Positions 1-64,000 of a stretch of 64,000 nucleotides of DNA are shown one piece after another (positions within the stretch are counted from its first letter, which is position 1; the number at the start of each line of letters is the position of its first letter). This DNA is from an uncultured Pseudomonadota bacterium. Its GTDB lineage: Bacteria; Pseudomonadota; Alphaproteobacteria; RF32; CAG-239. The notes under the pieces were generated by a model. It worked only from the letters and a program-made list of their open reading frames with translations. It ran no database searches and was not told the origin of the DNA. A program made the position numbers and the translations under genes. The DNA is taken from NCBI GenBank assembly GCA_902494875.1, contig CABUUO010000002.1, positions 32,547 through 96,546 of the forward strand. The letters run 5' to 3'.

Positions 1-1
1 C

Positions 2-316
2 GAAGAAAGCACTCCGCAAAACGGCGATGAGAACCTGGTTGAAGACCCGGTAGAAGATTGGCTTGCAGAAGAAGGCAAAACCCTGAAAACCCTGCTGACC
101 GAATGGAGCGACAAAGCCGGCTGGAGACTGATTTGGAACTCTAACCGCAATTATACATTGACTGCAGGCGCAATGTTCCGCGGACGCTTTGCCGACGTCA
201 GTTCAGCGCTGATCAGAGCTTTTGCAAGGGCGCGGCCGGCTCCGATTGCAACATTTTATAAAGGCAACCGCGTATTGGTTGTAGAGACACTGGAGGATGA
301 AAATGCATATGAATAA
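2..316 (+). CDS. C-terminal fragment of a pilus biogenesis protein encoded upstream of the secretin (PilM/TcpQ-like position)
   Basis: Reading frame 2 is open from the window edge to a TAA at 314-316 and overlaps the secretin start. The family assignment is by gene position only. Confidence 0.35.
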   Translation, partial: EESTPQNGDENLVEDPVEDWLAEEGKTLKTLLTEWSDKAGWRLIWNSNRNYTLTAGAMFRGRFADVSSALIRAFARARPAPIATFYKGNRVLVVETLEDENAYE

Positions 317-1919
317 TTATACCAAAGCGGTTTTGGGCTTTTTTGCCGCGGCAGCCATCGCCTCATGCTCCATGTCAACGCATCTGGACGCCGAAATTGA
401 ACGCGAAATCGAAACGGCGACCAAACTGAAAGAAGAATCAAAAGCTCCGGGAAAGCCGATTGCTGATGATATCGTACGGGTTAAGAACGACATCTGGCTC
501 GGAGACAAATCTCAAGTCGAATATGAAGGCGAACCCCTTCCCAGTTATCTGGAAGGCAAAGACGGCGTGACGCTTATCAGCAACAGGCCGATTACGCTGT
601 TTGAAATCGGTGACATGATTACCAAAATCACGTCCGTGGGCGTTCGTTATGCTTCTCATCTTGAGAAAGACATTCGCGACATGGCCAAGGAAAACAAGCC
701 GGATCCGGAAACGATTAATGCGGACTGGACCGAACCCGATAAAATGCTGGTTTCCTATAAAGGCCCTTTAAGCGGTTTGCTTGACGAAATTGCCACTCGG
801 TTCGGCATCTGGTGGAAGTATGAAAAAGGACAAATTTACTTCTACAAATATGAAAGCAGGACTTTCGTTCTCTACAGCTTGCCGACAAAACCCTCGCTCA
901 GCGTTTCCATGGGCGGAAGCTCCTCGGGCGAGAGCGGAAACGCGTCAACTACGCTTACCAGCCAGATTGACGTTGCTTTATGGGACAACATTGAAAAAGC
1001 CATTACATCCATGATCAGCGGCGATTCAAAGCTGACAATGGATCCGGCCAACGGAACGATTTCAGTTTTGGCGACACCGATCGAGGTTAAAAGAATTGCA
1101 AAATTCATCAACGAACAAAATGCAAGACTGTCCCGTCAGGTTGCCATCAGCGTAAAAGTCCTGCAGGTCACGGTTGCCGATTCAGACAAATACGGCCTGG
1201 ACATTGCCGCGGCGTTTAACGACGGCGTGACCAGCTTGGGCGTAGCCGGCGCATCCGGTTCGACCGGCGAAACGACCAATAACCTGCTGATGAGCATAGC
1301 CCCCGGCAACTGGAAAGTTGACAGCTTTATTCAGGCGCTGTCTACCAAAAACGATACGTCTTTGGTTACCAGCGGTACGGTTACGACGCTGAACAACAAG
1401 CCGGCGCCGATCCAGGTCACCAAAAAACAGAACTATATTTCCGAAATTACAAAAACAAACTCCGGCAGCAGCGACGGCAGCAGCGACTATGACATTTCAA
1501 CCACGACAGAAGAAATCGAAACGGGTTTCACGCTTGACGTTCTGCCGAGGATTCTGGAACACGGACGTTTGATGATGATGTTCAACCTGACTCTGTCAGA
1601 CCTGATTTCACTGGAGAAGGTTTATCTGACAACCAGCGAAAGCGGCGAAGCAGATTCAGGACAATACATTCAGAACCCGATTGTCGAAACCCGCGGCTTT
1701 ACGCAGGAAGTGGCGATGAAATCCGGTGAATCCCTGATTTTGAGCGGTTATGAACGCGTTGAAAGCAAAGCAGACAAAACCGGTGTCGGTTCGGCAGAAA
1801 ACTCTCTGCTCGGCGGAACGGCCAGCGCTGAAAAAACCAGAAGCATGCTGGTTATCATTTTGACGCCGGTGGTTTTGGAATCGCCGCTGACGCCGGAATC
1901 CAGAATGAAAACATACTAA
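297..1919 (+). CDS. Type IVb pilus secretin, lipoprotein (PilN of R64 / BfpB / TcpC family)
   Basis: N-terminal lipoprotein signal with lipobox (AAAIAS-C). C-terminal secretin-like region (VLATPIEVKRIAKFI...QVAISVKVLQV, Gly/Ser/Thr-rich beta-domain). It is the first gene of a pilus operon. Confidence 0.7.
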   Translation: MKMHMNNYTKAVLGFFAAAAIASCSMSTHLDAEIEREIETATKLKEESKAPGKPIADDIVRVKNDIWLGDKSQVEYEGEPLPSYLEGKDGVTLISNRPITLFEIGDMITKITSVGVRYASHLEKDIRDMAKENKPDPETINADWTEPDKMLVSYKGPLSGLLDEIATRFGIWWKYEKGQIYFYKYESRTFVLYSLPTKPSLSVSMGGSSSGESGNASTTLTSQIDVALWDNIEKAITSMISGDSKLTMDPANGTISVLATPIEVKRIAKFINEQNARLSRQVAISVKVLQVTVADSDKYGLDIAAAFNDGVTSLGVAGASGSTGETTNNLLMSIAPGNWKVDSFIQALSTKNDTSLVTSGTVTTLNNKPAPIQVTKKQNYISEITKTNSGSSDGSSDYDISTTTEEIETGFTLDVLPRILEHGRLMMMFNLTLSDLISLEKVYLTTSESGEADSGQYIQNPIVETRGFTQEVAMKSGESLILSGYERVESKADKTGVGSAENSLLGGTASAEKTRSMLVIILTPVVLESPLTPESRMKTY

Positions 1920-1939
1920 ACTTGATTTAGGAAAAAGCA

Positions 1940-3220
1940 ATGGCGCTTGAAGATGCTAATTTGACAGACATTAATCCTGATGCAGAAGGGAAACGCACTT
2001 GGGGAACCAAAATAACGGTTGACGGCACCAGTTATGCCACCAGTCTGTTCTGGCAGCCCCTGCAAAATCAGGAAGATCCGTTTACGGAAGTCGGAGAAGC
2101 GTCCGAAGGTATTCTGGAAGGCGCCGATTTGTTTTGTATCAAGCCGGGCAAGGCACCGCAGTTTGGTATCTGCGTTTCTCACGAAGGTTATAAGAGCGGA
2201 GAAAACGTCGCCGCGGTTGCTTTGGCAACCGCGCTGTCCGACCGTTCGTCTTTTGTGGCAGTTTTTCAAACCGACAAAGGCTGGTGGTATACCTGCGTCA
2301 GAAACGACATTATCCTTTCTGACGGCGATATGCTGTTTTTAAACGAAGAAGACGCCAAAAACCAATTTATTTCGATGTTGGCCGTACCGGACTGGGGACG
2401 TAAAATTGCACCGGCGGCTTGGGGTATTGAAGAAACCGAGGATATTGAGCTGGAAAAATTGATGCAGCGCGGATTACACTCCAAACTGCAAAAGATCAAA
2501 GGGCTCCGCGGCGCCAAACTGCTGATGGTTATCGGCATTTCGGCAGTAGTTGTTTTCTGGCTTTTGTCTAATATTATTAACGCATTGTTTTTTACCCCCA
2601 AAAAGCGTCCGGTCATTGTTCCGGTTCAGCCTAAAATAATCAAGCCGGTAGTGGAAAAAGCGCCGGAGGTTAAACCTTGGGAACGCTTAAACGATCCGTC
2701 TCAGGTTATGAGCGGATGCATGGCAAAAATCGAACAGCTGGTCAGAATTATGCCGCCCGGATGGCAAATTGGCAACCTCAGCTGCACTCCGACCGGCGTA
2801 TCAACCAGTTGGAACAGACAAATCGGACGTTTGTCCTGGGTAAAAAAAGCTTTGGACGTGTCGGGAATTCAGTTTTCATATCGGACGTTTTCCGATACGG
2901 GCGACAGTATAGCGGCGGGCGTATCGTTGGGAAAAATCGTTCAGATTTCTTCACCGCCGATGAAAAGTCCGACGGAGCTTCGGGAGATGCTGAACGACTT
3001 TTTCCAAGGCATTAACCAAAACGTCGCTTTGAGCGACGGTTCTTATACATCGCCGGAAAAGAATATATATCGCTTTATCGGCTTTCGGTTTTCATCAACG
3101 TACAATCCGGAAGTATGGAGCGGCTTGTTAACAAAATTTTCAGGACTTGAGATTAAAGTTATAAATTATTCACCCAGTACAAATGTCTGGACCTACGAGG
3201 GGGCTATTTATGCATTATAA
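1940..3220 (+). CDS. Pilus assembly protein, PilO(R64)-like, single transmembrane segment
   Basis: 426 aa with one central hydrophobic helix (LLMVIGISAVVVFWLLSNIINALFF). Its size and position after the secretin match R64 PilO / Bfp assembly components. Confidence 0.4.
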   Translation: MALEDANLTDINPDAEGKRTWGTKITVDGTSYATSLFWQPLQNQEDPFTEVGEASEGILEGADLFCIKPGKAPQFGICVSHEGYKSGENVAAVALATALSDRSSFVAVFQTDKGWWYTCVRNDIILSDGDMLFLNEEDAKNQFISMLAVPDWGRKIAPAAWGIEETEDIELEKLMQRGLHSKLQKIKGLRGAKLLMVIGISAVVVFWLLSNIINALFFTPKKRPVIVPVQPKIIKPVVEKAPEVKPWERLNDPSQVMSGCMAKIEQLVRIMPPGWQIGNLSCTPTGVSTSWNRQIGRLSWVKKALDVSGIQFSYRTFSDTGDSIAAGVSLGKIVQISSPPMKSPTELREMLNDFFQGINQNVALSDGSYTSPEKNIYRFIGFRFSSTYNPEVWSGLLTKFSGLEIKVINYSPSTNVWTYEGAIYAL

Positions 3221-4619
3221 TATGAAAAAAATATTTGTGACAACGGCGCTGGCGTTAATATTCGGTTTAACCTGTTCCGGAAATGTTATGGCACAGGCTG
3301 CCATTTCTTTGTCTGATGATGCAAAAAAAGCCGACACCCAATCTGCTGCCAACGAGATTCCAGATGAAATATCTCTGTTTGGCGATGACGGCGACGATAT
3401 TCTGACACCGCCGGCGAAAACCGAACCAGAAACAGCGAAAACCGAAAATAAACCGGAAGCAGCCAAAGATGACAAACAGGCTCCGTCGGAAACGGCAGCT
3501 CCGGGTCTGCCGGTTTTAGACATGCCGGCACAGCCCGAAAACGTTGAAAAGCCGCAAATTCCGGCCATTCCCGTTATCCCGGCCCCGGCGGCACAACAGG
3601 CCCCCCAGCCCGCAGCCATTCCCGAACCCAAACAGCAGGTTCCGGTCTTCAGCCAGTTGGGCAGTCAGATTATTGAAGACATTGACGACGACGTCTTTGC
3701 CAAAATGTCTGATCTTGAAAAAGAAACGGCAGTTTTGAATTTGGAACTGCGCAAAGAAAAAGTCAAAAACGACATTGAGGCTCTGCGCGCCATGCGCGAC
3801 AAAGCCCAAGAAGAGGAAGAAGCGCGCAAACACGCCGAAAAGCTTAAACAAATCGCTCTTGAAAAAGAGGAAGAGCGAAAAATCCTTTTGGAACAGCAAA
3901 AGTTAAAAAATCTTGAAATCGTTTATGAAAAAGAACGTCAGGAAAAGCTGTTAAAGGCATATAAAAACAAAATGCTGGAAGAAAGCCAGAAGTGGATAGA
4001 ACGCAATGCCGAAAATTATAAAGAAATCGCGGACTTGAAAAATGAACGGCAAAAACTTATTAATGACTTTAAGGGCAAGTTTGTCCAACTGACCAAAATG
4101 GCCGATGAAGCAACAAACGAGGCAATCCGGGTACGGGATAATTATGCCAAGACAATATCAGATCTGCAAACTCAGATATCTATTCTCAATGCTCGTCTGG
4201 AAGCAAGCGAGAAAACCAATCCGTTTGCGGAAAACGGCGGAGAACAAGCGGCTCCGCTTGAGGAAGAAGAGGCCTTAAAGCTTAGTGATTTGTATGCCGT
4301 TATGGAAATTCGCGGCAAAGGAAAAAATTTGAGCGCAAAATTGATTAACGAGAGCGGAGCACCATTCTTTGTCAAAGTGGGTACCGTGTTGCAAAGCGGA
4401 CATGTTGTTGACGAAATATCCTCAACTTATGTCCGGGCCGACAAAGAGGGCAGCAAAGATTATCTTTATTTCTCGGCCGGCGGCGTTCTTGATCAGGAAC
4501 CGGTGACCAACGAGGAGTTGAAAGTAAAGGTTTCCGATCCGGAGCAAGCTCCGGCGCCGAGCGGTATTGTTTCAAACCAAGGGATTCCCGGAATTGCTAG
4601 AGAAATGACCGTCAGATAG
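3210..4619 (+). CDS. Secreted pilus assembly protein with Pro-rich linker and long coiled-coil (PilP-like C-terminal domain)
   Basis: Signal peptide MKKIFVTTALALIFGLTCSGNVMA, preceded by a GAGGGGG ribosome-binding site. It has a Pro/Ala/Gln-rich segment, a Glu/Lys-rich heptad region and a C-terminal beta-rich domain. Confidence 0.4.
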   Translation: MHYNMKKIFVTTALALIFGLTCSGNVMAQAAISLSDDAKKADTQSAANEIPDEISLFGDDGDDILTPPAKTEPETAKTENKPEAAKDDKQAPSETAAPGLPVLDMPAQPENVEKPQIPAIPVIPAPAAQQAPQPAAIPEPKQQVPVFSQLGSQIIEDIDDDVFAKMSDLEKETAVLNLELRKEKVKNDIEALRAMRDKAQEEEEARKHAEKLKQIALEKEEERKILLEQQKLKNLEIVYEKERQEKLLKAYKNKMLEESQKWIERNAENYKEIADLKNERQKLINDFKGKFVQLTKMADEATNEAIRVRDNYAKTISDLQTQISILNARLEASEKTNPFAENGGEQAAPLEEEEALKLSDLYAVMEIRGKGKNLSAKLINESGAPFFVKVGTVLQSGHVVDEISSTYVRADKEGSKDYLYFSAGGVLDQEPVTNEELKVKVSDPEQAPAPSGIVSNQGIPGIAREMTVR

Positions 4620-4621
4620 TC

Positions 4622-6310
4622 ATGGCAGATGAGATGGAAAACGAACCGGAAGAGAAAGAAGTCAAGGATAGTCAGGAAAAACCGGCCGACGGAGTACCCA
4701 GCGTAGCGGTTTCAACCGGTCCTGTTGCGGCTCCGATTACCCAGTCTTTAGGCAAGCTGGAACTTTATTTTGCCAACGGACGAAAATTGCTCACCGTTCC
4801 CGGCGGAACTCTTAATATCAATGATGACACGCGCCGGCTTCTGGCCTTGTTCTCTGACGGAAGTTTTTTGGTAGCCGAATCACATAAGTTCGACGGACGC
4901 GTTTTGAGCTTTGAAGTTTTGGCACGCAGGAAACGGATTAACATCTTAAAACCGGTCTATCTGTCTCAAAACGAGCTTAACGCCATTTACAACTATGCCG
5001 AAAGAAACGTTGCCGACGCCGATGCCGACGAAGATCTTGACGCATTGCAAATGCAGAAAGACTTTGTGAACGTTATTGCCCGGGCCGCGGAAAAAAAGGT
5101 GTCCGATATTCACGTTGTGGTGGCAGACAGCACGCAGATTATGTTTCGCGTCAACGGCATGATGTCCATTGAAATGGAATATAACAAAGACTGGGGCGAA
5201 TCTTTTGTCCGCGCGGCCTTTGCTTCGGCGGACATTTCGGACTCCAACTATGCGCAGAACGAATTTCAGGGCGCACAGAAGCTGGGGTCGACCCCTCTGC
5301 GCGGGTCTAAAGGCAAGCTGATGCTGCCGCATAACGTTTTGGCCATCCGCTTACAGTTTAATCCGATTGCGTTTGGTTCTCAATATTTGGTCATGCGTCT
5401 GTTGTATGCCGACGACAATCCTAACGGCAGCGGCGATTTGGCATCGTTAGGACTGGGCGAATATGAAGAGAAGCTGTTTTACCGTCTGAGAGCGGTTCCG
5501 ACCGGAGTCAGCATCGTTTCCGGTCCGACCGGTTCCGGAAAATCAACGACCCTGCAAAGAAACATGATTAAACTTTTGCAGGAAAAGAATTACGAAATTA
5601 ATCTGATTACGGTGGAAGATCCGCCGGAATATCCCATTCCCGGCGCCAGACAGATGCCGGTGACAAACGCCAATACTGAAGAAGAAAAAGATGAACAGTT
5701 CACCAAAGCGCTATCGGCGGCGCTGCGTTCCGACCCTGACGTCATGATGGTCGGTGAAATTCGTTCGCTTTCGGCTGCACAATTGACTTTTAAGGGCGCT
5801 TTGTCCGGACACGGTATGTGGACCACGCTGCACGCCAACTCAGCGCCGGCAATTATCCCCCGTCTGCGCGATATGGGCGTGGAGACATTTAAGCTCGGCG
5901 ACCCGGAGCTGGTTAAAGGATTAATCGGTCAGCGTCTGTTCAGAAAGCTCTGCCCGCATTGCCGCAAATCAGTCAAGGAAATGCTTGACGAACCGGCAGT
6001 ACAGCGTCTGAAAGTAGCTTTGGGCGATTTTGGCATTGAAAACACCTATGTACGCGGTCCCGGCTGTAAGTTCTGCGGAGGTTCCGGAATCAAAGGACGT
6101 ATGAGCGTGCCAGAGATTATTCTGCCGGATGCCATGTTTTTGGAACTGATCATTAAAGGCGAAACCCGTAAAGCCATTGACTACTGGACCAGCGATCTGG
6201 GCGGCAGAACGATGAAAGACGCGGCTATCGAAAGAATGCTGAAGGGATATATTGATCTTGACGAAGTAGAACGCTGGTGCGGACTGATGGACCAGCGCCC
6301 GGTTTATTAA
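4622..6310 (+). CDS. Type IV pilus assembly ATPase (GspE/PilB/BfpD/R64-PilQ family)
   Basis: Walker A motif GPTGSGKSTT and Asp-box/His-box region. It has a C-terminal tetracysteine motif (CPHCRK...CKFCGGSG), typical of secretion ATPases. Confidence 0.85.
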   Translation: MADEMENEPEEKEVKDSQEKPADGVPSVAVSTGPVAAPITQSLGKLELYFANGRKLLTVPGGTLNINDDTRRLLALFSDGSFLVAESHKFDGRVLSFEVLARRKRINILKPVYLSQNELNAIYNYAERNVADADADEDLDALQMQKDFVNVIARAAEKKVSDIHVVVADSTQIMFRVNGMMSIEMEYNKDWGESFVRAAFASADISDSNYAQNEFQGAQKLGSTPLRGSKGKLMLPHNVLAIRLQFNPIAFGSQYLVMRLLYADDNPNGSGDLASLGLGEYEEKLFYRLRAVPTGVSIVSGPTGSGKSTTLQRNMIKLLQEKNYEINLITVEDPPEYPIPGARQMPVTNANTEEEKDEQFTKALSAALRSDPDVMMVGEIRSLSAAQLTFKGALSGHGMWTTLHANSAPAIIPRLRDMGVETFKLGDPELVKGLIGQRLFRKLCPHCRKSVKEMLDEPAVQRLKVALGDFGIENTYVRGPGCKFCGGSGIKGRMSVPEIILPDAMFLELIIKGETRKAIDYWTSDLGGRTMKDAAIERMLKGYIDLDEVERWCGLMDQRPVY

Positions 6311-6326
6311 AGTTTAGGAGAGAATT

Positions 6327-7460
6327 ATGGCAGGCGAACAGGAAAAAAGAAGCGCGTCCAATTCGATGCAAAAGGCTATGCGCAAGCTCAATACGGTTGA
6401 GGAATATTACGCTAAGCTGATTTGTAACTTTTCCAATGAAGCACGATTAAAACTCTATCGCAAAATCGCCTCGCTGATGAGAAACCGCTTTTCTCTGATG
6501 AGTGCTTTGGATATGCTTCATGACAGCGCCAGCGACGGCGGCAAAAGTCCGGGAGAACCGATGGCTATCGCCATTGCCTGCTGGGGTCGGGCGCTCAACA
6601 ACGGTTTGACGTTTTCCGACGCTCTGAAAGGCTGGGCTCCGGACCGTGAACGACTGATGCTGTCGGTCGGTGACGTCTCAGACCTGGAAGGCGCTCTGCT
6701 CAACCTTATTCGTGTTACCGAAGGTTCAACAAAGATGATCCGTCCGATTATCGGCGCAATTGCTTACCCGACCTTTTTGTTTTTGATGGCGGTTTTGATT
6801 ATTTACGGTATCGGCGTATATATGGTGCCGCCGATGTTGGATGCGGCGCCCGGCGTTCGTTGGCGAGGACTGGCAAAAGATCTGGTTGATGTTTCGGCCT
6901 GGATTCAACAATATTGGCTGGTTGCATTTTCAGCACTGCCGATCACAATGCTGGTCATCTACCTGACAATCGGACTCTGGACCGGACCTATCCGCGCCAT
7001 TGTCGATAATATGCCGCCTTATTCACTTTATAAGGTGTTCGTCGGCATCAGTTGGCTGCTGGCCTTGTCCGCACTGGTTAAGGGCGGTACGCCGGTATCA
7101 ACGGCGATGCGGGCCTTGAGGCGCGACGCGACCCGCTATTTGAAAGAAAGAATTGACAAGACGCTGGTCTTCATCAACAACGGTGACAACCTTGGTATTG
7201 CCCTGAAAAAAACCGGACTTGATTTTCCCGATAAGGAAGTTATTGCCGATTTAAAAATTTATTCGGAATTGGATAACTTTGAAGAAGCTCTGGAATCGCT
7301 GGCCAATCAATGGCTGGAGGAGTCCGTTTATCTGATTGAGCAGAAGGCGGCTTTGTTAAATATGGCGGCAATTCTAAGCGTCGGCGGCGTTATCGCCTGG
7401 GCCGTCATGGGCACCTTTGAAATGCAAGACCAAATTACCAGCAGTATGGGACAAGGCTGA
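6327..7460 (+). CDS. Pilus inner-membrane platform protein (GspF/PilC/BfpE/R64-PilR family)
   Basis: 377 aa polytopic membrane protein immediately after the ATPase. An AGGAG ribosome-binding site precedes it. Confidence 0.65.
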   Translation: MAGEQEKRSASNSMQKAMRKLNTVEEYYAKLICNFSNEARLKLYRKIASLMRNRFSLMSALDMLHDSASDGGKSPGEPMAIAIACWGRALNNGLTFSDALKGWAPDRERLMLSVGDVSDLEGALLNLIRVTEGSTKMIRPIIGAIAYPTFLFLMAVLIIYGIGVYMVPPMLDAAPGVRWRGLAKDLVDVSAWIQQYWLVAFSALPITMLVIYLTIGLWTGPIRAIVDNMPPYSLYKVFVGISWLLALSALVKGGTPVSTAMRALRRDATRYLKERIDKTLVFINNGDNLGIALKKTGLDFPDKEVIADLKIYSELDNFEEALESLANQWLEESVYLIEQKAALLNMAAILSVGGVIAWAVMGTFEMQDQITSSMGQG

Positions 7461-8047
7461 TGGAAAAGGCAAAAATAATTTTTAATAAAGCAATAAAAAT
7501 TTTTCATTCACCGGAAAGAATCGGCATTGCCGCGGCCGGAGCCGTTGTCATAATTGCCGCGGCAGCTTGGTTTTTGCTTAAAAGTCCGAAACCAGACGCC
7601 AATATTGTTACGGCCGGCAATCAAATCAGCCTGTTGACAGATAATGTACGAAAATTTTACCGTAATCGTCCCGATGCTTGGGGACTAAATACGCAATCTG
7701 TTTTGAAAAATGCAATTGCTCCCCAGGAAATGGTTCAAAACGGCAAATTGATTAACGCATTAGGAAAGGAAACCTTGGTCGGTGCGGATTCAAACGGCAC
7801 GACGGTTATGCCCGGCAGCAGAAATTTTGCCATTACTTTCAGAGGACTGGATTATGAAGAATGCGTTGAACTGTCCGCACTGGCTCCCGACGAAAAGACA
7901 GCATTGAGCCTTACTTCGGAAACGATTGCCAACGAGACAGAAACAATGTTTATCTGGGGCGGAGAACATCCGCTTCCGATAACAAGAAAAGCTGCGGAAG
8001 AATTCTGCAAACAACAAAATTCTCTCATTTGGAACATATTGTTATAG
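7460..8047 (+). CDS. Divergent pilin-like protein (minor pilin candidate)
   Basis: N-terminal hydrophobic helix. Its C-terminal region matches the pattern of the two downstream pilins (F-x-G-L-x-x-[DE]-x-C-V-x-L-[AS], with a second Cys near the C-terminus). Its start overlaps the platform gene's stop (TGATG). Confidence 0.4.
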   Translation: MEKAKIIFNKAIKIFHSPERIGIAAAGAVVIIAAAAWFLLKSPKPDANIVTAGNQISLLTDNVRKFYRNRPDAWGLNTQSVLKNAIAPQEMVQNGKLINALGKETLVGADSNGTTVMPGSRNFAITFRGLDYEECVELSALAPDEKTALSLTSETIANETETMFIWGGEHPLPITRKAAEEFCKQQNSLIWNILL

Positions 8048-8127
8048 TTTCTGTTTTACAGAATAAAGTTATATGTTTCAAAGCGTAATTATGACTAAAG
8101 ATAGGCTTATTTATCTTTTATTAATAA

Positions 8128-8142
8128 GTTATAGTTAAGATG
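8128..8142 (+). promoter_or_regulatory. Candidate -10 / conserved upstream motif gttataGttaAgatg for pilin gene 1
   Basis: Same 15-mer (2 mismatches) found upstream of pilin gene 2; contains TATAGT. Confidence 0.25.
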
Positions 8143-8183
8143 TGAGAAGAAAAAACTTTGAAGTGTGTTTTAGGAGAAAAGAG

Positions 8184-8798
8184 ATGAAGAGTTTATTCAA
8201 AAATGAGCAGAGCGGACGTTCCATGGTGGAAATGCTCGGCGTGCTCGCGATTATCGGCGTATTGTCGGTCGGCGGTATCTCCGGTTATTCGAAAGCCATG
8301 GCTAAATTTAAACTGACCAAGGCGCAAGACCAGTTGTCCATGATGATTATGAACATCAGAACCGCATTTGCAACCTCCCCTGGTTATCCGGGTTTAACAA
8401 CAAAAAATGCTATTGATTACAAGCTGGTATCTCAGGAAATGGTCGTTGCCGGAAGTACTTCGTTGATTAACGCATTTGGCGGCGATACGATTGTTGAAGC
8501 AATTAACGGAGCGGATGGTACTCCTAACGGTGCATTCCAGATTGTATTCTCCGGTCTCGGTAAAGATGTCTGCGTCAGCTTGGCTACCTCTGATTGGGGT
8601 ACTGACGGCTTAATTGGTATCGGCGTTGCCTCTACCAAAATCAGTAAAATTACAGGTACGCCGTCCGCTGCAGTTTCATTTGCAGGTGGCGGCAGTTTGA
8701 ACGGGCCTAAGGCTCTGCCGTTGTCTATTTCTGACGTTCGTAAGTCCAATGCCTGTGGTTCGGATAACACCAACTCGATTACCTGGGTTTATAACTAA
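8184..8798 (+). CDS. Type IV prepilin (major pilin candidate 1)
   Basis: Leader ...NEQSG followed by RSMVEMLGVLAIIGVLSVGG, with Glu at +5 after the predicted Gly cleavage site. An AGGAG ribosome-binding site precedes ATG 8184. An upstream in-frame GTG at 8142 is an alternative start. The C-terminus has a disulfide pair. Confidence 0.75.
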   Translation: MKSLFKNEQSGRSMVEMLGVLAIIGVLSVGGISGYSKAMAKFKLTKAQDQLSMMIMNIRTAFATSPGYPGLTTKNAIDYKLVSQEMVVAGSTSLINAFGGDTIVEAINGADGTPNGAFQIVFSGLGKDVCVSLATSDWGTDGLIGIGVASTKISKITGTPSAAVSFAGGGSLNGPKALPLSISDVRKSNACGSDNTNSITWVYN

Positions 8799-8824
8799 AG
8801 TTATAAGAGGCATAATTTTCTATA

Positions 8825-8856
8825 AAAAGGTGTGTTTTGACACACCTTTTTATTTT
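8825..8856 (+). terminator. Rho-independent terminator after pilin gene 1
   Basis: GC stem (ggtgtg...cacacc) followed by a T-run. Confidence 0.5.
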
Positions 8857-8874
8857 ACCCGAAATAAATCTATG

Positions 8875-8889
8875 TTATAATTAGGATGA
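8875..8889 (+). promoter_or_regulatory. Candidate -10 / conserved upstream motif gttataAttaGgatg for pilin gene 2
   Basis: Contains TATAAT. It is the paralogous motif to 8128-8142. Confidence 0.25.
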
Positions 8890-8915
8890 TATTATTTAAT
8901 TAAGAGGGGTCAAAA

Positions 8916-9503
8916 ATGAACAGAAACGAACAATCCGGAAGATCAATGGTTGAAATTCTCGGCGTTTTGGCCATTGTTGGTGTGCTTTCTGTCGGCGGTA
9001 TTGCCGGCTATTCAAAAGCGATGGCTAAATTTAAGCTGACAAAGGCACAAGACCAACTGCAGATGATGGTGATGAATATCCGCACGGCTTACGTCACTTC
9101 CCCGGGATTTCCGGATCTTAATACCGCGCATGTAATTGAATATAAACTGGCCTCCTCCGAAATGATGGTTGATTCAAAAAATCTGCTGAACGCCTTTGGC
9201 GGAAAGGTTTATGTTGAGGCAACCGAAAATCTGGAAAGAAATTCCGACGGCGCGTTTGCTATTCTTTATGCCGGTCTGGGGCGGGACTCTTGCGTCAGTC
9301 TGGCAACCTCCGACTGGGGTACGGACGGACTAATCGGGATTTACGTTGATTCGACGACCGACCCGATTAACAAGATCGAAAATCCTAACGCATTGTCCAA
9401 AGAACAACTCAAACAACCTTCAGAACTTCCCATTTCGCTGACAACGGCACGAGAAAAATGCAGTTCGGACAATAACAACCTTATAACCTGGTATTATCTT
9501 TAA
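8916..9503 (+). CDS. Type IV prepilin (pilin paralog 2)
   Basis: The N-terminal 60 aa are nearly identical to the upstream pilin (MNRNEQSGRSMVEILGVLAIVGVLSVGGIAGYSKAMAKFKLTKAQDQL). The C-terminal domain is diverged. Confidence 0.75.
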   Translation: MNRNEQSGRSMVEILGVLAIVGVLSVGGIAGYSKAMAKFKLTKAQDQLQMMVMNIRTAYVTSPGFPDLNTAHVIEYKLASSEMMVDSKNLLNAFGGKVYVEATENLERNSDGAFAILYAGLGRDSCVSLATSDWGTDGLIGIYVDSTTDPINKIENPNALSKEQLKQPSELPISLTTAREKCSSDNNNLITWYYL

Positions 9504-9510
9504 GACTGTA

Positions 9511-9538
9511 AAAGCACCGATTACGGTGCTTTTTTTAT
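9511..9538 (+). terminator. Rho-independent terminator after pilin gene 2
   Basis: agcaccg-atta-cggtgct followed by TTTTTTT. Confidence 0.6.
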
Positions 9539-9567
9539 GTCGTTCCGGTGCTTTCTTTTGTTCTGTT

Positions 9568-9745
9568 ATGCCGGACCTGATCCGGTATCCAGATCAAACA
9601 TTGATTCCTGCTTCCACTTGGACTCCGAGGCAAGCCCGGAGTGACCCAGCGTGGGCGTGCAGCGCATTATTTGTCATGTTTCGCTACGCTCAACATCCCA
9701 GCCGATTAACAAGGCTGAGGCCCTTCGACAAGCTCAGGGTGACAA
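9568..9745. repeat. Intergenic repeat element, copy A (resembles a small non-autonomous mobile element)
   Basis: Shares conserved blocks with 43268-43465: gccggacctgatccgg, tgacccagcgtgggcgtgc[ag]gcgcattatt, cagccgattaa, gctgag, ttcgaca, tcagggtgacaa. It starts with the palindrome ccggacctgatccgg. Confidence 0.6.
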
Positions 9746-9754
9746 CAAAGACAT

Positions 9755-11194
9755 CTAAAACAGACTATGTATGATTTTTACCATATCCGCCATTTCTATT
9801 TTTTGCGGCAAAGGGTTCACTTTTTGCGACTTGGAATAAACCAGCAGCGGAATATTCCGGTAGCCGAATTCTTCAACGCCGTGGTCTCCGTAAATGACAA
9901 ACAGCGAATCGTCCGGGCTGTTTTCGACCAGCCAACGCAATGACTGATCGACAAAGTTTACGGCATTGTAATAGTCATATTTCCGCTCCGGCGTTTTTGC
10001 AAACAGCGGACGCGGATTGTTTTTAACTTTATACTCGCTATGAGAACTGAGCGTAATGATAAAATTAAAAAGCTTATCATCCGAATGTTTTCGATTTTGT
10101 TTCAAGACAAAGTCAAACAGATCCCTGTCCGATATTCCCCAAAAATCGTCAGGATACCTGTCTTTCATATCCTCGTAGAAATAAATATCTTCATATTGCT
10201 GAGCTCTGACATGAGGACCGCGGTTGAAAAAGTCGGATTTAAAATTATGATAGAAACTCGTATGATATCCATTTGCTTTGGCTTTTTGCGACAGAGATTC
10301 CAAACGCGGCCAAACTTCCTTCGGAAGAAACATATGATAGATGATGGTAAACTCTTTTTCGGTAAAACCGCCGCTGTTCACAAAAAAATCGGTATTGGCA
10401 GAGGCGCCGTGAACCTTCTGGTTGACTTCGGCAAGCGTGCCTTCGGCGGCAAGACCGTTTAGAAACGGCGTCAATTCCCGTCCGTCAACTTTTTTATTGA
10501 TAACGTTATATGTCAGGCTCTCGGTTTGAATGACATAAATATGCCGACTTCCGGGGAAGCTGTATTTTATTTGCGGTTCACTTTCAGACAATTCAATAAT
10601 TTCATCTAAAATTTTACCGCTGCGTTTGCTTATTACCGTCTCATAAAGCCAGCAGGAGCGATAGCCGAAATTGAGGCAGGCATCATTAAAGAAACTCTGA
10701 GAAAAAAACAATATGGATACCGAGGCAAAGCTCGCATATATCAGCAAAGCCAGCGGAATAAGAAAAATCCAGAAAAAACGGCGATATTCTCTCAATATCG
10801 GATAGCAGCGGTTATAAAGCCCAAAATTGCCAAGACCGACAAGCAAAACTATCAAACTTTTATAATTTAAAACCGCTCCCGGAACCTTACTTAAAAACTC
10901 CGCCCCTTCACGATACTGAAACCAGATAATCGACAAAGACAGCGGCGGAACAAAATAGTTATGATACAGCAGCAGTCCCGAAGTTAAGACTATCTGAAAA
11001 GCTAGGGCCAGCCAGACCAAAATCCGGGGAAGAAAAAACAATATGCCCCAGAAACACATTCCGAAGATTAAAATAAAAAATCCGGCGGACATTATGTCCA
11101 AATCTGGAAAATACAATTTATTGGCTACAACGCCTTCCACACCCATCAAAAGTGCCAAAAGCAATATAAAAATGAACTTTTTATTATCTTTCAT
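9755..11194 (-). CDS. Membrane-anchored sulfatase-family transferase (LtaS / phosphoethanolamine- or phosphoglycerol-transferase-like)
   Basis: N-terminal domain with about 5 transmembrane helices. The C-terminal domain is alkaline-phosphatase/sulfatase-like (…LSSHSEYK…, VIYGDHG). It sits between the pilin genes and the PilT-like ATPase. Confidence 0.6.
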   Translation of the reverse strand: MKDNKKFIFILLLALLMGVEGVVANKLYFPDLDIMSAGFFILIFGMCFWGILFFLPRILVWLALAFQIVLTSGLLLYHNYFVPPLSLSIIWFQYREGAEFLSKVPGAVLNYKSLIVLLVGLGNFGLYNRCYPILREYRRFFWIFLIPLALLIYASFASVSILFFSQSFFNDACLNFGYRSCWLYETVISKRSGKILDEIIELSESEPQIKYSFPGSRHIYVIQTESLTYNVINKKVDGRELTPFLNGLAAEGTLAEVNQKVHGASANTDFFVNSGGFTEKEFTIIYHMFLPKEVWPRLESLSQKAKANGYHTSFYHNFKSDFFNRGPHVRAQQYEDIYFYEDMKDRYPDDFWGISDRDLFDFVLKQNRKHSDDKLFNFIITLSSHSEYKVKNNPRPLFAKTPERKYDYYNAVNFVDQSLRWLVENSPDDSLFVIYGDHGVEEFGYRNIPLLVYSKSQKVNPLPQKIEMADMVKIIHSLF

Positions 11195-11244
11195 ACTCTC
11201 TGCCGGCCTTTATTTAACAATTTATTTACTGAACTATATGACAA

Positions 11245-12252
11245 TTGAAAAAGATTGTACAGTTTATTTACAGAAAGTGTGATTATATGGTTAAACTAAA
11301 CAGTATCCGGTTTTCTGACATCTATATTACGCCGGACAAAACCTGCTTTATTCCCGACGGCGTGACCCAGAACGGTCTGGCCATTATCAAACCCGAAGAT
11401 TTTGACGTTTTTTATAATTTGATTGAGGAATCTTGGGACGGAGAAAATCCCAGCTATTCGGTACTGTATGAAAACATATTTTACCGCGTTGAACGCACCG
11501 TAGCCATTTACGGCGTTCAATACTGCGCCCGAAAGATGCCCGAGAAAGTGCCGCCGCTGGCGGCTCTTAACTTTCCGCGCGAACTGTGCCGTCATCTGCT
11601 TTCGCTCAGTTCGGCCAGCGGCCTGATTTTATGGTCAGGACCGACCGGCGCAGGAAAAACGACTTCCATCTCCGGACTGCTGAAAGAATATCTGACCATG
11701 GAAGGCGGTTTTGCCTATACTATCGAAGACCCAACCGAAATGCCTTTGGACGGCATTTACAAATCAATGAAAGGCGGCTTGGGACTTTGTAAACAAACCC
11801 AGCCGGTTAACGGCAACTGGGGTGCTTCGCTGAAGTCTGCCCTGCGTTCAAAACCACGTTTCATTTTCGTCGGCGAAATCCGCACGCCGGATACGGCCAG
11901 CGAAGTTCTGCGCGCCGCAACTTCAGGCCATCTGGTTTTATCGACCATCCACGCCAACAACATTGCCGACGCCATTAACTCGGTAGTTAAATATGCCTCT
12001 TCCACGACCATGAGCGAAGAACTGGCCTATGACCTGTTTTCACGCGGCATTCTCGGCGTAATGCACCAAACGCTGATCGGCGTTCATGACAAAAGACCGG
12101 CAATCAATTATCTATTTGCCAATCCGGATACGACCAAGGGCGACCAAGTCCGCGGCATTATCAAAGGCGGCAATCTCAATCTCGGAACATCCATTGAAAC
12201 GCAGATGACCAGAATGCGCAAAGGAATGAGCCTGTTTCCCGACTTGTCTTAA
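11245..12252 (+). CDS. PilT/PilU-like pilus retraction ATPase
   Basis: 335 aa with Walker A motif SGPTGAGKTTS and the conserved Asp/His boxes of PilT-class ATPases. An alternative start is at 11287. Confidence 0.7.
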   Translation: MKKIVQFIYRKCDYMVKLNSIRFSDIYITPDKTCFIPDGVTQNGLAIIKPEDFDVFYNLIEESWDGENPSYSVLYENIFYRVERTVAIYGVQYCARKMPEKVPPLAALNFPRELCRHLLSLSSASGLILWSGPTGAGKTTSISGLLKEYLTMEGGFAYTIEDPTEMPLDGIYKSMKGGLGLCKQTQPVNGNWGASLKSALRSKPRFIFVGEIRTPDTASEVLRAATSGHLVLSTIHANNIADAINSVVKYASSTTMSEELAYDLFSRGILGVMHQTLIGVHDKRPAINYLFANPDTTKGDQVRGIIKGGNLNLGTSIETQMTRMRKGMSLFPDLS

Positions 12253-12283
12253 AAAAAAGCCGCTTAAAAGCGGCTTTTTTTTA
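12251..12283. terminator. Bidirectional terminator between the PilT-like gene and gpt
   Basis: A-run, gccgc-ttaaaa-gcggc, then a T-run. Confidence 0.6.
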
Positions 12284-12712
12284 ATCCCAGGGGAAAACGA
12301 TCCATTCGTCCGGCATTTCTTTTTCATAGATATCGACAACCGGTGCTCCGGCAGATTTGGCATAAACCGTTACATATTTGGCCTGCGGATAAATGGCCCG
12401 CAAAATGCGAAACGTACGGCCGCTGTCTGACAAATCGTCGACAATCAGCGTTTTTTCGTTTACGGTACCGGGATGGCCGGAAATCTCAATATCTTCGTCG
12501 GCGCGGCGGTCATAGTTATTGTCATAGCTGGCAATATTGATTGACTGCGTATTGCGGATATTCAGCTCATAGGCTATTATACCGGCCGGCAGCAGACCGC
12601 CGCGGCTGATGGCGACAATTTTATCATATTCGCCGGAAGCTTTGATTTTTTGGCACAGTTTTTTGGTATGTTGATGAAATTCATCCCATTTAATATAAAT
12701 CTTATCAGTCAT
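12281..12712 (-). CDS. gpt: Xanthine-guanine phosphoribosyltransferase
   Basis: Full-length similarity to E. coli Gpt recalled from memory (IVAISRGGLLPAG..., VDDLSDSGRT...). 143 aa. Confidence 0.8.
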   Translation of the reverse strand: MTDKIYIKWDEFHQHTKKLCQKIKASGEYDKIVAISRGGLLPAGIIAYELNIRNTQSINIASYDNNYDRRADEDIEISGHPGTVNEKTLIVDDLSDSGRTFRILRAIYPQAKYVTVYAKSAGAPVVDIYEKEMPDEWIVFPWD

Positions 12713-12720
12713 AGGCAGTT

Positions 12721-13251
12721 TTATCCGTGTTGGGCTTTCAGTTTGTAAATATATTCAATAACATCTTCGTCATCCCAGTCTGCACTGCCGCGAATCCGGC
12801 CGATTTCCTCACCGCTTTTGTTGATGAGAACTGTATGCGGAGAGGTGAAAACACCGAGATCTTCCGCCAGCTTTCCGTCTTTGTCGGTATAAAACTCAAC
12901 ATCGGGAGCCTTGAATTTTTCAAGAAAACGACGCTGTTCTCCGGCATCGGCCCATTCTTCTTCCGGAGAAAGGAGAAGCAGACGAATGCCGTTGCCTTTG
13001 GTCTTTTGCGTAAATCCATTCAGGCTTTCAAGCTCTTTGATGCAGGGTGTGCAATGACGGGACCATAAATTGAGCAAAACAAAATCACCCTTGAAATCAG
13101 CTATTTTTACCTTGTGGCCGGCTTCGTCATAAATGGCACGGTCGGGCATCGGACGCGGGTAGTCAAAGATATTTACGGCATCTTTCGCAGACGCATCGAA
13201 ACAGAACAAAAAAGCCAATAAAATCCATTTTGCATATTTTTTGACTATCAT
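12721..13251 (-). CDS. Periplasmic thiol-disulfide oxidoreductase, TlpA/ResA-like thioredoxin fold
   Basis: Signal peptide and a WSRHCTPC (CxxC) active-site motif. Confidence 0.65.
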   Translation of the reverse strand: MIVKKYAKWILLAFLFCFDASAKDAVNIFDYPRPMPDRAIYDEAGHKVKIADFKGDFVLLNLWSRHCTPCIKELESLNGFTQKTKGNGIRLLLLSPEEEWADAGEQRRFLEKFKAPDVEFYTDKDGKLAEDLGVFTSPHTVLINKSGEEIGRIRGSADWDDEDVIEYIYKLKAQHG

Positions 13252-13325
13252 CTATTAATAACTTCTTTTTTTGGTTTTGATTAAACTCTGATTAAGAGTA
13301 TATAGGTATTATACCTAAATAAACA

Positions 13326-13478
13326 ATGAAAAAAGGCCTGATGATGAAAAAAATAATGCGATATATGCTGGCAGCCGTTGTAATTTCGACAATTTTTGCA
13401 ATTACGGCCTGCGGAAAAGTTTCCGGCGCAGTTCCGATTGAAGGCAGCGGCTATCCGCATACATATCCCCGCCGATAA
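13326..13478 (+). CDS. Small lipoprotein (50 aa) upstream of the vWA gene
   Basis: MKKGLMMKKIMRYMLAAVVISTIFAITACGK... with a lipobox. It is not in the ORF track because it is under 60 aa. Confidence 0.3.
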   Translation: MKKGLMMKKIMRYMLAAVVISTIFAITACGKVSGAVPIEGSGYPHTYPRR

Positions 13479-13497
13479 GACTTTTGAGGAGCGTAAT

Positions 13498-14190
13498 ATG
13501 GTTTCTGCCGACGATAATTTTATTGATGAGATGATTCCTTATGTGGAATTTGCCGATAACGCCAACGAACGGACTCCGTGCGTGCTGGTTTTGGACTGTT
13601 CGGGCTCAATGCGCGGCGAACCGATTAAACAGCTCAATGCCGGACTGAAAGCTCTGGAAAAGGAACTCAAAGAAGACATCGACGCCAGTTCGAGAGTGCA
13701 GCTCCTGATTATCAAAGCTTTCGGCAAAGATGAGGCTGTGGTCTCTTCCGACTGGATTGACGCCATGAACTTTACGGCTCCGACCATGGAAGCAGGCGGA
13801 CTGACCCCGCTCGGCAAAGCCATGGAGCTGGCATTGCAAAAGATTGAAGAACAAAAATGCCTGTATGACAGCTGCGGCATTACGTCTAAACGGCCGTGGA
13901 TTTTTCTTATCAGCGACGGAGAACCGACCGATTATGACTGGGAGATCATTGCTGAAAAATGCCGTTATGCCCAGCAGAACAAAAAGGTGGTCGTCCATGC
14001 CGTAGGCACGCAAGGCGCCAACCTTGAAAAACTGGCCAAATTTTCGATTATGTCGCCCAAACGTCTGACCGGACTGAAATTTACCGAATTTTTCCTCTGG
14101 CTCAGCCGCAGCGTTTCCTGCATATCCAAAGCGGCTCCGAATGTTCCGGATTTATTAGAAGATACTGGCGACTGGGATGAAGACAAATAA
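13498..14190 (+). CDS. von Willebrand factor A domain protein (YegL-like)
   Basis: Metal-binding motif DCSGSM, typical of vWA. The start was chosen at MVSADD because a GAGGAG ribosome-binding site lies 7 nt upstream. About 230 aa. Confidence 0.75.
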   Translation: MVSADDNFIDEMIPYVEFADNANERTPCVLVLDCSGSMRGEPIKQLNAGLKALEKELKEDIDASSRVQLLIIKAFGKDEAVVSSDWIDAMNFTAPTMEAGGLTPLGKAMELALQKIEEQKCLYDSCGITSKRPWIFLISDGEPTDYDWEIIAEKCRYAQQNKKVVVHAVGTQGANLEKLAKFSIMSPKRLTGLKFTEFFLWLSRSVSCISKAAPNVPDLLEDTGDWDEDK

Positions 14191-14920
14191 AATCAAAGTA
14201 ATTGCCTCAAGCATCCGCGGGCCTCTGCACATAAACAAGGGCCTGCCTTGTCAGGACTGCTTTCGTTATTCCCGCGGCGGAAAAAATTTCGTCGCGGTGG
14301 TTTCCGATGGTGCAGGTTCGGCAAAATTCGGCAGAAACGGTGCAAAAATCGTTTGCGAAACCCTGATTGACCTGCTGAAAAACGCTCCGTTTTCCGATGC
14401 TAAAAAACATATTCGGAAAGCCATAGGCATTGCACGGGAAAAACTGGAAAGGCACCGTTTCAACAAGACCAAAGACGAAAAGGGAATCATGGATTTTTCG
14501 GCAACCGTGGTCGGTGTCATCTGCAATAAGAATCAGGGCCTGTTTTTCCATATCGGCGACGGTGCGGCACTGGCTTTTCGGGACGGGGAATATGAAAGAT
14601 TTACCGCTTCTCCTCCCGAAAACGGCAATTTTTCATGCGAAACCTATTTTTATACCCAGCCTGACTGGGAAAGAAATCTGCGCTTTACGGCTTTTGAAAA
14701 CGCCGATACCGTTTTTCTGATGAGCGACGGGCTGACCAATTTTTCCTTTGCACAGGATTACCAAAGCATTGAAAAAGGATTTATTCTGCCGATTAACAAG
14801 TTTTTGAACGAAACCGGCAGCAAGCCCAAGGCTGAAAGAGCCTTGGCCAATACGCTGAACAACGCGGAAGCCAGAAGGCTGAATTCTGATGACAAGACTC
14901 TTTTATGGGCGAGGCTATAA
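14177..14920 (+). CDS. PP2C-family Ser/Thr phosphatase (YegK/PphC-like)
   Basis: PCQDCF..., VVSDGAGS, MSDGL are PP2C metal-binding motifs. The gene overlaps the vWA gene by 14 nt. Confidence 0.7.
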   Translation: MKTNKIKVIASSIRGPLHINKGLPCQDCFRYSRGGKNFVAVVSDGAGSAKFGRNGAKIVCETLIDLLKNAPFSDAKKHIRKAIGIAREKLERHRFNKTKDEKGIMDFSATVVGVICNKNQGLFFHIGDGAALAFRDGEYERFTASPPENGNFSCETYFYTQPDWERNLRFTAFENADTVFLMSDGLTNFSFAQDYQSIEKGFILPINKFLNETGSKPKAERALANTLNNAEARRLNSDDKTLLWARL

Positions 14921-14922
14921 TC

Positions 14923-16386
14923 ATGGAAAACAGCAACGAATCCGTTGAATATAATGCCATTTACGGCGACGGGCATTTCGAAAAAATCAAACTCGGCGAA
15001 CTCATCAATAAAGGCGGTGCGGCCGGCAAAATTTATCTTAACGCCAATAACCCCAATATGGTGGCCAAGATTTTTCATAATCGCGGCAAAAGTTCCACCA
15101 ACCGACAGAAGCTGGAGGCAATGCTCTTAAACCGGCCCCATTTTCCGGCTGCAGTCAAAGACGGCGTAAACTATGTGCAGATCGCCTGGCCAGAAGCGAT
15201 GCTTGAGGACGAAGACGGCTTTTGCGTCGGTTATCTGATGCCGCTGATTAAAATGAGTGACGCCGTTTCGCTTGACCACCTGATGCAAAAAGCCATTCGC
15301 AAAAAACTGAAACTGCCGGAAAGTTATGCCTACAGGATATTTGCAGCCTACAATCTGGCGTCAATGGTAACGGCACTGCATAAATGCGGACATTATATCG
15401 TCGATATGAAACCTTCCAACGTTTCGGTATACAAAGACAACATGATGGTGGCCATGGTTGACTGCGACGGCTTTTCCATAAAAGGGGAAAAGAACCGTTA
15501 TCCGGCCGAATTTGTCAGCGAAGAATACATTTACCCCGAGGGAATGGAACAATCCTGCGACGAAATGGGCGAGGAGCAGGATAAATTTGCCCTGGCAGTA
15601 ATCATTTTCAAACTTCTGAATAACGGCATTCATCCATTTTCAGGCGTTCCGCGCAAAAACGACGCCGAAATGCTGACCATTCAGAATCGGATTGAACAAT
15701 ATCATTACGCCTATGGCCTGTGGCCGGACACATATCAGGCGCCGCACCCCTACTCGATTCACGAATATTTTGACAAAGCTACGCTGGAATTGTTTGAACG
15801 GGCTTTTGCCAAAGGCGGAGAACGCCCCAGCGCCTACGAATGGCAGGAACATCTGTGGAAGCTGATGCATCATTTGAAAACCTGTAAAAAAGACGCCAAT
15901 CATGTTTATTTTACGTCCAAAGGCTGCGGCCTTTGCATGGTGGAAGAAAAATTTCATCATGACATGAGCGATCTACGCAGACAAAAATCAACCCCAGAGA
16001 CGGTTCGGGGGCTGGAAATCGAATCTCTGAAACTGGAAAATCTGCAAAAAAACAAAAAGGAAAAACTGGCTTTTGACAACAAAATGCAATTGATTTCCGG
16101 CGCGGCTCTGGTGATTTATATGTTGTTTTTTGCCTTTTTATACAAGCTGCTGCTGCCGGCGGCCGATCATATTTTGCAAATGGGGATCGGCCTACAGGCG
16201 ATTGTTGTTACCCTGACAATGCTCGGCATTAACAGTCTGTTTAAAAAATATTACGAACTGCTGCCGATTTTAAAAAATCGAACCATTACCCAGATGCTGC
16301 AGGTCTATGCGCTGATCTGCATCATCATTGCCTTAGTTTCAATTAACGATATTCCCAAAAATTTACTGGATTTAGCCGCCGATTAA
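14923..16386 (+). CDS. Hanks-type Ser/Thr protein kinase with C-terminal membrane region (YegI-like)
   Basis: Glycine-rich loop GGAAGKIY, a VAKIF lysine, catalytic loop VDMKPSN and a DCDGF segment in place of DFG. The C-terminal 120 aa have 3-4 hydrophobic helices. The start is immediately after the PP2C stop. Confidence 0.7.
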   Translation: MENSNESVEYNAIYGDGHFEKIKLGELINKGGAAGKIYLNANNPNMVAKIFHNRGKSSTNRQKLEAMLLNRPHFPAAVKDGVNYVQIAWPEAMLEDEDGFCVGYLMPLIKMSDAVSLDHLMQKAIRKKLKLPESYAYRIFAAYNLASMVTALHKCGHYIVDMKPSNVSVYKDNMMVAMVDCDGFSIKGEKNRYPAEFVSEEYIYPEGMEQSCDEMGEEQDKFALAVIIFKLLNNGIHPFSGVPRKNDAEMLTIQNRIEQYHYAYGLWPDTYQAPHPYSIHEYFDKATLELFERAFAKGGERPSAYEWQEHLWKLMHHLKTCKKDANHVYFTSKGCGLCMVEEKFHHDMSDLRRQKSTPETVRGLEIESLKLENLQKNKKEKLAFDNKMQLISGAALVIYMLFFAFLYKLLLPAADHILQMGIGLQAIVVTLTMLGINSLFKKYYELLPILKNRTITQMLQVYALICIIIALVSINDIPKNLLDLAAD

Positions 16387-16491
16387 AAAAATGCCGTAAT
16401 TTTTTTTCGCATATAGTTGATTTTTGACTCTACAAAAAATATTATTATGGTATTGTAACACAGTTAAAAATATAAATTAGAGGATAAAACT

Positions 16492-17880
16492 TTGAAGACA
16501 CTAAATCCCATAATGATTTCCGGCAAGGAAGTCCTGCCTCTGGTAGAAGGCGGCAAAGGCATCAACGGTTCTGACGGCAGAAGCAGCGGCGCCTGGGCAC
16601 ACGAAAACTGCGTCGGCACTTTTTCCGGCGTCAGCCCTGACTACTATGACGGTTTCGGAAACGTTATTTTGGAAAAATATTTTAAGAAAAGCCGCAAAGA
16701 GCGTCATGACGAAATGATTGAACAATCCATCAAAGGCGGCATTGCCCAAGCACAGATTGCGCACGAAGTTTCCGGCGGAAACGGACGCATTCACATGAAT
16801 ATGCTGTGGGAACTCGGCGGCTCCGAACAGATTTTAACCGGCGTTCTGGAAAAGGCCAAAGGACTGATTCACGGCGTTACCTGCGGAGCCGGCCTGCCCT
16901 ACAAACTGGGGGAAATCGCTTCCCGCTTCGGCGTCTATTATTACCCGATTGTCTCTTCGGCACGCGCTTTTCAGGTTTTATGGAAAAGAGCCTATGCCAA
17001 TTTCAAAGAGTTTTTGGGCGGCGTGGTTTATGAAGATCCATGGCTGGCCGGCGGACATAACGGCCTTTCCAATGCCGAAGACCCAAACAAACCGCAGTCT
17101 CCGTACGAACGCCTGGTTGAGCTGCGCAGAGTTATGAACAATCTGGGCCTCAGCAATCTGCCGATTATCATGGCCGGCGGCATCTGGTCGCTGAAAGATT
17201 GGGAAGACTACATCGACAATCCGGACATCGGCAAAATCGCGTTTCAGTTCGGCACCCGACCGATGATCACCAAAGAAAGTCCCATCAGCGAAGCCTGGAA
17301 AAAGGTGATGATGCAAGTGAAAAAAGGCGACGTTATTTTACAAAAATTCAGTCCGACCGGTTTTTTCTCTTCGGCAATAAAAAATACATTCCTTGAAAAA
17401 CTGATTGAGCGCAAAAACGGTGAAATTGCATATTCAACGGAACAAAATCCCGAATTTTGCTTCCCGTTGAAAATCAGCGAAAACAAAACCTATTACATTC
17501 GCGCCGAAGACGTTGAAAAAGCTAACCGACAGAAACAGGCAGGGCTGACCGAAATAAAGGAAACGCCGGACAACACGGTGGTCTTTATGACGCCGGAAGA
17601 CTGGAAACAGATGAAAGAAGACCGCGCCAACTGCGTAGGCTGCCTGTCACAGTGCCAGTTTTCAACATGGTCACAGGCACACGGCACGACCGGAAAAATT
17701 CCGGATCCGCGTTCCTACTGCATTCACAAGACGCTTTATGAGGTCAGCCACAACGGCAGCATTAAAGACAACCTTCTGTTTGCCGGACATCAGGTTTACC
17801 GTTTTGCAACGGATCCATTGTATCGCAACGGCATTCCTTCGGTAAAAGAACTGATTGAAAAAATCAAATCAGGAGAATAG
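16492..17880 (+). CDS. FMN-dependent oxidoreductase, nitronate monooxygenase / FabK-like (PF03060-like), long form
   Basis: TIM-barrel flavoenzyme motifs (VTCGAGLPY, IMAGGIWS). 462 aa with a TTG or downstream ATG start. Confidence 0.4.
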   Translation: MKTLNPIMISGKEVLPLVEGGKGINGSDGRSSGAWAHENCVGTFSGVSPDYYDGFGNVILEKYFKKSRKERHDEMIEQSIKGGIAQAQIAHEVSGGNGRIHMNMLWELGGSEQILTGVLEKAKGLIHGVTCGAGLPYKLGEIASRFGVYYYPIVSSARAFQVLWKRAYANFKEFLGGVVYEDPWLAGGHNGLSNAEDPNKPQSPYERLVELRRVMNNLGLSNLPIIMAGGIWSLKDWEDYIDNPDIGKIAFQFGTRPMITKESPISEAWKKVMMQVKKGDVILQKFSPTGFFSSAIKNTFLEKLIERKNGEIAYSTEQNPEFCFPLKISENKTYYIRAEDVEKANRQKQAGLTEIKETPDNTVVFMTPEDWKQMKEDRANCVGCLSQCQFSTWSQAHGTTGKIPDPRSYCIHKTLYEVSHNGSIKDNLLFAGHQVYRFATDPLYRNGIPSVKELIEKIKSGE

Positions 17881-17887
17881 TTCCGAT

Positions 17888-17919
17888 AAAAAAGCCCTGA
17901 ATTATCAGGGCTTTTTTTA
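17888..17919. terminator. Bidirectional Rho-independent terminator
   Basis: aaaaaagccctga-atta-tcagggcttttttt. Confidence 0.65.
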
Positions 17920-18423
17920 ATCAATTACTTCATTCGGATAAACGCCGAAAAGGTTGCTTTTGGGAATCCAGCCTTCGACACTGGCAAACTGAACCCGGCA
18001 AAAAGCATTGTCTGCCGGACATTTTATCACCTCGCCGACAACTTCGTCTTCAACCTTGGCAATGATCCGGGACTTATAGTCAGCTTTATTGTAAATGTTG
18101 TTTTCTCCGGGCGTAATAACCTTAACAAAACGCTTGCCGGCAAGCATGGACTTGTGCACCCAGGATTCCGACCCTTGCCAGTCTTTTATTTTGCGCCACA
18201 GTTCAAATTCAGCCCGGATTTCAACCGGAGCGTTTTTCTGCATGTAAACCCATTCTATCGGGTAACGGGCACCGGGACCGGAACGGGCATTGATATAATT
18301 TGAGCGCAGAGACGCAAAACGCGGCAGCGCCAAACCGCTTTCGCCGTCATCGGGGAGGGTTTGCGCCTGAGCGGACGTCATCGCCAGCATCAGGCTGAAA
18401 ATTGCCGTAAAAACCGCCTTCAT
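17917..18423 (-). CDS. Secreted protein with two bacterial SH3-like domains
   Basis: Signal peptide ending AQA. It has two repeats of an ...ARSGPG... / ...GW(V/I)...S.L pattern. Confidence 0.5.
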   Translation of the reverse strand: MKAVFTAIFSLMLAMTSAQAQTLPDDGESGLALPRFASLRSNYINARSGPGARYPIEWVYMQKNAPVEIRAEFELWRKIKDWQGSESWVHKSMLAGKRFVKVITPGENNIYNKADYKSRIIAKVEDEVVGEVIKCPADNAFCRVQFASVEGWIPKSNLFGVYPNEVID

Positions 18424-18508
18424 TTGATCCTCTTTTAATTATTTATTATTTTATTTGAGATAATTATAACTACATATATTAAACAAAACGTAAAAAATTG
18501 AGAGAGGA

Positions 18509-19630
18509 ATGAAAATAATGAACGTTATCGAGCTGGCCCAGACGCTGATGAAATTTCGCACCGAAACCGGAAACGCAGAAGAAATCCGCAAATGTCTGGA
18601 ATATATTACGAATCTGTTCAGGGATACCGGCGCCAAGGGCGGCATTTTCGAATACCAGGGCGTCTCTCCGGTACTGTTTCTGCACAACGGCGAAAGCAGC
18701 GAATATGACGTCTTGTGTCTGGGACATTTGGATGTGGTTCCGGCCGCAGACGAAATGTTCAGCCCGTATATCCGGGACGGAAAACTTTTCGGCCGCGGCT
18801 CTCTTGACATGAAGTCTTTTGCCGCCGTTGCCCTTAATTCGCTGGAACACGTATTGAAAAACAAGCTGCCGATAAAGTTCGGCGTCATTCTTTCAACCGA
18901 CGAAGAAAAAGGTTCCAAAAGCACGCATGCCTTTATGGAAGCGCATCCTGACCTGCGGGCGAAAATCGTTTTGGACAACGACGTCGGCGGCGATATTTTG
19001 AAAATCATTACCAAATGCAAAAATCCGGTCTTTGTCAAAATATCGGCCCAAGGCGAGGCTGCGCACGGTTCAACGCCGTGGGACGGCGTGGATGCCAACG
19101 AACTTTTGATGCAGACCCTGTCTAACATCCGCAAAATATATCCTTATTATTCCAAAGGCGGCGTTCAGCCCCAAGACCAGTGGATTGACACGGTTCACGT
19201 TGCCATCATGAAAGGCGGCGAAGTTTCCAACATCATCGCCGGCGAAGCCGAGGCGGTTCTTGACTTTCGTCTGACAGAAAACTCCAGCGTTGAAAACCTT
19301 AAGAAAAATCTGGACCGTTGCATGGTTCCGGGCGTCAGCTACAAAATCGCTTCGGAAAGCACGCCGGTAGTTATGGATGAGAGCAATCCCCATATTTTGG
19401 AATATAAACGTTTTGCCGAGCAAATACTGGGACGCGAAATAGAATTTGAGCATATCGGCGGCGCAACAGACTCCCGCGCATTTGCCGTCCGCGGTTCAAC
19501 CGTCATTATGCATTCCGGCAGCGGCGAAGGCATGCATGCGCCGGGCGAATATGTTGAGGTCGACAGCGTGGAAAAAATCGCCGACATTCAGATCCGCTTT
19601 TTAGACAAGCTGGCCGGAAAACATTCCTAA
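18509..19630 (+). CDS. M20-family metallopeptidase (ArgE/DapE/carboxypeptidase-like)
   Basis: LGHLDVVPA, GRGSLDMKS and a C-terminal dimerisation region. 373 aa. Confidence 0.75.
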   Translation: MKIMNVIELAQTLMKFRTETGNAEEIRKCLEYITNLFRDTGAKGGIFEYQGVSPVLFLHNGESSEYDVLCLGHLDVVPAADEMFSPYIRDGKLFGRGSLDMKSFAAVALNSLEHVLKNKLPIKFGVILSTDEEKGSKSTHAFMEAHPDLRAKIVLDNDVGGDILKIITKCKNPVFVKISAQGEAAHGSTPWDGVDANELLMQTLSNIRKIYPYYSKGGVQPQDQWIDTVHVAIMKGGEVSNIIAGEAEAVLDFRLTENSSVENLKKNLDRCMVPGVSYKIASESTPVVMDESNPHILEYKRFAEQILGREIEFEHIGGATDSRAFAVRGSTVIMHSGSGEGMHAPGEYVEVDSVEKIADIQIRFLDKLAGKHS

Positions 19631-19634
19631 CGCA

Positions 19635-19670
19635 ACAAAGCCGCCGAAACATTTCGGCGGCTTTGTTTTT
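19635..19670. terminator. Rho-independent terminator
   Basis: caaagccgccgaaa-cattt-cggcggctttg followed by TTTTT. Confidence 0.6.
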
Positions 19671-19686
19671 ACAGAGATTTGCCCGC

Positions 19687-21237
19687 TCAGAGAAGCGGTT
19701 CGTGTTTTTTGGTTTCCGGCGGCAGAACATATTGCCGATTCCGATGCGAAACAACAACAGGCGTTTCGCCGAAATTATACATACACAGAATGTTATTCTC
19801 ACCGGTTTCGTCCGAACGAATAAACGATATGACATCCGGACAACCGGGAACATCAAGAAAAGTAATGTTTCCGGGACAGGAAAATATGCTTTTCCGACGG
19901 TTCTTAATTGCCTCCCGCACCTGATTAAGCGTTGAATAAGGATCTTTCTCCTGTGCTTCAATGCAAAACGAGATCTGTCGTTCATCCGGATGAAGAGCCA
20001 TATTGCCATGGGAAGCCGCATTCACGCAAAAGCCGGCACGCGCACCGTCCCAGGGATTGTTTGCAATCGACCAGACATTGCGCGGATCGCGGGCGGGATT
20101 TTTGCAGGCTTGCAAATCCAGCGGATTAGGCATTCCCAATTCATCACCCTGAAAAATGCAGACACTGCCCGGCAAAGTCAGCAGCAGATCCATCAGCATG
20201 GCGCTTTTGGCTGCGGAAAAATCATTTTTCCACAAGCGGGTAACCGCACGCTCCATATCATGGTTGCTAAACGCCCAGTTGAGCTTTTTGCCCTGCGGCG
20301 AAACCTCCAGCGCTTTAGTTACGCGGCGGCGGAAATCTTCCAGCGTTCCGCGCAGCGACCCGATATAAAACGAATCGCAGACGCTTTCCCTTACCGTTTG
20401 CACGCCTTTGTTATTGCCGTATTTTCCTTTGTCAAAAACATATTCAGCCAACAGCGTCTTAGCCGGGGCATAAGAACCGGCCAAAGCTTTCAGCGCGTCC
20501 AAAAACTCGGCACCGATACGGTTATTGATGTCATAAATACGCTTCTGTTCACCGTTTTCATCCAGCGGATTGTCCCGGAACAGCTCATCGCAACCATAAT
20601 GCGTTGTCGCATCAAGACGAAAACCGTCAACTCCCAAATCAAACCAATATTCGGAAATTTTCAACAGTTCCCGCCGGACTTCGGAGTGGTTAATGTTCAG
20701 ATTAGGCATGGTATAATCAAAACTGTGCAGATAAAACTGCCCGCGTTTTTCATTCCAAGTCCAAGCGCTTTCGCCGGAGGAATCCCATTTTGACGGCCAG
20801 TTGTTCGGCGCGACAGGATTTCCTTCATCATCAAAGCCAACGGCATCATGCCAGACAAAATAGTCGGCGTAAGGCCCGCTCCTTTTAATGCTTTGCCGAA
20901 ACCACGGATGATTGGCGGAACAGTGATTATACACCTGATCTATGAACACCTTAACACCGCGGTCATGATAAACCGTGCACAACTCTCTGAAATCATCCAA
21001 AGAGCCAAACATTGGATCAATCCGGTAATAGTCGGTAATATCATAGCCAAAACCATTGCGATCCCAGCGGAAAAACGGTGCAATCCATACGGCGTCCACA
21101 CCCAGCGAGGCGACGTAGTCCGCCATGGCCGTAATGCCTTTCAAATTGCCGTAACACCCAGGATAAGGATCACTTTTGCTACCCGGCGCATAATTAAACG
21201 TCAACGGATAGATCTCATAAATAACTTCGTTGTACAT
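19687..21237 (-). CDS. GH13-family alpha-glucosidase / trehalose-synthase-like glycoside hydrolase
   Basis: VIYEIYPLTF start, GVDAVWIAPFF, GVDGFRLDATTHYG and FSNHDMER are GH13 conserved regions I-IV. The start was moved to the MYNEVIYEIYP Met. Confidence 0.75.
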   Translation of the reverse strand: MYNEVIYEIYPLTFNYAPGSKSDPYPGCYGNLKGITAMADYVASLGVDAVWIAPFFRWDRNGFGYDITDYYRIDPMFGSLDDFRELCTVYHDRGVKVFIDQVYNHCSANHPWFRQSIKRSGPYADYFVWHDAVGFDDEGNPVAPNNWPSKWDSSGESAWTWNEKRGQFYLHSFDYTMPNLNINHSEVRRELLKISEYWFDLGVDGFRLDATTHYGCDELFRDNPLDENGEQKRIYDINNRIGAEFLDALKALAGSYAPAKTLLAEYVFDKGKYGNNKGVQTVRESVCDSFYIGSLRGTLEDFRRRVTKALEVSPQGKKLNWAFSNHDMERAVTRLWKNDFSAAKSAMLMDLLLTLPGSVCIFQGDELGMPNPLDLQACKNPARDPRNVWSIANNPWDGARAGFCVNAASHGNMALHPDERQISFCIEAQEKDPYSTLNQVREAIKNRRKSIFSCPGNITFLDVPGCPDVISFIRSDETGENNILCMYNFGETPVVVSHRNRQYVLPPETKKHEPLL

Positions 21238-21417
21238 AAAAATAAAAGTTAAAATTATACAATCAGAAAATAGTCTCAAGCGGGTTTGAAAATAGCATAA
21301 TTTTAACAGGTTGACAATAAAAATATGTCGATCCCCGCGGCCATCGCACGATTAATGCCGGGCGGCGCAAATAGAGCTTGAACTTTCGGCAAAATAAAAT
21401 TATAAGAAAACTGTTGC

Positions 21418-21494
21418 GCCGGCGTAGCTCATCAGGATAGAGCAACAGTTTCCTAAACTGTGGGTAGTGGGTTCGAGTCCCGCCGCTGGCGCCA
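21418..21494 (+). tRNA. tRNA-Arg (anticodon CCT)
   Basis: The cloverleaf was folded by hand: acceptor GCCGGCG/CGCTGGC, D-stem GCTC/GAGC, anticodon loop TTCCTAA, T-loop TTCGAGT, with CCA encoded. Confidence 0.8.
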
Positions 21495-21516
21495 TTGATT
21501 TTTTAGCGAGAATGCC

Positions 21517-22404
21517 ATGGCAAAACGTAACGCCCCTGTTGTTGTCGGAATCGGCGAACTGTTATGGGATATGCTGCCCGGCGGAAAACGTGCCGGCGGA
21601 GCACCTGTCAACTTTGTATATCACGCGGCGCAAAACGGCGCCGACGGCTATGCGGTTAGTGCTATAGGAAAAGACGATTTCGGCCGAGAAATCATTGCCG
21701 AGCTGGATAAGAAAAAAATTCTGCATATTGTTGAAGCTACTGATTACCCGACCGGATATGTTGACGTGATGCTTGAAAACGGCATTCCCTCTTATACGAT
21801 TGTCGAAAACGTAGCCTGGGACCATATTCCCTTTACCTTCAGGGCACAAAATATCCTGCGTCAGGCCGATGCCGTATGTTTCGGCACACTGGCGCTGAGA
21901 CACAAAGAATCCCGGCAAAACATTTTGAGGCTGATTGACGAAAGCAATCCGTCCGCCCTGAAGTTTTTTGACATCAACCTGCGTCGCGGGTATTATTCTC
22001 GGGAACTGGTCGGAAAGCTGCTGCAAAAGTCCAACGTATTCAAAATCAATGATGAAGAAATTCTGACGGTTTGCAGTATGTTTGAGCTTGACGGCAGCGA
22101 TGAAGAAATCTGCCGCTTACTGCTGAAAAAATATAACCTGCGGTACTTGATTTTCACGGCCGGCGAAAAATACAGCATTATTTATACCGCCGACGAAACG
22201 TCTTATCTGGAAACGCCGCGGGTAAAAGTCGCTGACACGGTTGGCGCCGGCGATGCCTTTTCCGGAACATTTATTTGCAGCATTCTTAAAGGCAAAAACC
22301 TGCGCGAGGCGCATCAAAACGCTACTGACGTTGCGGCCTACGTATGTACGCAACACGGCGCCTGGCCCGATTATCCGCCGGAACTTAAAATCAAAATCAG
22401 TTAA
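21517..22404 (+). CDS. PfkB-family carbohydrate kinase (fructokinase-like)
   Basis: N-terminal GELLWD...GGAPVN region and the C-terminal DTVGAGDAF signature. Confidence 0.75.
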   Translation: MAKRNAPVVVGIGELLWDMLPGGKRAGGAPVNFVYHAAQNGADGYAVSAIGKDDFGREIIAELDKKKILHIVEATDYPTGYVDVMLENGIPSYTIVENVAWDHIPFTFRAQNILRQADAVCFGTLALRHKESRQNILRLIDESNPSALKFFDINLRRGYYSRELVGKLLQKSNVFKINDEEILTVCSMFELDGSDEEICRLLLKKYNLRYLIFTAGEKYSIIYTADETSYLETPRVKVADTVGAGDAFSGTFICSILKGKNLREAHQNATDVAAYVCTQHGAWPDYPPELKIKIS

Positions 22405-22453
22405 AAAAAATACCGTTACGCCAGATATCGGGAGGCATCATCTTCAAAAATTT

Positions 22454-23581
22454 TTAAAAGCGGAAACCCACGCCCGTAACCACCGCGTACCCGCGATTAT
22501 TGTCATCGCCGGCACGGGAAAGCCCCTTGGCGTTCAGATAAGAGCCGACCAGATAAAGCTCAAAATGCTCCGTCAAGGCATAAAGGTTGGAAAATACCCA
22601 GAGATCGTCGCGATTGCGCGTATTGTCGGCTTTGGTATGCAGATAGGCCAAATTGCTTTTCCAGGCGCCGTATTGACAGCCGATGCTGAAGTTCCAGGCC
22701 TGGGATTCTCTGAAATTGTCAAAATATGCCGGTGTCTGCGGATTATCGGAGACGGTGGTAATCGGATTTTTATTCCCGTCAATATAGGCTTTTTTATAGC
22801 CCATTCCCATATTCCAATGCCCGCGGATCAGCGTGAGACCGAAAGAGGCTTCCTTATCGGTTCGGTTGAAAATGCCGTAGCCGAACGAAGTATAAATTTC
22901 GGTATCCTTTACCTGCCATTTGTTTTGCATGGCGGCAACATAGCCGTCTTCCGGCGTTTCGTAGTCAAGATAGCGGCTGCCGGTGCCTCGGCGGCTGGCA
23001 TTGTCCGGCGCATAAGAAAAACCCAACACAGTATTACCCAGTCTGGGCGTAAAATAGCTGAACTTGACAGCACGTCCGTCATTCATAATCGAGGTGGACT
23101 TCGGCGTCTGATAGCTGACAGATTTGCGGCCGTTGCTCCAGTTCGGATTACTCAGAAAATAGGTCATATTGGAATCGTCAATTTTAAAAAACGTAATATC
23201 CCGCGCGCCTTTATGCAAAAGATATGCGGCATTATAGGTATAACCGGCGGTAAATTTTCCCCAAGGGGATTCATCGACTAGATACGGATAGAATCGCCAA
23301 TCGCCGTGCGGATAAGAAGTGTCCGGATCCCGCAAAACCAGCGTATTGCTGGTATGCAGCCCCAAATAGTGTTCTTCGGAAAGACGGTAATTGAGCTTTA
23401 CGGAGACATCTGCGCGATAAACCCAACGGTAGGGATTATTTTTGACATTATCGTGTTTGCGGGTTTGGGCTATGCCGTAGTAGCCGCCCATCAGTCCGGA
23501 CGCATCAAACTCAAAATGTCCGGCCCAGAGCGAAGATGGGAATGATACCAGAAAACCGGCAATCATCAAAAGTCTTTTCAT
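22454..23581 (-). CDS. Outer-membrane beta-barrel porin (candidate sugar/glucan porin)
   Basis: Signal peptide, alternating amphipathic strands rich in Tyr and Gly, and a C-terminal ...GVGFRF ending in Phe. Confidence 0.5.
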   Translation of the reverse strand: MKRLLMIAGFLVSFPSSLWAGHFEFDASGLMGGYYGIAQTRKHDNVKNNPYRWVYRADVSVKLNYRLSEEHYLGLHTSNTLVLRDPDTSYPHGDWRFYPYLVDESPWGKFTAGYTYNAAYLLHKGARDITFFKIDDSNMTYFLSNPNWSNGRKSVSYQTPKSTSIMNDGRAVKFSYFTPRLGNTVLGFSYAPDNASRRGTGSRYLDYETPEDGYVAAMQNKWQVKDTEIYTSFGYGIFNRTDKEASFGLTLIRGHWNMGMGYKKAYIDGNKNPITTVSDNPQTPAYFDNFRESQAWNFSIGCQYGAWKSNLAYLHTKADNTRNRDDLWVFSNLYALTEHFELYLVGSYLNAKGLSRAGDDNNRGYAVVTGVGFRF

Positions 23582-23686
23582 AGTAAGCGTTCTCATCAAT
23601 TTAACTTATGGTCAGAGAATACAGAACAAACCTTAATATTTTATGTATTCAAAAAGAAAGCGCCCAAACGGCGCTTAGACTGAATG

Positions 23687-25897
23687 TCAACTCCGCTCGG
23701 CGCGGATGACATCAAAAATTGAGCGGAAACGCCCGTCGGCATCCATATCTTCAATATTGACATTCAATTTCACACGCCAGTTCGGATACTCGTGCGTGGT
23801 ACCGGGAACGTTTTCCATCACCACCTGACCGTATATATCTTCTATGCGTTGTAAAAAGATGGCGCTTTTGGTACGGGCGACATACTGGTTGACGGCATAC
23901 TCCAAACGGTCGGGAACACTGTTTCCGTCAAGCTTGGCTTTCGCATCTTCAAGGCACTTTTCATCACAGAAGGTATTTTGTTCGCTGAAAGCCTTGATAA
24001 GCAGCGCCCGTTCAGACGCACGCGTGGCCAGATTGCTTTTAAACTGTTCTTCGTTTACATACAGGCTGCAGCCGTTAAAAGTGTTGATGTCTTCGTCCAG
24101 CCAGTAGCCGTAAGCCGTGGCCTGATCATGCGTACTGGCCTGCGCCAGAGACAAATACTGATATTTATCAGGCGCAAGATAAGAACCGTCTTTGTCTTTC
24201 TGACGGAAGAAAACCTTGTTGGAAAGCAAGCCGTGTTCAAACATATATTCCCGGAATCCCGGCGGCACGGTTCCCAGATCTTCACCGATGACCATACATT
24301 TGGCGCGGTGGCTTTCAATGGAAAGAATGGCGACCATCTCTTTCATATTATAATAGACGTAAGCCCCCTGAACCACCGGATTATTCTGAACGAAATAAAC
24401 CCAAAACAGACGCATCAACCCCATGGCGTGGTCTATACGCAACGCTTTGGCGTGTTTCATATTTTCGCGAATCAGATGAATGAAAGGCTCATAATAGGCC
24501 ATGCGGAGTTTTTGGGGATGATACGGTGCAAATCCCCAGCTTTGACCGCGCGGACGCATGGGATCGGCCGGCGCGCCGATACCCATATTTTCGGCAAAAA
24601 TGCTGCGGTTTTCCCAAACCTCGACACCGCTGGAGGCCGCTCCGATCGGCGAATCGAGATATAAGCCGACCTTCATGCCCAGCTTTTGGCACAGTTCGGC
24701 CGCTTCAGCCAACTGGACATCCGCCAGCCAATGACAATAAGCATAAAAATCCATCAGTTCTCGGTTCATTTTAGCAAATTCGCGAGTATGGAAAGAACGG
24801 ATTTTATCATAATTATACGGCCAGTAACGCCAGTCGTTGCGGGTACCGTCAATGCCGTGTTTTTCCAGAAGCGCTTCAAACAAGCATATATTCTCAAACT
24901 TTTCGCCTTTTTCCTTTACAAAATCAAGGAAAGTGCGGCCGCGAGGCGAAATGCCTTTCTCCGCATCCAAATGCTCGGCGCGAAAATAGCCGAACATGGC
25001 TTTCAACAATTGCAATTTGAGCTTAAAGATACCGTAATAGTCAACCTTGTCCAAACGGCGGAGACGTTCAATTTCGGCTTTGACATCCGGCGTTTCAACC
25101 AAAATCCGAACCTGCGGCGCCTCCTGATATTCGGGCACAGCGGTCAGGTCAACATAAGCATAGTTTAAATAGACTCGGCTTAAAGTGCGGTATGGGGAAA
25201 CATCCGTACGACTTTCGGGAAACATGGCGCCGAGCGGATTAACGCCAACAATGTCGCCGCCGTTTTCCGCCACCTGTTTAATAATGTTTTTCAAATCGGT
25301 AAAATCGCCGATGCCCATGTTGCTTTTAGAACGCAAGGCATAGAGTTGTATCGCAAGACCGTATACGCGAAACTTTTCCTCAGCCACGCCGTCTACCAGA
25401 TAGCATTTCGGCAGCGCCATAATAATCATGCTCTGATACTTCTGCTCGCCGACGGTGACCGTCAGATGATAATAGCCGGGAGCAAGCTTGGCAAAAAAGA
25501 CCGGCGCCAGCATCACATACTCCACTCCGTCAATGGTTTTGCGCGCCAAAACCGGCAGGGAAGAAAGTTCTGTCCGCCCTTCGATAATACGGCCGTTTTC
25601 ATCTTCAAGTTCAAAAACGGCGGTATTTGTTCTGGCCGTTTCAGGAAGGCACAATTTAACCGAAGTGTCTTGTTCATCAGTGAAAAAAGAGTTTACACAG
25701 TCCAGACCTTCCCGCCACAGAGTTTCGTCAAGTTTTTTTATCGTTGCGTCAATTTCCGAATCCGAATCGCACGGATATCCCATATCTTTCAAAAAACACT
25801 TTCTGACTTCATCTGTCGTATAGTGAATCTGTCCAACTTTATCGGTATATTCTGATGATATGCCGGCAATTTTGGCTAATTCCTCAATTTTAGACAT
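23687..25897 (-). CDS. malQ: 4-alpha-glucanotransferase (amylomaltase, GH77)
   Basis: 736 aa with GH77 conserved regions (…YALRS..NMGIGDF.., …DHAMGL.R…, ..GEDLGTVP..). Confidence 0.7.
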   Translation of the reverse strand: MSKIEELAKIAGISSEYTDKVGQIHYTTDEVRKCFLKDMGYPCDSDSEIDATIKKLDETLWREGLDCVNSFFTDEQDTSVKLCLPETARTNTAVFELEDENGRIIEGRTELSSLPVLARKTIDGVEYVMLAPVFFAKLAPGYYHLTVTVGEQKYQSMIIMALPKCYLVDGVAEEKFRVYGLAIQLYALRSKSNMGIGDFTDLKNIIKQVAENGGDIVGVNPLGAMFPESRTDVSPYRTLSRVYLNYAYVDLTAVPEYQEAPQVRILVETPDVKAEIERLRRLDKVDYYGIFKLKLQLLKAMFGYFRAEHLDAEKGISPRGRTFLDFVKEKGEKFENICLFEALLEKHGIDGTRNDWRYWPYNYDKIRSFHTREFAKMNRELMDFYAYCHWLADVQLAEAAELCQKLGMKVGLYLDSPIGAASSGVEVWENRSIFAENMGIGAPADPMRPRGQSWGFAPYHPQKLRMAYYEPFIHLIRENMKHAKALRIDHAMGLMRLFWVYFVQNNPVVQGAYVYYNMKEMVAILSIESHRAKCMVIGEDLGTVPPGFREYMFEHGLLSNKVFFRQKDKDGSYLAPDKYQYLSLAQASTHDQATAYGYWLDEDINTFNGCSLYVNEEQFKSNLATRASERALLIKAFSEQNTFCDEKCLEDAKAKLDGNSVPDRLEYAVNQYVARTKSAIFLQRIEDIYGQVVMENVPGTTHEYPNWRVKLNVNIEDMDADGRFRSIFDVIRAERS

Positions 25898-26013
25898 AAA
25901 AAACTCCCAATTTTGTCATTTTATCAACATTTTTGATTTTTTTCGCAAAATTATGTTGAAATCCTGTGGATTCATTCTAATTTAGACTCATTATAATCAA
26001 TAGGAGAGATTTT

Positions 26014-27633
26014 ATGAAAGGAAATAATGAACTTATTAACTACATTCATTCCCAGCGGTGGTGCGGTTTTAAGCAAGCCATTGCCGACGGTCAGGTAGTT
26101 GATATTCAACTGGACTCGATTCCGTTTGATAACGGGCAGAAATTTTTCACCCTGGGCACAGCCAAACTTAACGACGGCTCGGAACGAACGTTCTTTATGC
26201 CGATGGCCCGGGGACATTTGGACGACGTTGAAAGCGTGATGATCAACGGCGAAGAAATGTATGATGCCATGAAGGCGCCAGATTACTGGTCTGCGTTGAT
26301 GGACTTTTTCAAAGAAAACCGCAATGAAGTTACTTTCAACAACGGTGCGGTTGTTCATTATCATAATATCGGCGACAGAAAAATCATTCAGGACAATATG
26401 CATTCGGTTTCCAAACCTCTGAACGTCGAACAAAGCAACACCACCATCAAGGTCGGCGACAATGCCATTGCCTTCAAGCAGGACCGCATGATTGAAAGCG
26501 ATTTCGGCGTCAGCACCGAGGTCGAAATGAACGCCAAGCTGATGGAGGCCGAATGTTCGGCCATGCCGAAAACCTATGGCGCGTTTATTATGAAAGAACC
26601 CGGCGGGAAAATTGCCACGCTGGGAATCGTACAGGAATTTGTTCCCAACCGCGGCGACCTTTGGGAGTTTGCCAACAATTATCTGGTCGGCGCTTTGAAC
26701 GAAGCTCAGGCTAACGGGCAGGATGAAATTGATGTTAACGATCATCCGGCATTTGTGGAAATGATGAGAAACCTCGGACACAAAACGACGGAAATGTCCG
26801 AATGTCTGTCCCGCCCCAACGGAAATCCGGACTTTGAACCGCAGCCGGTAGACGCCGATTATCTGCACGGATATGAAAAGAATCTGAATGTTCTGCTCTA
26901 TCAGACAAAGAGAACCATTGAGCAGAACATTCAAAATCTGGACGGTGAAACCAGAGAACAGACCGAAAAGCTGATTGAAAACTGGGACAAGCTGACGCAA
27001 AACTTTGTAAAACGCAATATCAGCCTGCTCAGCAGCGGCGAAAAACAAAGCAACATTGTCCGCGTTCACGGCGATTTTCATCTGGGACAGGTCCTGGTTA
27101 CCAAAGACGGCGATTTGAAGTTTTTGGATTTTGCCGGCGAACCGGGTCTTTCGATTACCGAACGCAAAAAGAAACACCCAGAAACCCGTGACATTGCCGG
27201 AATGTACCGTTCCATCAGCGGCTATCTGGGACCGGTGGTCGCAGAAACCTTTGCCGCAACCGGAGAAATTGTCAAACGCGCCAACGGCACAGACAAAAAT
27301 GTAACCAATCCGGAAAAGGAAGCCTGGGCCAACCGTGCCGTGGCTCCGATGATTGAGGTTGCCACACGTTCTTTTCTGGACGGCCGCAGTGAAGCCGAAC
27401 CGATGCTGGCTCTGGAAATTCTGCGCAAGAATCTGTATGAAGTCGGTTATGAAGTCAGCAACCGTCCGGATATGGCGCATATTCCGGTCAAAGGACTGGT
27501 CAGCCTGCTCAACAGCGGCGAAGAATTGGCTCAAAAGAGAACCAAACAGCAAGGCGGCGTGGACATATACGGCGCAGCCAACAGCAACTTGGCCGGCAAA
27601 ATACTGGCGGAAAAGTTCGGCAATAGTTTATAA
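26014..27633 (+). CDS. Maltokinase-like (Mak/Pep2 family) aminoglycoside-phosphotransferase-fold kinase
   Basis: Catalytic loop VHGDFHLGQVLV and DFAGEP (a DFG-like motif). An AGGAGA ribosome-binding site precedes it. 539 aa. Confidence 0.55.
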   Translation: MKGNNELINYIHSQRWCGFKQAIADGQVVDIQLDSIPFDNGQKFFTLGTAKLNDGSERTFFMPMARGHLDDVESVMINGEEMYDAMKAPDYWSALMDFFKENRNEVTFNNGAVVHYHNIGDRKIIQDNMHSVSKPLNVEQSNTTIKVGDNAIAFKQDRMIESDFGVSTEVEMNAKLMEAECSAMPKTYGAFIMKEPGGKIATLGIVQEFVPNRGDLWEFANNYLVGALNEAQANGQDEIDVNDHPAFVEMMRNLGHKTTEMSECLSRPNGNPDFEPQPVDADYLHGYEKNLNVLLYQTKRTIEQNIQNLDGETREQTEKLIENWDKLTQNFVKRNISLLSSGEKQSNIVRVHGDFHLGQVLVTKDGDLKFLDFAGEPGLSITERKKKHPETRDIAGMYRSISGYLGPVVAETFAATGEIVKRANGTDKNVTNPEKEAWANRAVAPMIEVATRSFLDGRSEAEPMLALEILRKNLYEVGYEVSNRPDMAHIPVKGLVSLLNSGEELAQKRTKQQGGVDIYGAANSNLAGKILAEKFGNSL

Positions 27634-27712
27634 TTATAAAAAAAATTCAACATCGCTCATAAATTTGCTTGCTTTTAATTTTTAAGTATGCTTAATTGTT
27701 GGCGATGTGAAT

Positions 27713-27803
27713 GGATAGATGGCCGAGTGGTCGAAGGCGCACGATTGGAAATCGTGTGTACGCCTAAAGCGTACCGTGAGTTCGAATCTCACTCTATCCG
27801 CCA
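27713..27803 (+). tRNA. tRNA-Ser (anticodon GGA)
   Basis: GGATAGATGGCCGAGTGG start, a long variable arm, anticodon loop TTGGAAA, with CCA encoded. Confidence 0.8.
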
Positions 27804-27810
27804 TTTTATA

Positions 27811-27842
27811 AAAATACCCTCCAAAGCGGAGGGTATTTTTTT
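27811..27842 (+). terminator. Rho-independent terminator after tRNA-Ser
   Basis: taccctcc-aaag-cggagggta followed by a T-run. Confidence 0.6.
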
Positions 27843-27853
27843 ACCGTTTTCAT

Positions 27854-28483
27854 TCAACGAATGAAGTTGGTGCGGGCTCCGTTTTCCGGTTGCGGCGTTT
27901 CAAGGCCGCAAGTTTTACCGTTTTCAATTATTTTAAGCAACCAGGCCATATTTCGGCCAATATTGCGCATAGTTTGAAGTCCTTCCTGATCCTGAGACAC
28001 ATCTTCGGTTTTGGTACCGTGGACCATATTCCAATAAGTGGAAGAAACAACCGGCATTTTGTTGATAGTGAAATATTTATTGATAACATCAATCGAAGCC
28101 GTGGTTCCGGCACGGCGGGCCGAAACTACCGCAGCACCGGGTTTGAAGGCAAAAGCCTCGCCGCCGGCGTAAAACGCACGGTCCAAAACCGAAAGCAAGC
28201 GGCCGGACGGATGCGCATAATAAACCGGCGAACCGAAAACAAAACCGTCAGCGGTTCTGGCTTTGTCAATAATCGTATTAACAATATCATCATTAAAAAC
28301 ACATTTGCCGCTGCAGGTTTTCCGACAGGTACCGCAACCAACACAATCGCGGTACGGCAGTTTTCCGAGTTGAACGATTTCACTTTCAACGCCCTCTTGA
28401 CGCAGGACTTCCGCCACTGTTTCCAAAGCCTTATTGGTGCAGCCTTTTTCATTGCAGCTTCCGTTTATCATCAGAACTTTCAT
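27854..28483 (-). CDS. Iron-sulfur flavoprotein / NADPH-dependent FMN reductase family (flavodoxin-like)
   Basis: MKVLMINGSCNEKGCT plus a Cys cluster (CVGCGTCRKTCSGKC). The start was moved to MKVLMING. Confidence 0.65.
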   Translation of the reverse strand: MKVLMINGSCNEKGCTNKALETVAEVLRQEGVESEIVQLGKLPYRDCVGCGTCRKTCSGKCVFNDDIVNTIIDKARTADGFVFGSPVYYAHPSGRLLSVLDRAFYAGGEAFAFKPGAAVVSARRAGTTASIDVINKYFTINKMPVVSSTYWNMVHGTKTEDVSQDQEGLQTMRNIGRNMAWLLKIIENGKTCGLETPQPENGARTNFIR

Positions 28484-28600
28484 AGACACCTCCCATATAT
28501 TTTCTAAAATTAATATATGTTTTTTTCTTCTATAATTCAATCGGAATAAAAAAAGAGCTGCTTCCCGTAAGGAAACAACCCTGTTTTTTTATCCCGGCTT

Positions 28601-38524: not shown

Positions 38525-39173
38525 TCACCTCGCAGGCTTGGTTAAAAACATCTTCTATACTTAATTTCGAAGTGTCAAAAATAACCGCGTCCGCCGCCGG
38601 CTTCATCGGCGCCGTCGAACGGGTCGCATCCCGCTCGTCACGGGTTTTGACATCAGCCAGAACGTCATTATAATTTACACTCATTCCCCGGGCAACAAAC
38701 TCTTTATAGCGGCGTTCAGCCCGCACTTCCGGCGAAGCGGTGATGAAAAACTTGACATCGGCCTGCGGACAGACGACCGTTCCGGTATCGCGACCGTCAT
38801 AAACCACACCCAAAGCCGGCGTACCGTCGGCAAAAACCGGGGCGGCAGCAAAATCCTGCTGCATTTTCAGCAATGCGGCACGAACAGACGGATAGGCAGA
38901 AACGACCGATGCGTTCTTACCGCCGATTTGAGAACGGAATTCCGGGTGCACGGACAGTTCCATCATCTTGGAAAAAGTCAGACGGCGAGCAACGGCGGTC
39001 GCGGCCGTTTCGCTGTTCAAATCCTGGCCGCTTAAAAACATTTCCAAACCGACGGCACGGTAAACCATCCCGGTGTCAAAATAGGCAAATTTATATTTTT
39101 GGGCCAGACTTGATGCCAGCGTTCCCTTTCCGGCTGCGGCCGGACCGTCAATGGTAATGATCATTTCTCTCAA
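38505..39173 (-). CDS. cmk: Cytidylate kinase
   Basis: IITIDGPAAAGKGTLAS P-loop; full-length similarity to Cmk. Confidence 0.85.
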   Translation of the reverse strand: MREMIITIDGPAAAGKGTLASSLAQKYKFAYFDTGMVYRAVGLEMFLSGQDLNSETAATAVARRLTFSKMMELSVHPEFRSQIGGKNASVVSAYPSVRAALLKMQQDFAAAPVFADGTPALGVVYDGRDTGTVVCPQADVKFFITASPEVRAERRYKEFVARGMSVNYNDVLADVKTRDERDATRSTAPMKPAADAVIFDTSKLSIEDVFNQACEVIDAKKN

Positions 39174-39307
39174 AGCCTTCAGAAAAGTTGATATTTGTAA
39201 CGAAAAGTTTACTTTATCCGCTGTATTATTTGTACTATAATGGTTATTATAAGTATAACAGATTTTACGCTTTATGCAGAATTTTTAGACCTCAAACGGA
39301 GACAACG

Positions 39308-40015
39308 ATGAAACTGCCTCATTTTAAGATTTTGCCGTACACCGCCTTATGCCTGCTTTTGGCAGGGACGCCCCCGGCTCAGGCTGTGGTGGCACAGAGC
39401 GCAAACGATGCGCTGAGCAGCGATATTTTCGTCGGCGGAAAAAAAGACACTTCCAACGCCAAGGCTATTGCCGATTCAAATAAGAAAAACCGAGACGAAG
39501 AGACTCGACGAAAGGCCGATGCGGCAAGAAGGAAAGCCGAAAGAGAAAAACGCGAAGCCGCTCAAAAAGCGTCCGGCGGCACCGTATTTTTGCCGGGAAG
39601 CCAAAGCGTCAACACCCAAAACATCAGTCTTCCGGCGGCAGGCCGAAAGAACAGCGTTTCCGATGCGGATGATGCAGCGGCCGCCGACATCAACAAACAT
39701 TACGCTTCAAAGCTCTTTTCCAGCCTGAGCGGGCACATCACCATCGAACAAAAGAATATTCCCAGAAGAATCAGCGTAACCCAAGGTTCAACCGTTCAGC
39801 TCAATTTGGAAAACGATCCCGATACCCTGTGGTATTTCAGCTTTGACAAAGAGATTGCCAGAATCAAAAGCGACAAAACGTCAGGAAATCTCAGAACAGT
39901 CGTTTTTGAAACGGTCGGCCGCGGCAAGACCAGAATCATCATGGATTACATTTCAACAAAAACTTCCGCTTACAAGGTTATTTTCACCAAGCGGATGTTG
40001 CTTATGGTGGATTGA
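39308..40015 (+). CDS. Secreted Lys/Arg/Glu-rich hypothetical protein
   Basis: Signal peptide MKLPHFKILPYTALCLLLAGTPPAQA. The start was moved to this Met, which has a GGAG ribosome-binding site. Confidence 0.4.
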   Translation: MKLPHFKILPYTALCLLLAGTPPAQAVVAQSANDALSSDIFVGGKKDTSNAKAIADSNKKNRDEETRRKADAARRKAEREKREAAQKASGGTVFLPGSQSVNTQNISLPAAGRKNSVSDADDAAAADINKHYASKLFSSLSGHITIEQKNIPRRISVTQGSTVQLNLENDPDTLWYFSFDKEIARIKSDKTSGNLRTVVFETVGRGKTRIIMDYISTKTSAYKVIFTKRMLLMVD

Positions 40016-40021
40016 CAGACG

Positions 40022-40783
40022 GTGAGAAAAACTCCGAAGGCACGATTATATTATCCGCAGCCCCTGAACAACCGCAGCGAGGCAACGCTCAGCGACGCAC
40101 CGGCGCATTATCTGTTGAACGTGCTGAGAATGAACTGCGGCGACGAAGTCCGGCTCTTTGACGGCAGCAGCGGCGAATATACTGCCCGAATTGAGGCCTG
40201 CGGCAAAAAAAGCTGTATGCTCCGCATTTTGGAAAAAAGCGCCGATTTCAGGCAGTCTCCCGACTTGTGGCTGTTGTTTGCGCCGGTAAAGAAAGACAAG
40301 ACCGACTTTATCATTGCCGGCGCCACCGAACTCGGCGTCCGCAAAATCATACCGACAATTACCAAGAGAACCATCAGTGAAAAAATCAAAAAAGAACGCT
40401 ATGAAGCTCAGGTGATCGAAGCGGCGGAACAATCCCGTCGAACCGACATTCCGCAGGTAGAGGATGCTCAATCGCTGGAAAAGATTTTAAAAAACTGGGA
40501 TTCTGCCCGAATTTTATATTTTATGGACGAGACCGGAAACGGCGGCAGCATCTGTCCGGTCTTTGCCAAAGGGCCGCAAAGCGCGGCGATTTTGGTCGGT
40601 CCGGAGGGCGGATTTGAACCCGGCGAACTGGAAGTGCTCCGCGGCTTGCCTTATGCCCGCGGCGTTTCCATGGGCAGAAGAATTCTGCGGGCGGAAACGG
40701 CCGTGATGGCGGCCTTGTCCTGCTGGCAGGCTTTGTGCGGAGACTGGCCGGAAGACAAACCGGTCGCTTTTGAGGAGAAATGA
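40022..40783 (+). CDS. rsmE: 16S rRNA (uracil1498-N3)-methyltransferase
   Basis: 253 aa with PUA-like N-terminal and SPOUT C-terminal regions (FMDETGNGGSI..., ILVGPEGGFEPGE). GTG start. Confidence 0.65.
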   Translation: MRKTPKARLYYPQPLNNRSEATLSDAPAHYLLNVLRMNCGDEVRLFDGSSGEYTARIEACGKKSCMLRILEKSADFRQSPDLWLLFAPVKKDKTDFIIAGATELGVRKIIPTITKRTISEKIKKERYEAQVIEAAEQSRRTDIPQVEDAQSLEKILKNWDSARILYFMDETGNGGSICPVFAKGPQSAAILVGPEGGFEPGELEVLRGLPYARGVSMGRRILRAETAVMAALSCWQALCGDWPEDKPVAFEEK

Positions 40784-40784
40784 A

Positions 40785-41468
40785 GTGAAAATTTTAGTTG
40801 CCGACGACCATGAACTGTTTCTTAAAGGCCTGGAGCTGATTTTAAGCGACATCGACGAAAACGTAGAACTTACCTTTGCTCACAACTATACCGACATATT
40901 CAACATTATTGAGCAAAAGCAGGACTTTAATCTGGTCTTGACGGATTTGGCAATGCCCGGCGCCAACTGGCTGGAGGCGATAAAAAGAATTCACGAAAAG
41001 CTCCCGGAAACGCCCATCATTATTTTATCCGCCGTTTTTGACAAGGAAATCGTGCAGAAGACCATTGAAATCGGCGCGGCCGGATATGTTCCCAAAACGT
41101 CTTCCAACGCGGTCATCCTCGGCGCGGTCAAACTGGTGCTTTCCGGCGGCGCATATATTCCGCCCGAACTGTTAAACAATTCGCTCAAAAACGAATTTGA
41201 CATCTTAAAACAAGTGGAAACGATTTCTGACGACGAAAGCGTCAGCGAAAACGTCAAAACCCTCACCCCGCGCCAGATTGACGTCATCAGACTCATTGCC
41301 AAAGGCCGCTCCAACAAACAGATTGCCTATGAACTGGGATTGACGGAAGGAACTGTCAAGCTTCACGTTACCGCCATTTTGAAAATCTTCAACGTCTATA
41401 ACCGCACCGGCGCGGTGATGGAAGCCACGCGCCTGGGGCTAATCAAGGAAAACGAAAATGAACATTGA
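40785..41468 (+). CDS. Response regulator, NarL/FixJ (LuxR-type HTH) family
   Basis: Receiver domain (ILVADDH..., with Asp in LTDLAMPG). C-terminal LuxR HTH (LTPRQIDVIRLIAKGRSNKQIAYEL). GTG start with a GAGGAG ribosome-binding site. Confidence 0.8.
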   Translation: MKILVADDHELFLKGLELILSDIDENVELTFAHNYTDIFNIIEQKQDFNLVLTDLAMPGANWLEAIKRIHEKLPETPIIILSAVFDKEIVQKTIEIGAAGYVPKTSSNAVILGAVKLVLSGGAYIPPELLNNSLKNEFDILKQVETISDDESVSENVKTLTPRQIDVIRLIAKGRSNKQIAYELGLTEGTVKLHVTAILKIFNVYNRTGAVMEATRLGLIKENENEH

Positions 41469-41778
41469 CCGCGAAACTCTGGAACAATACAAATCAATTT
41501 TCGGCGCTGAAAAAATGCGGTCCTTATGGAACGACTTTATTGATGATGCCGGAAAAAAGTTGGATAAAATCGAAAATGCGGACAATGAGGCACAGCGGCT
41601 CGCTTACCACAGCCTGCGCTCGTCAAGCCTGGTTTTCGGCCTTAAGGAATTTGCCGAACTGTGCACCGTTTATGAAGACAAAGTACTCGGCGGCGGACGC
41701 ATTACGCCCGACGAGGCCGCGGCCAGCCGCAGGATGCTGAAGCAAAACATTGCCGAAGCGGATACCTATTTGAAATGA
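41458..41778 (+). CDS. Hpt (histidine phosphotransfer) domain protein
   Basis: AYHSLRSSSLVFG matches the Hpt HxLKGSSxxxG motif. 106 aa. It overlaps the 3' end of the response regulator gene. Confidence 0.5.
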   Translation: MNIDRETLEQYKSIFGAEKMRSLWNDFIDDAGKKLDKIENADNEAQRLAYHSLRSSSLVFGLKEFAELCTVYEDKVLGGGRITPDEAAASRRMLKQNIAEADTYLK

Positions 41779-41787
41779 GGTAAAACT

Positions 41788-42516
41788 ATGAGCAGCCCGA
41801 ATACAAACAAAAAACTGCCGGTCTATCTGAAAGAAATTTACGGAGACTTTTACAACAACAAGAAGTTATGCGCCTGGGCCGACAAGCCATGGCTGCGAAC
41901 GCTGTTAAGCCTTGGCAACAATCTGCGGCTGGTCGACGCTTCCCTGCGCGAAATTGCTCAGGGTGACAAGGTTTTGCAGATGGGAGCCACTTTCGGCGAA
42001 CAGATGGACAAGGTTGCCATGCGGGTCAGCCGCTACGGACAATATGACGTTTTGGACGTCAGCAACATTCAGATACGGCGTTGCAAGGAGAAATACGGAA
42101 AACTCTATAGCCAGATGAATTTTATCTGCCAGAACGCCAACACGCCGGTTAAAGGCGATTATGACGTGGTGCTTTTATATATGCTGCTGCATGAGGTTCC
42201 GCATATCCAGAAAGCCAAAATTCTCAAAGCGGCGCTGGACAGCGCACGCGAGGGCGGAAAAGTGGTGGTCATTGATTATCACGAACCGCAGAAATGGCAT
42301 CCGCTGAAATATTTTGCAAGAATGTTCAACCGCCTGTACCAACCTTTTGCCGAAGTTCTGTGGGACCGGGAAATCCCGACTTTTATCAAGGACAAGACAC
42401 CCTACGCTTTCCGGCGGTCGTTGTATTTCGGCGGTATGTATCAAAAGGTCGTCATCGAAAAGAAATATACCGATATGCCGCAGCAGCCGATGCCGGCATA
42501 CAATCCCTGGAACTGA
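41788..42516 (+). CDS. Class I SAM-methyltransferase-fold protein with degenerate motif I (RquA-like candidate)
   Basis: VLQMGATFG in place of the GxGxG motif I. It carries DVVLLYMLLHEVP post-I/II motifs like the UbiE/UbiG family. 242 aa. Confidence 0.4.
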   Translation: MSSPNTNKKLPVYLKEIYGDFYNNKKLCAWADKPWLRTLLSLGNNLRLVDASLREIAQGDKVLQMGATFGEQMDKVAMRVSRYGQYDVLDVSNIQIRRCKEKYGKLYSQMNFICQNANTPVKGDYDVVLLYMLLHEVPHIQKAKILKAALDSAREGGKVVVIDYHEPQKWHPLKYFARMFNRLYQPFAEVLWDREIPTFIKDKTPYAFRRSLYFGGMYQKVVIEKKYTDMPQQPMPAYNPWN

Positions 42517-42759
42517 ATGCCCTGTAACAAAAATTTCATTAAACCGACGGCTACTATATTTTGACAGCAGGCTTAAAATTCGCTATACTGAAAGTGTTAT
42601 TTTAAGTCGTTGTTTATTATTTGTCTTGTTTTCTTTTGCGGAAAACAATGAATTATTATTATAAAAAAACGACTTCATAATCAAAAAAATAAAAAAAATA
42701 AATAGCGGATATGGCTTAAAACACTCAGAACGCCCTCTATTCCATAAAAAATTAAAATT

Positions 42760-43215
42760 ATGAAGACCTTAAAAAAATTTTTCGTAGTTTGTGTCTGTGT
42801 TCTGGGTTTGTCATCTTGCGGAACACTCGGCGGATCGCTTGGTTCAGGAACGGTTGGCGGCGCTTTGACTGACATTTTTGTCGGCAATCTCGGCACCAAC
42901 AATACCCCGATCGGTGACGCGATGGACAACGTTTCCGGACGCTGGTATGACCGTACCCGCAACGCAACCATCACCACCACGGCACAAACGGCAACCAAAG
43001 GTATTTATCAGGTTGCCAACCGTGACGGACGTTATCTGCTTTATCTGGCACCATTCAGCGAGCAGATGAAAGCCATCCCGTATGGTGTCAGCGTTATTCA
43101 GTATAAACCGGCTTTCGACGGCAAAAGGCTTTACTGGAAAGTTAACACCACGCGCGGCGTCTATACCATCAGCCCGGCCAGCGGACAATGGTATGGGAGC
43201 ACGGACAAGTATTAA
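42760..43215 (+). CDS. Lipoprotein, hypothetical
   Basis: Lipobox VLGLSSC followed by Gly-rich linkers. Confidence 0.4.
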   Translation: MKTLKKFFVVCVCVLGLSSCGTLGGSLGSGTVGGALTDIFVGNLGTNNTPIGDAMDNVSGRWYDRTRNATITTTAQTATKGIYQVANRDGRYLLYLAPFSEQMKAIPYGVSVIQYKPAFDGKRLYWKVNTTRGVYTISPASGQWYGSTDKY

Positions 43216-43246
43216 AAAGAAGCACCCTTGTGGTGCTTCTTTTGTT
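43215..43246 (+). terminator. Rho-independent terminator
   Basis: gaagcacc-cttg-tggtgcttc followed by a T-run. Confidence 0.55.
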
Positions 43247-43267
43247 ATTGATTCCATATTAAACCTG

Positions 43268-43465
43268 GATGCCGGACCTGATCCGGCATGACCCAGCGTG
43301 GGCGTGCGGCGCATTATTTTCATGTTGAGCGGAACGAAGTGCAGTCGAAACATCTCAGCCGATTAATATTGCTGAGATGGAGTTCGACAACTACGTTGCT
43401 CACTCACTTCGTTGCTTCACTTCGTTCAGGATGACAGTTTACGTTTGACGGGTTCAGGGTGACAA
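43268..43465. repeat. Intergenic repeat element, copy B (resembles a small non-autonomous mobile element)
   Basis: The same conserved blocks as copy A at 9568-9745. It has an internal cacttcgttgcttcacttcgttc mini-tandem. Confidence 0.6.
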
Positions 43466-43469
43466 TGTT

Positions 43470-43511
43470 AAAAGAAGCCCCAGATTTCGTTGTTGAAATC
43501 TGGGGCTTTTT
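43470..43511. terminator. Terminator downstream of tsf
   Basis: agccccagatttc-gttgttg-aaatctggggct followed by a T-run. Confidence 0.55.
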
Positions 43512-43532
43512 AGTATTGCAAAATTGCGCGGC

Positions 43533-44459
43533 TTATTTATTCAGCTGGGCGGCAACTTCGGCAGCGAAGTCTTCTTCTTTTTTCTGAAGACCTTCGCCCA
43601 AACGGAAGCATACAAAGTCTTTCAAAACAATGTCAGCGCCGAACTCTTTGGCGGCATCGGCAATAACCTGTTTGACTTTCTTGTCAGGATCCATAATGTA
43701 AGCCTGTTCTTCAAGAACAACTTCGTCATAATATTTCTTAATGCGGCCTTCAACCATTTTTTCAACGATATTGGCCGGTTTGCCGGAAGCGGCAGCCTGC
43801 TCGGCAAAGATTGATTTTTCATGTTCGACGGCAGCCGGATCGACATCGGCAATGCTTTTGAACAGCGGCGCAGAAGCGGCAATGTGCATAGCGATATGTT
43901 TGCCGAGTTCTTTCAACTTGGCTTTGTCGGCCGTTGATTCCAAAGCAACCAGAACGCCGATTTTGCCGATGTTGGGACCGGCGGCATTGTGGATGTAAGA
44001 AGCAACCACACCGTCATTGACTTCAACCATGGCGGCACGGCGCAAGCTCATATTTTCGCCGATTTTGGCAATCATATCGGTCAGGCGCTCTTCAAAAGAC
44101 TTGTGAACTTTCGGGCACTGGAAAGTTTTCATGTCGCATACGCTGCCGTTATGCATTAAAGCAACCAAAGCGGCGTCGGCAACATACTCCTGGAAAGTCT
44201 CGTTTTTGGCAACAAAGTCGGTTTCGGAGTTAACTTCAACAATAGCACCTTTGTTACCTTCCACGGCAACCGCGACCAGTCCTTCGGCAGCGATACGGCT
44301 TGCTTTTTTGGCGGCTGAGGCCAAACCTTTTTTGCGCAGCCAGTCAACAGCAGCTTCCATATCCCCGTTGCATTCAGTCAAAGCTTTTTTGCAGTCTAAC
44401 ATACCGGCGCTTGTTGATTCGCGCAGTTCTTTTACCATAGCGGCTGTAATATTTGTCAT
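43533..44459 (-). CDS. tsf: Elongation factor Ts
   Basis: [27 protein letters not shown]... is a canonical EF-Ts N-terminus. 308 aa. Confidence 0.9.
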
Positions 44460-44566
44460 TAATAAAAATCCCCTTTTGAATTTGAATATGGCGATATTCT
44501 AAGAAACCATCCTTAAAATACCGCCATGATTTTCTTGATAATATCTGAAATTAAAGTCGTCAGAAA

Positions 44567-45370
44567 CTATTCTTCAGTTTTTTCTTCGGCTTTAGCGGCT
44601 TTTTTCGGAGCTCTTTTCTTCGGAGCTTTTTCAGCAGCGGCTTCAACCATTTCTTCGACTTTAACGCCCTGAGCAGCGATTTCGGCGGACATACCGTCCA
44701 AAACTGCGCCGGAAACCAGTTCCGAATAGAATTGGATGGCACGGATCGCATCGTCGTTGCCCGGTACCGGGAAGTCTACGGCATTGGGGTCTGCATTGGT
44801 ATCGCAGATACCGATTACAGGAATGCCCAATTTTTTAGCTTCTTTAATGGCCAGGCTTTCTTTCGGCGTGTCGATAACGAACAGCAGGTCAGGCTGACCG
44901 CCCATATTCATAATGCCGCCGAGTTCCAGAGCCAGTTTTTCCTGTTCTTTTTTCAGGTTCAAAACTTCTTTCTTGGTGTAACCCTCGTAAGAGTTTTTCT
45001 CAGCCATTTCGTTTAATTTAGCAAGGCGGGAGATTGATTTGTAAACAGTCTTCCAGTTGGTGAGCATACCGCCCAGCCAACGGTGGTTTACATAGTACTG
45101 TCCGCAACGCTCGGCGTTTTCCTTGATGATGTCCTGAGCCTGTCTTTTGGTGCCGACAAACAAAACCTTACCGCCGTTGGCAGCGATCTCGCGAGCCGCA
45201 TTCAGGGCAGAATACAGCATCGGGTAGGTTTTCTGCAGGTCGATAATATGAATGTTGTCTTTTTTACCGTAAATGAACGGAGCCATTTTCGGGTTCCAGC
45301 GACGGGCATGGTGACCAAAGTGAACGCCAGCTTCAACCATCTGACGCAATGTAAATGTTGGAATTGTCAT
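44567..45370 (-). CDS. rpsB: 30S ribosomal protein S2
   Basis: GVHFGHHARRWNPKM signature; upstream of tsf. Confidence 0.9.
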   Translation of the reverse strand: MTIPTFTLRQMVEAGVHFGHHARRWNPKMAPFIYGKKDNIHIIDLQKTYPMLYSALNAAREIAANGGKVLFVGTKRQAQDIIKENAERCGQYYVNHRWLGGMLTNWKTVYKSISRLAKLNEMAEKNSYEGYTKKEVLNLKKEQEKLALELGGIMNMGGQPDLLFVIDTPKESLAIKEAKKLGIPVIGICDTNADPNAVDFPVPGNDDAIRAIQFYSELVSGAVLDGMSAEIAAQGVKVEEMVEAAAEKAPKKRAPKKAAKAEEKTEE

Positions 45371-45670
45371 ATTTTTTATCCTATTTTTCCAGTTAAACCT
45401 CCGCAGACTCTGAACCGCTTGCGCGGCACCGGAGCGAAATGAGAAACATTCCGTTTATCTGCGTGTGAATTACGGCGCGACTCAAAAAGGCGCGTCCGGA
45501 ACTCTTTTTATACGTATCTATTGATAAATGCAAGCATTTTTTACGTTCCGGCATAAAAAACGCCGCGGGACAGACGGCGCTTAAAATTTGTTTGTATTTG
45601 CAGTTTATTCCTTGCAAAACCCGCGGAAATACTGTAGTTTATCGCTAAATTTGAAAGTTTTGAGGATAAA

Positions 45671-47662
45671 ATGAGCGATTTATTTGAAACGACAACCGCG
45701 CCCGCAGTCAAGGAATACAGCGCGCAAAGCATTGAGGTTCTGGAAGGACTGGAACCGGTCAGACACCGTCCCGGCATGTATATCGGCGGCACCGACGAAA
45801 CGGCTTTGCACCACCTGGTAGCTGAAATTCTCGACAACTCCATGGACGAGGCGGTGGCCGGTTTTGCCAACCATATCGACGTGACGCTGAATGCCGATTA
45901 TTCGGTTACGATTGCCGACAACGGCCGCGGCATTCCGGTAGACCCGCATCCCAAATATCCAAATATGTCGGCTTTGGAAGTGATTATGACCATGCTGCAT
46001 TCGGGCGGAAAGTTCGGCGGCGGCGCCTATAAGGTTTCCGGCGGTCTGCACGGCGTGGGCCTGTCGGTTGTCAACGCCTTGTCCGAAAAGCTGGTGGTTG
46101 AAATCGCCCGCGACAAGAAGCTTTATCGGCAGGAATATGCCAAAGGCAAGCCGCTGACGGCGCTGGAACTTGTTGGCAACGCTCCCAACCGCCGCGGCAC
46201 GTCCATTACGTTTAAGCCGGATCCGGAAATCTTCGGCGTCAATTCCAACCTGTCGCCGAATCGAATTTACCGCATGGCACGCTCCAAGGCCTTTTTGTTC
46301 AAAGGAATCCTGATTAACTGGAAATGCGCGCCGGAAGTTCTGGGCGAAGGCGAAGCCACGCCGCCGGAAGCGGAGCTGCATTTTCCCAACGGACTGAAAG
46401 ACTTCTTAAATTATCAAATCGGCGCCCGCACCACCATCAACCGCACCATGTTTGCCGGTGATGCCGAACTGGCCAATGACGAAGGCAAAGTCGAGTGGGC
46501 CATTACCTGGCCGGAAGACGAAAGCGGCTTTTGTTACTCTTACTGCAACACGGTTATCACGCCGCAGGGCGGAACGCATGAAATGGGCTTCAAATCCGCT
46601 CTTGTCCGCGGTCTTAAGGAATACGGCGAAATGGCCAACATCAAAAAGGCCGCCGGCATCACCGCCGAAGACTTTTTGAGCGACGCCTGCATTATGCTTT
46701 CGGTTTTTATCCGCGACCCGCAGTTTCAGGGACAAACCAAAGACAAGCTGACTTCCACCAAAGCCATTCGTCTGGTGGAACAGGCGGTTAAGGATTCTTT
46801 CGACCACTGGCTGACTTCCGACACGGAGAACGCCGGCGCTTTGCTGGAATATGTCATTGACCGTGCCGAAGCCCGCAAGAAAAAGAAAGAGGAAAAAGTA
46901 CAGAGCCGCAAGACGCCGACCAAAAAACTGCGTCTGCCCGGCAAACTGGCCGATTGTTCGCAGGCGGCGGCCGAAGGCACCGAAATCTTTATCGTTGAGG
47001 GAGATTCTGCCGGCGGGGCGGCCAAACAGGGCCGTGACCGCTTTACGCAGGCGATTTTGCCTTTGCGCGGAAAAATCCTGAACGTGGCCAGCGCTTCTCT
47101 TGACAAGATTCTGCAAAATCAGGAAATCAAAGACATGTGCGAAGCTTTAGGCTGCGGTGTTAAGGAAAATTACAAGGAAGAGAATCTGCGTTATGAAAAA
47201 ATCATCATCATGACCGATGCCGATGTTGACGGCGCGCATATCGCTTCACTGCTGATGACTTTCTTTTACCAGCAGATGCCGAAACTGATTGAAAACGGGC
47301 ATTTGTTTATCGCCACGCCGCCGTTGTATAAAATCGTGGTCGGCGCCAACAACTATTATGCTTTGGACGATGACGACAAGGACAAAATTCTGGCCAAGGT
47401 GGTGAAAGGCAATCAAAAGCCTGACATCAGCCGCTTCAAAGGTTTGGGAGAAATGAGCGCCCAACAGCTCAAAGAAACCACCATGGACAAGAAAAACCGG
47501 ATGCTTTTGAAAGTTCTGCTGCCCAACACCAATACCGAAGAAGGCAAAGAAGAAGCTTTTGAAACGCGCCGTCAGGTCGAGCGTCTGATGGGCAAGAATC
47601 CGGAAACCCGTTTCAAATTCATTATTGAGCGTGCCAAATTCGTCGACGATTTGGACATTTGA
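45671..47662 (+). CDS. parE: DNA topoisomerase IV subunit B (GyrB/ParE family; length favours ParE)
   Basis: GHKL ATPase motifs (EILDNSMDEA, DNGRGIP, GGLHGVG), a TOPRIM domain (EGDSAGG) and PLRGKILN. 663 aa is too short for GyrB. Confidence 0.75.
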   Translation: MSDLFETTTAPAVKEYSAQSIEVLEGLEPVRHRPGMYIGGTDETALHHLVAEILDNSMDEAVAGFANHIDVTLNADYSVTIADNGRGIPVDPHPKYPNMSALEVIMTMLHSGGKFGGGAYKVSGGLHGVGLSVVNALSEKLVVEIARDKKLYRQEYAKGKPLTALELVGNAPNRRGTSITFKPDPEIFGVNSNLSPNRIYRMARSKAFLFKGILINWKCAPEVLGEGEATPPEAELHFPNGLKDFLNYQIGARTTINRTMFAGDAELANDEGKVEWAITWPEDESGFCYSYCNTVITPQGGTHEMGFKSALVRGLKEYGEMANIKKAAGITAEDFLSDACIMLSVFIRDPQFQGQTKDKLTSTKAIRLVEQAVKDSFDHWLTSDTENAGALLEYVIDRAEARKKKKEEKVQSRKTPTKKLRLPGKLADCSQAAAEGTEIFIVEGDSAGGAAKQGRDRFTQAILPLRGKILNVASASLDKILQNQEIKDMCEALGCGVKENYKEENLRYEKIIIMTDADVDGAHIASLLMTFFYQQMPKLIENGHLFIATPPLYKIVVGANNYYALDDDDKDKILAKVVKGNQKPDISRFKGLGEMSAQQLKETTMDKKNRMLLKVLLPNTNTEEGKEEAFETRRQVERLMGKNPETRFKFIIERAKFVDDLDI

Positions 47663-47703
47663 GCCGGGCGGCCTCTTTATCTATAATGCAGGTTTGACAC
47701 AGC

Positions 47704-48168
47704 ATGATCAGAAAAGCAACAAAGCAAGACACGGACAAGATTATGAAAATCTGGCTGGATGCCTGCGTGAAAGCACATCGTTTCATTAGCGAAGAATTTT
47801 GGAAGGCGCACATGAACGAGGTGCGCGATGTTTATCTGCCGCAGGCCGAAACCTTTGTTTATGAAGACCGCCACCAACTTAAAGGCTTTATCAGCGTGAT
47901 ATTGGACAACTTTATCGGCGCATTGTTCGTCGATACGGAAAACCAAAATCAGGGAATCGGCACCAAGTTGCTGGAATATGTGCGGCAAAACCGCTCTTCG
48001 CTGACCTTAAAAGTATATACACAGAACGAAAAAGCGCTGAATTTTTATCAGAAAAACGACTTTAAAATCGTTGCCGAAAAAAAAGACGAACAGACCGGCG
48101 CCGAAGAACTTATTCTGAGCTGGGCGCAGGGCTGCAAAAACAACCGCCGTCTCAAATCCGGACAATAA
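47704..48168 (+). CDS. GNAT-family N-acetyltransferase
   Basis: 154 aa. Its acetyl-CoA binding motif QNQGIGTKLL fits the Q/RxxGxG/A pattern. Confidence 0.7.
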   Translation: MIRKATKQDTDKIMKIWLDACVKAHRFISEEFWKAHMNEVRDVYLPQAETFVYEDRHQLKGFISVILDNFIGALFVDTENQNQGIGTKLLEYVRQNRSSLTLKVYTQNEKALNFYQKNDFKIVAEKKDEQTGAEELILSWAQGCKNNRRLKSGQ

Positions 48169-48373
48169 ATTTATTTTGATCTTGCAGGCGTTTGATAAAG
48201 TCAAGCGGATCAAAACCGACGGCTTCGGCAATTTTAAGAAATTCTATCAAATCCAGACGGCGCTCGCCTTTTTCATATTTGGAAACATAAGTCTGATTTA
48301 CTCCCAGCTTATCAGCAACCAAAGCTGGGGAAAGCTTTGCCTTTTCCCTTTCGGCCTTCAGCATTTCACGCAT
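48152..48373 (-). CDS. XRE-family helix-turn-helix transcriptional regulator
   Basis: LSPALVADKLGVNQTYVSKYEKGERRLDLIEF is a Cro/cI-type HTH. 73 aa. Confidence 0.6.
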   Translation of the reverse strand: MREMLKAEREKAKLSPALVADKLGVNQTYVSKYEKGERRLDLIEFLKIAEAVGFDPLDFIKRLQDQNKFIVRI

Positions 48374-48538
48374 TTTTTAATATGCAGGAGAATAAATAGA
48401 CTTTGTCATTTAGGTTCTTTTTAAAAGTTTCGCTGGACTTTGCACGCGTTTTGGCGGCGGCCGGAATGTGGAAAATGCATTTGGATGATTAAAAGTGTTG
48501 ACAGAAGCAAAAAGTTTTTTTATATTGCGTTTGTTCTT

Positions 48539-48614
<76 letters not shown>

Positions 48615-48620
48615 ATTCCT

Positions 48621-48648
48621 AAAGCACCGCCAAGCGCGGTGCTTTTTT
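48621..48648 (+). terminator. Terminator between the two tRNA-Ala genes
   Basis: gcaccgc-caa-gcgcggtgc followed by TTTTTT. Confidence 0.5.
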
Positions 48649-48654
48649 ACAAAC

Positions 48655-48730
48655 GGGGTCATAGCTCAGTTGGGAGAGCGATTGGTTCGCAATCAATAGG
48701 TCGGGAGTTCGATCCTCCCTGGCTCCACCA
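48655..48730 (+). tRNA. tRNA-Ala (anticodon CGC)
   Basis: GGGGTCATAGCTCAGTTGGGAGAGC, G3:U70, anticodon loop TTCGCAA, with CCA encoded. Confidence 0.8.
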
Positions 48731-48837
48731 ATTTTTCAAAAGCACTGTTTCTTTCGGCAGTGCTTTTTTGTCAGCCGCTCAAACTTCGCTTAACGCTCGT
48801 TTTCCCGGGGGAGGATCACTTCGGCATCTAATTGCGC
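48717..48837 (+). repeat. Direct repeat copy 1: the last 14 nt of tRNA-Ala(CGC) plus 107 bp of downstream flank, including the terminator hairpin
   Basis: It is about 97% identical to 48929-49050 (2-3 differences). The two copies are separated by a 91 bp spacer. Confidence 0.8.
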
Positions 48838-48928
48838 CGTCATTGCTTTTGCAATCCCGTCTCAATAAGATGTTACGAAGAACTGGCAGAACCCAAACAC
48901 CATACACAGGTGTTTGGGTCTTAGCGTT

Positions 48929-49050
48929 CCCTGGCTCCACCAATTTTTTAAAAGCACTGTTTCTTTCGGCAGTGCTTTTTTTGTCAGCCGCTCAAACTTC
49001 GCTTAACGCTCGTTTTCCCGGGGGAGGATCTCTTCGGCATCTAATTGCGC
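48929..49050 (+). repeat. Direct repeat copy 2: a duplicated tRNA-Ala 3' end (ccctggctccacca) plus flank
   Basis: Tandem duplicate of 48717-48837. It has the shape of an att site generated by site-specific integration into a tRNA gene. Confidence 0.8.
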
Positions 49051-49153
49051 TTATTTTATCTTCCCGGTTAATCACACCCTCGCAAATTCACTCTTTTATT
49101 TTTCGCTTTAGCTCTTAATATATTTATCAGACAATAAAATAAGGAGAAAAACG

Positions 49154-49747
49154 ATGATAAAAAAACTAGTGTTTACGCTGATGATGACCGCCGCATTGCC
49201 GGTTTGGGCAGCAGACAGCGCCGTGAAACTTCCCGCTCCCGATACGCAGGGCGGCATACCTTTAATGGAGGCGATTTCGGCCCGTAAATCAACCCGGGAA
49301 TTCAGCGCCAAAAAAATTGAAGACAAAGATTTGAGCAACATTTTATATGCCGCCTGGGGAATTTCGCATGACGGCAAAAGGACAATTCCAACCGCAAAAA
49401 ACGAACAGGATTTGAACGTCTATGTTACCAAAAATGACGGCATCTGGAGATATGACGCCGAAGAGCATGCCCTGAAATTTGTCAGCAATGTTAACATACA
49501 GCCATTCGTCGCTTTACAGGATTATGTCAAGGATGCGCCGCTGACGCTGATTTACACCGGCAAAAACGCCAAAGACGCCGGTATGAATGCCGCGGCGGCA
49601 TATCAGAATGTCGGCCTTTACTGTGCTTCCAAGGGATTGCACAATGTTGTCCGCGGCTATATCGACCGTGAAAAAATCGCTAAGGCGTTAAAGCTTGACG
49701 GCGAAGAGGTAATTATCAGCCAGACTGTCGGTTGGCCTTATATGTAG
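49154..49747 (+). CDS. Secreted nitroreductase-fold protein
   Basis: Signal peptide ...ALPVWAADS. EAISARKSTREF resembles the nitroreductase RRSxRxF motif. Confidence 0.45.
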   Translation: MIKKLVFTLMMTAALPVWAADSAVKLPAPDTQGGIPLMEAISARKSTREFSAKKIEDKDLSNILYAAWGISHDGKRTIPTAKNEQDLNVYVTKNDGIWRYDAEEHALKFVSNVNIQPFVALQDYVKDAPLTLIYTGKNAKDAGMNAAAAYQNVGLYCASKGLHNVVRGYIDREKIAKALKLDGEEVIISQTVGWPYM

Positions 49748-49753
49748 TTTCCC

Positions 49754-49797
49754 AAAAAAACAAAAGCCTGATTTTAAATCAGGCTTTTGTTTTTTTA
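49754..49797. terminator. Bidirectional terminator
   Basis: caaaagcctgattt-taa-aatcaggcttttg flanked by A- and T-runs. Confidence 0.6.
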
Positions 49798-50625
49798 ACG
49801 ATTTTGAGTTTGGGAAGCTAATTGCAAAAAAGTTTCCGACGACATGGTTTTATTAGCCTTAAGCTCTTTGTTTACCTCTTTTTCAATGCTGCAGTCATAG
49901 CTTTTGCAAAAAGATTTTGCCTGCTGATAGGTCTCAGTCATGAATTCAGAATCTATCTGTGCCGCCTTGGCGGGGTTTTTCATGACAGACAGAATATCTT
50001 TGCGGAAATCCTGCGTCTCACGTTCCGCACCGGCAGCTTTAATTTTTTGTCCCAGAGACAGTCCATTATTGCCGTTTAACTCCGACACCTCCATTTGATT
50101 CGCCACCCTTTGAAGAAGTTCCGCCACATCCATCATGGCAGTATTCATAAAACCAGATATTTTTACGCCTAATCCCTCACCCAAGAGAGCCATATCATCG
50201 CCGGGTGCAGCGGTTCCGTCTTTCAAATTTTGCTTATGTTCTTCATAGCTTTGCACAAAAGACTGACATATTTCATAATGTCCGGTTTCCATATCTTCCT
50301 TAGTATAGGAAATATCCGGACTTTTCAGGGACTGTGGAGAAATTTTATCCTGAAACGGCGTTGATTGCGGACTGTAAGCGGCCGGACTTAAAGGCGGCAT
50401 ATCTTTTTCAACATTAACAGAATCGATAACAGGAGTTACAATCGGCTTATCAACAACGGGACTGACATTCGGCGCAGTCGGCATTTCCTTTGTATCAAGC
50501 TTGGGCTGCGGTTGTTTGATACCGGCAGTTTTTCCGTCGCCGATACTTAAAGACGCGGCCAGCATAGCTGCCACCGTACACCCTCGCAGAGCAGCCAGAT
50601 TTTTTATTTCCTTCATGTCGCTCAT
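49795..50625 (-). CDS. Secreted hypothetical protein
   Basis: N-terminal signal-like segment CTVAAMLAASLSIG. No recognisable domain. Confidence 0.3.
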   Translation of the reverse strand: MSDMKEIKNLAALRGCTVAAMLAASLSIGDGKTAGIKQPQPKLDTKEMPTAPNVSPVVDKPIVTPVIDSVNVEKDMPPLSPAAYSPQSTPFQDKISPQSLKSPDISYTKEDMETGHYEICQSFVQSYEEHKQNLKDGTAAPGDDMALLGEGLGVKISGFMNTAMMDVAELLQRVANQMEVSELNGNNGLSLGQKIKAAGAERETQDFRKDILSVMKNPAKAAQIDSEFMTETYQQAKSFCKSYDCSIEKEVNKELKANKTMSSETFLQLASQTQNR

Positions 50626-50795
50626 AGATTTTCTCTCCTGTTTGTTCTTATTTTATCACAAATTTGTCTAAAAATGAACTTATTTCTCAAATAGGATATT
50701 TTTTAATTTAACTACTTATGGCTTTCGCATAAAAAAATGCCCCGCTTTCCATTTATCATAGAATCCGGGGCGAGTTTTTGGCAGATTATACTTAC

Positions 50796-51902
50796 TTATT
50801 TTACAAAAATCTGTACTTCGGCAGAATTGGCTGCACTGCTGGTTTTGGAAGAAAGGGCAATCCTTTCCGGACCGACACCCATATCAATCATATCCTGAAA
50901 GATACGAGACGCATTGTTTTTGGCCGAAGTCTGCGCCAAAACATTGCCGTTGGACGGCGAAACGGCCACGACTTCAAACATTACGCCGGGCTTTTTTTCA
51001 ATGGCGCGGCTGACGGCCTGTTTTAAGCCATCATGATATTTGACGTCGGTCTTGTTAAACTTGGCAACAAACAAAGGCGAACCGGAAGCCGCCGCTTTGC
51101 CGCCGAAACTGCCGGCGTTTTTGTAGGCAACACCAGAAGCCAACGGAACATTGTTAACACCGTAGCTGCCGGCTTTGATGGCGCCGCTCAAATCAACAAT
51201 GTAGTTGCGGGCGGTTTCGATATACTGCTGCTGACGGGCGGCATCTGAGTTAATCTCGTTCAACAGACTGCCGATTAAAATCGAGGTCTGATTGGTTTCG
51301 TTTTCCAAAATGCGGAGCTGTCTGTGATCTTCGTCAACGGCACCGGAAACACTATAGGCGGCGCGAATCGAATCCAGCAGATAACTGGTCATGGCCGAAT
51401 CAGAGGAAACTCTGGTTGCCAGCTGATTTAAGGCTATGGTATTGGCATTCATAACCTGAATATTGTTCTGCGCAGACTGGAGCATACCAAACATCTGCGG
51501 ATTTCCCGGCGTGGTGCCGACCTGAAGTTTGGCTTCAATCGTGCCAATCAGCTTATGATACTGCAAGGCATTGTTAATGACGGAAGCACGAATCTTCTGC
51601 AAATCCTCGTTATGTTTGCGAATGGCACTTTGCAGCTGAGCCAGTTCATTGCGGAAAGTAACTACTTTCTGGCCGACAAAAGTGCCGGTATTACCGCCCT
51701 GAGAAATTTCCAAAGGTTTGAAATTGGTAGAACCGAGTTCCGGAATATCTGCGCTTTTAACATCGGAAGAAGCCTGTGCGGAAATCTCTTCCGACGAATC
51801 CATACCTACCAGCGAAGGAAACAAGGCGTCTTGCGAATACGTGCATCCGCCGAACGCGAATATGGATAAAGAAGCCAAGGACAGTTTGATTATGTGTTTC
51901 AT
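50796..51902 (-). CDS. Lipoprotein with OmpA-like C-terminal peptidoglycan-binding-like region
   Basis: Lipobox FAFGGC. The C-terminus (...NASRIFQDMIDMGVGPERIALSS...) resembles an OmpA_C motif. Confidence 0.4.
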   Translation of the reverse strand: MKHIIKLSLASLSIFAFGGCTYSQDALFPSLVGMDSSEEISAQASSDVKSADIPELGSTNFKPLEISQGGNTGTFVGQKVVTFRNELAQLQSAIRKHNEDLQKIRASVINNALQYHKLIGTIEAKLQVGTTPGNPQMFGMLQSAQNNIQVMNANTIALNQLATRVSSDSAMTSYLLDSIRAAYSVSGAVDEDHRQLRILENETNQTSILIGSLLNEINSDAARQQQYIETARNYIVDLSGAIKAGSYGVNNVPLASGVAYKNAGSFGGKAAASGSPLFVAKFNKTDVKYHDGLKQAVSRAIEKKPGVMFEVVAVSPSNGNVLAQTSAKNNASRIFQDMIDMGVGPERIALSSKTSSAANSAEVQIFVK

Positions 51903-52140
51903 TTAACAAAGTACCTTTTTTTGTGAATTTGTTTATAACTTGTTTTACAACTTCATTATCGTTTGTAAAGAATTTTATGCAAAAAAACAAGCCATAAATA
52001 AAGCTTAATACATTAAATAATTATCTGTTGTTCAAAGAATAGGCAAAATAGATTAAAATTCTTTTAAATTTATTGAAAATTTTACTTGCAAAAAAAAATA
52101 ATTCGCTGTATTAAAGCTCTTGTTGTTACGAGTTGATTAT

Positions 52141-52217
52141 GCGCCCGTAGCTCAATTGGATAGAGCATCTGACTACGGATCAGAAGGTTGTAAGTTCGAA
52201 TCCTGCCGGGCGCGCCA
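52141..52217 (+). tRNA. tRNA-Arg (anticodon ACG)
   Basis: GCGCCCGTAGCTCAATTGGATAGAGC, anticodon loop CTACGGA, acceptor GCGCCCG/CGGGCGC, with CCA encoded. There is one A-C mismatch in the T-stem. Confidence 0.75.
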
Positions 52218-52223
52218 GTTTTT

Positions 52224-52256
52224 AAAGGCTTCCTTAATCTTAAGGAAGCCTTTTTC
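52224..52256 (+). terminator. Terminator after tRNA-Arg
   Basis: ggcttcctta-atc-ttaaggaagcc followed by a T-run. Confidence 0.6.
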
Positions 52257-52440
52257 ATTTAACACCCGCAGTATTCGAATCAAGGTTCGTTCTATCTCAT
52301 AAGTTCGCAAAGCTCACTAACTCGCGGCGGTCACTCCACTTGTATCGCTTGATACACTTCGTTTCTCTTGCTTTCAAGCTAACAAATTGTCACCTGCCGG
52401 GCGCACCATCAGGAGTTTTTTATGGTGGGAAATTTTCCGC

Positions 52441-52737
52441 CTAGACCTTTTCACACTGCGGATATACGCGATCCCTGATAATCAGCGTATTCTCATCACC
52501 CTTGTTCCAAAAGACTACCCCGGTGGCTTCATTTTCATATTTAGCTCCCGAGGCCGCAATCGTTTGAATCAAAAGATTATTGACGCCGTTTATTCTCAAG
52601 ACCATTGAATCGCCGTTAAAGGCCTGAACAGAAACAATCTGATCTCCGCATTTCCAGTCCACATGTTTTTCCACTTCAGGCTTATGCGCGCAACCAGCCA
52701 GCAAAACCGGGAGCATCAACAGTAAAAACTTATTCAT
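52441..52737 (-). CDS. mliC: Membrane-bound lysozyme inhibitor of C-type lysozyme
   Basis: Lipobox LPVLLAGC. AASGAKY and VFWNKGDE...IRDR closely match E. coli MliC (SASGARY, VFWSKGDEA...RDR), and the two Cys are conserved. Confidence 0.8.
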   Translation of the reverse strand: MNKFLLLMLPVLLAGCAHKPEVEKHVDWKCGDQIVSVQAFNGDSMVLRINGVNNLLIQTIAASGAKYENEATGVVFWNKGDENTLIIRDRVYPQCEKV

Positions 52738-52839
52738 ACCTTATCCTTTCCGTCCATAACTTTTACTTAGATGTATTCCTTAAACTTCAAAAATCAAGGT
52801 ATAAAAAAAACGCCGGTCATTGGAGACGGCGTTTGAATG

Positions 52840-53991
52840 TCAGGCAACGAACAAATCTTTGATTTTATCCAAAAAGCTTTTGGATTCCGGCTGGCAGGCA
52901 TCATCTTTGCTGATAGCGCGAAACTCTTCCAAAAGCTCTTTCTGGCGGGCCGAAAGATTGACCGGCGTTTCAACCCGGAGTTTGACAAACAGGTCGCCGC
53001 GGCGGGTCGAACGCAGCATGGTCATTCCCTGACCTTTTATTTTGGCAACCTGATCATTTTGGGTTCCGGGTTCAATGTCCAGTTCAATCTTTTCGCCGTC
53101 TATTGAAGGAATATTCACTTTTCCGCCCAGAGCGGCACAAGTCATCGAAATCGGTACCGAAGCGTAGAGGTTAGCGCCCTCGCGACTGTAAAGCTTGTGA
53201 TCTTTGATGTTGATAAAGACATAAAGGTCTCCGTTTTCGCCGCCGCGCAGACCGGCCGTTCCTTCGCCGGAGATACGCATTCTGGTGTCGTCTTCGATTC
53301 CGGCCGGAATTTTAACTTTCAGCGTTTTTTCCTGAGCAATGAAGCCATCTCCGCCGCAGGTTTTGCATTTGTCTTTTACCAGACGGCCGCTGCCGCCGCA
53401 TTTGGGGCATGTGGTTTCAACAATGAAAAAACCGCCCTGCTGACGACGGATTTTGCCGCTGCCGCGGCAATCGGGACAAACCGGCGCCTCTTTGCCGTCG
53501 GCGGTTCCGTGACCGTGACAGTCTTCGCAAACCCTGGTGGTCGGAATTTTAATTTCCTTTTCAACACCGGCAAAAGCTTCTTCCAGAGAAATTTCCAGAT
53601 TATAGCGCAGATCCGAACCGCGTTCGGCCGAACTGCGCGGATGGGCACCGCGACCGCCGCCCATAAACTCGGAAAAAATGTCGGAAAAGACATCGGAAAA
53701 ACCACCGGCTCCGAAATTGAACTCAAAACCGCCGAACGGATTGCCGCCGGCGCCGTTCATACCGCCGGCAAAAGCCTGATGCCCGTAACGGTCATAGGCC
53801 GCTCGCTTCTGTTCGTCTTTCAAAACCTCATAGGCTTCGTTAATTTCTTTGAATTTGGTTTCCGCTTCCTGATTGCCGGGGTTGCGGTCCGGATGATATT
53901 TCATGGCCAGACGACGGTACGATTTTTTGATTTCCTCACCGCTGGCCGTTTTGCTTACTTCCAAAAGTTCGTAATAATCTTTTTCGGTCAT
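52840..53991 (-). CDS. dnaJ: Chaperone protein DnaJ
   Basis: J-domain YYELLEVSKTASGEEIKKSYRRLAMKYHPDRN, a Gly/Phe region and four CxxCxGxG zinc-finger repeats. Confidence 0.9.
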   Translation of the reverse strand: MTEKDYYELLEVSKTASGEEIKKSYRRLAMKYHPDRNPGNQEAETKFKEINEAYEVLKDEQKRAAYDRYGHQAFAGGMNGAGGNPFGGFEFNFGAGGFSDVFSDIFSEFMGGGRGAHPRSSAERGSDLRYNLEISLEEAFAGVEKEIKIPTTRVCEDCHGHGTADGKEAPVCPDCRGSGKIRRQQGGFFIVETTCPKCGGSGRLVKDKCKTCGGDGFIAQEKTLKVKIPAGIEDDTRMRISGEGTAGLRGGENGDLYVFINIKDHKLYSREGANLYASVPISMTCAALGGKVNIPSIDGEKIELDIEPGTQNDQVAKIKGQGMTMLRSTRRGDLFVKLRVETPVNLSARQKELLEEFRAISKDDACQPESKSFLDKIKDLFVA

Positions 53992-54202
53992 TTCTCTTAC
54001 ACTGCAAAAAAAATTAATTAAAAGCTAGTTGTTATTTAAGGTTTTTAGAGAAAGAAAGCAAGCTTTTTGAATAACTAATTAAAAATTAAGCATTTAATAT
54101 TACACTTTTGTTAAAAGAGATTCTGTTGGACAAAAATATTTGCCAAAATTGCAAAATGATGGTAATATGTGTTCATATATATAAATATTTTGGAGACTTG
54201 AA

Positions 54203-57200
54203 ATGGCCAGATATACCAATGATAACGTTAGAAACGACACCGACTTTCTGAATTTTATCAAAAACGAATACGGATATGACAGCACCGAGGCCATTCCGGC
54301 ATTTGAATACAATGCGATTCTGTATAGATTCAAAGCAAAAGAAAATGACTTTGACGACGAAGATTTTGCCGCTCTGGAAGCTTATGCGGACAATGAAAAG
54401 CTTCAGGACATTGTAGACATTTACTATCCGGAAAAAACAGTCAAAGACTTGAGTATGGAAGACACTGCTTTTGTCCAGGCCATTGCCCGGGAAACGGCCA
54501 ACAACCCCGACGTCTCCCTTGATATAATCAGAGAATCGCGCCGCCAGAAAAAAATGCGGGCGATAGATGAATCAATAAACGAAAGTGCACCTCAACAATT
54601 GGATGCAATAAAAGATGGCAAAAATGTCACTCTAATCGTGGATGACTCCGAATTTTCCAAAGCACAGATTTCATACTACGGAAAAGACAATGGGGATAAG
54701 GATCTGATCAAAATTGAATTATTTGATCTGGAAAGCAAAAATATTGGTTATGCCATTATGCCATTTACAGGCGGAGAATCTTTCGGTGAAATAAATGGTC
54801 ATAAATTTGAAGTCAGATCCCCTGACGAAAAGCAGACGACCTTTAAATTAGACAATATTCAGAAAAATCTAACAAATACCTCTCTTGGCAATATGGTTGG
54901 ACTTATTGATGATGCCTTTAAGGAAGAATCCCGAGAAATACAAGAGGTTGCACATTATGTTGCCATGGCAGAACGCGCAACAAGTCTTGCCGCTTTTAAT
55001 TTTTGGCGAGATGATTTTAGAGAATTAAAACACTACTCCAAAGAAGAACTTGACGGCATTATGAAAGCCCATGAGGTTTATCTGCAGGCTCCCGACGAGG
55101 TTCAAAACCACGAAACGCTGAAAGCCATGGACGCCAATTATGAAAGTACGCACGGCGATCTGTTTGTCGAGACAGTTGAAACCGCCGAAAAAGACATTGC
55201 CGCCTATGCCGACGGAACCTTAACCATTGACGCCGACGCTTATGACAGCATGGAACAATATATTTCCACTTTCGGGCGCGGCACCAGAAAAGACGCCAAC
55301 GGCGAGTTTATCTACACGCCGACAGCATTAAAAGCGCTTGAAAGACTTAAAACCGACCGTGAAAAGGCACCGGCCCAAAGAACGGTTTCCGGCGCCGACA
55401 AAGAAGCAACGCTGGCCGGGATTGTTTCCGGCCTTCAGAGAAACGCCCAAGAACGCGAAAAGCAACAAAACCGCGGCGCGGCTGGAATTATAATTAATGA
55501 AACGGCAGAAAAAGAACTGCAAAAAGACGAACGCAAAAGCGGCATTGACAAACTGCAGCAAAATGAAGGCGAAAACGCCCGCATCCGCAGTGACCACAAC
55601 CTTTCCAACGAGCAGAAACTGGCTGCAGTCAGACTTTTGGTCATGTCCAACATGGAAGTCATTTCCGCCGAAGACTACCAAAAATATTCAACCGACATTC
55701 GCAGCGAAGATATTCAAAAAGCTCAGGAAGCCTTTGAATTTGTCGACAATGCCGAAGAAAAGGTCAAAAAGCCCGAAGAATATAAGAATCAAATGGTTGA
55801 CGTGCTGCTGAACCGGGATTTGGCCGAGCTGATGACACCGGAAATGACGACCGTCGCCTATGACAATCTGCAAAAACGAATCGCCGAGGCGGAAAAGCAG
55901 GCAAAGAAAGAAAAATCCGACGAAGCAGACCAAAACGTTGCCGCTCTCAATACTAAACTGGAAGACGTTTTATCCCGCATGGACAGCCTGCAGGGCGATT
56001 TCAAAAACAAACGCGGCTTTTATCTTTTAGACATTACAAATGCCGCCGACGCCTATGACGGCTATATGCATATGTTTGATGTTCGCCAGAAAGACCTGGA
56101 CGCCAAAAACAAGGCTTTGGAGCAGGACAAAAAAGAACTTGACGCCGAAGCAGACAAAGAGCGGATTGCCGAAATTGACAAGGAAATGGCGGCAAACGAA
56201 GCGGTTAAAAACGAATACGGACAATCTCAGCAGGATATGGACGAGATTATTGCCACCTATGATGAAAGATGGAATATTCCGAGCGGCAAGAATCCCCGCG
56301 ATACGGCGATCAGCTTTAACGACCGCATCAAAACCGGCAGCAAGATTCTCGACGAGCTCAAATTTGACGAAGAAACGCTCGGCAGCGAACTTTTGACCGA
56401 AGTCAGCAAATTCAAGTTCAATGACAAAGACGGCAAACCGATTCCGCAGTTTATCGACCCCCAAAATCCGGAAACCAAGAGCGACGTATGGCGCGAGGGC
56501 CTGGAAGTTGATCCGAACGGACAACTGGCTACGGTTTTGAAACTGGCAGGAAACGACTCCCTGATGGAAAATCTGGGTTCAAAAGAAAAAATCACCAAAG
56601 AAAAAATGGTTGAAGAACTCAAGAGCAACGTTCCGTTCAAGCTGTTTGAAATATACAACGCCGAGGAAACCATCCGCGGCGCGGTTGAAGATCCGGAAAA
56701 ATTCACAACAAAAAAAGAACAGTATCTGGCTGAATTTCAGGCCAAGCTGAATAATCCGGAAATTCCGCTCGGCATTTCTCCGGAAGGCTATAACGCGGCA
56801 ATCGACGATCAGGTCAACAAGGTTGAGGTTTATGCCAACCGCCTGGACCGCAAACTCGGCAAAGCCAACACCGAATTTACCAAAGCAGTATTGTTTGAGC
56901 AGGTGCAGAAGATTGACCGACAGGCTCCGAATCGCGGCAAGAAGAGCAAAGACATTAAGAAAGGCGCCATGAAACGCGCCTTGTGGGGCGTGGCAATGGG
57001 CGGAACCATGGCTTATGTCGGTTCGCGTCTGGTTACCAACGCTGTCGCTACCGGAGGCATTTCCGTTATCGGAAGCTCTGCCTTGGCACTGGGCACCGCC
57101 GTTACCGTCGGCGCCGCAGCGACGGCCATGCAAATATGGTCCCGTAAGAAAGCCGCCAAAAAACGCGGTGAAAAATACGGTTGGAAAGAATTCAAAAAAG

Positions 57201-58891
57201 ACAAAATGCTGCACGCTTCCATCTTAACGACAACCTTGGCTTGCGCTTCAGCCGCATTCGCCATGTCCAACGCACCGGAACTGTCAATCCCGGCCGCCGC
57301 CTGCGCTATCGGCTCGTTCGGCATGGGCGCCGGCCTGCGTTTTGCCCAGCCGTATCGAGAAATGCGCCTGAAAGGCCACGGCAAAGTTGCAGCCTTTGCT
57401 CTCGGCGCCGCCAACGCCGCTGCCGTTTTTGCCGGAGGATATCTGGGCAGACAACATGGTTTGGGCGACATTACGCCGACGCAGCATGAAGAAATCACCG
57501 GATATAAAGACGTTAAGGTCGGTGAGGTGAAAACCTACAGCGAAGACCAGATTGCCAAGGTTACCGAACGCAACAATACTGACAGTATGTGGGAATACCG
57601 CGGCGAAGGACCGCATGACATTCCGGCATACCGCAATCCGGACAATTATTCAAACGAAGCCTGGTGGACACCGGAACAGCATGACAAGGCCATTGCCGCT
57701 TTGAAAGAGCAGATGCCGAAACTGGGCTGGAAAGAAGGCGTCGGCAACGAAGAGGTTATGCTGCGCAAGCTGGCTTCTTTTGAAAGGCTGCACCGCAACA
57801 GCGATTTTGTGTTGCCGGACGGTCAAACCGTCGGCGAAAAGTTCGGCGACTACAAAGCCCTGCTGGACGGGCTGCTGGAAGGCAAACTGACGCCGGAAGG
57901 CGCCAAACAGCTTGACGTTATTCAGTATAACGTTGGCGAAAACGGCCACTCCAAAATTTTGGACAGCCTCGGCGGCGAACTGTATTCTTATCAGGACCAT
58001 CCGCACGGAATCCACAGCGAAGACGTTATGGATAAAGTGCCGGTCAAGACCATGGTTGACGACAAAGTCAACGCTCCCGGCGGCGGCGTTTTCGGATGGG
58101 TGGTATCTTCCTGGAACAAGCTGAAAGACAAAATTCGTCCGGGAACCAAAGCCGACAAGGTAGAGAAAAAGGAAAAGCCGAAACCCGAGCCCGAAAAGCC
58201 GATTATCCCGGTGATTGTTCCCGAGAAGCCGAAGCCGGAACCGGAAAAACCGGTTGTGGTACCGGTACAGCAGGAAGAGAAACCAAATAATCTGATGCTT
58301 GACGAATATAAAATCGTTTACGGCATAGAACCGGAAACGACCCCCGGCAAAGACAAGGCCTGGAAAGAATATTGCCAGCGCGTGGAAGAAGAACGCAAAG
58401 CTGCCGCTCCTGACAAGGATATGAACACGTTTCTGCTTGACCGCCGTCAGAAGCTTGACGAAACCATTATGAACAATGTTGTCAGCGAAAACGACGTCAC
58501 GGAAGCAGGCAAACCTATTCGCAGCGATTATATGGTCAAAAAAGCCAAAGATGACCGCGGCAAGGCCGGCGTTGTCATGGAAGCACGTCAGAATCTGATG
58601 CAGAGCAACCTGACCAAAGACAATTTTCTGCACAAGATTACGCTAAGCCACTTTACCAAGTTTATGGAGCACTTTGTCAAGCACGACGAAGTCGTAGCTG
58701 ACGGTTCGCGCAACATTGCCCTTAATCCGAAGCTTAAAGACAAGTATAAAAAAGAGGGCAGCAAAGTTGCCATTGTCGACCTGAACCAATATCTGGTCGA
58801 AGATAAACCTTTGGACACGGCCAAACAAAAAGTCAGCGGCAAAGATGCCCGTCAGGCCATGACAGACCTGAAAAAGACTTATGAGCGTTAA
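54203..58891 (+). CDS. Giant hypothetical protein (1562 aa): acidic/coiled-coil regions, a central Gly/Ala-rich hydrophobic block and Pro/Lys/Glu repeats; candidate secreted effector or surface protein
   Basis: Uninterrupted ORF with a GGAGA ribosome-binding site and no signal peptide. It has KPKPEPEKP(I/V) repeats near residue 1320. Residues about 910-1090 contain 4-5 hydrophobic Gly/Ala-rich segments. Confidence 0.55.
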   Translation: MARYTNDNVRNDTDFLNFIKNEYGYDSTEAIPAFEYNAILYRFKAKENDFDDEDFAALEAYADNEKLQDIVDIYYPEKTVKDLSMEDTAFVQAIARETANNPDVSLDIIRESRRQKKMRAIDESINESAPQQLDAIKDGKNVTLIVDDSEFSKAQISYYGKDNGDKDLIKIELFDLESKNIGYAIMPFTGGESFGEINGHKFEVRSPDEKQTTFKLDNIQKNLTNTSLGNMVGLIDDAFKEESREIQEVAHYVAMAERATSLAAFNFWRDDFRELKHYSKEELDGIMKAHEVYLQAPDEVQNHETLKAMDANYESTHGDLFVETVETAEKDIAAYADGTLTIDADAYDSMEQYISTFGRGTRKDANGEFIYTPTALKALERLKTDREKAPAQRTVSGADKEATLAGIVSGLQRNAQEREKQQNRGAAGIIINETAEKELQKDERKSGIDKLQQNEGENARIRSDHNLSNEQKLAAVRLLVMSNMEVISAEDYQKYSTDIRSEDIQKAQEAFEFVDNAEEKVKKPEEYKNQMVDVLLNRDLAELMTPEMTTVAYDNLQKRIAEAEKQAKKEKSDEADQNVAALNTKLEDVLSRMDSLQGDFKNKRGFYLLDITNAADAYDGYMHMFDVRQKDLDAKNKALEQDKKELDAEADKERIAEIDKEMAANEAVKNEYGQSQQDMDEIIATYDERWNIPSGKNPRDTAISFNDRIKTGSKILDELKFDEETLGSELLTEVSKFKFNDKDGKPIPQFIDPQNPETKSDVWREGLEVDPNGQLATVLKLAGNDSLMENLGSKEKITKEKMVEELKSNVPFKLFEIYNAEETIRGAVEDPEKFTTKKEQYLAEFQAKLNNPEIPLGISPEGYNAAIDDQVNKVEVYANRLDRKLGKANTEFTKAVLFEQVQKIDRQAPNRGKKSKDIKKGAMKRALWGVAMGGTMAYVGSRLVTNAVATGGISVIGSSALALGTAVTVGAAATAMQIWSRKKAAKKRGEKYGWKEFKKDKMLHASILTTTLACASAAFAMSNAPELSIPAAACAIGSFGMGAGLRFAQPYREMRLKGHGKVAAFALGAANAAAVFAGGYLGRQHGLGDITPTQHEEITGYKDVKVGEVKTYSEDQIAKVTERNNTDSMWEYRGEGPHDIPAYRNPDNYSNEAWWTPEQHDKAIAALKEQMPKLGWKEGVGNEEVMLRKLASFERLHRNSDFVLPDGQTVGEKFGDYKALLDGLLEGKLTPEGAKQLDVIQYNVGENGHSKILDSLGGELYSYQDHPHGIHSEDVMDKVPVKTMVDDKVNAPGGGVFGWVVSSWNKLKDKIRPGTKADKVEKKEKPKPEPEKPIIPVIVPEKPKPEPEKPVVVPVQQEEKPNNLMLDEYKIVYGIEPETTPGKDKAWKEYCQRVEEERKAAAPDKDMNTFLLDRRQKLDETIMNNVVSENDVTEAGKPIRSDYMVKKAKDDRGKAGVVMEARQNLMQSNLTKDNFLHKITLSHFTKFMEHFVKHDEVVADGSRNIALNPKLKDKYKKEGSKVAIVDLNQYLVEDKPLDTAKQKVSGKDARQAMTDLKKTYER

Positions 58892-58902
58892 GGATCGCGT
58901 CA

Positions 58903-60900
58903 ATGAAAAAAACGGAAATTTCTTCCGAAGAAATTGAAGTCATTCGGAACAGTGCGCCTTATCGGGAATTTGTCAAGGCGCACCCCGATGCTTCGCCGGA
59001 AAAATTTATTGAAGAACAGATCAAAGATCTTCAAGGGTATTTGTTTAAGAAAAAATATAACCGCGCGTTGACGCCGCTGCAACATTATTTATCGCTCGGA
59101 TCCGCCCGACGTCAGGAACTGCTGGCGGAATGGGGCGCTTCTGCATCTGCGGTTGCGGACAACGTGCGGACGGATGAAGCGCCAAACAGTCCGGCCGAAG
59201 AAAAAAACATGACCGACAGAGAGAAAACGGAAGAAAAAAGCAGTGCTGAACATCCGCTGCCGGCGGAACATAACAACCAAAAAGAAAAAGAGAAAGCGCC
59301 GCGACAGGAAATTCGCCGTTATCTGAAAATGGATCCGGCCGAACTGCTGGTTAATGCATTTGATTATGTCGTTGATGACAAAGGTTACATTTTGGCCGCG
59401 GACAAACCGATGGTTCTACGGTTGTGGAACAATGAAAAATTCCGCACCGGATGGGATAATTTCATTCAAAAAGTCGAAAATGCCGAAATTGCCCTGCCCC
59501 GCTCAAAGCTTTATACGGCGGCAGTCGCGTATATTTGTGAACGGTTGGGCAGAGAACAGGCGCCGAAAGAACATTTGCAGGCTGACCGCCTTATTGATTT
59601 TTCAACCGACAGGCTGCTTAAGGACTTGGCGGAAAACATTCCCGAACTGGCTCGGGACAAAGACGGCAATACACCGGAAAACCGCCAGAGAATCGTCGAT
59701 TTTATGCGTTTTACGGAAAGCGGCAAAAAAAGCCGCGAGGCGATAAGGAACAAGGACTGGGATTTTCTGCGCAAAGAATACATCCGGTTTCCGAAAGTCC
59801 CGACGCAGATTTTATTTAACATATACCAAAACCAGCTGCAAAAAGAGCAAAATGACGAACATTTCAACTATCTGCTGGAAAAATTTACTGCCGATTCCGA
59901 TGACAAGGAAAGGCTTCTTGTTCTGTTGAAAGCCGTATACAAAGACGATGCCGGCCATGGCGGCGACCGTGCCGAAATGTTGCGCCGGATTATCCTCATG
60001 CGTTTTGAAGACATCCGCCGCGGAAAATGGAAAATAAGCAACGATGACGAACTGAAAGCGATCGAAGACTTCATCAGGGCGGAAAAAGAAAGAAATGCAG
60101 ATTTTGCCGCCAAGCTTGAAATTAATCAGGCAATAGCAAATTACAAAAAGAAAAAGGCAGAGAAACCGGTGCCGGAGGAAGCGGAAGACACGGCAGCAGT
60201 CATCGTGCGCGAAGGTATTGCCGCAAAAGGCGATGAATCGCCACAAGCGGCAAAGCCGGTTTCAACAGAGTGTACCGAAGCGGCGGCAGAGGCCGAAACC
60301 ACCGGCAAACCAGAGCATCTTTCCACAGAAGAAAAGGCGGAAACAAAAGCCGTCAAAACGGCCTCCGAAGCTTCAGACGCCCATGAAAGCTCAGATGACC
60401 AAGCTACTGCCGTCTGGCAGAAAAAAACCGTTCTCTCATGGAAAAAATGGGCGCAAAAAAATGACAAGACCGTTGCGGAATATGTGCCGGAAGAAGATCC
60501 GCAGGCTCTGGGTATAAAAATATACAAGGACGAAGCCGCCCAAAAAGCCGAACAGGCCGAAACGGACATTTTATATAAGAACCCGAAAGAAATCGTCGTT
60601 ACCGGAAAAACCGACGTCAGCCTTTTTGAAAACATTGTTGCCGAAGCCAAGAAAAACAGTCCGGAAATTAAGTTCGGCGAGATAAAATCTCCTGACTTCA
60701 AAGCCAAATTATGGCTGGCCTGCCTGCGGGACAAAGATATTAAAATTATTGATGCACCCAAAATAAAAGACTTGCAGGGCGCCGATCCGGCGATTGTCGA
60801 GGAAATAAAAAAAATCAAAGCCGAGAGATACAAACATTATACGGAAACCAAAAACAAGAAAGACAAAACCGTTCCGATGCCTCAGAGAGACGGCCGCTGA
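58903..60900 (+). CDS. Large hypothetical protein (665 aa), Lys/Glu-rich
   Basis: Uninterrupted ORF 12 bp after the giant gene. No recognisable domain. The terminator at 60917-60945 follows it. Confidence 0.45.
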   Translation: MKKTEISSEEIEVIRNSAPYREFVKAHPDASPEKFIEEQIKDLQGYLFKKKYNRALTPLQHYLSLGSARRQELLAEWGASASAVADNVRTDEAPNSPAEEKNMTDREKTEEKSSAEHPLPAEHNNQKEKEKAPRQEIRRYLKMDPAELLVNAFDYVVDDKGYILAADKPMVLRLWNNEKFRTGWDNFIQKVENAEIALPRSKLYTAAVAYICERLGREQAPKEHLQADRLIDFSTDRLLKDLAENIPELARDKDGNTPENRQRIVDFMRFTESGKKSREAIRNKDWDFLRKEYIRFPKVPTQILFNIYQNQLQKEQNDEHFNYLLEKFTADSDDKERLLVLLKAVYKDDAGHGGDRAEMLRRIILMRFEDIRRGKWKISNDDELKAIEDFIRAEKERNADFAAKLEINQAIANYKKKKAEKPVPEEAEDTAAVIVREGIAAKGDESPQAAKPVSTECTEAAAEAETTGKPEHLSTEEKAETKAVKTASEASDAHESSDDQATAVWQKKTVLSWKKWAQKNDKTVAEYVPEEDPQALGIKIYKDEAAQKAEQAETDILYKNPKEIVVTGKTDVSLFENIVAEAKKNSPEIKFGEIKSPDFKAKLWLACLRDKDIKIIDAPKIKDLQGADPAIVEEIKKIKAERYKHYTETKNKKDKTVPMPQRDGR

Positions 60901-60916
60901 ATCTTCATCTTGCAAT

Positions 60917-60945
60917 AAAAAACCCCGTCATATGACGGGGTTTTT
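60917..60945. terminator. Rho-independent terminator (serves the 665-aa gene; also lies downstream of dnaK on the other strand)
   Basis: aaaaaaccccgtca-tatg-acggggttttt. Confidence 0.65.
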
Positions 60946-60962
60946 CCGTAACGAAAGATTGT

Positions 60963-62873
60963 TTACTTCACTTCTTCAAAGTCAGCATCAACGACTTTTT
61001 CGTCTTTCGGCTGCTCTGCGGAAGCTCCGGCTTCAGGACCTGCGGCGCCTTGGGTTCCGGCCGCACCTTCTGCCTGTTTGTACATAGCTTCGCCAAGCTT
61101 CATGGAAGCCTGCATCAAACTTTCGGTCTTGGCTTTGATATTGCTCAAATCATCGCCTTCCAGAGCGGATTTCAGAGTTTTGATTTCTTCTTCAATTTTG
61201 CTCTTTTCAGCCGGGCTCAGCTTGTCACCGTGTTCTTTGAGCGTTTTCTCGGTGCTCAAGACCAAAGATTCACCCTGGTTTTTGGCTTCAACCAATTCCT
61301 TGCGCTTTTTATCGGCTTCGGCATTGGCTTCGGCATCCTTAACCATCTTTTCGATATCGGCATCGGACAAGCCGCCGGAAGCCTGAATGCGAATGGTCTG
61401 TTCTTTGTTGGTCGCCTTATCTTTAGCCGAAACGTTGACAATGCCGTTGGCGTCAATATCAAAGGTTACTTCAATCTGCGGCATACCGCGCGGTGCAGGG
61501 GGAATACCGACCAAATCGAACTGGCCAAGCAGCTTGTTGTCCGCAGCCATTTCGCGTTCGCCTTGGAAAACACGAATGGTTACGGCACTCTGACCGTCTT
61601 CGGCAGTTGAAAAAACCTGAGACTTACGGGTCGGAATGGTGGTGTTGCGGTCAATCAGGCGCGTAAAGACACCGCCCAACGTTTCAATACCCAGAGACAG
61701 CGGGGTAACGTCCAGCAGCAATACGTCTTTCACATCGCCCATCAGAACACCGCCCTGAATGGCGGCACCGACGGCAACGACTTCATCGGGGTTAACGCCT
61801 TTGTGCGGCTCTTTACCGAAAATTTCCTTTACCTTTTCCTGAACTTTCGGCATACGGGTCATACCGCCGACCAGAATAACTTCGCTGATTTCGTTGGCTT
61901 TCAGACCGGCATCGGCCAAAGCTTTTTTGCAGGGCTCGACGGTTCTTTCAATCAAATCGCCGACCAAGTCTTCCAGTTTGGCACGGGTCAGTTTGATGTT
62001 CAGGTGTTTCGGACCGGTTGCATCAGCCGTAATAAACGGCAGATTGATTTCGGTCTGAGTGGTTGAAGACAATTCGATTTTGGCTTTTTCGGCCGCCTCT
62101 TTCAAGCGCTGCAAAGCCAGACGGTCATTTTTCAGATCAATACCGGATTCTTTTTTAAATTCTTCAACCAAGTAGTCCAAAATACGACGGTCAAAGTCTT
62201 CACCGCCGAGGAAAGTATCGCCGTTGGTGGATTTTACTTCAAAAACGCCGTCACCGATTTCCAAAATGGAAATATCAAAGGTACCGCCGCCAAGGTCATA
62301 AACGGCAATGGTGCCGGAAGCCTTTTTATCCATACCATAAGCCAAAGCCGCAGCCGTCGGCTCGTTAATGATACGCAAAACGTCAAGACCGGCAATTTTA
62401 CCGGCATCTTTAGTGGCTTGGCGCTGGGAATCGTTAAAATATGCCGGAACGGTAATGACGGCTTTTTCAATTTTCTCGCCAAGATAACTTTCGGCATATT
62501 CTTTAATCTTTTGCAAAACAATTGCCGAAATCTGCGAAGGCGCATATTTTTGGCCTTTGACTTCGACCCAGGCATCACCGTTGTCACCTTCAACAATTTT
62601 ATAAGGAACGATGTTTTTGTCTTTGCTGACTTCCGGCGAATCAAAACGACGGCCGATCAACCTTTTAATGGCAAACAGCGTGTTTTCCGGGTTGGTTACG
62701 GCCTGACGTTTGGCCGGAAAGCCGACCAGGCGCTCCGTATCCGTAAAGGCAACCATTGAAGGGGTAGTTCTGGCACCTTCAGAGTTTTCCAAAACCTTAG
62801 CTTCTCCGCCTTCCATTACGGCAAAGCAGGAGTTGGTGGTACCAAGGTCAATACCGATTACTTTATTGCTCAT
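60963..62873 (-). CDS. dnaK: Chaperone protein DnaK (Hsp70)
   Basis: [19 protein letters not shown] and the C-terminal EEVK-type tail. 636 aa. Confidence 0.95.
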
Positions 62874-62994
62874 ATTTTTATTTCCTTTTGTTATAAACTT
62901 ATATCTAAAATCTTTCTATAAGCTTATATAGGGAGACAAAACGAGCTATGCAAGTCTGCAAGACTAAATTTTGCAATTTTTTTGGAAACGGCGT

Positions 62995-64000
62995 TTAATA
63001 TTTGGTGCGGCCGGAAATTTCATAACCGGTATAACCGTCAACCACAGAATTGGCAAAAGCAAAATCCGTCGAATTAACGGCATGGACACGATAAAGCGTT
63101 TCTCCCTGTTCTACGCGATCGCCGACCTTTTTCAACAAATCAAGCCCAGCACCCGGATATTGCGCCGCGCCGGCCAACACGCCGATGCGGTTGATGCGTT
63201 CGTTGTCTATGCTTTCCACCACACCGCTGATGTTGGATACGATATCGCGAGTCAGATGTCCCAACTGCGGCTGCGGCGCCTTGCCCTGAGCATGAATAAT
63301 CTTGTTAATGGCTTCCAGCGCGCGACCGGACGACAGAATTTCCTTGGCGACATGATATCCCTGTCCGCCGCGGAGTTTAGGATCAAACTCCAAGATACGG
63401 CCGGCCAGAAAAAGCGACTTTTCTTTCAAGTCCTGCGGCGCATCTTCCTTATTGCGCAAAACCTTCATAACGTCTCTGGCTTCCAGAACCGCGCCGACGC
63501 CGTTGCCAATCGGTTCGCTGCCGTCGGTAATGACTGCGTCAATTTCAATGGAAAGCATATCCCCGACATATTCTATCAGTTTGCGCAGGCGCATGGCTTC
63601 GCCGGTGCGTTTAATACGGGAATTGGGACCAACCGGAATGTCTATGACCAAATGGGTTACGCCGGCGGCCAGCTTGATGGCCAGAATAGAAGCGGCAATA
63701 TGGTGAAGCTGAGTCAGACCGATGTTGCGTTCAACCGAAGACACCAATTTGTTGGCCGCAGCGATGGACAGGCCTTCATAATTGACAATGGCGCCGCGGT
63801 TTTCCTTAATCAGGCGTTTCAAATCCGCTTCATCCAAATCTACATTGGCCAAAACCGCCATAGTATCCGCCACGCCGGCGCAGGACGTCAGCGAACGGGA
63901 AGCTGTTTTGGGCATCGGCAAACCATAGGCCGAAACAATCGCGGTAATGATGATGTCGGTCTTGTTGCCGGGAACGCCTCCCAGGCAATGGTGGTCAACC
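62995..64000 (-). CDS. Thymidine/AMP phosphorylase family protein (glycosyltransferase family 3), C-terminal part; the N-terminus lies beyond the window end
   Basis: The frame stays open to the window edge. Its regions resemble the pyrimidine-nucleoside phosphorylase core and C-terminal domain. Confidence 0.65.
   Translation of the reverse strand, partial: VDHHCLGGVPGNKTDIIITAIVSAYGLPMPKTASRSLTSCAGVADTMAVLANVDLDEADLKRLIKENRGAIVNYEGLSIAAANKLVSSVERNIGLTQLHHIAASILAIKLAAGVTHLVIDIPVGPNSRIKRTGEAMRLRKLIEYVGDMLSIEIDAVITDGSEPIGNGVGAVLEARDVMKVLRNKEDAPQDLKEKSLFLAGRILEFDPKLRGGQGYHVAKEILSSGRALEAINKIIHAQGKAPQPQLGHLTRDIVSNISGVVESIDNERINRIGVLAGAAQYPGAGLDLLKKVGDRVEQGETLYRVHAVNSTDFAFANSVVDGYTGYEISGRTKY

Follow-up and report, generated by a model that had tools for sequence, protein, structure and literature searches.

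Near one end of a 64,000-nucleotide stretch of DNA from an uncultured alphaproteobacterium (hereafter the window) lies a run of pilus-assembly genes with no prepilin peptidase gene beside it. The question is which kind of machine these genes encode and what it may do for the cell. The organism is known solely from MAGs.

Composition and class of the cluster

Positions 1-12252 of the window probably contain the greater part of a chromosomal operon that encodes a retractile pilus of type IVb, the class to which Bfp (the bundle-forming pilus of E. coli), TCP and the R64 thin pilus belong. The following features were assigned (slashes in sequence motifs below mark predicted cleavage sites).

2-316, plus strand: 3' end of a gene for a PilL/BfpG/TcpQ-like outer-membrane lipoprotein (PF10671 TcpQ in the full-length copy of locus L001)
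297-1919, plus strand: type IVb lipoprotein secretin, homologous to PilN, BfpB and TcpC (PF00263 Secretin; TIGR02520)
1940-3220, plus strand: PilO/BfpC-type bitopic inner-membrane assembly protein, 426 aa (PF06864 PilO)
3183-4619, plus strand: secreted coiled-coil protein with a weak PilP/BfpU-like C-terminal domain (signal peptide, coiled coil, TIGR03021 below cutoff)
4622-6310, plus strand: BfpD-family extension ATPase with a tetracysteine motif (PF00437, E 8.6e-65)
6327-7460, plus strand: inner-membrane platform protein of the PilR/BfpE/GspF family (PF00482 T2SSF)
7460-8047, plus strand: pilin-fold protein with a non-canonical N-terminus (Pfam Bundlin, 24.4 bits)
8184-8798, plus strand: canonical type IVb prepilin 1, 204 aa (PF08805 PilS and PF05307 Bundlin, both over cutoff)
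8916-9503, plus strand: canonical type IVb prepilin 2, 195 aa, a paralogue of pilin 1 (62% identity)
9510-9533, no strand: intrinsic-terminator-like hairpin (10-bp stem, flanking A/T runs)
9755-11194, minus strand: LtaS-like (sulfatase-family) membrane phosphotransferase (PF00884, E 3.5e-17)
11287-12252, plus strand: BfpF-like (PilT-superfamily) putative retraction ATPase, 321 aa (PF00437)

Each gene listed in a first-pass annotation of this DNA was recovered in place from the ORF list and by Pfam and NCBIfam searches. Its gene order stands as far as gene presence goes, and needs correction in that the sulfatase-family gene is a minus-strand gene and turned up in just 3 of 74 related loci (as well as in L084 and L085), in every case with the tandem pilins on one side and the BfpF-like gene on the other. 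The LtaS-like product has about five N-terminal TM segments, finds lipoteichoic acid primase and synthases as its best PDB matches and is encoded by DNA of lower GC content; the gene is regarded as an insertion specific to the lineage, with an uncertain connection to the pilus. The hairpin at 9510-9533, with A and T runs on either side, separates this gene from the convergent pilin gene and likely marks the end of the pil operon.

The upstream sequence was read via L001, a locus 99% identical to the window. The frame-2 translation of positions 2-316 is the C-terminus of the product of L001:9313-10020, a 235-aa lipoprotein with a TcpQ domain (PF10671, E 1.6e-16) and the lipobox LAGC, whose orthologues are matched by BfpG at ~1e-18 (phmmer). 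The secretin scored 272.7 bits (E 5e-81) on the NCBIfam PilN-family model TIGR02520, which is 160 bits over the next secretin model (MshL 112, GspD 42) yet just below the curated cutoff of 287.65. Its lipobox, AAIAS/C, is seen again in orthologues, and it is 27% identical to BfpB, 28% to the secretin of a Bosea plasmid locus and 31% to IncI PilN. The PilO/BfpC-type protein scored 37.1 bits on PF06864 (cutoff 26.7), has a single central TM segment near residue 195 and is 28% identical to Bosea PilO2; BfpC matches its orthologues at ~1e-21 (phmmer). The coiled-coil protein gene, with a probable start at ATG 3222, occupies the PilP/BfpU position between the PilO and ATPase genes. A signal peptide (...VMA/QAA) is followed by a low-complexity Pro/Ala/Glu-rich stretch, the coiled coil and a C-terminal domain that reached 20.2 bits on TIGR03021 PilP (residues 328-417; cutoff 34.65). 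In hhalign its C-terminus aligned weakly but co-linearly with those of BfpU, PilP and Bosea hyp307, the weak BfpU match having an E value of 0.0025 across 44 columns.

The extension ATPase carries the tetracysteine motif CPHC...CKFC (CxxC...CxxC) and aligns with BfpD in the PDB (8dze) at 324 bits over residues 47-554, compared with 164 bits for GspE, the best T2SS or T4a ATPase. In the platform protein PF00482 is found in two stretches (E 1.6e-23), and the protein is 31-34% identical to BfpE, to Polaromonas PilR and to the platform of the Bosea locus. The earlier assignment to type IVb, and not to T2SS or Tad, thus holds: profile searches with the secretin and ATPase did not yield a T2SS or Tad placement, the secretin scores best on the PilN family, the ATPase on BfpD, and the best PDB matches of the pilin model are all type IVb pilins.

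Pilins and prepilin processing

Three ORFs in the cluster are pilin-like, as the first-pass annotation had them; the first needs a qualification in that its product has a pilin fold but no conserved G(-1)/E(+5) prepilin motif (66 orthologues checked). The other two are canonical. Prepilin 1 likely starts at ATG 8184, in an ORF open from GTG 8142, and has the leader MKSLFKNEQSG followed by RSMVEMLGVLAIIGVLSVGG; prepilin 2, preceded by a promoter-like site at 8854-8881, has the leader MNRNEQSG followed by RSMVEILGVLAIVG. Both show the class III signal G/RSMVE with Glu at +5, and both score 34-37 bits on Pfam PilS (cutoff 22). Their leaders are 8-11 aa long, and 6-17 aa over related loci, against the ~13-30 aa of the traditional long-leader criterion; a long leader is acknowledged to be non-discriminatory for the type IVb class (PMC10191384). 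The AlphaFold model of prepilin 1 (pLDDT 82.6) has type IVb pilins (TcpA, CofA, PilS) as all of its best 16 PDB matches, with TcpA and CofA matching best (E 1e-7 to 1e-4). Over the loci the pilin N-terminus is near-invariant and the globular part variable, which indicates selection for function. In many distant relatives the cluster contains no canonical pilin.

The motif-less pilin-fold protein is encoded by a conserved core gene of the cluster and shares 32% identity with the adjacent pilin across 157 aa (E 2e-13). Its AlphaFold model, built from an input alignment consisting mostly of pilins, resembles type IVb pilins (S. typhi PilS, E 8.5e-5). The family has 122 representatives in 1.84 billion proteins. 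Presumably the protein stays membrane-anchored and might act as an assembly or priming component.

The type IVb class traits leave one part to be accounted for, as the pilins carry the standard G/xxxxE site and therefore need an A24 prepilin peptidase. In the TXSScan/Denise 2019 definition of the T4bP, pilin, extension ATPase, platform, secretin and prepilin peptidase are mandatory; the locus has the secretin, extension ATPase, platform and major pilin, and no prepilin peptidase was found at it. The earlier remark that none is encoded within 12 kb is correct, and the absence reaches much further, covering the 64-kb window, ~30 kb upstream and 86 related loci. TM and GxGD scans, and Pfam searches on multi-TM candidates, were negative. 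PF01478 is absent from all precomputed gene listings, and BfpP, E. coli plasmid A24 peptidase and IncI PilU queries found no match in 1.6 Mb of window and locus sequence (phmmer, hmmsearch; the last two search runs had the filters off). Of the two places suggested earlier, upstream of position 1 or elsewhere in the genome, the first fails for the sequence just upstream, as extension by ~30 kb revealed a further gene of the pil operon and a VirB/Cag-like T4SS, and no A24 peptidase. With no A24 peptidase near the locus, it must be a loner gene, predicted to lie elsewhere in the genome; the published T4bP model spans several loci to allow for loner genes (PMC6668835).

Relation to known type IVb systems

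Among characterized systems, Bfp is likely the nearest relative. Six products of the EPEC pMAR2 operon (bfpA-L), BfpG, BfpB, BfpC, BfpD, BfpE and BfpF, have homologues in the cluster in the same order, with BLAST identities of 33% (TcpQ domain), 27%, 23%, 36%, 31% and 30%, respectively. Common to the two systems are a secretin that is a lipoprotein, an extension ATPase with a tetracysteine motif, a dedicated PilT-like ATPase for retraction and a pilin of the bundlin type (Pfam Bundlin), the cluster pilin being 25% identical to BfpA. In contrast to Bfp, the cluster is without homologues of BfpP, BfpH, the minor pilins BfpI/J/K and BfpL (no match at E <= 1, save noise for BfpH). Its pilin genes follow the platform gene, whereas the Bfp pilin comes first; the protein in the BfpU position is 478 aa long with a long coiled coil; and a signal-less pilin-fold protein and a 583-aa upstream gene are extra. 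The cluster is, moreover, chromosomal, alphaproteobacterial and paired with a T4SS.

The first-pass description as R64/Bfp/Tcp-type is right as to the type IVb class. Within it, the cluster is nearer Bfp than the IncI/R64 thin pilus because bit scores are higher for Bfp (ATPase 315 vs 152, platform 197 vs 105, secretin 181 vs 145) and BfpC and BfpG are detected, whereas IncI PilO, PilP and PilS have no BLAST match. The R64/IncI1 system (pilI-pilV with shufflon; gene order L-N-O-P-Q-R-S) shares the PilN-type lipoprotein secretin, a PilL-type TcpQ lipoprotein, the Pfam PilO family and PilQ/PilR homologues, and likewise adjoins a T4SS, of I-type as opposed to VirB/Cag-like at the cluster. PilN, PilQ and PilR are detected at 22-31% identity (ATPase 29%, platform 22%) and PilL weakly. 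The PilT transglycosylase, PilU peptidase, PilV adhesin and Rci of R64 have no match in the window, no shufflon inverted repeats were found around the pilins, and the R64 pil operon, for its part, has no PilT-like ATPase.

The best BLAST matches of the systems compared came from Bosea sp. RAC05 pBSY19_1 (ATPase 39%, platform 34%, PilO2 28%, secretin 28%, PilT-like ATPase 35%), one of three uncharacterized PilN/PilO2 plasmid loci together with those of Polaromonas JS666 plasmid 2 and E. coli p2017.17.03CC_2. These share the core order TcpQ, secretin, PilO2, unnamed protein, ATPase and platform and, as in the cluster, contain a PilT-like ATPase. The Bosea and Polaromonas loci likewise have no annotated peptidase, and that of Polaromonas abuts VirB9/VirB10. 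Unlike the chromosomal cluster, all are plasmid-borne; Bosea and Polaromonas carry a PilV adhesin and PilM, the E. coli locus an A24 peptidase and a transglycosylase, and none has the signal-less pilin-fold protein or tandem RSMVE pilins.

TCP and CFA/III-Longus resemble the cluster in pairing a TcpQ domain with a lipoprotein secretin and provide, in TcpA and CofA, the best matches to its predicted pilin fold. TCP and Cof have long leader peptides and their own peptidases, TcpJ and CofP. To our knowledge, neither has a retraction ATPase, retraction proceeding via the minor pilin TcpB or CofB. TcpJ is listed in Table 1 of PMC10191384, and TcpB-dependent retraction is the subject of PMC5207764.

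Chromosomal setting, neighbouring secretion system and possible role

The core genes are present, in conserved order, in all 62 related MAG loci that are long enough (species-level; tblastn), at 31-73% median identity. Downstream genes for PRTase, redoxin, VWA, PP2C, kinase, NMO, SH3 and M20 proteins are syntenic in the closer relatives checked, the remaining window is core chromosome (S1, ParE/GyrB, DnaJ, DnaK, 5 tRNAs), and plasmids gave no megablast match. The pilus cluster is probably inherited vertically within a lineage of uncultured Alphaproteobacteria from gut and rumen.

Upstream, the pil operon is divergent from three VirB2 genes, VirB3 and VirB4 of a derived VirB/Cag-like T4SS, whose further contents include several secreted coiled-coil proteins, a duplicated VirB8, a CagX-like VirB9 and giant YD-repeat proteins. 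VirB4 lies upstream of the pil operon in 45 of the 51 loci with enough sequence, and the T4SS architecture is the same in a distant relative. This pairing raises the possibility, which we consider rather unlikely, that the pilus mainly serves the adjacent T4SS by making contact or stabilizing mating pairs, like the R64 thin pilus and the PAPI-1 pilus, the pair being a domesticated or still mobile conjugation-type module. A comparable arrangement occurs on the Polaromonas JS666 MPF_T plasmid, where VirB9/VirB10 are directly followed by TcpQ, PilN and PilO2 on to PilT-like genes, and plasmid pYR4 is reported to carry both a type IV pilus and a T4SS (PMC6232867). Against such a module, ~21 kb of T4SS sequence showed no gene for a relaxase, VirD4 coupling protein, VirB11 or integrase and none of oriT type, the flanking DNA is core chromosome with conserved synteny, and the cluster shows neither PilV adhesin nor shufflon. 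A role in stabilizing conjugative mating pairs is at most possible; the locus is in core chromosome, and neither relaxase nor coupling protein was seen. Service to the T4SS is compatible with the retractile type IVb pilus proposed here.

The 321-aa ATPase could also be claimed for the T4SS, as its traffic ATPase (a VirB11, DotB or TraJ equivalent) in place of a retraction motor. Among PDB entries PilT scored 75, DotB 69 and VirB11 26 bits, with the DotB alignment covering more of the protein; NCBIfam TraJ and DotB gave 70 and 64 bits; and the part of the T4SS that was read showed no VirB11. This reading is nevertheless improbable, given that the protein is 30% identical to EPEC BfpF over 98% of its length, a BfpF query matches its orthologues at 1e-45 (phmmer), its closest annotated homologues lie inside T4b pil operons beside the platform gene, VirB11 reaches just 23-26 bits, and the gene lies at the cluster's pilin end, with 19 kb or more between it and the genes of the T4SS. 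Its likely start is ATG 11287 in an ORF open from TTG 11245; it has the Walker A sequence GPTGAGKT and a His-box-like TIHAN motif, spotted by eye. On TIGR01420 (T4a PilT/PilU) it scored 105.6 bits, the cutoff being 319.1, and by sequence it is a BfpF-like relative, not a T4a PilT. The first-pass annotation had considered a PilT-like ATPase unusual here, a view that does not survive its being a full-length BfpF homologue with comparable ATPases in the annotated Bosea, Polaromonas and E. coli plasmid loci. The gene adjoins the cluster in 27 of the 51 loci with enough downstream sequence and was not found within ~3.8 kb in the other 24 (in L082, none within 10 kb); therefore retraction may not be universal across the lineage.

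Homologues of the peptidase BfpP/PilU and of the BfpH/PilT transglycosylase were not found in or near the locus, as might be expected of a decaying or non-functional remnant. That the cluster is such a remnant is, however, very improbable in view of its ORFs, all of which are intact, the retention of the core genes in every sufficiently long species-level locus at the identities given above, and the near-invariant pilin N-terminus beside a variable globular part. A T2SS or Tad (T4c) system misread as T4b, which could appeal to the Pfam families T2SSE, T2SSF and Secretin common to all these systems, is effectively refuted by equivalog scores (GspD, GspE and GspF at 42, 223 and 47 bits against cutoffs of 351, 630 and 424; CpaF/TadA at just 22-44 bits), the BfpD match, ~200-aa pilins of T4b fold, not Flp, and the presence of TcpQ and PilO/BfpC components.

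In the retractile type IVb pilus favored here, by homology, the PilL/BfpG-like lipoprotein and the lipoprotein secretin would form the outer-membrane channel, and the PilO/BfpC-type protein and the coiled-coil protein in the PilP/BfpU position would link it to the inner-membrane platform. The BfpD-type hexameric ATPase would power polymerization of the two RSMVE-type pilins, and the BfpF-like ATPase, separately transcribed, would power their retraction. The most likely uses of the pilus are adhesion, auto-aggregation and surface contact; possibly it also brings the T4SS into contact with target cells. A bolder and doubtful proposal is that pilus and derived T4SS constitute one chromosomally fixed, vertically inherited two-machine contact apparatus across the lineage. 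The pilus would reel bacterial or host targets onto the T4SS, and the signal-less pilin-fold protein would be a peptidase-independent, membrane-anchored primer or stator, a component that, as far as we know, has been described for no T4b system.

Gene content and family placement of the pilus locus

By its sequence, the locus at window positions 1-12252 is a Bfp-like type IVb (T4b) pilus operon with an off-site prepilin peptidase. The gene series claimed by the first-pass annotation was confirmed by an ORF map together with Pfam and NCBIfam scans, whereas its interpretation is supported in part, as described below. The genes are as follows.

Genes of the pilus locus (window positions)
2-316: 3' end of a PilL-type gene; the complete gene, read in L001 (a related locus 99% identical to the window), encodes 235 aa with a lipobox (LAGC) and a C-terminal TcpQ domain (PF10671, E 1.6e-16)
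297-1919: secretin with a lipobox (IAS/C) that is found again in orthologues
1940-3220: PilO, above the Pfam PilO cutoff, with one central membrane segment
3183-4619: protein at the PilP position, with a signal peptide, a Pro/Ala/Glu-rich region, a long coiled coil and a C-terminal domain
4622-6310: T2SSE ATPase with the motif CPHC...CKFC
6327-7460: T2SSF platform protein
7460-8047, 8184-8798 and 8916-9503: three pilin-like genes
9755-11194, minus strand: Sulfatase-family protein
11287-12252: second, short T2SSE ATPase

The C-terminal domain of the protein at the PilP position has a sub-threshold NCBIfam match to PilP (20.2 bits), and hhalign gives weak co-linear matches between its C-terminus and those of BfpU and PilP. 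A terminator-like hairpin (9510-9533) follows the last of the pilin-like genes (8916-9503), and the short ATPase gene is therefore probably a transcription unit of its own. The first gene of the pil operon lies just upstream of the window (L001 7520-9271) and encodes a 583-aa protein without Pfam or NCBIfam matches. This protein has a hydrophobic segment at its N-terminus and a long stretch of low complexity, and its C-terminal ~100 aa form a conserved domain.

Type IVb pili have been studied almost wholly in enteric Gammaproteobacteria and on plasmids, where they serve in colonisation (Bfp, TCP, CFA/III) or, in the case of R64, in conjugation in liquid. The type IVb reading of the locus stands, and neither the secretin nor the ATPase falls into a T2SS or Tad family. 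The secretin scores 272.7 bits on the NCBIfam PilN-family T4b model versus 112 on MshL and 42 on GspD. The extension ATPase matches BfpD over its full length with 324 bits, as compared with 164 for the best T2SS/T4a ATPase and ~22 for CpaF. The two canonical pilins (8184-8798 and 8916-9503) exceed the Pfam PilS and Bundlin cutoffs. All solved structures matched by a pilin AlphaFold model (48 homologues, pLDDT 82.6) are type IVb pilins, with TcpA, CofA and S. typhi PilS occupying ranks 1-16.

The window proteins were also compared with annotated systems taken from plasmids: EPEC Bfp, the pil operon of an IncI-gamma/K1 plasmid as a stand-in for R64 (AP005147), and a T4b locus of Bosea. Homologues of BfpG, B, C, D, E and F occur in the window locus in conserved order, with identities to the EPEC proteins of 36% for the ATPase (315 bits), 31% for the platform protein (197 bits), 27% for the secretin (181 bits), 23% for BfpC (61 bits) and 30% for BfpF (138 bits). 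The corresponding IncI values are 29% (152 bits), 22% (105 bits) and 31% (145 bits) for ATPase, platform protein and secretin, and BLAST of IncI PilO, PilP and PilS against the window proteins gave no match. The uncharacterised Bosea plasmid locus is the nearest of the systems compared (ATPase 39%, PilT-like ATPase 35%). Thus, among T4b systems the predicted machine stands closer to Bfp than to R64; the earlier placement among R64/Bfp/Tcp-type systems holds for the class, but not for the likeness to R64.

The 321-aa product of the short ATPase gene aligns with BfpF over 98% of its length (30% identity), and a phmmer search with BfpF retrieves its orthologues at 1e-45. Against PDB sequences it scores 75 bits with PilT, 69 with DotB and 23-26 with VirB11, and its NCBIfam PilT score of 105.6 bits is far under the T4a PilT/PilU cutoff of 319. 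Similar ATPases are present within annotated PilN/PilO2-type loci of Bosea, Polaromonas (two copies) and an E. coli IncF plasmid, and 109 plasmid records hold a match to at least 80% of the protein. Thus, a putative dedicated retraction-type ATPase is recurrent in this T4b branch and no oddity; its likeness to BfpF and the similar ATPases of other annotated T4b loci overturn the first-pass view of this gene as unusual. BfpF itself drives retraction in EPEC, as its RefSeq product name also states, and the pilus of this lineage is probably retractile. Here as elsewhere, the mechanism of the pilus is inferred from homology alone. Among the 51 loci with enough flanking sequence, the BfpF-like gene lies within ~3.8 kb of the cluster in 27, in either orientation.

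Canonical pilins and a pilin-fold core protein

Both canonical pilins carry a short leader with a terminal Gly, followed by RSMVE(M/I)LGVLAI(I/V)GVLSVGG, which places Gly at -1 and Glu at +5. The mature N-terminus of the pilins at 8184-9503 and in related loci, RSMVEMLGVLAIIGVLSVGG with Arg at +1, is unusual and almost invariant, whereas the globular part varies among loci. At 6-17 aa the leaders are short for a T4b system. Members of the pilin family fall into more than 7,600 sequence clusters (90% identity; E <= 1e-5), which makes it a very large one, and the number of pilin copies per gene cluster varies between species from 0 to 4. Shufflon-type variation was rejected, as no inverted repeats occur at the pilin genes; the sole repeat there is a 251-nt similarity (71%) between the 5' parts of the two genes.

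The first of the three pilin-like genes (7460-8047) encodes a pilin-fold protein whose globular part is 32% identical to the adjoining pilin (E 2e-13). Its structural model resembles T4b pilins, although the underlying alignment consists mostly of pilins. At the N-terminus, a TM helix follows a basic stretch, and neither a conserved Gly(-1) nor a conserved Glu(+5) is present among 66 orthologues. It is a core gene, found in each of the 62 loci that are of sufficient length to include it, and its family is small (122 representatives among 1.84 billion proteins). We infer that the protein is a putative membrane-anchored assembly or priming component.

Missing components and an LtaS-like insertion

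A combined hydropathy and GxGD scan of the 64-kb window found three multi-TM proteins, namely the platform protein, the LtaS-like protein and an MFS transporter, and the multi-TM ORFs of relatives are MarC or have no Pfam family match. When all ORFs 60 aa or longer from the window and 86 related loci (1.6 Mb) were searched with BfpP, an E. coli plasmid A24 peptidase, a two-sequence HMM and IncI PilU, the last three with filters off, only noise was returned, and PF01478 is absent from all gene listings examined. Pilin paralogues outside the cluster were sought as possible neighbours of a peptidase gene, and every pilin context examined was within the cluster. On these four lines (the TM/GxGD scan, the ORFs of relatives, the homology queries and the pilin contexts), a prepilin peptidase hidden nearby was rejected. 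The absence of a prepilin peptidase within 12 kb, as first noted, is thereby confirmed and extends over the entire window and the 86 related loci. Of the two locations proposed earlier, that upstream of position 1 is occupied by the gene for the 583-aa protein and then by type IV secretion system (T4SS) genes, with no peptidase. The peptidase must therefore be encoded elsewhere in the genome, and the published multi-locus T4bP model (PMC6668835) allows such an arrangement. The window also holds no homologue of a lytic transglycosylase (BfpH, or PilT of R64).

The LtaS-like, Sulfatase-family protein (9755-11194) has lipoteichoic acid primase and synthases as its best structural relatives by sequence. 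Its gene has a lower GC content than its surroundings and is found in the closest relatives only, each time flanked by the tandem pilin genes on one side and the BfpF-like gene on the other. By analogy to the neisserial pilin phosphotransferases, a role in phospho-modification of pilins may be speculated; the gene may equally be an insertion unrelated to the pilus.

Chromosomal setting and the adjacent secretion system

A secretin search recovered 74 loci, all in MAGs of uncultured gut, faecal or rumen Alphaproteobacteria, with record names that include Azospirillum sp., Rhodospirillaceae and Candidatus Scatocola; an exact-protein look-up of the window secretin found no record. In the core, the genes follow one another as 583-aa protein, PilL, secretin, PilO, PilP-like protein, ATPase, platform protein and pilin-fold protein. 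The six genes from secretin to pilin-fold protein were detected in 62 of 62 sufficiently long loci, the 583-aa gene in 66 of 74 and the PilL gene in 70 of 74. The genes downstream of the cluster are syntenic among relatives and the remainder of the window is core chromosome, which indicates that the cluster is vertically inherited and not plasmid-borne. A plasmid or E. coli origin was rejected, as megablast of positions 1-12500 against plasmids and E. coli genomes gave no match. The core-chromosome setting is confirmed by five tRNA genes (Arg-CCT, Ser-GGA, Ala-GGC, Ala-CGC, Arg-ACG) scattered at 21418-52217 amid housekeeping genes for MalQ, alpha-amylase, ribosomal protein S1, a GyrB/ParE-type topoisomerase subunit, two DnaJ paralogues and DnaK.

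Other features of the window include adjoining genes for a VWA-domain protein, a PP2C phosphatase and a Ser/Thr protein kinase (13396-16386), which resemble a TerY-P-type triad, an arrangement that is syntenic 3' of the pilus cluster in relatives (L084-L087). The gene at 33700-34716 strongly matches the ELM1 'mitochondrial fission' family (PF06258, E 2e-65). For two large proteins encoded side by side at 54203-60900 (1,562 and 665 aa; high in Lys, Glu, Ala and Asp), family searches gave a coiled-coil match below threshold and nothing convincing; the AT skew of this region is strikingly high (0.23-0.25).

A T4SS operon diverges from the pil operon, with VirB4 upstream in 45 of the 51 loci with enough flanking sequence. 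As read upstream of window position 1 in L001 (1-7220) and, via VirB4 and VirB8 homologues, in L077-L081 and L090-L091, it begins with three VirB2/TrbC paralogues, a VirB3-like protein and VirB4, followed by four to five coiled-coil proteins and one protein of ~1,040-1,230 aa, all of them secreted. Next come VirB8, a 62-aa lipoprotein, a second VirB8 and a CagX/VirB9-like protein, and last two giant proteins with YD-repeat matches, one of 1,139-1,293 aa and one of at least 1,487-1,809 aa. VirB6, VirB10, VirB11, VirD4 and a relaxase were not recognised in the stretch read, and the coiled-coil and giant proteins matched nothing more specific than generic coiled-coil and YD-repeat families. The architecture is kept in a distant relative too. 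This T4SS is a conserved, highly derived, VirB/Cag-like system. No papers on the pili or T4SS of this lineage were found in the literature.

In this gut alphaproteobacterial lineage, the pilus locus is a fixed part of the chromosome and forms a pair with an atypical T4SS. It is judged a variant of the known T4b kind because of its additional non-canonical pilin-fold core protein, the extended protein at the PilP position, the missing peptidase, transglycosylase and minor pilins, and the T4SS pairing. The locus also serves as a caution that neither an absent peptidase nor an additional PilT-like ATPase is unusual among T4b loci. The major pilins of the lineage have diversified greatly. A Bfp-like, probably retractile T4b machine is here stably kept in the chromosome by an uncultured alphaproteobacterial lineage of gut and rumen that is nonetheless widespread, and in which the constant T4SS pairing, the signal-less pilin-fold protein and the off-site peptidase offer testable handles on commensal attachment and interaction.

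What the first reader, a model, noticed from the sequence alone, without database searches (positions are those of the whole stretch)
7460..9503. Two tandem pilin genes with near-identical leader and N-terminal 60 aa but divergent C-terminal domains, plus a third leaderless pilin-like paralog
The proteins from 8184 and 8916 share NEQSGRSMVE(M/I)LGVLAI(I/V)GVLSVGGI(S/A)GYSKAMAKFKLTKAQDQL(S/Q)MM(I/V)MNIRTA almost exactly, with the E+5 signature after the predicted cleavage at ...SG. Their surface-exposed C-terminal halves differ, although the F-x-G-L-G-[KR]-D-x-C-V-S-L-A-T-S-D-W-G-T-D-G-L-I-G-I core is conserved. Each has its own TATAAT-like upstream motif (gttata[ag]tta[ag]gatg) and its own terminator. 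This suggests alternative or phase-variable major subunits, or a major and a minor pilin generated by duplication. The gene at 7460 has the same C-terminal cysteine pattern but a different N-terminus.
Basis: seen in the sequence. Interest (0 to 1): 0.5.

Follow-up and report, generated by a model that had tools for sequence, protein, structure and literature searches.

The report
Tandem type IVb pilin gene pair
Two old, intact, separately transcribed copies of the main pilus subunit gene sit at the end of a type IVb pilus operon in an uncultured gut alphaproteobacterium; this is ordinary for pilus loci, and the third "leaderless" gene is a conserved membrane-anchored pilin-fold protein, not a decayed copy.

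Summary
Genes 8184-8798 (pilA, 204 aa) and 8916-9503 (pilB, 195 aa) are 62% identical prepilins with G|RSMVE signals. Both pass the Pfam PilS cut-off. The pilA model matches only type IVb major pilins (TcpA, CofA, PilS). They end a chromosomal R64/Tfp7-like operon: TcpQ, PilN, PilO2, PilP-like, ATPase, platform, then a PilT-like ATPase.

The near-identical N-terminus is not evidence of recent duplication or recombination. Synonymous sites are saturated there (pS 0.74), the longest shared DNA stretch is 14 nt, and the same N-terminus is nearly invariant across the family. The A/B pair is orthologous in three lineages (bootstrap 100), and both copies are under purifying selection. Relatives carry 1-4 tandem pilins. 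Each window gene has a predicted promoter and a strong terminator. I found no inversion repeats, recombinase or silent cassettes, so phase variation is unsupported.

Verdict: a new member of a known kind, of modest interest.

The parts
1..296 (+). 3' end of a TcpQ-family gene, the first recognisable gene of the pilus operon; cut by the window edge
   Evidence: Inferred from synteny with L019, L009, L010 and L011, where a PF10671 TcpQ gene directly precedes the secretin. Not translated in the window itself.
297..1919 (+). PilN-type type IVb secretin (540 aa)
   Evidence: Pfam Secretin, E 6e-16. NCBIfam TIGR02520 PilN family scores 272.7 bits, just under its 287.65 cut-off.
1940..3220 (+). PilO2-type accessory protein (426 aa)
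   Evidence: Pfam PF06864 PAP_PilO, 37.1 bits, above the 26.7 cut-off.
3183..4619 (+). Signal peptide, low-complexity and coiled-coil region, then a PilP-like C-terminal domain (478 aa)
   Evidence: Weak TIGR03021 pilP_fam match, E 9.5e-4, below cut-off. Sequence read. Same position in all related loci.
4622..6310 (+). Assembly ATPase of the PilQ/GspE/PilB class (562 aa)
   Evidence: Pfam T2SSE, E 8.6e-65. 35.8% identical to the corresponding ATPase of an E. coli type IVb pilus plasmid.
6327..7460 (+). Inner-membrane platform protein of the PilR/GspF/PilC class (377 aa)
   Evidence: Pfam T2SSF, E 1.6e-23, two domains.
7460..8047 (+). It has a basic N-terminus, a membrane helix at residues ~18-40, a KSPKPD linker and a pilin head with C135/C183. 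Its ATG overlaps the pilR stop (ATGA).
8090..8135 (+). Predicted pilA promoter region: conserved box TATGACTAAAGATAGG (8090-8105), weak -35 TTATTT (8107-8112), -10 TATAGT (8130-8135)
   Evidence: The box, the -35 ((A)TTGTT in relatives) and TATAGT align upstream of most first-position pilin genes in the related loci. It did not reach the consensus scan threshold. Prediction only.
8184..8798 (+). pilA: type IVb prepilin, 204 aa. Leader MKSLFKNEQSG, predicted cleavage G11|R12, Glu at +5, C130/C191.
   Evidence: Pfam PilS 34.7 bits and Bundlin 30.1 bits, both above cut-off. AF2 pLDDT 84.6. The 16 best Foldseek matches are all type IVb major pilins, TM up to 0.67-0.71 to TcpA in the filament. hhalign to R64 PilS: 94%, E 1e-7.
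8822..8853 (+). Intrinsic terminator of pilA (14-bp perfect stem, 4-nt loop, T tract)
   Evidence: -16.8 kcal/mol, z -6.3, none of 200 shuffles folds as well.
8854..8881 (+). Predicted pilB promoter: TTTACC, 16-nt spacer, TATAAT with an upstream TG
   Evidence: 10 of 12 consensus matches, the best + strand site in 7300-9800.
8916..9503 (+). pilB: type IVb prepilin, 195 aa. Leader MNRNEQSG, predicted cleavage G8|R9, Glu at +5, C126/C182.
   Evidence: Pfam PilS 36.8 bits, above cut-off; Bundlin 22.3 bits, at cut-off. 62% identical to pilA. Orthologues occupy the second position in L001, L012, L014 and L019.
9510..9533 (+). Intrinsic terminator of pilB
   Evidence: -16.7 kcal/mol, z -3.5.
9755..11194 (-). 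Polytopic membrane protein with a sulfatase-superfamily (LtaS/LtaP-like) domain, 479 aa. Possibly pilus-associated.
   Evidence: Pfam Sulfatase, E 3.5e-17. Best PDB sequence matches are lipoteichoic acid primase and synthases. It sits next to the pilin genes in the window, L001, L003, L004, L010, L012 and L019. Any role on pilin is inferred only.
11245..12252 (+). PilT-like (retraction-type) ATPase, 335 aa
   Evidence: Pfam T2SSE, E 5.6e-28; TIGR01420 pilT_fam, E 3e-30, below cut-off. Syntenic in relatives.

Best explanation
pilA (8184-8798) and pilB (8916-9503) are two functional, major-type subunit genes of one chromosomal type IVb pilus. The pilus machine is of the R64 thin-pilus / Burkholderia Tfp7 kind, in an uncultured gut alphaproteobacterium. 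They come from an old tandem duplication that has been kept as an orthologous A/B pair.

Shown:
- Both have a class III signal and pass the Pfam PilS (type IVb pilin) cut-off. The modelled pilA has a type IVb pilin fold; pilB was not modelled.
- Both are under purifying selection.
- The shared N-terminus is the helix conserved across the whole family.
- Their differences lie mainly in the beta1-beta2 loop and in the region between the two cysteines.

Predicted: each gene is its own transcription unit, with a sigma-70-type promoter and an intrinsic terminator.

Inferred mechanism:
- A prepilin peptidase encoded elsewhere cleaves both after Gly.
- The PilQ/PilR motor polymerises them through the PilN secretin, and the PilT-like ATPase retracts the fibre.
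- Separate promoters would let the cell mix the two subunits in one fibre or switch between them. Either would change the pilus surface (adhesion, antigenicity, phage receptor) by regulation, not by DNA rearrangement.
- Copy number of 1-4 in relatives points to birth-and-death evolution of subunit genes.

The gene at 7460-8047 is a separate conserved component. It is a pilin head on an uncleavable membrane anchor and is translationally coupled to pilR. It most likely stays in the inner membrane as part of the assembly base (inferred).
For: Identity and fold.

Operon context. The organisation matches B. pseudomallei Tfp7, which has tcpQ2, pilN2, O2, P2, Q2, R2, S2, M2, V2, a separate pilT2 and no peptidase in the operon (PMC3984277).

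Old duplication: pS 0.77 overall and 0.74 in the first 65 codons. 28 of 52 identical-residue codons differ. The longest shared DNA is 14 nt.

Family-wide N-terminus.

Orthologous A/B pair: position-2 genes of the window, L012 and L014 form a clade with bootstrap 100/100. The window's A and B never group together (0/100).

Purifying selection:
- pilA against its L012 orthologue: dN/dS 0.10.
- pilB against its L012 orthologue: pN 0.08 with pS saturated.
- Against L001: 0 amino-acid changes with 7 synonymous in pilA, and 2 with 23 in pilB.

Transcription signals.

Copy number across loci:
- 1 in L003, L004, L006, L007 and L010.
- 1 plus an anchored derivative in L011.
- 2 in the window, L001, L012, L014 and L019.
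- 3 in L009.
- 4 in L002.

The 7460 family.
Against: There are no expression or protein data, so whether both subunits are made, and whether they co-polymerise or alternate, is unknown.

No prepilin peptidase (Peptidase_A24) is encoded in the 64-kb window. Processing is therefore assumed.

The pilA promoter is weak by consensus and was not picked up by the scan.

The Pfam N_methyl motif scores below its cut-off for both proteins, 15.6 and 12.7 bits against 21.2.

Leaders of 8-11 residues are short for type IVb pilins.

No PilV/TcpB-like minor pilin is visible in the operon, so the machine may work differently from its models.
Confidence: 0.72

Rival explanations
1. pilB is a low-abundance (minor) pilin that primes or caps a fibre built of pilA. 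It would fill the role of the PilV/TcpB/CofB-type minor pilin that is missing from the operon.
For: No other class III signal protein is encoded in the window or in the related operons. The pilB helix departs from the family consensus at several positions (I, V, A, Q, V), while pilA matches it. The B clade sits on longer branches.
Against: pilB is the same size and has the same cysteine pair as pilA, with no extra domain; CofB and TcpB chains are 496 and 390 residues and R64 PilV is about 474 aa. pilB has the strongest promoter match in the region and its own terminator. Many relatives with a single pilin have no B-type gene at all, so B cannot be an essential primer for this machine.
Confidence: 0.15
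2. The pair is a phase- or antigenic-variation system. Recombination between the conserved 5' regions swaps or converts the variable 3' halves.
For: The two genes are in tandem direct orientation and share a conserved 5' half. In L002, two of the four copies encode 100% identical proteins, so conversion or recent duplication does happen somewhere in the family.
Against: Within the window the 5' halves are only 74% identical in DNA, and the longest exact match is 14 nt. Synonymous sites are saturated. The A/B pair is stably orthologous across three lineages. There are no inverted repeats flanking a promoter or gene, no recombinase, no promoterless cassettes and no repeat tracts (Pfam).
Confidence: 0.03
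3. One copy is a non-functional relic, or the duplication is an assembly artefact.
For: None specific. pilA has only a weak promoter by consensus.
Against: Both reading frames are intact, with ribosome-binding sites. Both evolve under strong purifying selection. The pair is present in at least five independent assemblies. A collapse artefact would merge copies rather than produce two genes that are 62% identical.
Confidence: 0.03
4. pilA and pilB build two different fibres from the same machine, in the way Thermus thermophilus makes wide and narrow pili, each with a distinct function.
For: They are independent transcription units. The long-term retention of two diverged lineages fits subfunctionalisation. 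The precedent is in PMC7203116.
Against: The two helices are almost identical and the heads share 53% identity, so co-assembly is structurally plausible. Only one assembly ATPase, one platform and one secretin are present. Nothing here discriminates this reading from mixed fibres; it is a variant of the best explanation rather than a contradiction.
Confidence: 0.2

Closest known systems
R64 thin pilus and its chromosomal relatives (S. Typhi pil, P. aeruginosa PAPI-1, B. pseudomallei Tfp7)
   Same: Both have a PilN-type secretin, PilO2 (PF06864), a PilP-like protein, a PilQ ATPase, a PilR platform and a PilS-family pilin. As in Tfp7, there is a TcpQ gene instead of pilL, a separate pilT-like ATPase and no prepilin peptidase in the operon.
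   Different: This locus has no PilV adhesin, no shufflon/Rci and no lytic transglycosylase. It has no sequence-detectable PilM (hhalign 0.2%). It carries two pilin genes instead of one. Its leaders are short (8-11 aa, against about 23 in R64 PilS as read). It lies next to housekeeping genes on a chromosome of an uncultured alphaproteobacterium.
Type IVb major pilins TcpA, CofA, bundlin and S. Typhi PilS
   Same: The predicted fold of pilA matches them (Foldseek E 1e-7 to 2e-5, TM up to 0.7). Pfam PilS and Bundlin both hit. Mature size is about 190 aa, there is a two-cysteine C-terminal region, and the first mature residue is not Phe.
   Different: Sequence identity is only 15-20%. The first mature residue is Arg. 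The leader is short.
Systems with several major pilins: Streptococcus sanguinis PilA1-3 (PMC11121087) and Thermus thermophilus PilA4/PilA5 (PMC7203116)
   Same: More than one major-type pilin gene serves one organism's type IV pilus machinery. Function is modulated by which subunit is used (abstracts seen).
   Different: Those are type IVa-like systems in unrelated phyla, and there the evidence is experimental. Here use of both subunits is inferred.
R64-type PilM (PDB 3eoi), as a comparison for the 7460-8047 product
Neisseria pilE/pilS antigenic variation and Moraxella pilin inversion
   Same: Multiple pilin-related sequences are clustered, with conserved 5' and variable 3' parts.
   Different: Those systems need silent promoterless cassettes or invertible segments plus recombination functions (my own knowledge). 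None of these is present here.

Membership tests
Type IV pilin (class III signal peptide protein): pilA and pilB | Short charged leader ending in Gly(-1), Glu at +5, then a hydrophobic helix of about 20 residues | tested here: met
   The sequences read ...NEQSG|RSMVE(M/I)LGVLAI(I/V)GVLSVGGI. G11, E16 and the helix are invariant or nearly so in 57 homologues.
Type IV pilin (class III signal peptide protein): pilA and pilB | Match to Pfam N_methyl (PF07963) above its gathering score | tested here: not met
   15.6 and 12.7 bits, against a cut-off of 21.2. The motif is atypical (G|RSMVE, not G|FTLIE).
Type IV pilin (class III signal peptide protein): pilA and pilB | Cleavage and N-methylation by a prepilin peptidase (Peptidase_A24) | not testable with these tools
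   No A24 peptidase was found among the window ORFs scanned. It is presumably encoded elsewhere, as in Tfp7 and PAPI-1 (PMC3984277).
Type IVb pilin (PilS / bundlin / TcpA class): pilA and pilB | Sequence match to PF08805 (PilS) or PF05307 (Bundlin) above cut-off | tested here: met
   PilS scores 34.7 and 36.8 bits (cut-off 22). Bundlin scores 30.1 and 22.3 bits (cut-off 22.3).
Type IVb pilin (PilS / bundlin / TcpA class): pilA and pilB | Type IVb head fold with a C-terminal region bounded by two cysteines | tested here: met
   The AF2 model of pilA has pLDDT 84.6. Its 16 best PDB matches are all type IVb major pilins. C130 and C191 are invariant. pilB itself was not modelled; this is inferred from 62% identity.
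Type IVb pilin (PilS / bundlin / TcpA class): pilA and pilB | Long leader peptide (about 13-30 residues; my own knowledge of the class) | tested here: not met
   The leaders are 11 and 8 residues from the ATGs that carry ribosome-binding sites. Only the unlikely GTG 8142 start would give 25.
R64-type type IVb pilus machinery | PilN secretin, PilO2, PilP, PilQ ATPase and PilR platform encoded together with the pilin | tested here: met
   PilN scores 272.7 bits, just below its 287.65 cut-off, and the PilP match is weak (E 9.5e-4).
R64-type type IVb pilus machinery | PilV tip adhesin with a shufflon, PilU peptidase, PilT lytic transglycosylase, PilL and PilM | tested here: not met
   None was detected in the window or the related operons. 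TcpQ stands in for PilL, as in Tfp7.
Type IV pilin: product of 7460-8047 | Class III signal (Gly-1, Glu+5) allowing cleavage and polymerisation | tested here: not met
   There is no Gly at the equivalent position. The Glu is present only in close strains. None of the roughly 98 best family representatives shows the motif; all have a basic N-terminus followed by a membrane helix.
Type IV pilin: product of 7460-8047 | Pilin head fold homologous to PilS-family pilins | tested here: met
R64 PilM family (PF07419): product of 7460-8047 | Sequence similarity to PilM | tested here: not met
Pilin phase or antigenic variation system | Invertible segment with inverted repeats and a recombinase, or silent cassettes with long identical tracts, or slippage-prone repeats | tested here: not met
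   The only inverted repeats are the terminator and an AT-rich palindrome. The longest identity between the copies is 14 nt. No recombinase was found in the window (Pfam). No further pilin-like cassettes were found.

The most novel reading that the evidence does not exclude
The 7460-8047 family may be an undescribed core component of a large, unstudied lineage of type IVb pili in gut and rumen Alphaproteobacteria. It is a pilin that has exchanged its cleavable signal and polymerisation helix for a plain membrane anchor. As a non-extractable 'pilin mimic' it could sit at the base of the fibre and prime, anchor or terminate assembly. That would replace the large tip-located minor pilin (PilV/TcpB/CofB) that these operons lack. 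A second, independent loss of the signal in a downstream pilin copy (L011 10647-11210) would suggest that this conversion recurs.
Probability: 0.25. Interest if true: 0.55.

Novelty: new member of a known kind. Interest (0 to 1): 0.3.

Why it matters
Tandem major-pilin paralogues are a familiar way to diversify a pilus surface, so the pair itself changes little. Three things give it some value.

First, it documents a very abundant PilS-like pilin family (7374 database hits at E ≤ 0.001). The machine is an R64/Tfp7-type type IVb pilus in uncultured gut Alphaproteobacteria. Type IVb pili were long described mainly in Gammaproteobacteria (PMC6668835).

Second, it gives a clean worked example that N-terminal identity between pilin paralogues reflects protein-level constraint, not recombination.

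Third, it exposes a conserved, fast-evolving, membrane-anchored pilin-fold protein in an operon without a recognisable minor pilin. That protein is a concrete target for anyone studying how type IVb pili start and anchor assembly.

Tried and rejected
- Recent duplication or gene conversion: rejected on synonymous saturation and a 14-nt maximum shared stretch.
- Phase variation: the repeat search found only the terminator and an AT-rich palindrome, and no recombinase was found (and the Pfam).
- A search of all six frames of the window and loci for further class III signal proteins found only the known pilins.
- A Pfam scan of about 50 window ORFs for a prepilin peptidase found none.
- The 7460 product as R64 PilM: no sequence relation, only a modest fold match.
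- The 478-aa product of 3183-4619 and the 579-aa protein upstream of TcpQ in L019 as hidden minor pilins: both lack a class III signal.
- The word-indexed homologue search found only 8 relatives of the 7460 product. The exhaustive profile search was needed.
- The afdb50 fold library was unavailable.
- R64 under accession AP005147 and the paper PMC139557 were not held.
- Literature searches for this lineage's pili returned nothing relevant.

Full report
**What is there.**
The window comes from the chromosome of an uncultured gut alphaproteobacterium. The closest public contig is CALXRQ010000002 (L001), a 'MAG: uncultured Alphaproteobacteria bacterium'. The rest of the window is housekeeping: tRNAs, rpsB/tsf, gyrB/parE-type topoisomerase subunit, dnaK and dnaJ.

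The finding lies at the 3' end of a + strand pilus operon:
- the end of a TcpQ-family gene (1-296, by synteny);
- a PilN-type secretin (297-1919);
- PilO2 (1940-3220);
- a PilP-like protein (3183-4619);
- an assembly ATPase (4622-6310);
- a platform protein (6327-7460);
- the 7460-8047 gene;
- the two pilin genes;
- an LtaS-like membrane protein on the opposite strand (9755-11194);
- a PilT-like ATPase (11245-12252).

This is the organisation described for the R64-variant type IVb pilus Tfp7 of Burkholderia pseudomallei. Tfp7 has tcpQ2, pilN2, O2, P2, Q2, R2, S2, M2 and V2, with pilT2 apart and no peptidase in the operon (PMC3984277).

**Checking the observation.**
- The two products are 62% identical (E 7e-84), and the quoted N-terminal string is exact.
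- The first 60 aligned residues are 87% identical, and the rest 53%.
- The 15-nt upstream motif occurs only at 8128 and 8874 in the 64 kb.
- Both terminators fold strongly: -16.8 kcal/mol (z -6.3) and -16.7 kcal/mol (z -3.5).
- The 7460 product aligns with both pilins (E 2e-13 and 4e-11) and keeps the two cysteines.
- The correct pilA start is ATG 8184, with AGGAG at 8172-8176. The longer GTG 8142 ORF is not the right start.
- The pair recurs in independent assemblies (L001, L012, L014, L019), so it is not an artefact.

**What the two genes are.**
- Both pass the Pfam PilS gathering score, and both reach the Bundlin cut-off (pilB exactly at it).
- Both carry G|RSMVE followed by a hydrophobic helix. 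The predicted leaders are 11 and 8 residues, with Arg at +1 and Glu at +5.
- An AlphaFold model of pilA (pLDDT 84.6) finds only type IVb major pilins among its 16 best PDB matches. These include TcpA in the filament (TM 0.67-0.71), CofA and S. Typhi PilS.
- A profile of the family aligns with R64 PilS (94%, E 1e-7).
- The family is very large, with 7374 database proteins at E ≤ 0.001.
- Deviations from the textbook type IVb class are the short leaders, the Arg at +1, and an N_methyl score below cut-off.

**Why the N-termini are alike.**
The likeness exists at the protein level only.
- In the first ~65 codons the proportion of synonymous differences is 0.74, which is saturated. Over the whole gene it is 0.77.
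- 28 of 52 identical-residue codons use different codons.
- The longest exact DNA stretch shared by the two genes is 14 nt.
- The same N-terminus, GRSMVEMLGVLAIIGVLSVGGISGYSKAMAKFKLT, is found almost unchanged in relatives that are only 48-68% identical overall. These positions are invariant or nearly so in 57 homologues.
- pilB in fact departs from this consensus more than distant orthologues of pilA do.

The conserved 5' half is therefore the usual constraint on the polymerisation helix. It is not a recombination substrate.

**Age and fate of the duplication.**
- In a neighbour-joining tree, the second-position genes of the window, L012 and L014 form one clade (bootstrap 100/100).
- The first-position genes fall in another group, with the single-copy genes of L003 and L004 (94/100).
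- The window's two genes never pair (0/100).
- Both lineages are under purifying selection. pilA against its L012 orthologue gives dN/dS 0.10. pilB against its L012 orthologue gives pN 0.08 with pS saturated. Against L001 there are 0 and 2 amino-acid changes beside 7 and 23 synonymous ones.
- Copy number varies among relatives: one (L003, L004, L006, L007, L010), two (window, L001, L012, L014, L019), three (L009) and four (L002). The expansions in L002 and L009 are lineage-specific (90/100 and 98/100).

This is birth-and-death evolution of subunit genes, and the A/B pair is a stable product of it.

**Expression signals.**
- pilB has the best sigma-70-type match in the region: TTTACC, 16 nt, TATAAT with an upstream TG, 10 of 12. 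It lies directly after the pilA terminator.
- The pilA promoter is weak by consensus. However, its TATAGT, a -35 region ((A)TTGTT in relatives) and an upstream box (ATGACTAAAG) align upstream of most first-position pilin genes in the related loci. That is a phylogenetic footprint.
- No terminator follows the 7460 gene, so operon read-through into pilA is also possible.
- All of this is prediction.

**Phase variation.**
I found nothing to support it. The only inverted repeats are the terminator and an AT-rich palindrome. There are no further pilin cassettes. None of the ORFs scanned in the window is a recombinase.

**The third gene.**
The 7460-8047 product is not a decayed copy.
- Its ATG overlaps the pilR stop codon.
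- A homologue occupies the same place in all 13 related loci that include the platform gene, at 30-39% identity in the more distant of the first eight.
- An exhaustive profile search of 1.84 billion representatives found 542 hits. The roughly 98 best all have a basic N-terminus and a membrane helix and none has a class III signal. True pilins appear only from about E 1e-16 onwards.
- The Glu that seems to align with Glu+5 is present only in the closest strains, and there is no Gly-1.
- Profile-profile comparison with the co-resident pilin family gives 99.4%, E 2e-21 over the head.
- The family evolves fast. Between the window and L001, dN is 0.067, against 0.005-0.009 for the ATPase and platform genes.
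- No PilV/TcpB-type minor pilin is encoded in these operons.

My inference is that the protein stays in the inner membrane as part of the assembly base. A priming or anchoring role is possible but untested.

**Comparison and verdict.**
- As a working model, this is a retractile type IVb pilus of the R64/Tfp7 kind with two interchangeable or co-assembling major subunits.
- As membership, the pilins meet the class III and PilS/bundlin criteria. They fail the long-leader and N_methyl criteria.
- The machine lacks PilV, the shufflon, PilU and a sequence-detectable PilM.
- Several major pilins serving one organism's pilus machinery are known from Streptococcus sanguinis and Thermus thermophilus (PMC11121087 and PMC7203116).
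- The pair is a new member of a known kind.
- The anchored pilin-fold protein is the only part that could be more than that.

Noticed in passing
window 8055-9238, compared with L001: Between the window and strain L001 the operon differs at about 9% of bases (dS about 0.5 in pilQ and pilR). A 1.18-kb tract covering the pilA promoter, pilA and the 5' half of pilB differs at only 14 sites (1.2%; pilA dS 0.05). There is a sharp change at about 9239, inside pilB: 5 differences in 323 nt before it and 21 in 265 nt after it, p 2e-4. This looks like a recently exchanged segment, though very strong codon constraint is not excluded.
   Followed up: partly
window 9755-11194 (- strand): A 479-aa polytopic protein with an LtaS/LtaP-like glycerol-phosphate-transferase-type domain lies between the pilins and the pilT-like gene. 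It is found there in the window, L001, L003, L004, L012 and L019, and on the + strand in L010. It is absent in L009 and L011 and evolves fast (34-37% identity where the ATPase is about 90%). It could be a pilin phospho-form transferase like the Neisseria PptB activity that adds phosphoglycerol to pilin (PMC10948894). No test was done.
   Followed up: partly
window 9540-9750 and 43269-43376; L001 11411-11500: A GC-rich (54% against 47% for the window) intergenic element lies downstream of pilB. It has a partial copy (75% over 95 nt) elsewhere in the window, and it is present in the opposite orientation at the same site in L001. It may be a small mobile repeat.
   Followed up: no
L011 10647-11210: In a related genome the gene in the second pilin position encodes a pilin-like head (ending ...IIWMFY) behind an ordinary membrane helix instead of the class III signal. 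This appears to be a second, independent conversion of a pilin into an anchored form.
   Followed up: partly
L002 10774-11400 and 12324-12950: Two of the four tandem pilin genes in this relative encode 100% identical proteins although their upstream flanks differ. This indicates very recent duplication or gene conversion within that array.
   Followed up: partly
L019 1-53 (- strand), upstream of the operon in a near-identical strain: A TrbC/VirB2-family (PF04956) gene lies just upstream of the 579-aa membrane protein and TcpQ. The pilus operon may therefore border a type IV secretion or conjugation cluster, which recalls the R64 thin pilus.
   Followed up: no
window 13396-16386: A VWA-domain protein, a PP2C phosphatase and a Ser/Thr kinase form a triad that stays syntenic downstream of the pilus locus in L009 and L019.
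   Followed up: no
window 54203-58891 and 58903-60900: Two large adjacent ORFs (1562 and 665 aa) have no meaningful Pfam match.
   Followed up: no
window 3183-4619 and 7460-8047, compared with L001: The PilP-like protein and the anchored pilin-fold protein are each only 88% identical between the two strains, while neighbouring machine proteins are 97-99% identical. Mismatches in the anchored protein's gene cluster at 7566-7621 and 7748-7952.
   Followed up: partly

Follow-up and report, generated by a model that had tools for sequence, protein, structure and literature searches.

The window, the whole stretch of 64,000 nt that was analysed, contains two related elements of 150-220 bp that are non-coding, hairpin-rich and placed within spacers between convergent genes. 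Copy A (9600-9748, together with an extra hairpin at 9568-9588) lies between the last PilS-type pilin gene of a type IVb pilus operon and a minus-strand sulfatase-family gene (9755-11194). Genes for VirB4/TrbE and TrbC are found about 11 kb further upstream, past the start of the pilus operon. Copy B (43247-43468) lies between an orphan 151-aa lipoprotein gene and tsf, among the core genes tsf, rpsB and gyrB, in a region that is syntenic with sister species. The distance between the two copies is 33.7 kb and their surroundings are otherwise unrelated.

An earlier note on this DNA had placed a Rho-independent terminator just upstream of each copy, and both terminators were predicted, in each case for a plus-strand gene. 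The stem AAGCACC..GGTGCTT recurs at 43220 and 48622, which indicates a generic terminator form that is probably not part of the repeat. The features of both loci are collected in Table 1.

Table 1. Features at the two copies and their borders, by position in the window.
Feature	Position	Strand	Remarks
Intrinsic terminator of the PilS-type pilin gene (8916-9503)	9510-9533	+	10-bp stem and T-run, predicted
Partial duplicate of the terminator 3' arm and T-tract, CGGTGCTTTCTTTTGTT at 9546-9562	9534-9567		22-nt indel here is polymorphic
A-specific insertion with extra hairpin ATGCCGGACCTGATCCGGTAT (9568-9588)	9568-9599		displaced copy of the B main hairpin
Conserved core A: ATTGATTCC 9600-9608, main hairpin ACTCCG/CGGAGT 9622-9642, 31-nt block 9642-9672	9600-9680		ungapped 73-nt alignment
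Variable hairpin domain A, bounded by TTGTCA (9671-9676) and TGACAA (9740-9745)	9671-9745
Domain A: hairpin ATGTT/AACAT, 11-nt loop at 9681-9691	9676-9696		inverted in some strains
Domain A: hairpin CAGCC..GGCTG	9699-9717
Domain A: terminal unit GCCC..GGG-TGACAA	9720-9745
Intrinsic terminator of the 151-aa lipoprotein gene (42760-43215)	43215-43243	+	12-bp stem, predicted
Conserved core B: ATTGATTCC 43247-43255, main hairpin ATGCCGGA/TCCGGCAT 43269-43289, 31-nt block 43289-43319	43247-43326
Variable hairpin domain B	43317-43465		several hairpins and repeats
Domain B: hairpin ATGTT[22-nt loop]AACAT	43322-43353
Domain B: hairpin CATCTCAGC..GCTGAGATG	43351-43379
Domain B: long-range inverted repeat	43332-43344 with 43415-43427
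Domain B: 13-nt tandem duplication	43405-43426		one unit lacking in L002 and L024
Domain B: two GTTCAGGrTGACA units	43424-43436 and 43452-43465
tsf terminator	43472-43511	-	17-nt arms, one mismatch; borders copy B on the right

Alignment and makeup of the two copies

The similarity between A and B is true homology and not chance. The two copies were aligned by blastn at E = 3e-11, and a profile built from both gave nhmmer E-values of 1e-47 and 1e-42, although these scores are partly circular because the copies are the training set. A 31-nt block, TGACCCAGCGTGGGCGTGC[A/G]GCGCATTATTT, is identical at 30 of its 31 positions, has no other site in the window and was absent from 100 shuffles with 3 mismatches permitted. 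The palindrome GCCGGACCTGATCCGG is present at 9570-9585 and 43271-43286, against a chance expectation of 0.04, and the end block TCAGGGTGACAA is common to both copies (9734-9745 and 43454-43465), as are the smaller blocks CAGCCGATTAA, GCTGAG and TTCGACA. The conserved blocks quoted in the earlier note were thereby all located where it had placed them, and its judgement that the similarity exceeds chance has held. Because the proteins encoded upstream of A and B are unrelated to each other, and the copies lie far apart in unrelated contexts, the pair is not a gene-carrying segmental duplication.

The proposed alignment has stood as regards the shared blocks, but not as regards the palindrome as the start of copy A. 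The best register is ungapped and pairs 9600-9672 with 43247-43319 (73 nt, 75% identity), so that the element begins with ATTGATTCC in both copies. In this register, the hairpin of A that is position-homologous to the palindrome of B has a different sequence, ACTCCG..CGGAGT, and the palindrome of A is an extra, displaced copy of the B hairpin inside a 37-nt A-specific insertion. The insertion also has CCAGATCAAAC, which forms a quasi-palindrome with the ATTGATTCC that follows. Several strains carry a GG>AA polymorphism in the stem of the extra hairpin, an A/G polymorphism is found at 9597, and the insertion appears to be decaying.

The window has five occurrences of a short motif, GTCAYYCYGRRC, where 0.17 would be expected, and four of the five are in copies A and B. 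Three matches and a degenerate fourth were found in a 716-nt spacer of the sister species L058, and none at the other sister loci. GTCA heads the hairpins on the minus strand (GTCA-YYCYGRRC...), and the stems of these units differ (CTCCG, TGCCGGA, CCCTGA). Two of these units in L058 flank a perfect 28-nt palindrome in inverted orientation. Based on the GTCA-headed hairpins and on the enrichment of the motif in A, B and the L058 spacer, both copies read as mosaics in which a short hairpin unit recurs around a core that is not palindromic.

Strains differ mostly by hairpin-driven events. The 11-nt loop of domain A is inverted exactly between strains, and the tsf terminator has its 6-nt loop (43489-43494) in inverted form in L024 and L048. 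The mini-tandem that had been described in copy B is present and is polymorphic between strains. We propose that the outer hairpin domain evolves by replication-slippage-type events, namely loop inversions, growth of quasi-palindromes and small tandem duplications. The locus is a clear natural example of how hairpin-rich spacers evolve: its loops become inverted, hairpin arms are duplicated and quasi-palindromes lengthen, and a short core meanwhile remains unchanged.

Such events also suit an account in which the pair is a by-product of DNA dynamics without specific function. Hairpin-rich DNA beside a terminator would have been copied once, by ectopic recombination or template switching, gene conversion would keep the 31-nt block alike, and at most the DNA would contribute to generic termination or to protection of mRNA 3' ends. 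This account is possible, though we regard it as doubtful. The loop inversions, the 22-nt indel, the 13-nt duplication and the quasi-palindrome of the A insertion all agree with it, as do the finding of two copies only and the position of both between convergent genes and adjoining terminators. Three of five variant alleles in A have the B state, a hint of conversion that is not significant. Clusters of hairpins behind stop codons have been proposed as intrinsic terminators, as outlined in PMC8355165. The two copies resemble the clusters of that outline in having adjacent hairpins downstream of stop codons in inter-operon spacers; they differ in that the flanking genes already have canonical terminators, and a generic role in termination leaves the conserved non-hairpin block unexplained.

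Coding status, constraint and structure

A short ORF predicted inside copy A (9526-9774) had been judged probably spurious, and this has been borne out. Its relatives are only its own orthologues, indels are not multiples of three, and the shared block lies in different frames in A and B. In addition, the 22-nt indel, which sits between repeated terminator arms and is absent sequence in strains L011 and L061, deletes the start region of the ORF. The ORF should not be a gene call. A small peptide on either strand was considered and rejected: there is no ribosome-binding site, the ORF lengths are unequal (plus strand, 13, 22 or 48 aa; minus strand, 33 versus about 150 aa), and substitutions occur without third-position bias.

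Comparison with L024, a lineage about 92% identical to the window over 12 kb, was used to measure constraint on copy B. Three substitutions in 208 nt and two indel events (222 nt in all) were found in the element, against 38 differences at 304 four-fold sites of the neighbouring genes (10/79 in the lipoprotein gene, 23/132 in tsf and 5/93 in the methyltransferase gene). Taken over its full length, copy-specific hairpins included, copy B is about nine-fold more conserved than the adjacent four-fold sites, which is not what a functionless by-product would lead one to expect. Conversion between A and B cannot account for this conservation.

Copy A presents a divided picture. A stretch of 61 nt in its core (9612-9672), comprising the main hairpin and the 31-nt block, shows no variation across the window and 18 other assemblies (10 haplotypes), and none of the 11 polymorphic events of copy A falls within it, for which we estimate a probability of (1 - 61/186)^11, or about 0.013. 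An invariant core in varying surroundings again counts against a by-product. The 3' half of copy A counts in its favour, as it varies faster than neighbouring four-fold sites; relative to strain L009, copy A shows four SNPs and the loop inversion in 149 nt, and the four-fold sites differ at 6 of 818. This half, or copy A as a whole, may be non-functional. As far as sequence conservation tells, the element is under partial selection and is not neutral junk.

The main hairpin is found in the same place and with the same 21-nt length in both copies despite differing stem and loop sequences. All 10 model pairs are kept (10/10), with 100% of cells paired compared to 25-45% in slid controls, and two pairs are compensatory between A and B (C-G to U-A and U-A to G-C). 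The 31-nt block of A contains a further inner hairpin, CCCA-GCG-TGGG. Folding, a check suggested in the earlier note, gave negative z-scores for both copies on both strands (minus strand, -3.1 for A and -4.4 for B; plus strand, -1.75 and -2.99), the minus folds having taken in flanking terminator hairpins. A covariance model scored 104 bits on core A and 108 bits on core B, the same sequences from which it had been built.

The model also matched positions 11936-11972 of the sister species L058, in the tsf-methyltransferase interval, as GUUCCGAAACAAGUUCGGAA-UGACC-UCAAAGAGG. The orientation to tsf is that of copy B, the layout is hairpin, TGACC and small hairpin, and both stems have changed compensatorily. 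The match is weak, with E = 0.0034 inside the 2-kb interval but 0.51 over all 305 kb searched. A similarly built unit at the orthologous locus of a sister species speaks, with the strength of that match, against a by-product. Conserved structure with covariation and constraint, a mark of small RNAs, is therefore present in a small sample, the covariation consisting of one A-versus-B contrast and one weak sister-species match. Constraint, hairpin conservation and position together argue for a functional structured element, for which an RNA is the simplest form.

Copy number, distribution and mobility

The earlier note had interpreted the repeat as a dispersed, structured non-coding element such as a REP, a retron RNA or a small non-autonomous transposon. 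Its non-coding and hairpin-rich character has been confirmed, but a dispersed multi-copy family has not, since two copies only were found. Searches with blastn, nhmmer and the covariance model returned no third copy in the roughly 81 kb of this genome that were searched, made up of the window and about 17 kb of added flank, or in about 200 kb of sister-species DNA. Exact matching of the most conserved 19-mer, which diverged copies would escape, gave eight matches in 185,579 GTDB species genomes, seven of them chance matches in G+C-rich genomes and one the copy B orthologue of L002, a MAG 97.5% identical to the window over 8 kb. The same exact scan of JGI metagenomes gave 11 matches, of which only that in L024 is real, and it too is the copy B orthologue; the others again arose by chance in G+C-rich DNA. 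Viral contigs had 0 matches for two short conserved exact patterns, and blastn found no match to copy B in 72,556 plasmid records (E <= 0.01) or in phage records. A cmscan against Rfam 15, of the whole window at gathering thresholds and of the two loci with E allowed up to 10, returned terminator look-alikes only. The earlier note would have given up its finding if no further copies existed genome-wide; within the searched DNA the result is close to that absence, though not fully there.

Proteins of the window have exact matches on contigs assembled from human-gut metagenomes. Copy A occurs in each of the 18 other assemblies examined, without insertion polymorphism, so that no empty site is available for comparison. 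The phosphoribosyltransferase gene, a housekeeping neighbour, was found in ten contexts, each of which had copy A together with the pilus operon, and all contigs that cover the copy B locus contain copy B. Next to tsf, the element is missing from sister species whose EF-Ts is 86-91% identical, and their tsf-methyltransferase interval has different orphan ORFs; at the sister tsf loci examined (L032-L040 and L055-L058) there was no clear copy, only the weak L058 match. Close EF-Ts relatives are labelled 'Alphaproteobacteria bacterium' or 'Azospirillum sp.' in their source records.

Four Logan contigs end at one base in copy B. A G/T strain polymorphism lies exactly 30 nt upstream of that base, a spacing that a 31-mer assembly graph would produce, and so the breaks carry no information on copy number. 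Homology to a 111-118-nt repeat family of sister species was rejected, as local alignment was no better than with shuffles (z < 2). Called proteins of the spurious ORF, which could have revealed more copies, returned only the orthologous cluster.

Terminal inverted repeats and target duplications, which the earlier note had proposed to look for, were not found in any form consistent between the two copies. The only inverted repeat common to both is TTGTCA/TGACAA, of 6 nt, and it bounds the 3' half alone. Copy B is bracketed by an inverted repeat of 20 nt and 80% identity (43231-43250 and 43463-43482), which overlaps both terminators and has no counterpart at A. No equal-length direct repeat borders both copies, and a AAAAGAAGC[A/C]CC likeness at B is part of two terminator arms. 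Pfam scans of 36 selected ORFs of the window, those near A and B among them, found no transposase, integrase, reverse transcriptase or relaxase; some of the remaining ORFs have precomputed annotations. A mobile-element reading is not supported, and the repeats should not be labelled as mobile elements in annotation.

Comparison with known systems leads in the same direction. MITEs of the Correia, RUP and ERIC type are similar in being 150-220 bp long, non-coding, intergenic and foldable, whereas the present element has no shared terminal inverted repeats, no target duplication, no insertion polymorphism (18 assemblies), two copies and block-wise divergence. Retron msr-msd RNA is likewise structured and non-coding, contains inverted repeats and measures about 200 nt, but here there is no reverse transcriptase among the 36 selected ORFs, no shared a1/a2 repeats and no Rfam match. 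The element fails the tested defining features of both MITEs and retrons.

A decayed non-autonomous mobile element, or a REP/BIME-like mosaic, has to be weighed separately. GTCA-headed hairpin units would once have been mobilised by an enzyme encoded elsewhere, for example a REP-associated tyrosine transposase. We consider this unlikely, although the enrichment of GTCAYYCYGRRC, mostly in A and B with more in the L058 spacer, the inverted L058 units and the inverted repeat around copy B can all be cited for it. The extra hairpin of A, a displaced B hairpin, also behaves as if it were a separate module. Both copies are placed between convergent genes, as REP and MITE elements typically are. Like the REP/BIME elements of enterobacteria and pseudomonads, the copies are extragenic, hairpin-forming, repeated, located at gene 3' ends between convergent genes and built as modular mosaics. 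The units here are headed by the tetranucleotide GTCA (minus strand), as REPs are by GTAG. However, REPs occur at tens to hundreds of loci, whereas only two were found in about 81 kb, these hold all but one of the GTCAYYCYGRRC matches of the window, and the representative genome has a single 19-mer match. REPs keep one palindrome per family, whereas the hairpin sequences here vary from unit to unit, and it is a 31-nt non-palindromic block that is most conserved. The inverted repeat of B overlaps terminators and is lacking at A, no target duplication is common to the copies, no transposase was seen among the 36 selected ORFs, and copy A is fixed in place in 18/18 other assemblies. Conserved blocks lie among scrambled ones, but old transposed copies would be expected to diverge uniformly. 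Families of stem-loop intergenic sequences have been surveyed systematically in many bacteria (PMC2267715), and the element resembles the families catalogued there; its anatomy resembles that of 3'-UTR-derived small RNAs as well.

The pair could instead be a protein-binding site at the DNA level, such as an origin of transfer or recombination site tied to the neighbouring type IV secretion or type IVb pilus genes, with a second chromosomal copy. This is very improbable. Copy A does lie at the end of the type IVb pilus operon and near VirB4/TrbE and TrbC, and its layout, with a conserved G+C-rich block behind a hairpin, may loosely resemble that of oriT nick regions. Nevertheless, neither the 36 selected ORFs nor the precomputed annotations of the 8 kb to the left of copy A include a relaxase, coupling protein or integrase, the plasmid records contained nothing similar, and copy B is located among syntenic core genes. 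The similarity between the copies also runs on both sides of the core, unlike that of hybrid attachment sites. As attL and attR of an island the copies were rejected, the 33.7 kb between them being core DNA that is syntenic with sister species. Integron attC sites, uptake-sequence pairs and group II intron ends were dropped after their consensus features had been compared by eye.

A candidate structured RNA pair

The reading that we favour, at a probability of about 0.4, is that A and B are paralogous copies of a small structured RNA module, probably read from the minus strand, with outer hairpins that change by loop inversion and small duplication. The data show homology, a non-coding nature, kept hairpins, selective constraint and two copies only in the searched DNA; transcription, the functional strand and any regulatory role are inferred. 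The module would be confined to one lineage of uncultured human-gut Alphaproteobacteria. Each copy would consist of a constrained core of about 80 nt (ATTGATTCC, a 6-8-bp hairpin and the 31-nt block with its small CCCA/TGGG hairpin) and a fast-evolving domain bounded by TTGTCA...TGACAA. The module would act as RNA, the minus strand being more likely the functional one.

The two transcripts would arise in different ways. Copy A lies 6 nt past the stop codon of the sulfatase-family gene in the minus-strand reading, which suggests that it would be transcribed as the 3' UTR of that gene. No terminator is predicted from this stop codon to the hairpin 9533-9510. The stem of that hairpin is flanked by an A-run and a T-run, so the predicted pilin terminator may also work on the minus strand, as the 3' boundary of a transcript over copy A. 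The transcript of copy B would start from a promoter-like site on the minus strand, TTGTCA-18-TAAACT (43465 to 43436). The hairpin at 43215-43243, which on this strand reads GAAGCACC..GGUGCUUC-UUUUU, would also end such a transcript. Both minus-strand RNAs would thus close with the core, an A/U-rich stretch and a terminator hairpin, the usual 3' anatomy of bacterial small RNAs and 3'-UTR-derived RNAs.

The strand call is weak. It is suggested by the location of A behind a stop codon with no intervening terminator, by the promoter-like site of B, by the 3' anatomy and by the lack of a downstream plus-strand terminator for copy A. The evidence from G-U pairs is mixed: the GG>AA change in the extra hairpin of A keeps pairing on the minus strand only, whereas a C>T change in the B hairpin 43351-43379 (L024) and a G-T pair in the extra hairpin of A keep it on the plus strand only. 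No promoter common to both copies was predicted on either strand, and the minus-strand terminator at A has four U residues only. A terminator scan made no minus-strand call at either locus; its sensitivity is limited, as it also missed the obvious tsf terminator.

Sibling and 3'-UTR-derived small RNAs, such as CpxQ and SroC, offer a close comparison for a structured RNA pair in several respects. The minus-strand order of stem-loop, A/U-rich stretch and terminator is alike, as are the location of A behind a stop codon, the promoter-like site of B and the existence of two paralogues. The differences are that the copies share no promoter and have no Rfam relative.

A broader possibility, which we hold to be improbable, is that the core (hairpin, TGACC and small hairpin) and the GTCA-headed units could represent an undescribed structured element. 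Such an element might be a small-RNA family of a new type, or a REP-like system of low copy number that has its own enzyme; the gut clade labelled 'Alphaproteobacteria bacterium' or 'Azospirillum sp.' would have it in common, and each species would have reshaped it differently at a tsf-methyltransferase hotspot.

The element is genuine and in general terms belongs to a known kind, with two copies and a distribution restricted to one lineage, and its interest is modest pending expression or a wider family. If the core is a functional RNA, it would be among the first candidate regulatory RNAs of a common uncultured group of human-gut Alphaproteobacteria. One of its copies would then be attached to a gene of the cell envelope (sulfatase family) that adjoins a type IVb pilus operon.

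Inverted hairpin loops

Between strains, hairpin loops have been inverted exactly and on a minute scale, as comparison of the window with L009 (a strain that also carries copy A), L024 (the lineage approximately 92% identical over 12 kb) and the further compared sequences L010, L013, L048 and L063 revealed. The loop of copy A reads TCGCTACGCTC in one orientation and GAGCGTAGCGA when inverted, and that of the tsf terminator changes from GTTGTT to AACAAC. Inversion of the copy A loop marks one haplotype clade and is in every case accompanied by G>A at position 9720.

The tsf–methyltransferase interval

Both in the window and at the orthologous sister-species loci L032, L034, L055 and L058, the stretch separating tsf from the methyltransferase gene forms a hotspot of variation. 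Its orphan ORFs differ by lineage in length (144, 151, 173, 181, or 191 + 154 aa) and also in strand. An antisense ORF of 169 codons, which is unusually long for a G+C content of 47%, starts within copy B and spans the entire lipoprotein gene; this ORF was not accepted as a gene, given that the gene calls of all assemblies place the plus-strand gene there. Within the methyltransferase gene, at a distance of 1.3 kb from copy B, lies a third exact TCAGGGTGACAA, which is probably a chance occurrence. At this site, a flanking base is changed in L024, such that the minus-strand 12-mer is GTCACCCTGGGC and not GTCACCCTGAGC.

A recombination boundary near tsf is suggested by sequence comparison with L024, since divergence at four-fold sites reaches 41% across rpsB and the tsf–rpsB spacer, whereas it is just 5–17% in the genes on the opposite side of tsf.

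Coordinates of the features discussed
Feature	Sequence	Positions	Remark
Copy A loop	window	9681-9691	
tsf terminator loop	window	43489-43494	
tsf–methyltransferase interval	window	42517-43532	
Antisense ORF	window	42844-43353	minus strand
Third TCAGGGTGACAA	window	41958-41969	
rpsB and tsf–rpsB spacer	window	44460-45370	
Two tRNA genes	window	48539-48611, 48655-48727	precede the tandem duplication
Tandem duplication	window	48716-49050	212 nt
111–118 nt repeats	L032	3430-3872	
111–118 nt repeats	L034	3457-3872	
111–118 nt repeats	L058	11745-11894, 12126-12265, 3652-3724	
Palindrome-centred unit	L058	11936-12081	
Perfect 28-nt palindrome	L058	12001-12028	TATTATCGCCTATCGATAGGCGATAATA
Type IVb pilus operon, DNA examined	window	297-9503	
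Type IVb pilus operon, DNA examined	L053	1-10000	

Repeats near tRNA genes and tsf

The sister species (L032, L034, L058) possess a distinct family of 111–118 nt repeats, whose similarity to copies A and B was not significant (z < 2). These repeats form tandem arrays of 3–4 units adjoining two tRNA genes. Other copies are dispersed and border a palindrome-centred unit in the tsf–methyltransferase spacer. In L058, this unit consists of a perfect palindrome enclosed by two inverted hairpin-TGAC units, and one of these two units, GAGACCCTGAAACAAGTTCAGGGTGAC, matches the 3' end of copy A (9717-9743) with 81% identity. In the window, the tandem duplication directly past two tRNA genes comprises a tRNA 3' end, a terminator and approximately 75 nt of downstream sequence, with an identity of 98–99%.

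The type IVb pilus operon

The operon encodes a TcpQ-like protein, a secretin, a PilO-like protein, an ATPase and a platform protein, together with three pilin-like genes. Neither a relaxase nor an integrase was seen around it in the window and L053 DNA; a VirB4/TrbE gene and two TrbC genes adjoin it. Two of the three pilin-like genes are tandem paralogues with 71% DNA identity.

What the first reader, a model, noticed from the sequence alone, without database searches (positions are those of the whole stretch)
9755..11194. Sulfatase-family membrane transferase embedded in the pilus locus: candidate pilin phospho-form (PE/PG) transferase
The 479-aa protein has a polytopic N-terminal domain and a C-terminal alkaline-phosphatase-superfamily domain. 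That is the LtaS / EptA / PptA architecture. It lies antisense between the pilin genes and the PilT-like gene. Neisseria PptA decorates PilE with phosphoethanolamine or phosphocholine. A dedicated modification enzyme inside a IVb locus has not been a standard component.
Basis: inference. Interest (0 to 1): 0.55.

Follow-up and report, generated by a model that had tools for sequence, protein, structure and literature searches.

The report
LtaS-like transferase wired to pilin genes
A membrane enzyme of the lipoteichoic-acid-synthase type sits next to the pilin genes of a type IVb pilus locus in every related genome found, and changes together with the pilins. It is therefore most likely an enzyme that decorates the pilus, probably with glycerol-phosphate, a modification not yet described for this class of pili.

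Summary
ORF 9755-11194 (-) encodes a 479-aa protein with five N-terminal membrane helices and a periplasmic alkaline-phosphatase-superfamily domain. It lies between three pilin genes and a PilT-like ATPase gene in a chromosomal type IVb pilus locus of an uncultured alphaproteobacterium.

The enzyme is of the LtaS/LtaP/GacH (phosphoglycerol-transferase) type, not the EptA/PptA (phosphoethanolamine) type. All LtaS catalytic and glycerol-phosphate-pocket residues are conserved: E225, S265 in place of Thr300, H316, F323 (F/Y across the family), R325, H385, D437 and H438. The domain stops about 40 residues after the DH motif, so it is a short form.

In all 10 distinct divergent related loci recovered (plus near-identical copies), the gene stays beside the pilins, even where the other flank differs. 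It is the fastest-evolving gene of the locus: mean pairwise identity is 34%, against 84% for the assembly ATPase. Its divergence tracks that of the pilins (Mantel r=0.43, p=0.002) and not that of the machinery.

More distant relatives lie in polysaccharide or housekeeping contexts, and the nearest cultured T4bP locus (Bosea) has no such gene. No mass-spectrometry or genetic evidence exists, so the acceptor and the head group are inferred.

The parts
9755..11194 (-). Gene for the 479-aa short LtaS-like membrane phosphotransferase (the finding)
   Evidence: ORF. PF00884 E=3.5e-17. LtaS/LtaP are the best PDB sequence and fold matches. AF2 pLDDT 90.9.
10685..11194 (-). N-terminal membrane domain (residues 1-170): five predicted TM helices plus a conserved periplasmic loop (H78, E96, G97)
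   Evidence: Hydropathy, helices in the AF2 model, family conservation.
9860..10549 (-). Periplasmic alkaline-phosphatase-fold catalytic domain (residues 216-445). The protein ends about 40 residues after the DH motif, so the C-terminal part of the LtaS ectodomain is missing.
   Evidence: eLtaS chains are 409-424 residues long, and only about 330 alignment columns are shared.
10520..10522 (-). E225 codon, aligned with metal ligand Glu255 of S. aureus LtaS
   Evidence: Invariant in 28 family members.
10400..10402 (-). S265 codon, aligned with the LtaS nucleophile Thr300
   Evidence: The alignment with 2w5q and its T300A mutant 2w5r fixes the column. The column is Ser in 26 and Thr in 2 of 28 members. 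Codon checked.
9881..9886 (-). D437-H438 codons, aligned with metal ligands Asp475/His476 of LtaS
   Evidence: Invariant.
11195..11287 (.). Divergent intergenic region between the transferase gene and the PilT-like gene, with promoter-like sites for the transferase (consensus matches only)
   Evidence: Minus-strand sigma-70-like sites at 11283-11254 and 11261-11233.
8916..9503 (+). Pilin gene 3 (PilS/Bundlin type; leader MNRNEQSG|RSMVE), the immediate convergent neighbour and a candidate acceptor
   Evidence: Pfam. The leader motif is read from the translation and assumes cleavage after Gly, which puts Glu at +5. S/T-rich hypervariable loop between the two Cys.
8142..8798 (+). Pilin gene 2 (PilS/Bundlin type; probable start at MKSLF, 8184), a candidate acceptor
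7460..8047 (+). Pilin-like gene 1 (Bundlin-like globular domain, hydrophobic N-terminus, no G/E+5 prepilin motif)
9510..9533 (+). Terminator-like hairpin after the pilin operon (A-run before the stem, T-run after it)
   Evidence: sequence.
297..7460 (+). T4bP machinery: secretin (297-1919), PilO (1940-3220), PilP-like (3183-4619), assembly ATPase (4622-6310), platform protein (6327-7460)
   Evidence: Pfam and NCBIfam.
11245..12252 (+). PilT-like (retraction-type) T2SSE ATPase gene, divergent from the transferase gene
   Evidence: PF00437 E=5.6e-28; pilT_fam E=3e-30, below the family cutoff.

Best explanation
The gene encodes an active inner-membrane phosphotransferase of the LtaS type that is dedicated to this type IVb pilus.

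Proposed mechanism, by analogy with LtaS and GacH:
1. The five-helix membrane domain presents the head group of a glycerophospholipid, most likely phosphatidylglycerol, to the periplasmic metal site formed by E225, D437 and H438.
2. S265 attacks the phosphate and forms a covalent glycerol-phosphate-enzyme intermediate, releasing diacylglycerol.
3. The phospho-form is passed to a hydroxyl group on a pilus subunit. The most likely acceptor is a Ser or Thr in the hypervariable Ser/Thr-rich loop between the two cysteines of the major pilins, while the pilin is still anchored in the inner membrane before assembly.

Because the enzyme must recognise a hypervariable pilin surface, enzyme and pilins diversify, or are exchanged, together as one cassette inside an otherwise conserved locus.

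Shown here: fold, topology, conserved catalytic residues, conserved linkage to pilins, and co-variation with pilins. Inferred: donor lipid, the glycerol-phosphate head group, pilin as the acceptor, and the site.
For: 1. Enzyme type. PF00884. The best sequence and fold matches are LtaP/LtaS, VP1736 and GacH, ahead of EptA/EptC/MCR-1.

2. Active site. E225, S265, H316, F323 (F/Y), R325, H385, D437 and H438 align with LtaS E255, T300, H347, W354, R356, H416, D475 and H476. They are invariant or nearly so in 28 members, and the nucleophile column is S or T only.

3. Topology places the domain in the periplasm.

4. Linkage. In all 10 distinct syntenic loci the gene lies inside the pilus locus. In nine it sits directly beside the last pilin gene, and in L019 the PilT-like gene lies between them. 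In L010-L013 the outer flank is gpsA instead of the PilT-like gene, yet the gene is still convergent with the pilins.

5. Evolution. Mean pairwise identity over 7 divergent loci:
- transferase 34%
- pilins 47.5%
- PilP-like 47%
- PilO 63%
- secretin 68%
- PilT-like 76%
- platform 79%
- ATPase 84%
The Mantel correlation between transferase and pilin is r=0.43, p=0.002. Against PilT-like it is r=0.06, and against the platform protein -0.06. dN/dS is 0.16, like pilin 1 (0.17) and well above the machinery (0.01-0.03).

6. The pilins have a Ser/Thr/Gly/Ala-rich hypervariable loop between the Cys residues.

7. The nearest cultured T4bP locus (Bosea pANAM02) lacks such a gene, so it is a lineage-specific addition to the locus.

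8. Precedent in the literature: Neisseria pilin carries phosphoglycerol added by PptB and phosphoethanolamine/phosphocholine added by PptA (PMC8445170, PMC3656113, PMC4569582).
Against: - There is no direct evidence that any pilin is modified.
- All the linked loci come from one alphaproteobacterial lineage with shared synteny, so part of the 'conserved placement' is inheritance. Against that, neighbouring genes are rearranged in L010 and L019 while the pilus linkage persists.
- The more distant member P0033 (L025) is not next to pilins. The distant relatives P0036, P0043 and P0045 lie in non-pilus contexts, including a polysaccharide cluster. The fold as such therefore does not imply a pilin acceptor.
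- The Mantel correlation is moderate, and on the smaller locus sets it is only p about 0.05.
- The fast evolution could reflect relaxed constraint rather than co-adaptation.
- Head-group specificity cannot be read reliably from the sequence.
Confidence: 0.5

Rival explanations
1. The enzyme is a phosphoglycerol (or related) transferase for a non-pilus envelope glycan, such as osmoregulated periplasmic glucans, LPS or a capsule (OpgB/GacH-like). It merely resides next to the pilus genes in this lineage.
For: The closest non-pilus relatives sit in a polysaccharide cluster (P0045, L022: PMT_2/GtrA, GT2, Wzy_C, GT4, flippase) or in housekeeping contexts. P0033 is not adjacent to pilins and lies next to a GDPD gene and a second paralog. 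Among the structural relatives, GacH is annotated in its PDB entries as a phosphoglycerol transferase, and the closest jgi-named relatives are called MdoB-like phosphoglycerol transferases. From my own knowledge, GacH decorates a cell-wall polysaccharide and OpgB (MdoB) decorates periplasmic glucans.
Against: The gene stays within the pilus locus in all 10 distinct related loci, despite 28-65% identity and changes on the other flank. Its divergence correlates with the pilins and not with the machinery. No glycan-synthesis genes lie near it in the window.
Confidence: 0.2
2. The enzyme modifies another component of the pilus system rather than the major pilins. Candidates are the fast-evolving PilP-like protein, pilin-like protein 1, or a glycan already attached to pilin.
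For: The PilP-like protein and pilin 1 are also fast-evolving (47% mean identity; dN/dS 0.11 and 0.17). The transferase versus PilP-like correlation is r=0.28, not significant.
Against: The gene is adjacent to the PilS-type pilins, not to the PilP-like gene. The correlation is strongest with those pilins. No oligosaccharyltransferase or glycosyltransferase gene was seen in the locus.
Confidence: 0.15
3. The protein is a non-catalytic LtaS-fold protein, like PbgA/YejM, with a structural or lipid-sensing role in pilus assembly. Alternatively it is a decaying gene.
For: PbgA is among the fold matches (6xlp, E=6e-10). The gene evolves very fast, and its C-terminus is truncated relative to LtaS.
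Against: Every metal-ligand, nucleophile and pocket residue is invariant or conservatively replaced across 28 members at 23-65% identity. dN/dS is 0.16. The ORF is intact in every locus.
Confidence: 0.07
4. It is a true sulfatase or phosphatase that removes a group from a substrate.
For: The Pfam family name is Sulfatase. Carbohydrate sulfatases appear lower in the fold list.
Against: There is no C/S-x-P-x-R formylglycine motif, which by established knowledge defines true type I sulfatases; the nucleophile region reads HGASANTD. The five-helix membrane domain and the LtaS-type pocket residues are those of lipid-dependent transferases.
Confidence: 0.03

Closest known systems
LtaS / LtaP lipoteichoic acid synthase and primase (Firmicutes; PDB 2w5q, 4uop, 4uoo, 2w8d)
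   Same: Five N-terminal TM helices plus an extracytoplasmic AP-fold domain. These are the best sequence and fold matches. The metal ligands and the glycerol-phosphate pocket are conserved: E, nucleophile, H, aromatic residue, R, H, DH.
   Different: Only 18-20% identity. It scores 45 bits against a cutoff of 970 for the LtaS equivalog model. The nucleophile is Ser, not Thr. The ectodomain stops about 40 residues after DH, giving 479 aa against about 610-650 aa. The host is Gram-negative, where by general knowledge no lipoteichoic acid is made, and the gene is embedded in a pilus locus.
GacH (S. pyogenes) and OpgB/MdoB (E. coli): phosphoglycerol transferases that decorate glycans
   Same: Same superfamily branch. 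GacH (5u9z, 6dgm) is a fold match at E about 1e-9. They carry out a single-transfer 'decorating' reaction rather than polymerisation, which is the kind of reaction proposed here.
   Different: Their acceptors are polysaccharides and their genes lie in glycan clusters. Here the genetic partner is a set of pilin genes. OpgB itself could not be compared, because no sequence was available in the tools.
Neisseria PptB (pilin phosphoglycerol) and PptA (pilin phosphoethanolamine/phosphocholine) transferases
   Same: This is the functional precedent: type IV pilin Ser residues carry phosphoglycerol (PptB) or PE/PC (PptA), which changes pilus bundling and interactions (PMC8445170, PMC3656113, PMC4569582).
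   Different: Those are T4a pili. As far as I know, their genes are unlinked to pilE. PptA is of the EptA type, and here the EptA-type N-terminal domain PF08019 is absent. The family of PptB could not be verified from the papers held, and its sequence could not be compared.
Pseudomonas aeruginosa pilin accessory genes (tfpO/pilO, tfpW and others) next to pilA alleles
   Same: A modification gene lies immediately beside the pilin gene and co-varies with the pilin allele group inside a conserved locus. That is the pattern seen here. The Pseudomonas facts come from my own knowledge and were not tested here.
   Different: Those enzymes are O-oligosaccharyl- or arabinosyl-transferases acting on T4a pilins. 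Here the enzyme is an AP-superfamily phosphotransferase in a T4b locus.
R64/Salmonella Typhi PilL-V, Bfp and Tcp type IVb pilus loci
   Same: Same machinery set: TcpQ-like protein, PilN-type secretin, PilO, PilP-like protein, PilQ-type ATPase, PilR-type platform, PilS/Bundlin pilins and a retraction-type ATPase.
   Different: The assembly ATPase is only 36-39% identical to its plasmid counterparts. The Bosea locus that was examined has no AP-superfamily gene. No paper linking T4b pili to such an enzyme was found.

Membership tests
LTA synthase family (LtaS/LtaP/MdoB-like, COG1368-type) | N-terminal domain of five transmembrane helices with the catalytic domain outside the cytoplasm | tested here: met
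   Five hydrophobic segments and a basic N-terminus; helices in the AF2 model.
LTA synthase family (LtaS/LtaP/MdoB-like, COG1368-type) | Alkaline-phosphatase-fold domain (PF00884) most similar to the LtaS ectodomain | tested here: met
   PF00884 E=3.5e-17. PDB phmmer/hmmsearch top hits are LtaP and LtaS. Foldseek top 13 hits are LtaP, LtaS and VP1736.
LTA synthase family (LtaS/LtaP/MdoB-like, COG1368-type) | Thr nucleophile and Glu/Asp/His metal ligands (S. aureus E255, T300, D475, H476) | tested here: met
   E225, S265 (Ser in 26 and Thr in 2 of 28 members), D437 and H438. Ser for Thr is a conservative replacement.
LTA synthase family (LtaS/LtaP/MdoB-like, COG1368-type) | Glycerol-phosphate pocket residues (H347, W354, R356, H416) | tested here: met
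   H316, R325 and H385 are invariant. Position 323 is Phe or Tyr instead of Trp.
LtaS proper (lipoteichoic acid synthase equivalog, NF053595) | Score above the curated cutoff, and a full-length ectodomain of about 430 aa | tested here: not met
   45.5 bits against a cutoff of 970. The protein ends about 40 residues after the DH motif, and only about 330 columns are shared with eLtaS chains of 409-424 residues. It is not an LtaS ortholog.
LtaS proper (lipoteichoic acid synthase equivalog, NF053595) | Polymerises poly-glycerol-phosphate on a glycolipid anchor | not testable with these tools
   Needs biochemistry.
EptA/LptA/PptA phosphoethanolamine-transferase family | EptA-type N-terminal membrane domain (PF08019) joined to the sulfatase domain | tested here: not met
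   Only PF00884 was reported at E<=0.01. No EptA-type NCBIfam hit. EptA 5fgn ranks 19th by fold, E=8.8e-9 against 6e-15 for LtaP.
Pilin phospho-form transferases (functional class: PptA, PptB) | A gene-dependent phospho-form on pilin Ser/Thr | not testable with these tools
   Needs mass spectrometry of pili from wild type and mutant.
Pilin-linked accessory modification genes (TfpO/TfpW paradigm) | Gene immediately adjacent to the pilin gene(s) across strains and species | tested here: met
   Nine of the 10 distinct related loci show direct adjacency. In L019 one gene, PilT-like, lies between.
Pilin-linked accessory modification genes (TfpO/TfpW paradigm) | Co-variation of the accessory gene with the pilin allele inside a conserved locus | tested here: met
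   Identity table. Mantel r=0.43, p=0.002 with the pilins; not significant with PilT-like, ATPase, platform or PilO.
Type I (formylglycine) sulfatases | C/S-x-P-x-R motif at the nucleophile | tested here: not met
   The nucleophile region is H-G-A-S-A-N-T-D.
PbgA/YejM (non-enzymatic LtaS-fold proteins) | Degenerate active site with no conserved nucleophile/metal set | tested here: not met
   The full catalytic set is invariant in the family. PbgA is a weaker fold match.

The most novel reading that the evidence does not exclude
Because its nearest characterised relatives are the LTA primase and synthase, the enzyme may not add just one glycerol-phosphate. It could prime or polymerise a short poly-glycerol-phosphate (teichoic-acid-like) chain on the type IVb pilin of a Gram-negative bacterium. 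That would give a polyanionic, allele-specific coat on the pilus, diversifying together with the pilin as a surface-variation cassette.
Probability: 0.07. Interest if true: 0.85.

Novelty: new variant of a known kind. Interest (0 to 1): 0.55.

Why it matters
Post-translational decoration of type IV pili controls bundling, adhesion, immune or phage recognition and dispersal. So far it has been worked out almost only for T4a pili (Neisseria, Pseudomonas).

If this is correct, it would be the first locus-encoded phospho-form transferase of a type IVb pilus. It would also show that the LtaS branch of the alkaline-phosphatase superfamily has been recruited for protein modification in a Gram-negative lineage.

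The pattern of a conserved machine with a hypervariable pilin-plus-enzyme cassette gives a clear, testable prediction of allele-specific enzyme-pilin recognition. It also gives a compact (479 aa) LtaS-type enzyme for structural and specificity studies.

The limits are that the hosts are uncultured and that the function is inferred only from sequence, fold and genomic context.

Tried and rejected
1. Megablast of 7400-12300 against plasmids gave no match. The locus is chromosomal: the window also holds tRNAs, an rpsB leader and housekeeping genes.

2. I looked for an EptA/PptA-type membership and rejected it, because PF08019 is absent and EptA is a weaker fold match.

3. I tried to establish which family Neisseria PptB belongs to, and to get a sequence for it. 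The held papers describe only its function, and the Science 2011 paper is not held. The comparison therefore stays functional.

4. The search for related loci with the 28-sequence alignment failed because no stretch was conserved enough. The 10-sequence alignment worked but returned only 6 loci.

5. The word-indexed protein search finds few relatives. The exhaustive HMMER search was needed to see the family.

6. The AFDB Foldseek library was unavailable.

7. A tblastn search of plasmids for the transferase found only distant Firmicute LTA synthases.

8. dN/dS against L002 and L003 is unusable because dS is saturated, and one VWA codon alignment there is unreliable.

9. A search for an invariant Ser/Thr in the pilin variable loop found no single conserved acceptor column.

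10. The organism could not be placed below 'uncultured Alphaproteobacteria'.
Full report
**1. Observation**

The minus-strand ORF 9755-11194 is intact and encodes 479 aa. Pfam finds a Sulfatase (PF00884) domain at residues 219-440 with E=3.5e-17. Hydropathy gives five membrane segments (about 5-24, 36-55, 58-77, 108-126, 140-165) after a basic N-terminus (MKDNKK). This predicts an N-in topology with the catalytic domain in the periplasm. An AlphaFold2 model built on a 28-sequence family alignment is confident, with mean pLDDT 90.9 and pTM 0.84.

Upstream on the plus strand lie the following genes:
- a secretin (297-1919)
- PilO (1940-3220)
- a PilP-like protein (3183-4619)
- a T2SSE assembly ATPase (4622-6310)
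- a T2SSF platform protein (6327-7460)
- three Bundlin/PilS-type pilin or pilin-like genes (7460-8047, 8142-8798, 8916-9503)

The last pilin gene is followed by a terminator-like hairpin at 9510-9533. The transferase gene is convergent with the pilins. It is divergent from a 335-aa PilT-like ATPase gene (11245-12252), and promoter-like sites lie in the short intergenic region. The rest of the window is chromosomal housekeeping DNA: tRNAs, an rpsB leader, rpsA, cmk and sugar metabolism genes.

**2. What kind of enzyme**

Sequence searches against solved structures give the Listeria LTA primase LtaP (4uop), the LTA synthases of Bacillus, Staphylococcus and Listeria (2w8d, 2w5q, 4uoo) and the Vibrio protein VP1736 (3lxq). 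The E-values are 4e-10 with the single sequence and about 1e-21 with a family profile. The only notable NCBIfam hit is the Gram-positive LtaS model, far below its cutoff at 45 bits against 970.

Foldseek of the model against PDB ranks LtaP, LtaS and VP1736 first (E=6e-15 to 1e-11). PbgA and the phosphoglycerol transferase GacH follow. EptA, EptC and MCR-1 come only after those, at E about 1e-8. No EptA-type N-terminal domain (PF08019) is detected.

The alignment with S. aureus LtaS is anchored by the T300A mutant entry 2w5r. It maps query residues to LtaS residues as follows:
- E225 to E255
- S265 to the nucleophile T300
- H316 to H347
- F323 to W354
- R325 to R356
- H385 to H416
- D437/H438 to D475/H476

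In 28 family members at 23-65% identity, Q223, E225, H316, R325, H385, D437 and H438 are invariant. The nucleophile column is Ser in 26 members and Thr in 2, and column 323 is always Phe or Tyr. There is no C/S-x-P-x-R motif, so it is not a true sulfatase. The protein ends about 40 residues after the DH motif, so it lacks the C-terminal part of the LtaS ectodomain and is a short form.

**3. How rare it is and where it occurs**

The word-indexed search of 5.8 billion proteins found only four close relatives. The exhaustive HMMER search of 1.84 billion cluster representatives found 74 proteins at E<1e-30. About 20 of these are full-length proteins of about 465-498 aa with E below about 1e-58. 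No member carries a name in public sources.

The one genome hit is a MAG labelled 'uncultured Alphaproteobacteria bacterium'.

**4. Genomic context of relatives**

In every locus recovered for members down to 28-31% identity, the gene lies inside a collinear T4bP locus. These are 10 distinct divergent loci: L002, L003, L006, L007, L008, L010, L014, L015, L016, L018 and L019, where L007 and L008 are a close pair. Near-identical copies were also recovered (L001, L004, L005, L011-L013, L017).

In L010-L013 the outer neighbour is gpsA rather than the PilT-like gene, yet the transferase is still convergent with the PilS pilins. In L019 the order is PRT gene, transferase, PilT-like gene, pilins.

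More distant relatives are not pilus-linked:
- P0033 (188 bits) lies 7.5 kb from a PilT-like gene, next to a GDPD gene and a second paralog. No pilins are visible in the 17 kb held.
- P0036, P0043 and P0045 lie in unrelated contexts. P0045 is in a polysaccharide cluster.

The nearest T4bP loci in the plasmid collection have assembly ATPases only 36-39% identical (Bosea, Methylorubrum, IncI-type E. coli plasmids). The Bosea locus that was examined has no AP-superfamily gene.

**5. Evolutionary behaviour**

The transferase is the most divergent gene of the locus. Mean pairwise identities over seven divergent complete loci are:
- transferase 34%
- pilins 47.5%
- PilP-like 47%
- PilO 63%
- secretin 68%
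- PilT-like 76%
- platform 79%
- ATPase 84%

For example, L008 keeps 92% (ATPase), 90% (platform) and 89% (PilT-like) identity to the window. Its transferase is 31-34% identical and its pilins 42-55%.

Transferase divergence correlates with pilin divergence (Mantel Spearman r=0.43, p=0.002, 11 loci). It does not correlate with PilT-like (r=0.06), ATPase (0.24), platform (-0.06) or PilO (0.19).

Against the 94%-identical ortholog L001, dN/dS is 0.16. That is similar to pilin-like gene 1 (0.17) and the PilP-like gene (0.11), and well above the 0.01-0.08 of the other genes. It still indicates clear purifying selection. The membrane domain is more variable than the catalytic domain, at 25% against 39% mean identity.

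The pilins have an almost invariant N-terminal 45 residues and a hypervariable loop rich in Ser, Thr, Gly and Ala between their two cysteines.

The picture is a conserved machine carrying a hypervariable 'pilins plus transferase' cassette. From my own knowledge, this is the pattern known for P. aeruginosa pilA alleles and their tfpO/tfpW accessory genes.

**6. Most likely mechanism**

By analogy with LtaS and GacH (established biochemistry of those families), the membrane domain would present a glycerophospholipid head group to the periplasmic metal site. S265 would form a covalent phospho-intermediate, releasing diacylglycerol. The phospho-form would then be passed to a hydroxyl group.

The conserved His/aromatic/Arg/His pocket matches the glycerol-phosphate pocket of LtaS. 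Phosphatidylglycerol as donor and sn-glycerol-1-phosphate as the transferred group are therefore the best guess.

The genetic linkage and co-variation point to the PilS-type pilins as acceptors, probably in the variable loop and while the pilins are still membrane-anchored. Two weak hints agree with glycerol-phosphate chemistry: gpsA lies directly upstream in L010, and a GDPD gene lies beside the paralogs in L025.

Neisseria provides the functional precedent. PptB adds phosphoglycerol, and PptA adds PE or PC, to pilin serines, with effects on bundling and dispersal (PMC8445170, PMC3656113, PMC4569582).

I rate this explanation at about 0.5. Fold, topology, active site, linkage and co-variation are shown. 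Donor, head group, acceptor and site are inferred.

**7. Rivals**

- (a) An envelope-glycan decorating enzyme parked beside the pilus genes (0.2). This is favoured by the contexts of the distant relatives. It is disfavoured by the persistent linkage and the co-variation.
- (b) Another pilus component, or a pilin-linked glycan, as the acceptor (0.15).
- (c) A non-catalytic PbgA-like protein or a decaying gene (0.07). The invariant active site and dN/dS of 0.16 contradict this.
- (d) A true sulfatase or phosphatase (0.03). There is no formylglycine motif.

**8. Novelty and verdict**

The protein is not an LtaS ortholog. It fails the equivalog cutoff, has a truncated ectodomain and comes from a Gram-negative host. 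It is not an EptA/PptA-family member either. It is a previously unnamed short subfamily of the LtaS branch that one alphaproteobacterial lineage has built into its T4bP locus.

No paper linking T4b pili with such an enzyme was found in the library. I classify it as a new variant of a known kind, namely pilin phospho-form or accessory modification systems.

Interest is moderate (0.55). The co-diversifying cassette is a clear and testable idea. Against that, the function is inferred, the concept has precedents in T4a pili, and the hosts are uncultured.

Noticed in passing
window 9550-9754 and 43269-43376; L001 11505-11594: The 250-bp spacer between pilin gene 3 and the transferase gene holds a GC-rich hairpin-forming element (for example CCGGACCTGATCCGG) with a second copy at 43.3 kb in the window (75-95% identity). 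In L001 the matching piece lies in the opposite orientation relative to the transferase gene. It looks like a small REP/MITE-like repeat. The 82-aa ORF 9526-9774 that overlaps it has no family hit and is probably spurious.
   Followed up: partly
window 12721-16386 (also L002, L007, L008, L015, L016, L018, L019): Five genes flank the pilus locus in nearly all related loci: a TlpA-like thiol:disulfide oxidoreductase (12721-13251, -), a xanthine phosphoribosyltransferase-like gene (12281-12712, -), and a VWA / PP2C phosphatase / Ser-Thr kinase triad (13396-16386, +). The redoxin could serve the pilin disulfide and the kinase module could regulate the pilus. Neither idea was tested.
   Followed up: no
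window 7460-8047: Pilin-like protein 1 has a Bundlin-like globular domain and a hydrophobic N-terminal segment. It lacks the G|xxxxE prepilin-peptidase motif that pilins 2 and 3 have (QSG|RSMVE). The same is true of its orthologs in other loci. No prepilin peptidase gene was found among the ORFs scanned in the window.
   Followed up: partly
window 297-17880 versus L001: Synonymous divergence between the window and the 94-99%-identical MAG locus L001 is very uneven along the locus: dS is 0.05 in pilin 2, 0.17-0.25 in most genes and 0.5-0.7 in PilO, PilP-like, ATPase and platform. This suggests a recombination mosaic within the pilus locus.
   Followed up: no
L010 9015-9980; L025 5194-7433: In L010-L013 the glycerol-3-phosphate dehydrogenase gene gpsA lies 21 bp upstream of the transferase gene and is co-oriented with it. 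In L025 the family member P0033 lies near a GDPD glycerophosphodiesterase gene and a second, more distant sulfatase-domain paralog. Both are weak hints of glycerol-phosphate chemistry.
   Followed up: no
window 3183-4619: The 478-aa PilP-like protein is weakly matched to TIGR03021 only at its C-terminus. It is much longer than classical PilP and is the second most variable non-pilin gene of the locus (40-55% identity; dN/dS 0.11).
   Followed up: no
window 33700-34716: An ORF with a strong match to the 'Mitochondrial fission ELM1' family (PF06258, E=2e-65) lies in this alphaproteobacterial chromosome segment. It is unrelated to the finding.
   Followed up: no

Follow-up and report, generated by a model that had tools for sequence, protein, structure and literature searches.

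In the 64,000-nt stretch of DNA analysed here (the window), positions 13326-16386 hold a small lipoprotein gene followed by three overlapping, co-directional genes encoding a vWA protein, a PP2C phosphatase and a Hanks-type kinase. We read this locus as a four-gene operon that combines a lipoprotein with a YegL/PphC/YegI-type (TerY-P-like) phosphorylation triad working as the switch proposed below, at a probability of about 0.75. The module belongs to the known YegLKI or "TerY-P triad" kind and is not a new kind of system; new are its lineage-linked lipoprotein gene, a dispensable NMO-family neighbour, the standing of the vWA gene as the most conserved of the neighbourhood, and the housekeeping setting. 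The triad genes were found within the stretch named in the original prediction, at 13498-14190, 14177-14920 and 14905-16386, with an overlap of 14 nt between the vWA and PP2C genes and of 16 nt between the PP2C and kinase genes; an alternative kinase ATG lies at 14923, 2 nt past the PP2C stop. In the short spacer that separates the lipoprotein gene from the divergent tlpA, a putative sigma-70-type promoter (TTGATT, 16 nt, TATATA; 13277..13304, + strand) could be read from the sequence, and a MAFFT alignment of the 63-97 nt-long spacers of 77 lineage loci showed both hexamer blocks to be conserved, suggesting that this element acts as a promoter. Since the genes overlap and a promoter-like element is kept upstream of the lipoprotein gene, we consider the locus to be an operon. 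The Pfam matches given below for the vWA, PP2C, kinase and NMO products lie well outside what chance would produce. An Rfam scan of 12600-18500 returned no match at any family threshold.

The first gene of the triad (13498..14190, + strand; Pfam VWA, E 3e-6) encodes a YegL/TerY-like vWA protein of 230 aa. Its start is almost certainly the ATG at 13498 rather than the TTG at 13396 of the mechanical ORF list, because that ATG is preceded at 7 nt by a GAGGAG Shine-Dalgarno sequence and gene calls in relatives give 230-231 aa. The DCSGS motif pointed out earlier is indeed present and forms the D33-x-S35-x-S37 part (nt 13594-13608) of a MIDAS that is completed by T103 and D140; none of these residues varies when the protein is aligned with its counterparts from E. 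coli and four distant relatives. A Kyte-Doolittle analysis revealed no hydrophobic segment in the protein, which is thus predicted to be cytoplasmic. No other gene of the neighbourhood is as well conserved as this one (median identity 90%). In all genes, four-fold degenerate sites have come close to saturation (34-43% identity) while the vWA protein is still ~90% identical, which argues for vertical inheritance under strong constraint; the pattern indicates extreme purifying selection on the vWA protein and not diversification. A PDB sequence search gave no match for this protein, and its AlphaFold2 single-sequence model (pLDDT 46) was unusable.

The second gene (14177..14920, + strand) encodes a PphC/YegK-like PP2C-type Ser/Thr phosphatase of 247 aa that matches PP2C_2 over its full length (E 4.8e-40), the type to which PphC belongs as well. 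The invariant metal-binding motifs are all in place (QD27, D44-G45, G127-D128-G129, D184-G185 and D238-D239), and D44 aligns with PphC D46, the residue that has been mutated to Asn (10.1101/303594).

The third gene (14905..16386, + strand; Pfam Pkinase, E 3.7e-10) encodes a membrane-anchored, YegI-like Hanks-type Ser/Thr kinase of 493 aa, with the kinase domain spanning approximately aa 15-320. Its active-site motifs are those of the original prediction: VDMKPSN is the catalytic loop, with D167 (nt 15403-15405), K169 and N172, and DCDGF stands at the DFG position, contributing D186-C-D188 (nt 15460-15468). Together with K55 (nt 15067-15069), these six residues are invariant in 46 family sequences. 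A check on the catalytic Lys and Asp, set beforehand, found K55 and D167 present and aligned with YegI K39 and D141, which is not the outcome of a pseudokinase; D186-x-D188 likewise aligns with YegI D159-S-D161. While a PDB sequence search with the kinase yielded only weak matches to phosphorylase kinase (E 0.004), its AlphaFold2 model (mean pLDDT 92) found Mycobacterium tuberculosis PknB 5u94 as its best Foldseek match (E 2e-9, probability 1.00; TM-score 0.66, normalised to the target), and the model thus assigns a protein-kinase (Hanks) fold to the protein. Directly after the kinase domain follows a putative CHCC zinc-binding motif (C327-x5-H333-x7-C341-x2-C344; 15883..15936, + strand) that is invariant in sets of 28 and of 46 family members, YegI included.

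As foreseen, the C-terminal part of the kinase is a polytopic membrane region (16081..16350, + strand), made up of hydrophobic segments at ~aa 393-417, 424-444 and 462-482 (Kyte-Doolittle) and modelled as long helices at 377-410, 412-448 and 459-481 (AlphaFold2). No Pfam domain was detected in aa 316-493, and this part of the protein consists of a linker helix and the three hydrophobic helices. Charge distribution suggests an N-in, C-out topology. At one common threshold, three hydrophobic segments were counted in 83 and two in 36 of 120 lineage kinase homologues. No other part of the protein is as little conserved as the membrane region (median identity 53%, minimum 27%).

All three proteins match their E. 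coli K-12 counterparts by BLASTP, and the assignment to YegL, YegK and YegI therefore holds: the vWA protein is 42% identical to YegL (E 3e-50), the phosphatase 25% identical to PphC over its full length (E 5e-14), and the kinase 28% identical to YegI over aa 26-349 (E 2e-30). Gene order and the overlapping of genes are likewise common to the window and E. coli yegL-pphC-yegI, a triad of the COG4245/COG4248 type, albeit with yegJ interrupting the vWA-PP2C-kinase order in K-12, whereas the order in the window is uninterrupted. In both kinases DFG is replaced by DxD and the kinase domain is followed by the CHCC motif; both are also anchored in the inner membrane, which for the window kinase is predicted from its three helices at aa 393-482. 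They differ in that the window kinase has a canonical D-x-K-P-x-N catalytic loop whereas that of YegI reads D-V-N-Q-N-S, and in that the window kinase ends after its three hydrophobic helices whereas YegI has two helices and then ~210 cytoplasmic residues including a helix-hairpin-helix-like stretch. Moreover, the autophosphorylated YegI serines S153, S160 and S162 correspond to N, C and G in the window kinase, and since they are not kept, details of activation may differ.

The E. coli proteins have been characterised biochemically. K39 and D141 of YegI are essential, their mutation abolishing autophosphorylation, and the DSD motif does not tolerate replacement by DFG (10.1101/819920). In vitro, YegI is a substrate of the phosphatase PphC (10.1101/303594). 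Autophosphorylation of YegI depends on divalent cations, with a preference for Mn2+. No condition under which YegLKI is expressed has been defined (PMC13232886; 10.1101/819920). By analogy with YegI, the window kinase would sit in the inner membrane via its three C-terminal helices, with catalytic domain and zinc motif facing the cytoplasm, and would autophosphorylate in a divalent-cation-dependent manner as well as phosphorylate Ser/Thr residues on partner proteins. The PP2C would reverse this phosphorylation and so reset the switch, and the cytoplasmic vWA protein, with its intact MIDAS, may serve as substrate or adaptor that couples the phosphorylation state to a conserved cellular partner. 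What we infer for this system is thus its enzymatic activity, the part played by the vWA protein as substrate or adaptor, and the nature of both input signal and output.

Such modules are more broadly known as TerY-P triads (Anantharaman et al. 2012). PMC11090510 and PMC4978471, which cite that work, describe a Ser/Thr kinase carrying a zinc ribbon at its C-terminus, together with a PP2C and a TerY-like vWA protein that has a MIDAS. The same three components are found in the window, with the MIDAS, the PP2C aspartates (D27, D44, D128, D184, D238 and D239) and the CHCC motif present. The triads described there are typically mobile and occur in Ter, restriction or CoCoNuT contexts; unlike them, the window module stands alone among syntenic housekeeping genes and has a membrane-anchored kinase. 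No ter genes and no genes for DNA restriction or processing were found in the 15 kb around the module, such genes being the typical context of TerY-P triads and not a strict requirement. One reading would make the module a tellurite or metal-stress (Ter) accessory, as first proposed for TerY proteins. The vWA protein does resemble TerY and has its metal site intact, and TerY-P triads have been put forward as metal-sensing phospho-switches (PMC11090510), but the lack of ter genes within those 15 kb and a match to the PADLOC TerY model at only E 0.025 make this role very improbable.

A vWA, phosphatase and kinase logic is also common to the window and the TerY-P anti-phage system (Gao et al. 2020; PADLOC models). 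If the module were a defence system of this type, infection would be sensed by the triad, which would then set off growth arrest or some other effector, and several observations on the wider family are consistent with this. TerY-P-like modules protect against T7-like phages (PMC7699616; PMC11090510); on plasmids, some family members have an integrase, DNA methyltransferases and GIY-YIG nucleases as neighbours; among the 53 plasmid records that carry a homologue, 22 are conjugative; the neighbours of distant relatives include a GmrSD_N-domain protein and caspase-like (Peptidase_C14) proteins; and the window kinase weakly matches the defence kinases PD-T4-6, MkoA and PglW. Yet the kinase of the defence system is fused to an OB-fold (PMC11090510), which the window kinase lacks, and no effector gene lies nearby. 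Of the PADLOC TerY-P models, the one for TerY alone gave a match (E 0.025), those for phosphatase and kinase giving none, and the same is true of E. coli YegLKI; with only faint or unrelated kinase matches from the PADLOC scan, the assignment to a Gao-type system was rejected. The sole match in a phage collection, MT836238.1, proved to be a mislabelled chromosomal fragment of a bacterium of the same lineage. Extreme purifying selection on the vWA protein, as indicated by the substitution pattern, speaks against defence as well, as does the genomic position described below, and we regard this role as unlikely.

A scan of a genome collection with the family alignment retained 80 loci, all from the window's own lineage and each from a different species, and in every informative one the operon occupies a fixed position beside tlpA. 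The vWA-PP2C-kinase order was intact in every relative examined, that is, in all 85 lineage loci covering the region (gut Alphaproteobacteria MAGs), in 4/4 distant metagenomic relatives and in 2/2 inspected plasmids, the distant neighbourhoods having been drawn from metagenomic contigs encoding relatives and from plasmid records. Conservation as a three-gene unit, on which the original prediction had staked its case, is thereby confirmed. The flanks are of a housekeeping nature (gpt, tlpA, an M20 peptidase gene, rpsA, a gene for a GyrB-family topoisomerase subunit, and dnaK). All 82 informative loci have tlpA as their divergent neighbour, whereas gpt, pilT, NMO, SH3 and M20 genes come and go. 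What this lineage has is a chromosomal signalling system passed on vertically, and not a mobile defence cassette. The conflict role proposed for such systems fits some plasmid-borne family members but not the stable housekeeping context found here.

Two further neighbours bear on function. The oxidoreductase gene noted earlier on the same strand, 105 nt after the kinase stop, is there and belongs to the NMO family (16492-17880, + strand; Pfam NMO, E 5e-10). As a conserved partner it was rejected, because 13 lineage loci lack it beside the kinase, 3 have it displaced, and it is missing from all distant triads; it is a dispensable neighbour. On the other side lies a type IVb (bundlin-like) pilus cluster (297-9503) comprising a secretin, a PilO-like protein, an ATPase, a platform protein and a bundlin-like pilin, with a gene for a PilT-like ATPase at 11245-12252, raising the question of whether the module regulates this pilus. 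The cluster stays beside the block in relatives, even when on the other side, and Tad pilus genes adjoin one distant triad. Adjacency is nevertheless the sole link: 31 of 86 lineage loci have no PilT-like gene within 7 kb, and no pilus genes occur near the other distant triads, on the plasmids or in E. coli. Control of the pilus is accordingly quite improbable.

The first gene of the operon (13326..13478, + strand) encodes a small protein with a signal peptide and the lipobox ...AITAC|GK. That a lipoprotein gene sits directly upstream of the triad had been recognised correctly; its length had been given as 50 aa, but relatives begin at the corresponding MKK, so the probable start is the ATG at 13344 and the product 44 aa long. 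The mature lipopeptide would comprise 22 residues (CGKVSGAVPIEGSGYPHTYPRR). Signal peptide and Cys-Gly-Lys lipobox context recur in all 78 distinct homologues, in which the signal peptide is variable and the mature part (SGYPHxYP) nearly invariant. In 84/84 informative lineage loci, the vWA start follows the lipoprotein stop at a distance of 9-20 nt. Beside distant triads and E. coli yegLKI no lipoprotein homologue was found, such that the protein is a conserved partner within the lineage but not beyond it. No Pfam family covers it, and its top database matches are 39-70 aa proteins without Pfam annotation. LptM was considered and rejected as its identity: Pfam LptM_cons matched one relative only (E 0.48), and there only signal peptide and lipobox.

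An envelope-signalling role, in which the lipoprotein, and perhaps the TlpA thiol:disulfide oxidoreductase, supplies a periplasmic input that the kinase senses via its membrane helices, refines the four-gene-operon reading and does not exclude it. Consistent with such an input are the close linkage of the lipoprotein gene to the vWA gene, the near-invariance of the mature peptide, and the constancy of tlpA among otherwise variable neighbours. In addition, the window kinase has no extracytoplasmic domain of its own; in most of its distant relatives, a single transmembrane segment precedes a variable C-terminal domain, for instance SH3_3. However, the kinase is conserved least in its membrane region, as would be expected of a plain anchor more than of a receptor dedicated to an invariant peptide; distant triads and E. 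coli yegLKI do without the lipoprotein; and the lipopeptide is not a TlpA substrate, as it has no cysteine besides the lipidated one. Conserved linkage alone is, moreover, no proof of a functional link. Taken together, we hold envelope signalling to be possible, if at present the less favoured view. In Pseudomonas aeruginosa, the PpkA/PppA pathway of H1 type VI secretion acts across the envelope with a Hanks kinase, a PP2C, a vWA domain and the outer-membrane lipoprotein TagQ, the vWA domain of PpkA being periplasmic and fused to the kinase. The window differs in that its vWA protein is separate and, by prediction, cytoplasmic, and in that FHA and type VI secretion genes are lacking, so that the likeness is one of analogy only.

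A more far-reaching and rather doubtful extension is that a mobile TerY-P/YegLKI triad was domesticated into a core envelope-signalling operon, acquiring the 22-residue lipopeptide as a dedicated fourth component and linking its near-invariant vWA protein to an essential, conserved target. The lineage concerned comprises 'Proteobacteria bacterium CAG:495' and related uncultured gut alphaproteobacterial MAGs, and the lipopeptide follows the pattern CGK-x-S-x-P-x-P-x-x-G-S-G-Y-P-H-x-Y-P. If domestication did take place, the lipopeptide would serve as periplasmic input or else partner the three-helix kinase, which has no sensor itself.

Returning to the four-gene operon with its proposed phosphorylation switch, YegLKI/TerY-P triads are widespread, with 645 cluster representatives of the kinase core at E <= 1e-30, and the lineage studied here provides a natural example of a triad behaving as a core gene set. 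Among the components of the triad, it is for the vWA protein that a partner should be sought, and the conserved lipopeptide offers a concrete, testable candidate for the input. Given the fixed position of the operon, the constrained vWA protein and a compact kinase free of accessory domains, at least some of these triads would seem to serve housekeeping signalling and not defence.

Three genes on the + strand were found where the original prediction had placed a vWA–PP2C–kinase module. They encode a vWA protein (13498-14190; Pfam VWA, E 3e-6), a PP2C phosphatase (14177-14920; PP2C_2, E 4.8e-40, full length) and a Hanks-type Ser/Thr kinase (14905-16386; Pkinase, E 3.7e-10), with vWA and PP2C overlapping by 14 nt and PP2C and kinase by 16 nt. 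The lipoprotein gene expected ahead of them is likewise present, as a small + strand ORF with a lipoprotein signal peptide (13326-13478), and the fifth gene in the row encodes an NMO-family oxidoreductase (16492-17880, + strand; Pfam NMO, E 5e-10). Judged by its sequence context, the vWA start is ATG 13498 and not the mechanically called TTG 13396: this ATG is preceded, at a distance of 7 nt, by a GAGGAG ribosome-binding site, and vWA relatives are called at 230-231 aa. With this start, vWA does not overlap the lipoprotein ORF, which itself most likely begins at ATG 13344 (MKK…, 44 aa), matching relatives. The lipoprotein gene and the triad are organised as an operon. The 105-nt spacer between kinase and NMO contains promoter-like hexamers, and terminator prediction in this spacer found none, so NMO may be transcribed either with the operon or separately.

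Direct protein comparison with the E. coli K-12 yegL-pphC-yegJ-yegI locus as a reference bore out the assignment of all three proteins as YegL/YegK/YegI-like. The vWA protein shares 42% identity with YegL (E 3e-50), the phosphatase 25% with PphC (YegK) over its full length (E 5e-14), and the kinase, in aa 26-349, 28% with YegI (E 2e-30). The metal-ion-dependent adhesion site (MIDAS) of the vWA protein is complete (D33, S35, S37, T103, D140) and invariant from the lineage through E. coli; the protein is cytoplasmic, a search for hydrophobic segments in it having returned none. The PP2C metal site is complete as well, every invariant aspartate motif being retained, including D44, the counterpart of the PphC D46 that was mutated to Asn in a study in which PphC dephosphorylates YegI (10.1101/303594).

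The kinase is membrane-anchored and its catalytic apparatus is complete. K55 aligned opposite the ATP-binding lysine of YegI, D167 of the VDMKPSN loop opposite its catalytic aspartate, and D186-C-D188 opposite its D-S-D motif. YegI autophosphorylates on serine with a preference for Mn2+; K39D and D141N abolish this activity, and conversion of DSD to DFG or DSG inactivates the kinase (Rajagopalan and Dworkin, 10.1101/819920). Across 46 family members, K55, D167, K169, N172, D186 and D188 are invariant. In an alignment including YegI, K55, D167, D186 and D188 remain so, and K169 and N172 do not: E. coli YegI has lost the canonical catalytic loop, whereas the window kinase keeps D-x-K-P-x-N. The catalytic Lys and Asp on which the distinction from a pseudokinase had been made to hinge are thus present and paired with those of YegI. 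Directly after the kinase domain follows a CHCC motif (C327, H333, C341, C344), all four residues of which are invariant and which would correspond to the zinc ribbon with which TerY-P kinases are described (PMC11090510). An AlphaFold2 model from the family alignment reached a mean pLDDT of 92 and a pTM of 0.75, and the top Foldseek match in the PDB was the M. tuberculosis PknB kinase domain (E 2e-9, probability 1.00).

The polytopic membrane region predicted for the kinase C-terminus was recovered as three hydrophobic helices. Lys/Arg residues are placed ahead of helix 1 and between helices 2 and 3, consistent with a predicted N-in, C-out topology that would leave no extracytoplasmic domain. 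This three-helix anchor carries no tail, in contrast to YegI, where two helices are followed by a cytoplasmic tail of ~210 residues; kinases of the distant relatives mostly have a single hydrophobic segment and then variable domains, e.g. SH3_3. LDCDGFSI is the family consensus in the activation region (15430-15480; kinase aa 176-192). Since the window kinase has N, C and G in place of the autophosphorylated YegI serines S153, S160 and S162, activation sites must differ, and activation-loop phosphorylation would have to use other residues, with S191 or S205 as candidates.

The kinase core (aa 20-350) is widespread: a search with it retrieved 6,999 representatives at E ≤ 0.001, of which 645 reached E ≤ 1e-30. 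The window belongs to a lineage of uncultured gut alphaproteobacteria. ‘Proteobacteria bacterium CAG:495’ is among its relatives in the genome collection, and the closest genome among the matches listed was the MAG ‘uncultured Alphaproteobacteria bacterium BRZ_KF__bin25’ (98% identity). A tblastn scan of 86 lineage loci, with the window proteins as queries, placed vWA and PP2C ahead of the kinase in all 85 that cover the region. The order vWA, PP2C_2, kinase was also kept in 4/4 distant metagenomic relatives (kinase identity 36-48% by tblastn, with differing C-terminal domains) and on Azospirillum and Sphingobium plasmids. With the catalytic residues in place and the three genes conserved as a unit, neither a pseudokinase unrelated to YegI nor a triad dispersed in relatives—the two outcomes held to count against the original prediction—was found, and the module has all the features that define the YegLKI / TerY-P triad and could be tested. 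In one distant relative (L089, 5221-5954), the PP2C gene call is split into two ORFs of 184 and 64 aa, which jointly align with the full window PP2C, a split that may reflect a frameshift or pseudogene.

Among the best 80 of 449 matched genome stretches, all from the lineage and each with at least five comparable genes, vWA was the most conserved neighbourhood protein in 80/80. Its median identity to the window protein was 89.9% (minimum 85.6%), followed by NMO (81.8%), a PilT-like ATPase (72.5%), the kinase (70.8%), PP2C (61.0%), Gpt (59.8%) and TlpA (55.1%), a ranking unchanged towards distant relatives and E. coli. Four-fold degenerate sites are near saturation in all genes (identity 34-43%), so vWA conservation reflects purifying selection and not recent transfer. 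Such constraint is not as expected for an arms-race sensor; more than one binding partner for the vWA protein, including at least one that is highly conserved itself, is suggested by it.

The lipoprotein, an extra gene relative to E. coli yegLKI, had been raised as a possible conserved partner of the triad, which holds within the lineage: it is present in 84/84 informative loci, each time 9-20 nt 5′ of the vWA start. It does not extend further, as no homologue was found beside the distant triads, the plasmid triads or E. coli yegLKI. The mature lipopeptide (22 residues, C-G-K-[VM]-S-x-P-x-P-x-[EP]-G-S-G-Y-P-H-[TS]-Y-P-[RK]-x) is far better conserved than the signal peptide. A Pfam search matched no family, and the best 120 matches to a lipoprotein profile were solely proteins of 39-70 aa without Pfam annotation. 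The divergently transcribed tlpA (thiol:disulfide oxidoreductase) adjoins in 82/82 informative loci, and the 63-97-nt spacer that separates tlpA from the lipoprotein gene has conserved promoter-like blocks, in the window TTGATT, 16 nt, TATATA (13277-13304, + strand).

The oxidoreductase, also raised as a possible conserved partner, did not hold up as a component of the module: in 13 lineage loci NMO is missing from beside the kinase, with the SH3 and M20 genes coming straight after it, in three more it is displaced, and it was absent from every distant triad. The NMO-family protein itself (462 aa) shows high conservation across the lineage, at a median of 82%, although those 13 relatives have no kinase-adjacent copy; it runs ~110 residues past its Pfam NMO match (aa 130-348), an extension with a cysteine cluster, CVGCLSQCQ...C. 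The stretch 17827-17961, where the NMO and SH3 genes converge, gave sub-threshold Rfam matches on both strands (rimP leader, STnc430, Phe leader; E 0.05-0.6), of which the probable source is a bidirectional terminator hairpin and none of these three RNAs.

The window is ordinary chromosome, carrying gpt, tlpA, an M20 peptidase, alpha-amylase, MalQ, a sugar transporter, rpsA, dnaK, a GyrB-family topoisomerase subunit and five tRNAs, and the triad sits in a fixed housekeeping context, unlike E. coli YegLKI. Other family members, unlike the window triad, lie on conjugative plasmids, and their neighbours include GIY-YIG nucleases, methyltransferases, an integrase, and a GmrSD_N-domain protein or caspase-like proteins. 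Assignment to a Gao-type TerY-P defence system failed on profile matches and on the OB-fold: PADLOC TerY-P models run against the window proteins and E. coli YegLKI gave nothing beyond TerY at E 0.025. The sole match labelled as phage, MT836238.1 (1-11670; ‘UNVERIFIED: Bacteriophage sp.’, human faeces), has pilT, tlpA, the lipoprotein gene, the triad, NMO, SH3 and M20, and is a mislabelled chromosomal fragment of the window's alphaproteobacterial lineage.

Elsewhere in the window, a type IVb pilus cluster (297-9503; secretin, PilO-like, T2SSE ATPase, T2SSF platform protein, three bundlin/PilS-like pilins) is parted from the PilT-like ATPase gene (11245-12252) by an opposite-strand gene for a sulfatase/LtaS-like membrane protein (9755-11194). 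In relatives the cluster is found on one or the other flank of the gpt-tlpA-triad block (L002 versus L005). Type IV filament genes neighbour a triad in a second case, a distant one (L088, 1-4012), where a triad with a 605-aa kinase adjoins a Tad pilus cluster (TadE, TadE, a Tad/TadG-like protein, RcpC/CpaB, AAA_31 ATPase). At 54203-60900, two large adjoining + strand ORFs (1562 and 665 aa) had no Pfam match at E ≤ 1e-5, and the stretch has an unusually strong AT skew (0.23-0.25).

At the inner membrane, kinase and phosphatase would act together as a reversible switch. The vWA protein would be its substrate or else link it, through the MIDAS, to a conserved target as an adaptor, and the lineage-specific lipopeptide is the sole input candidate that the locus offers. 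The kind of triad is already known, and its presence here will not surprise a specialist; what is useful is its domesticated context, the strong constraint on vWA and the conserved lipopeptide.
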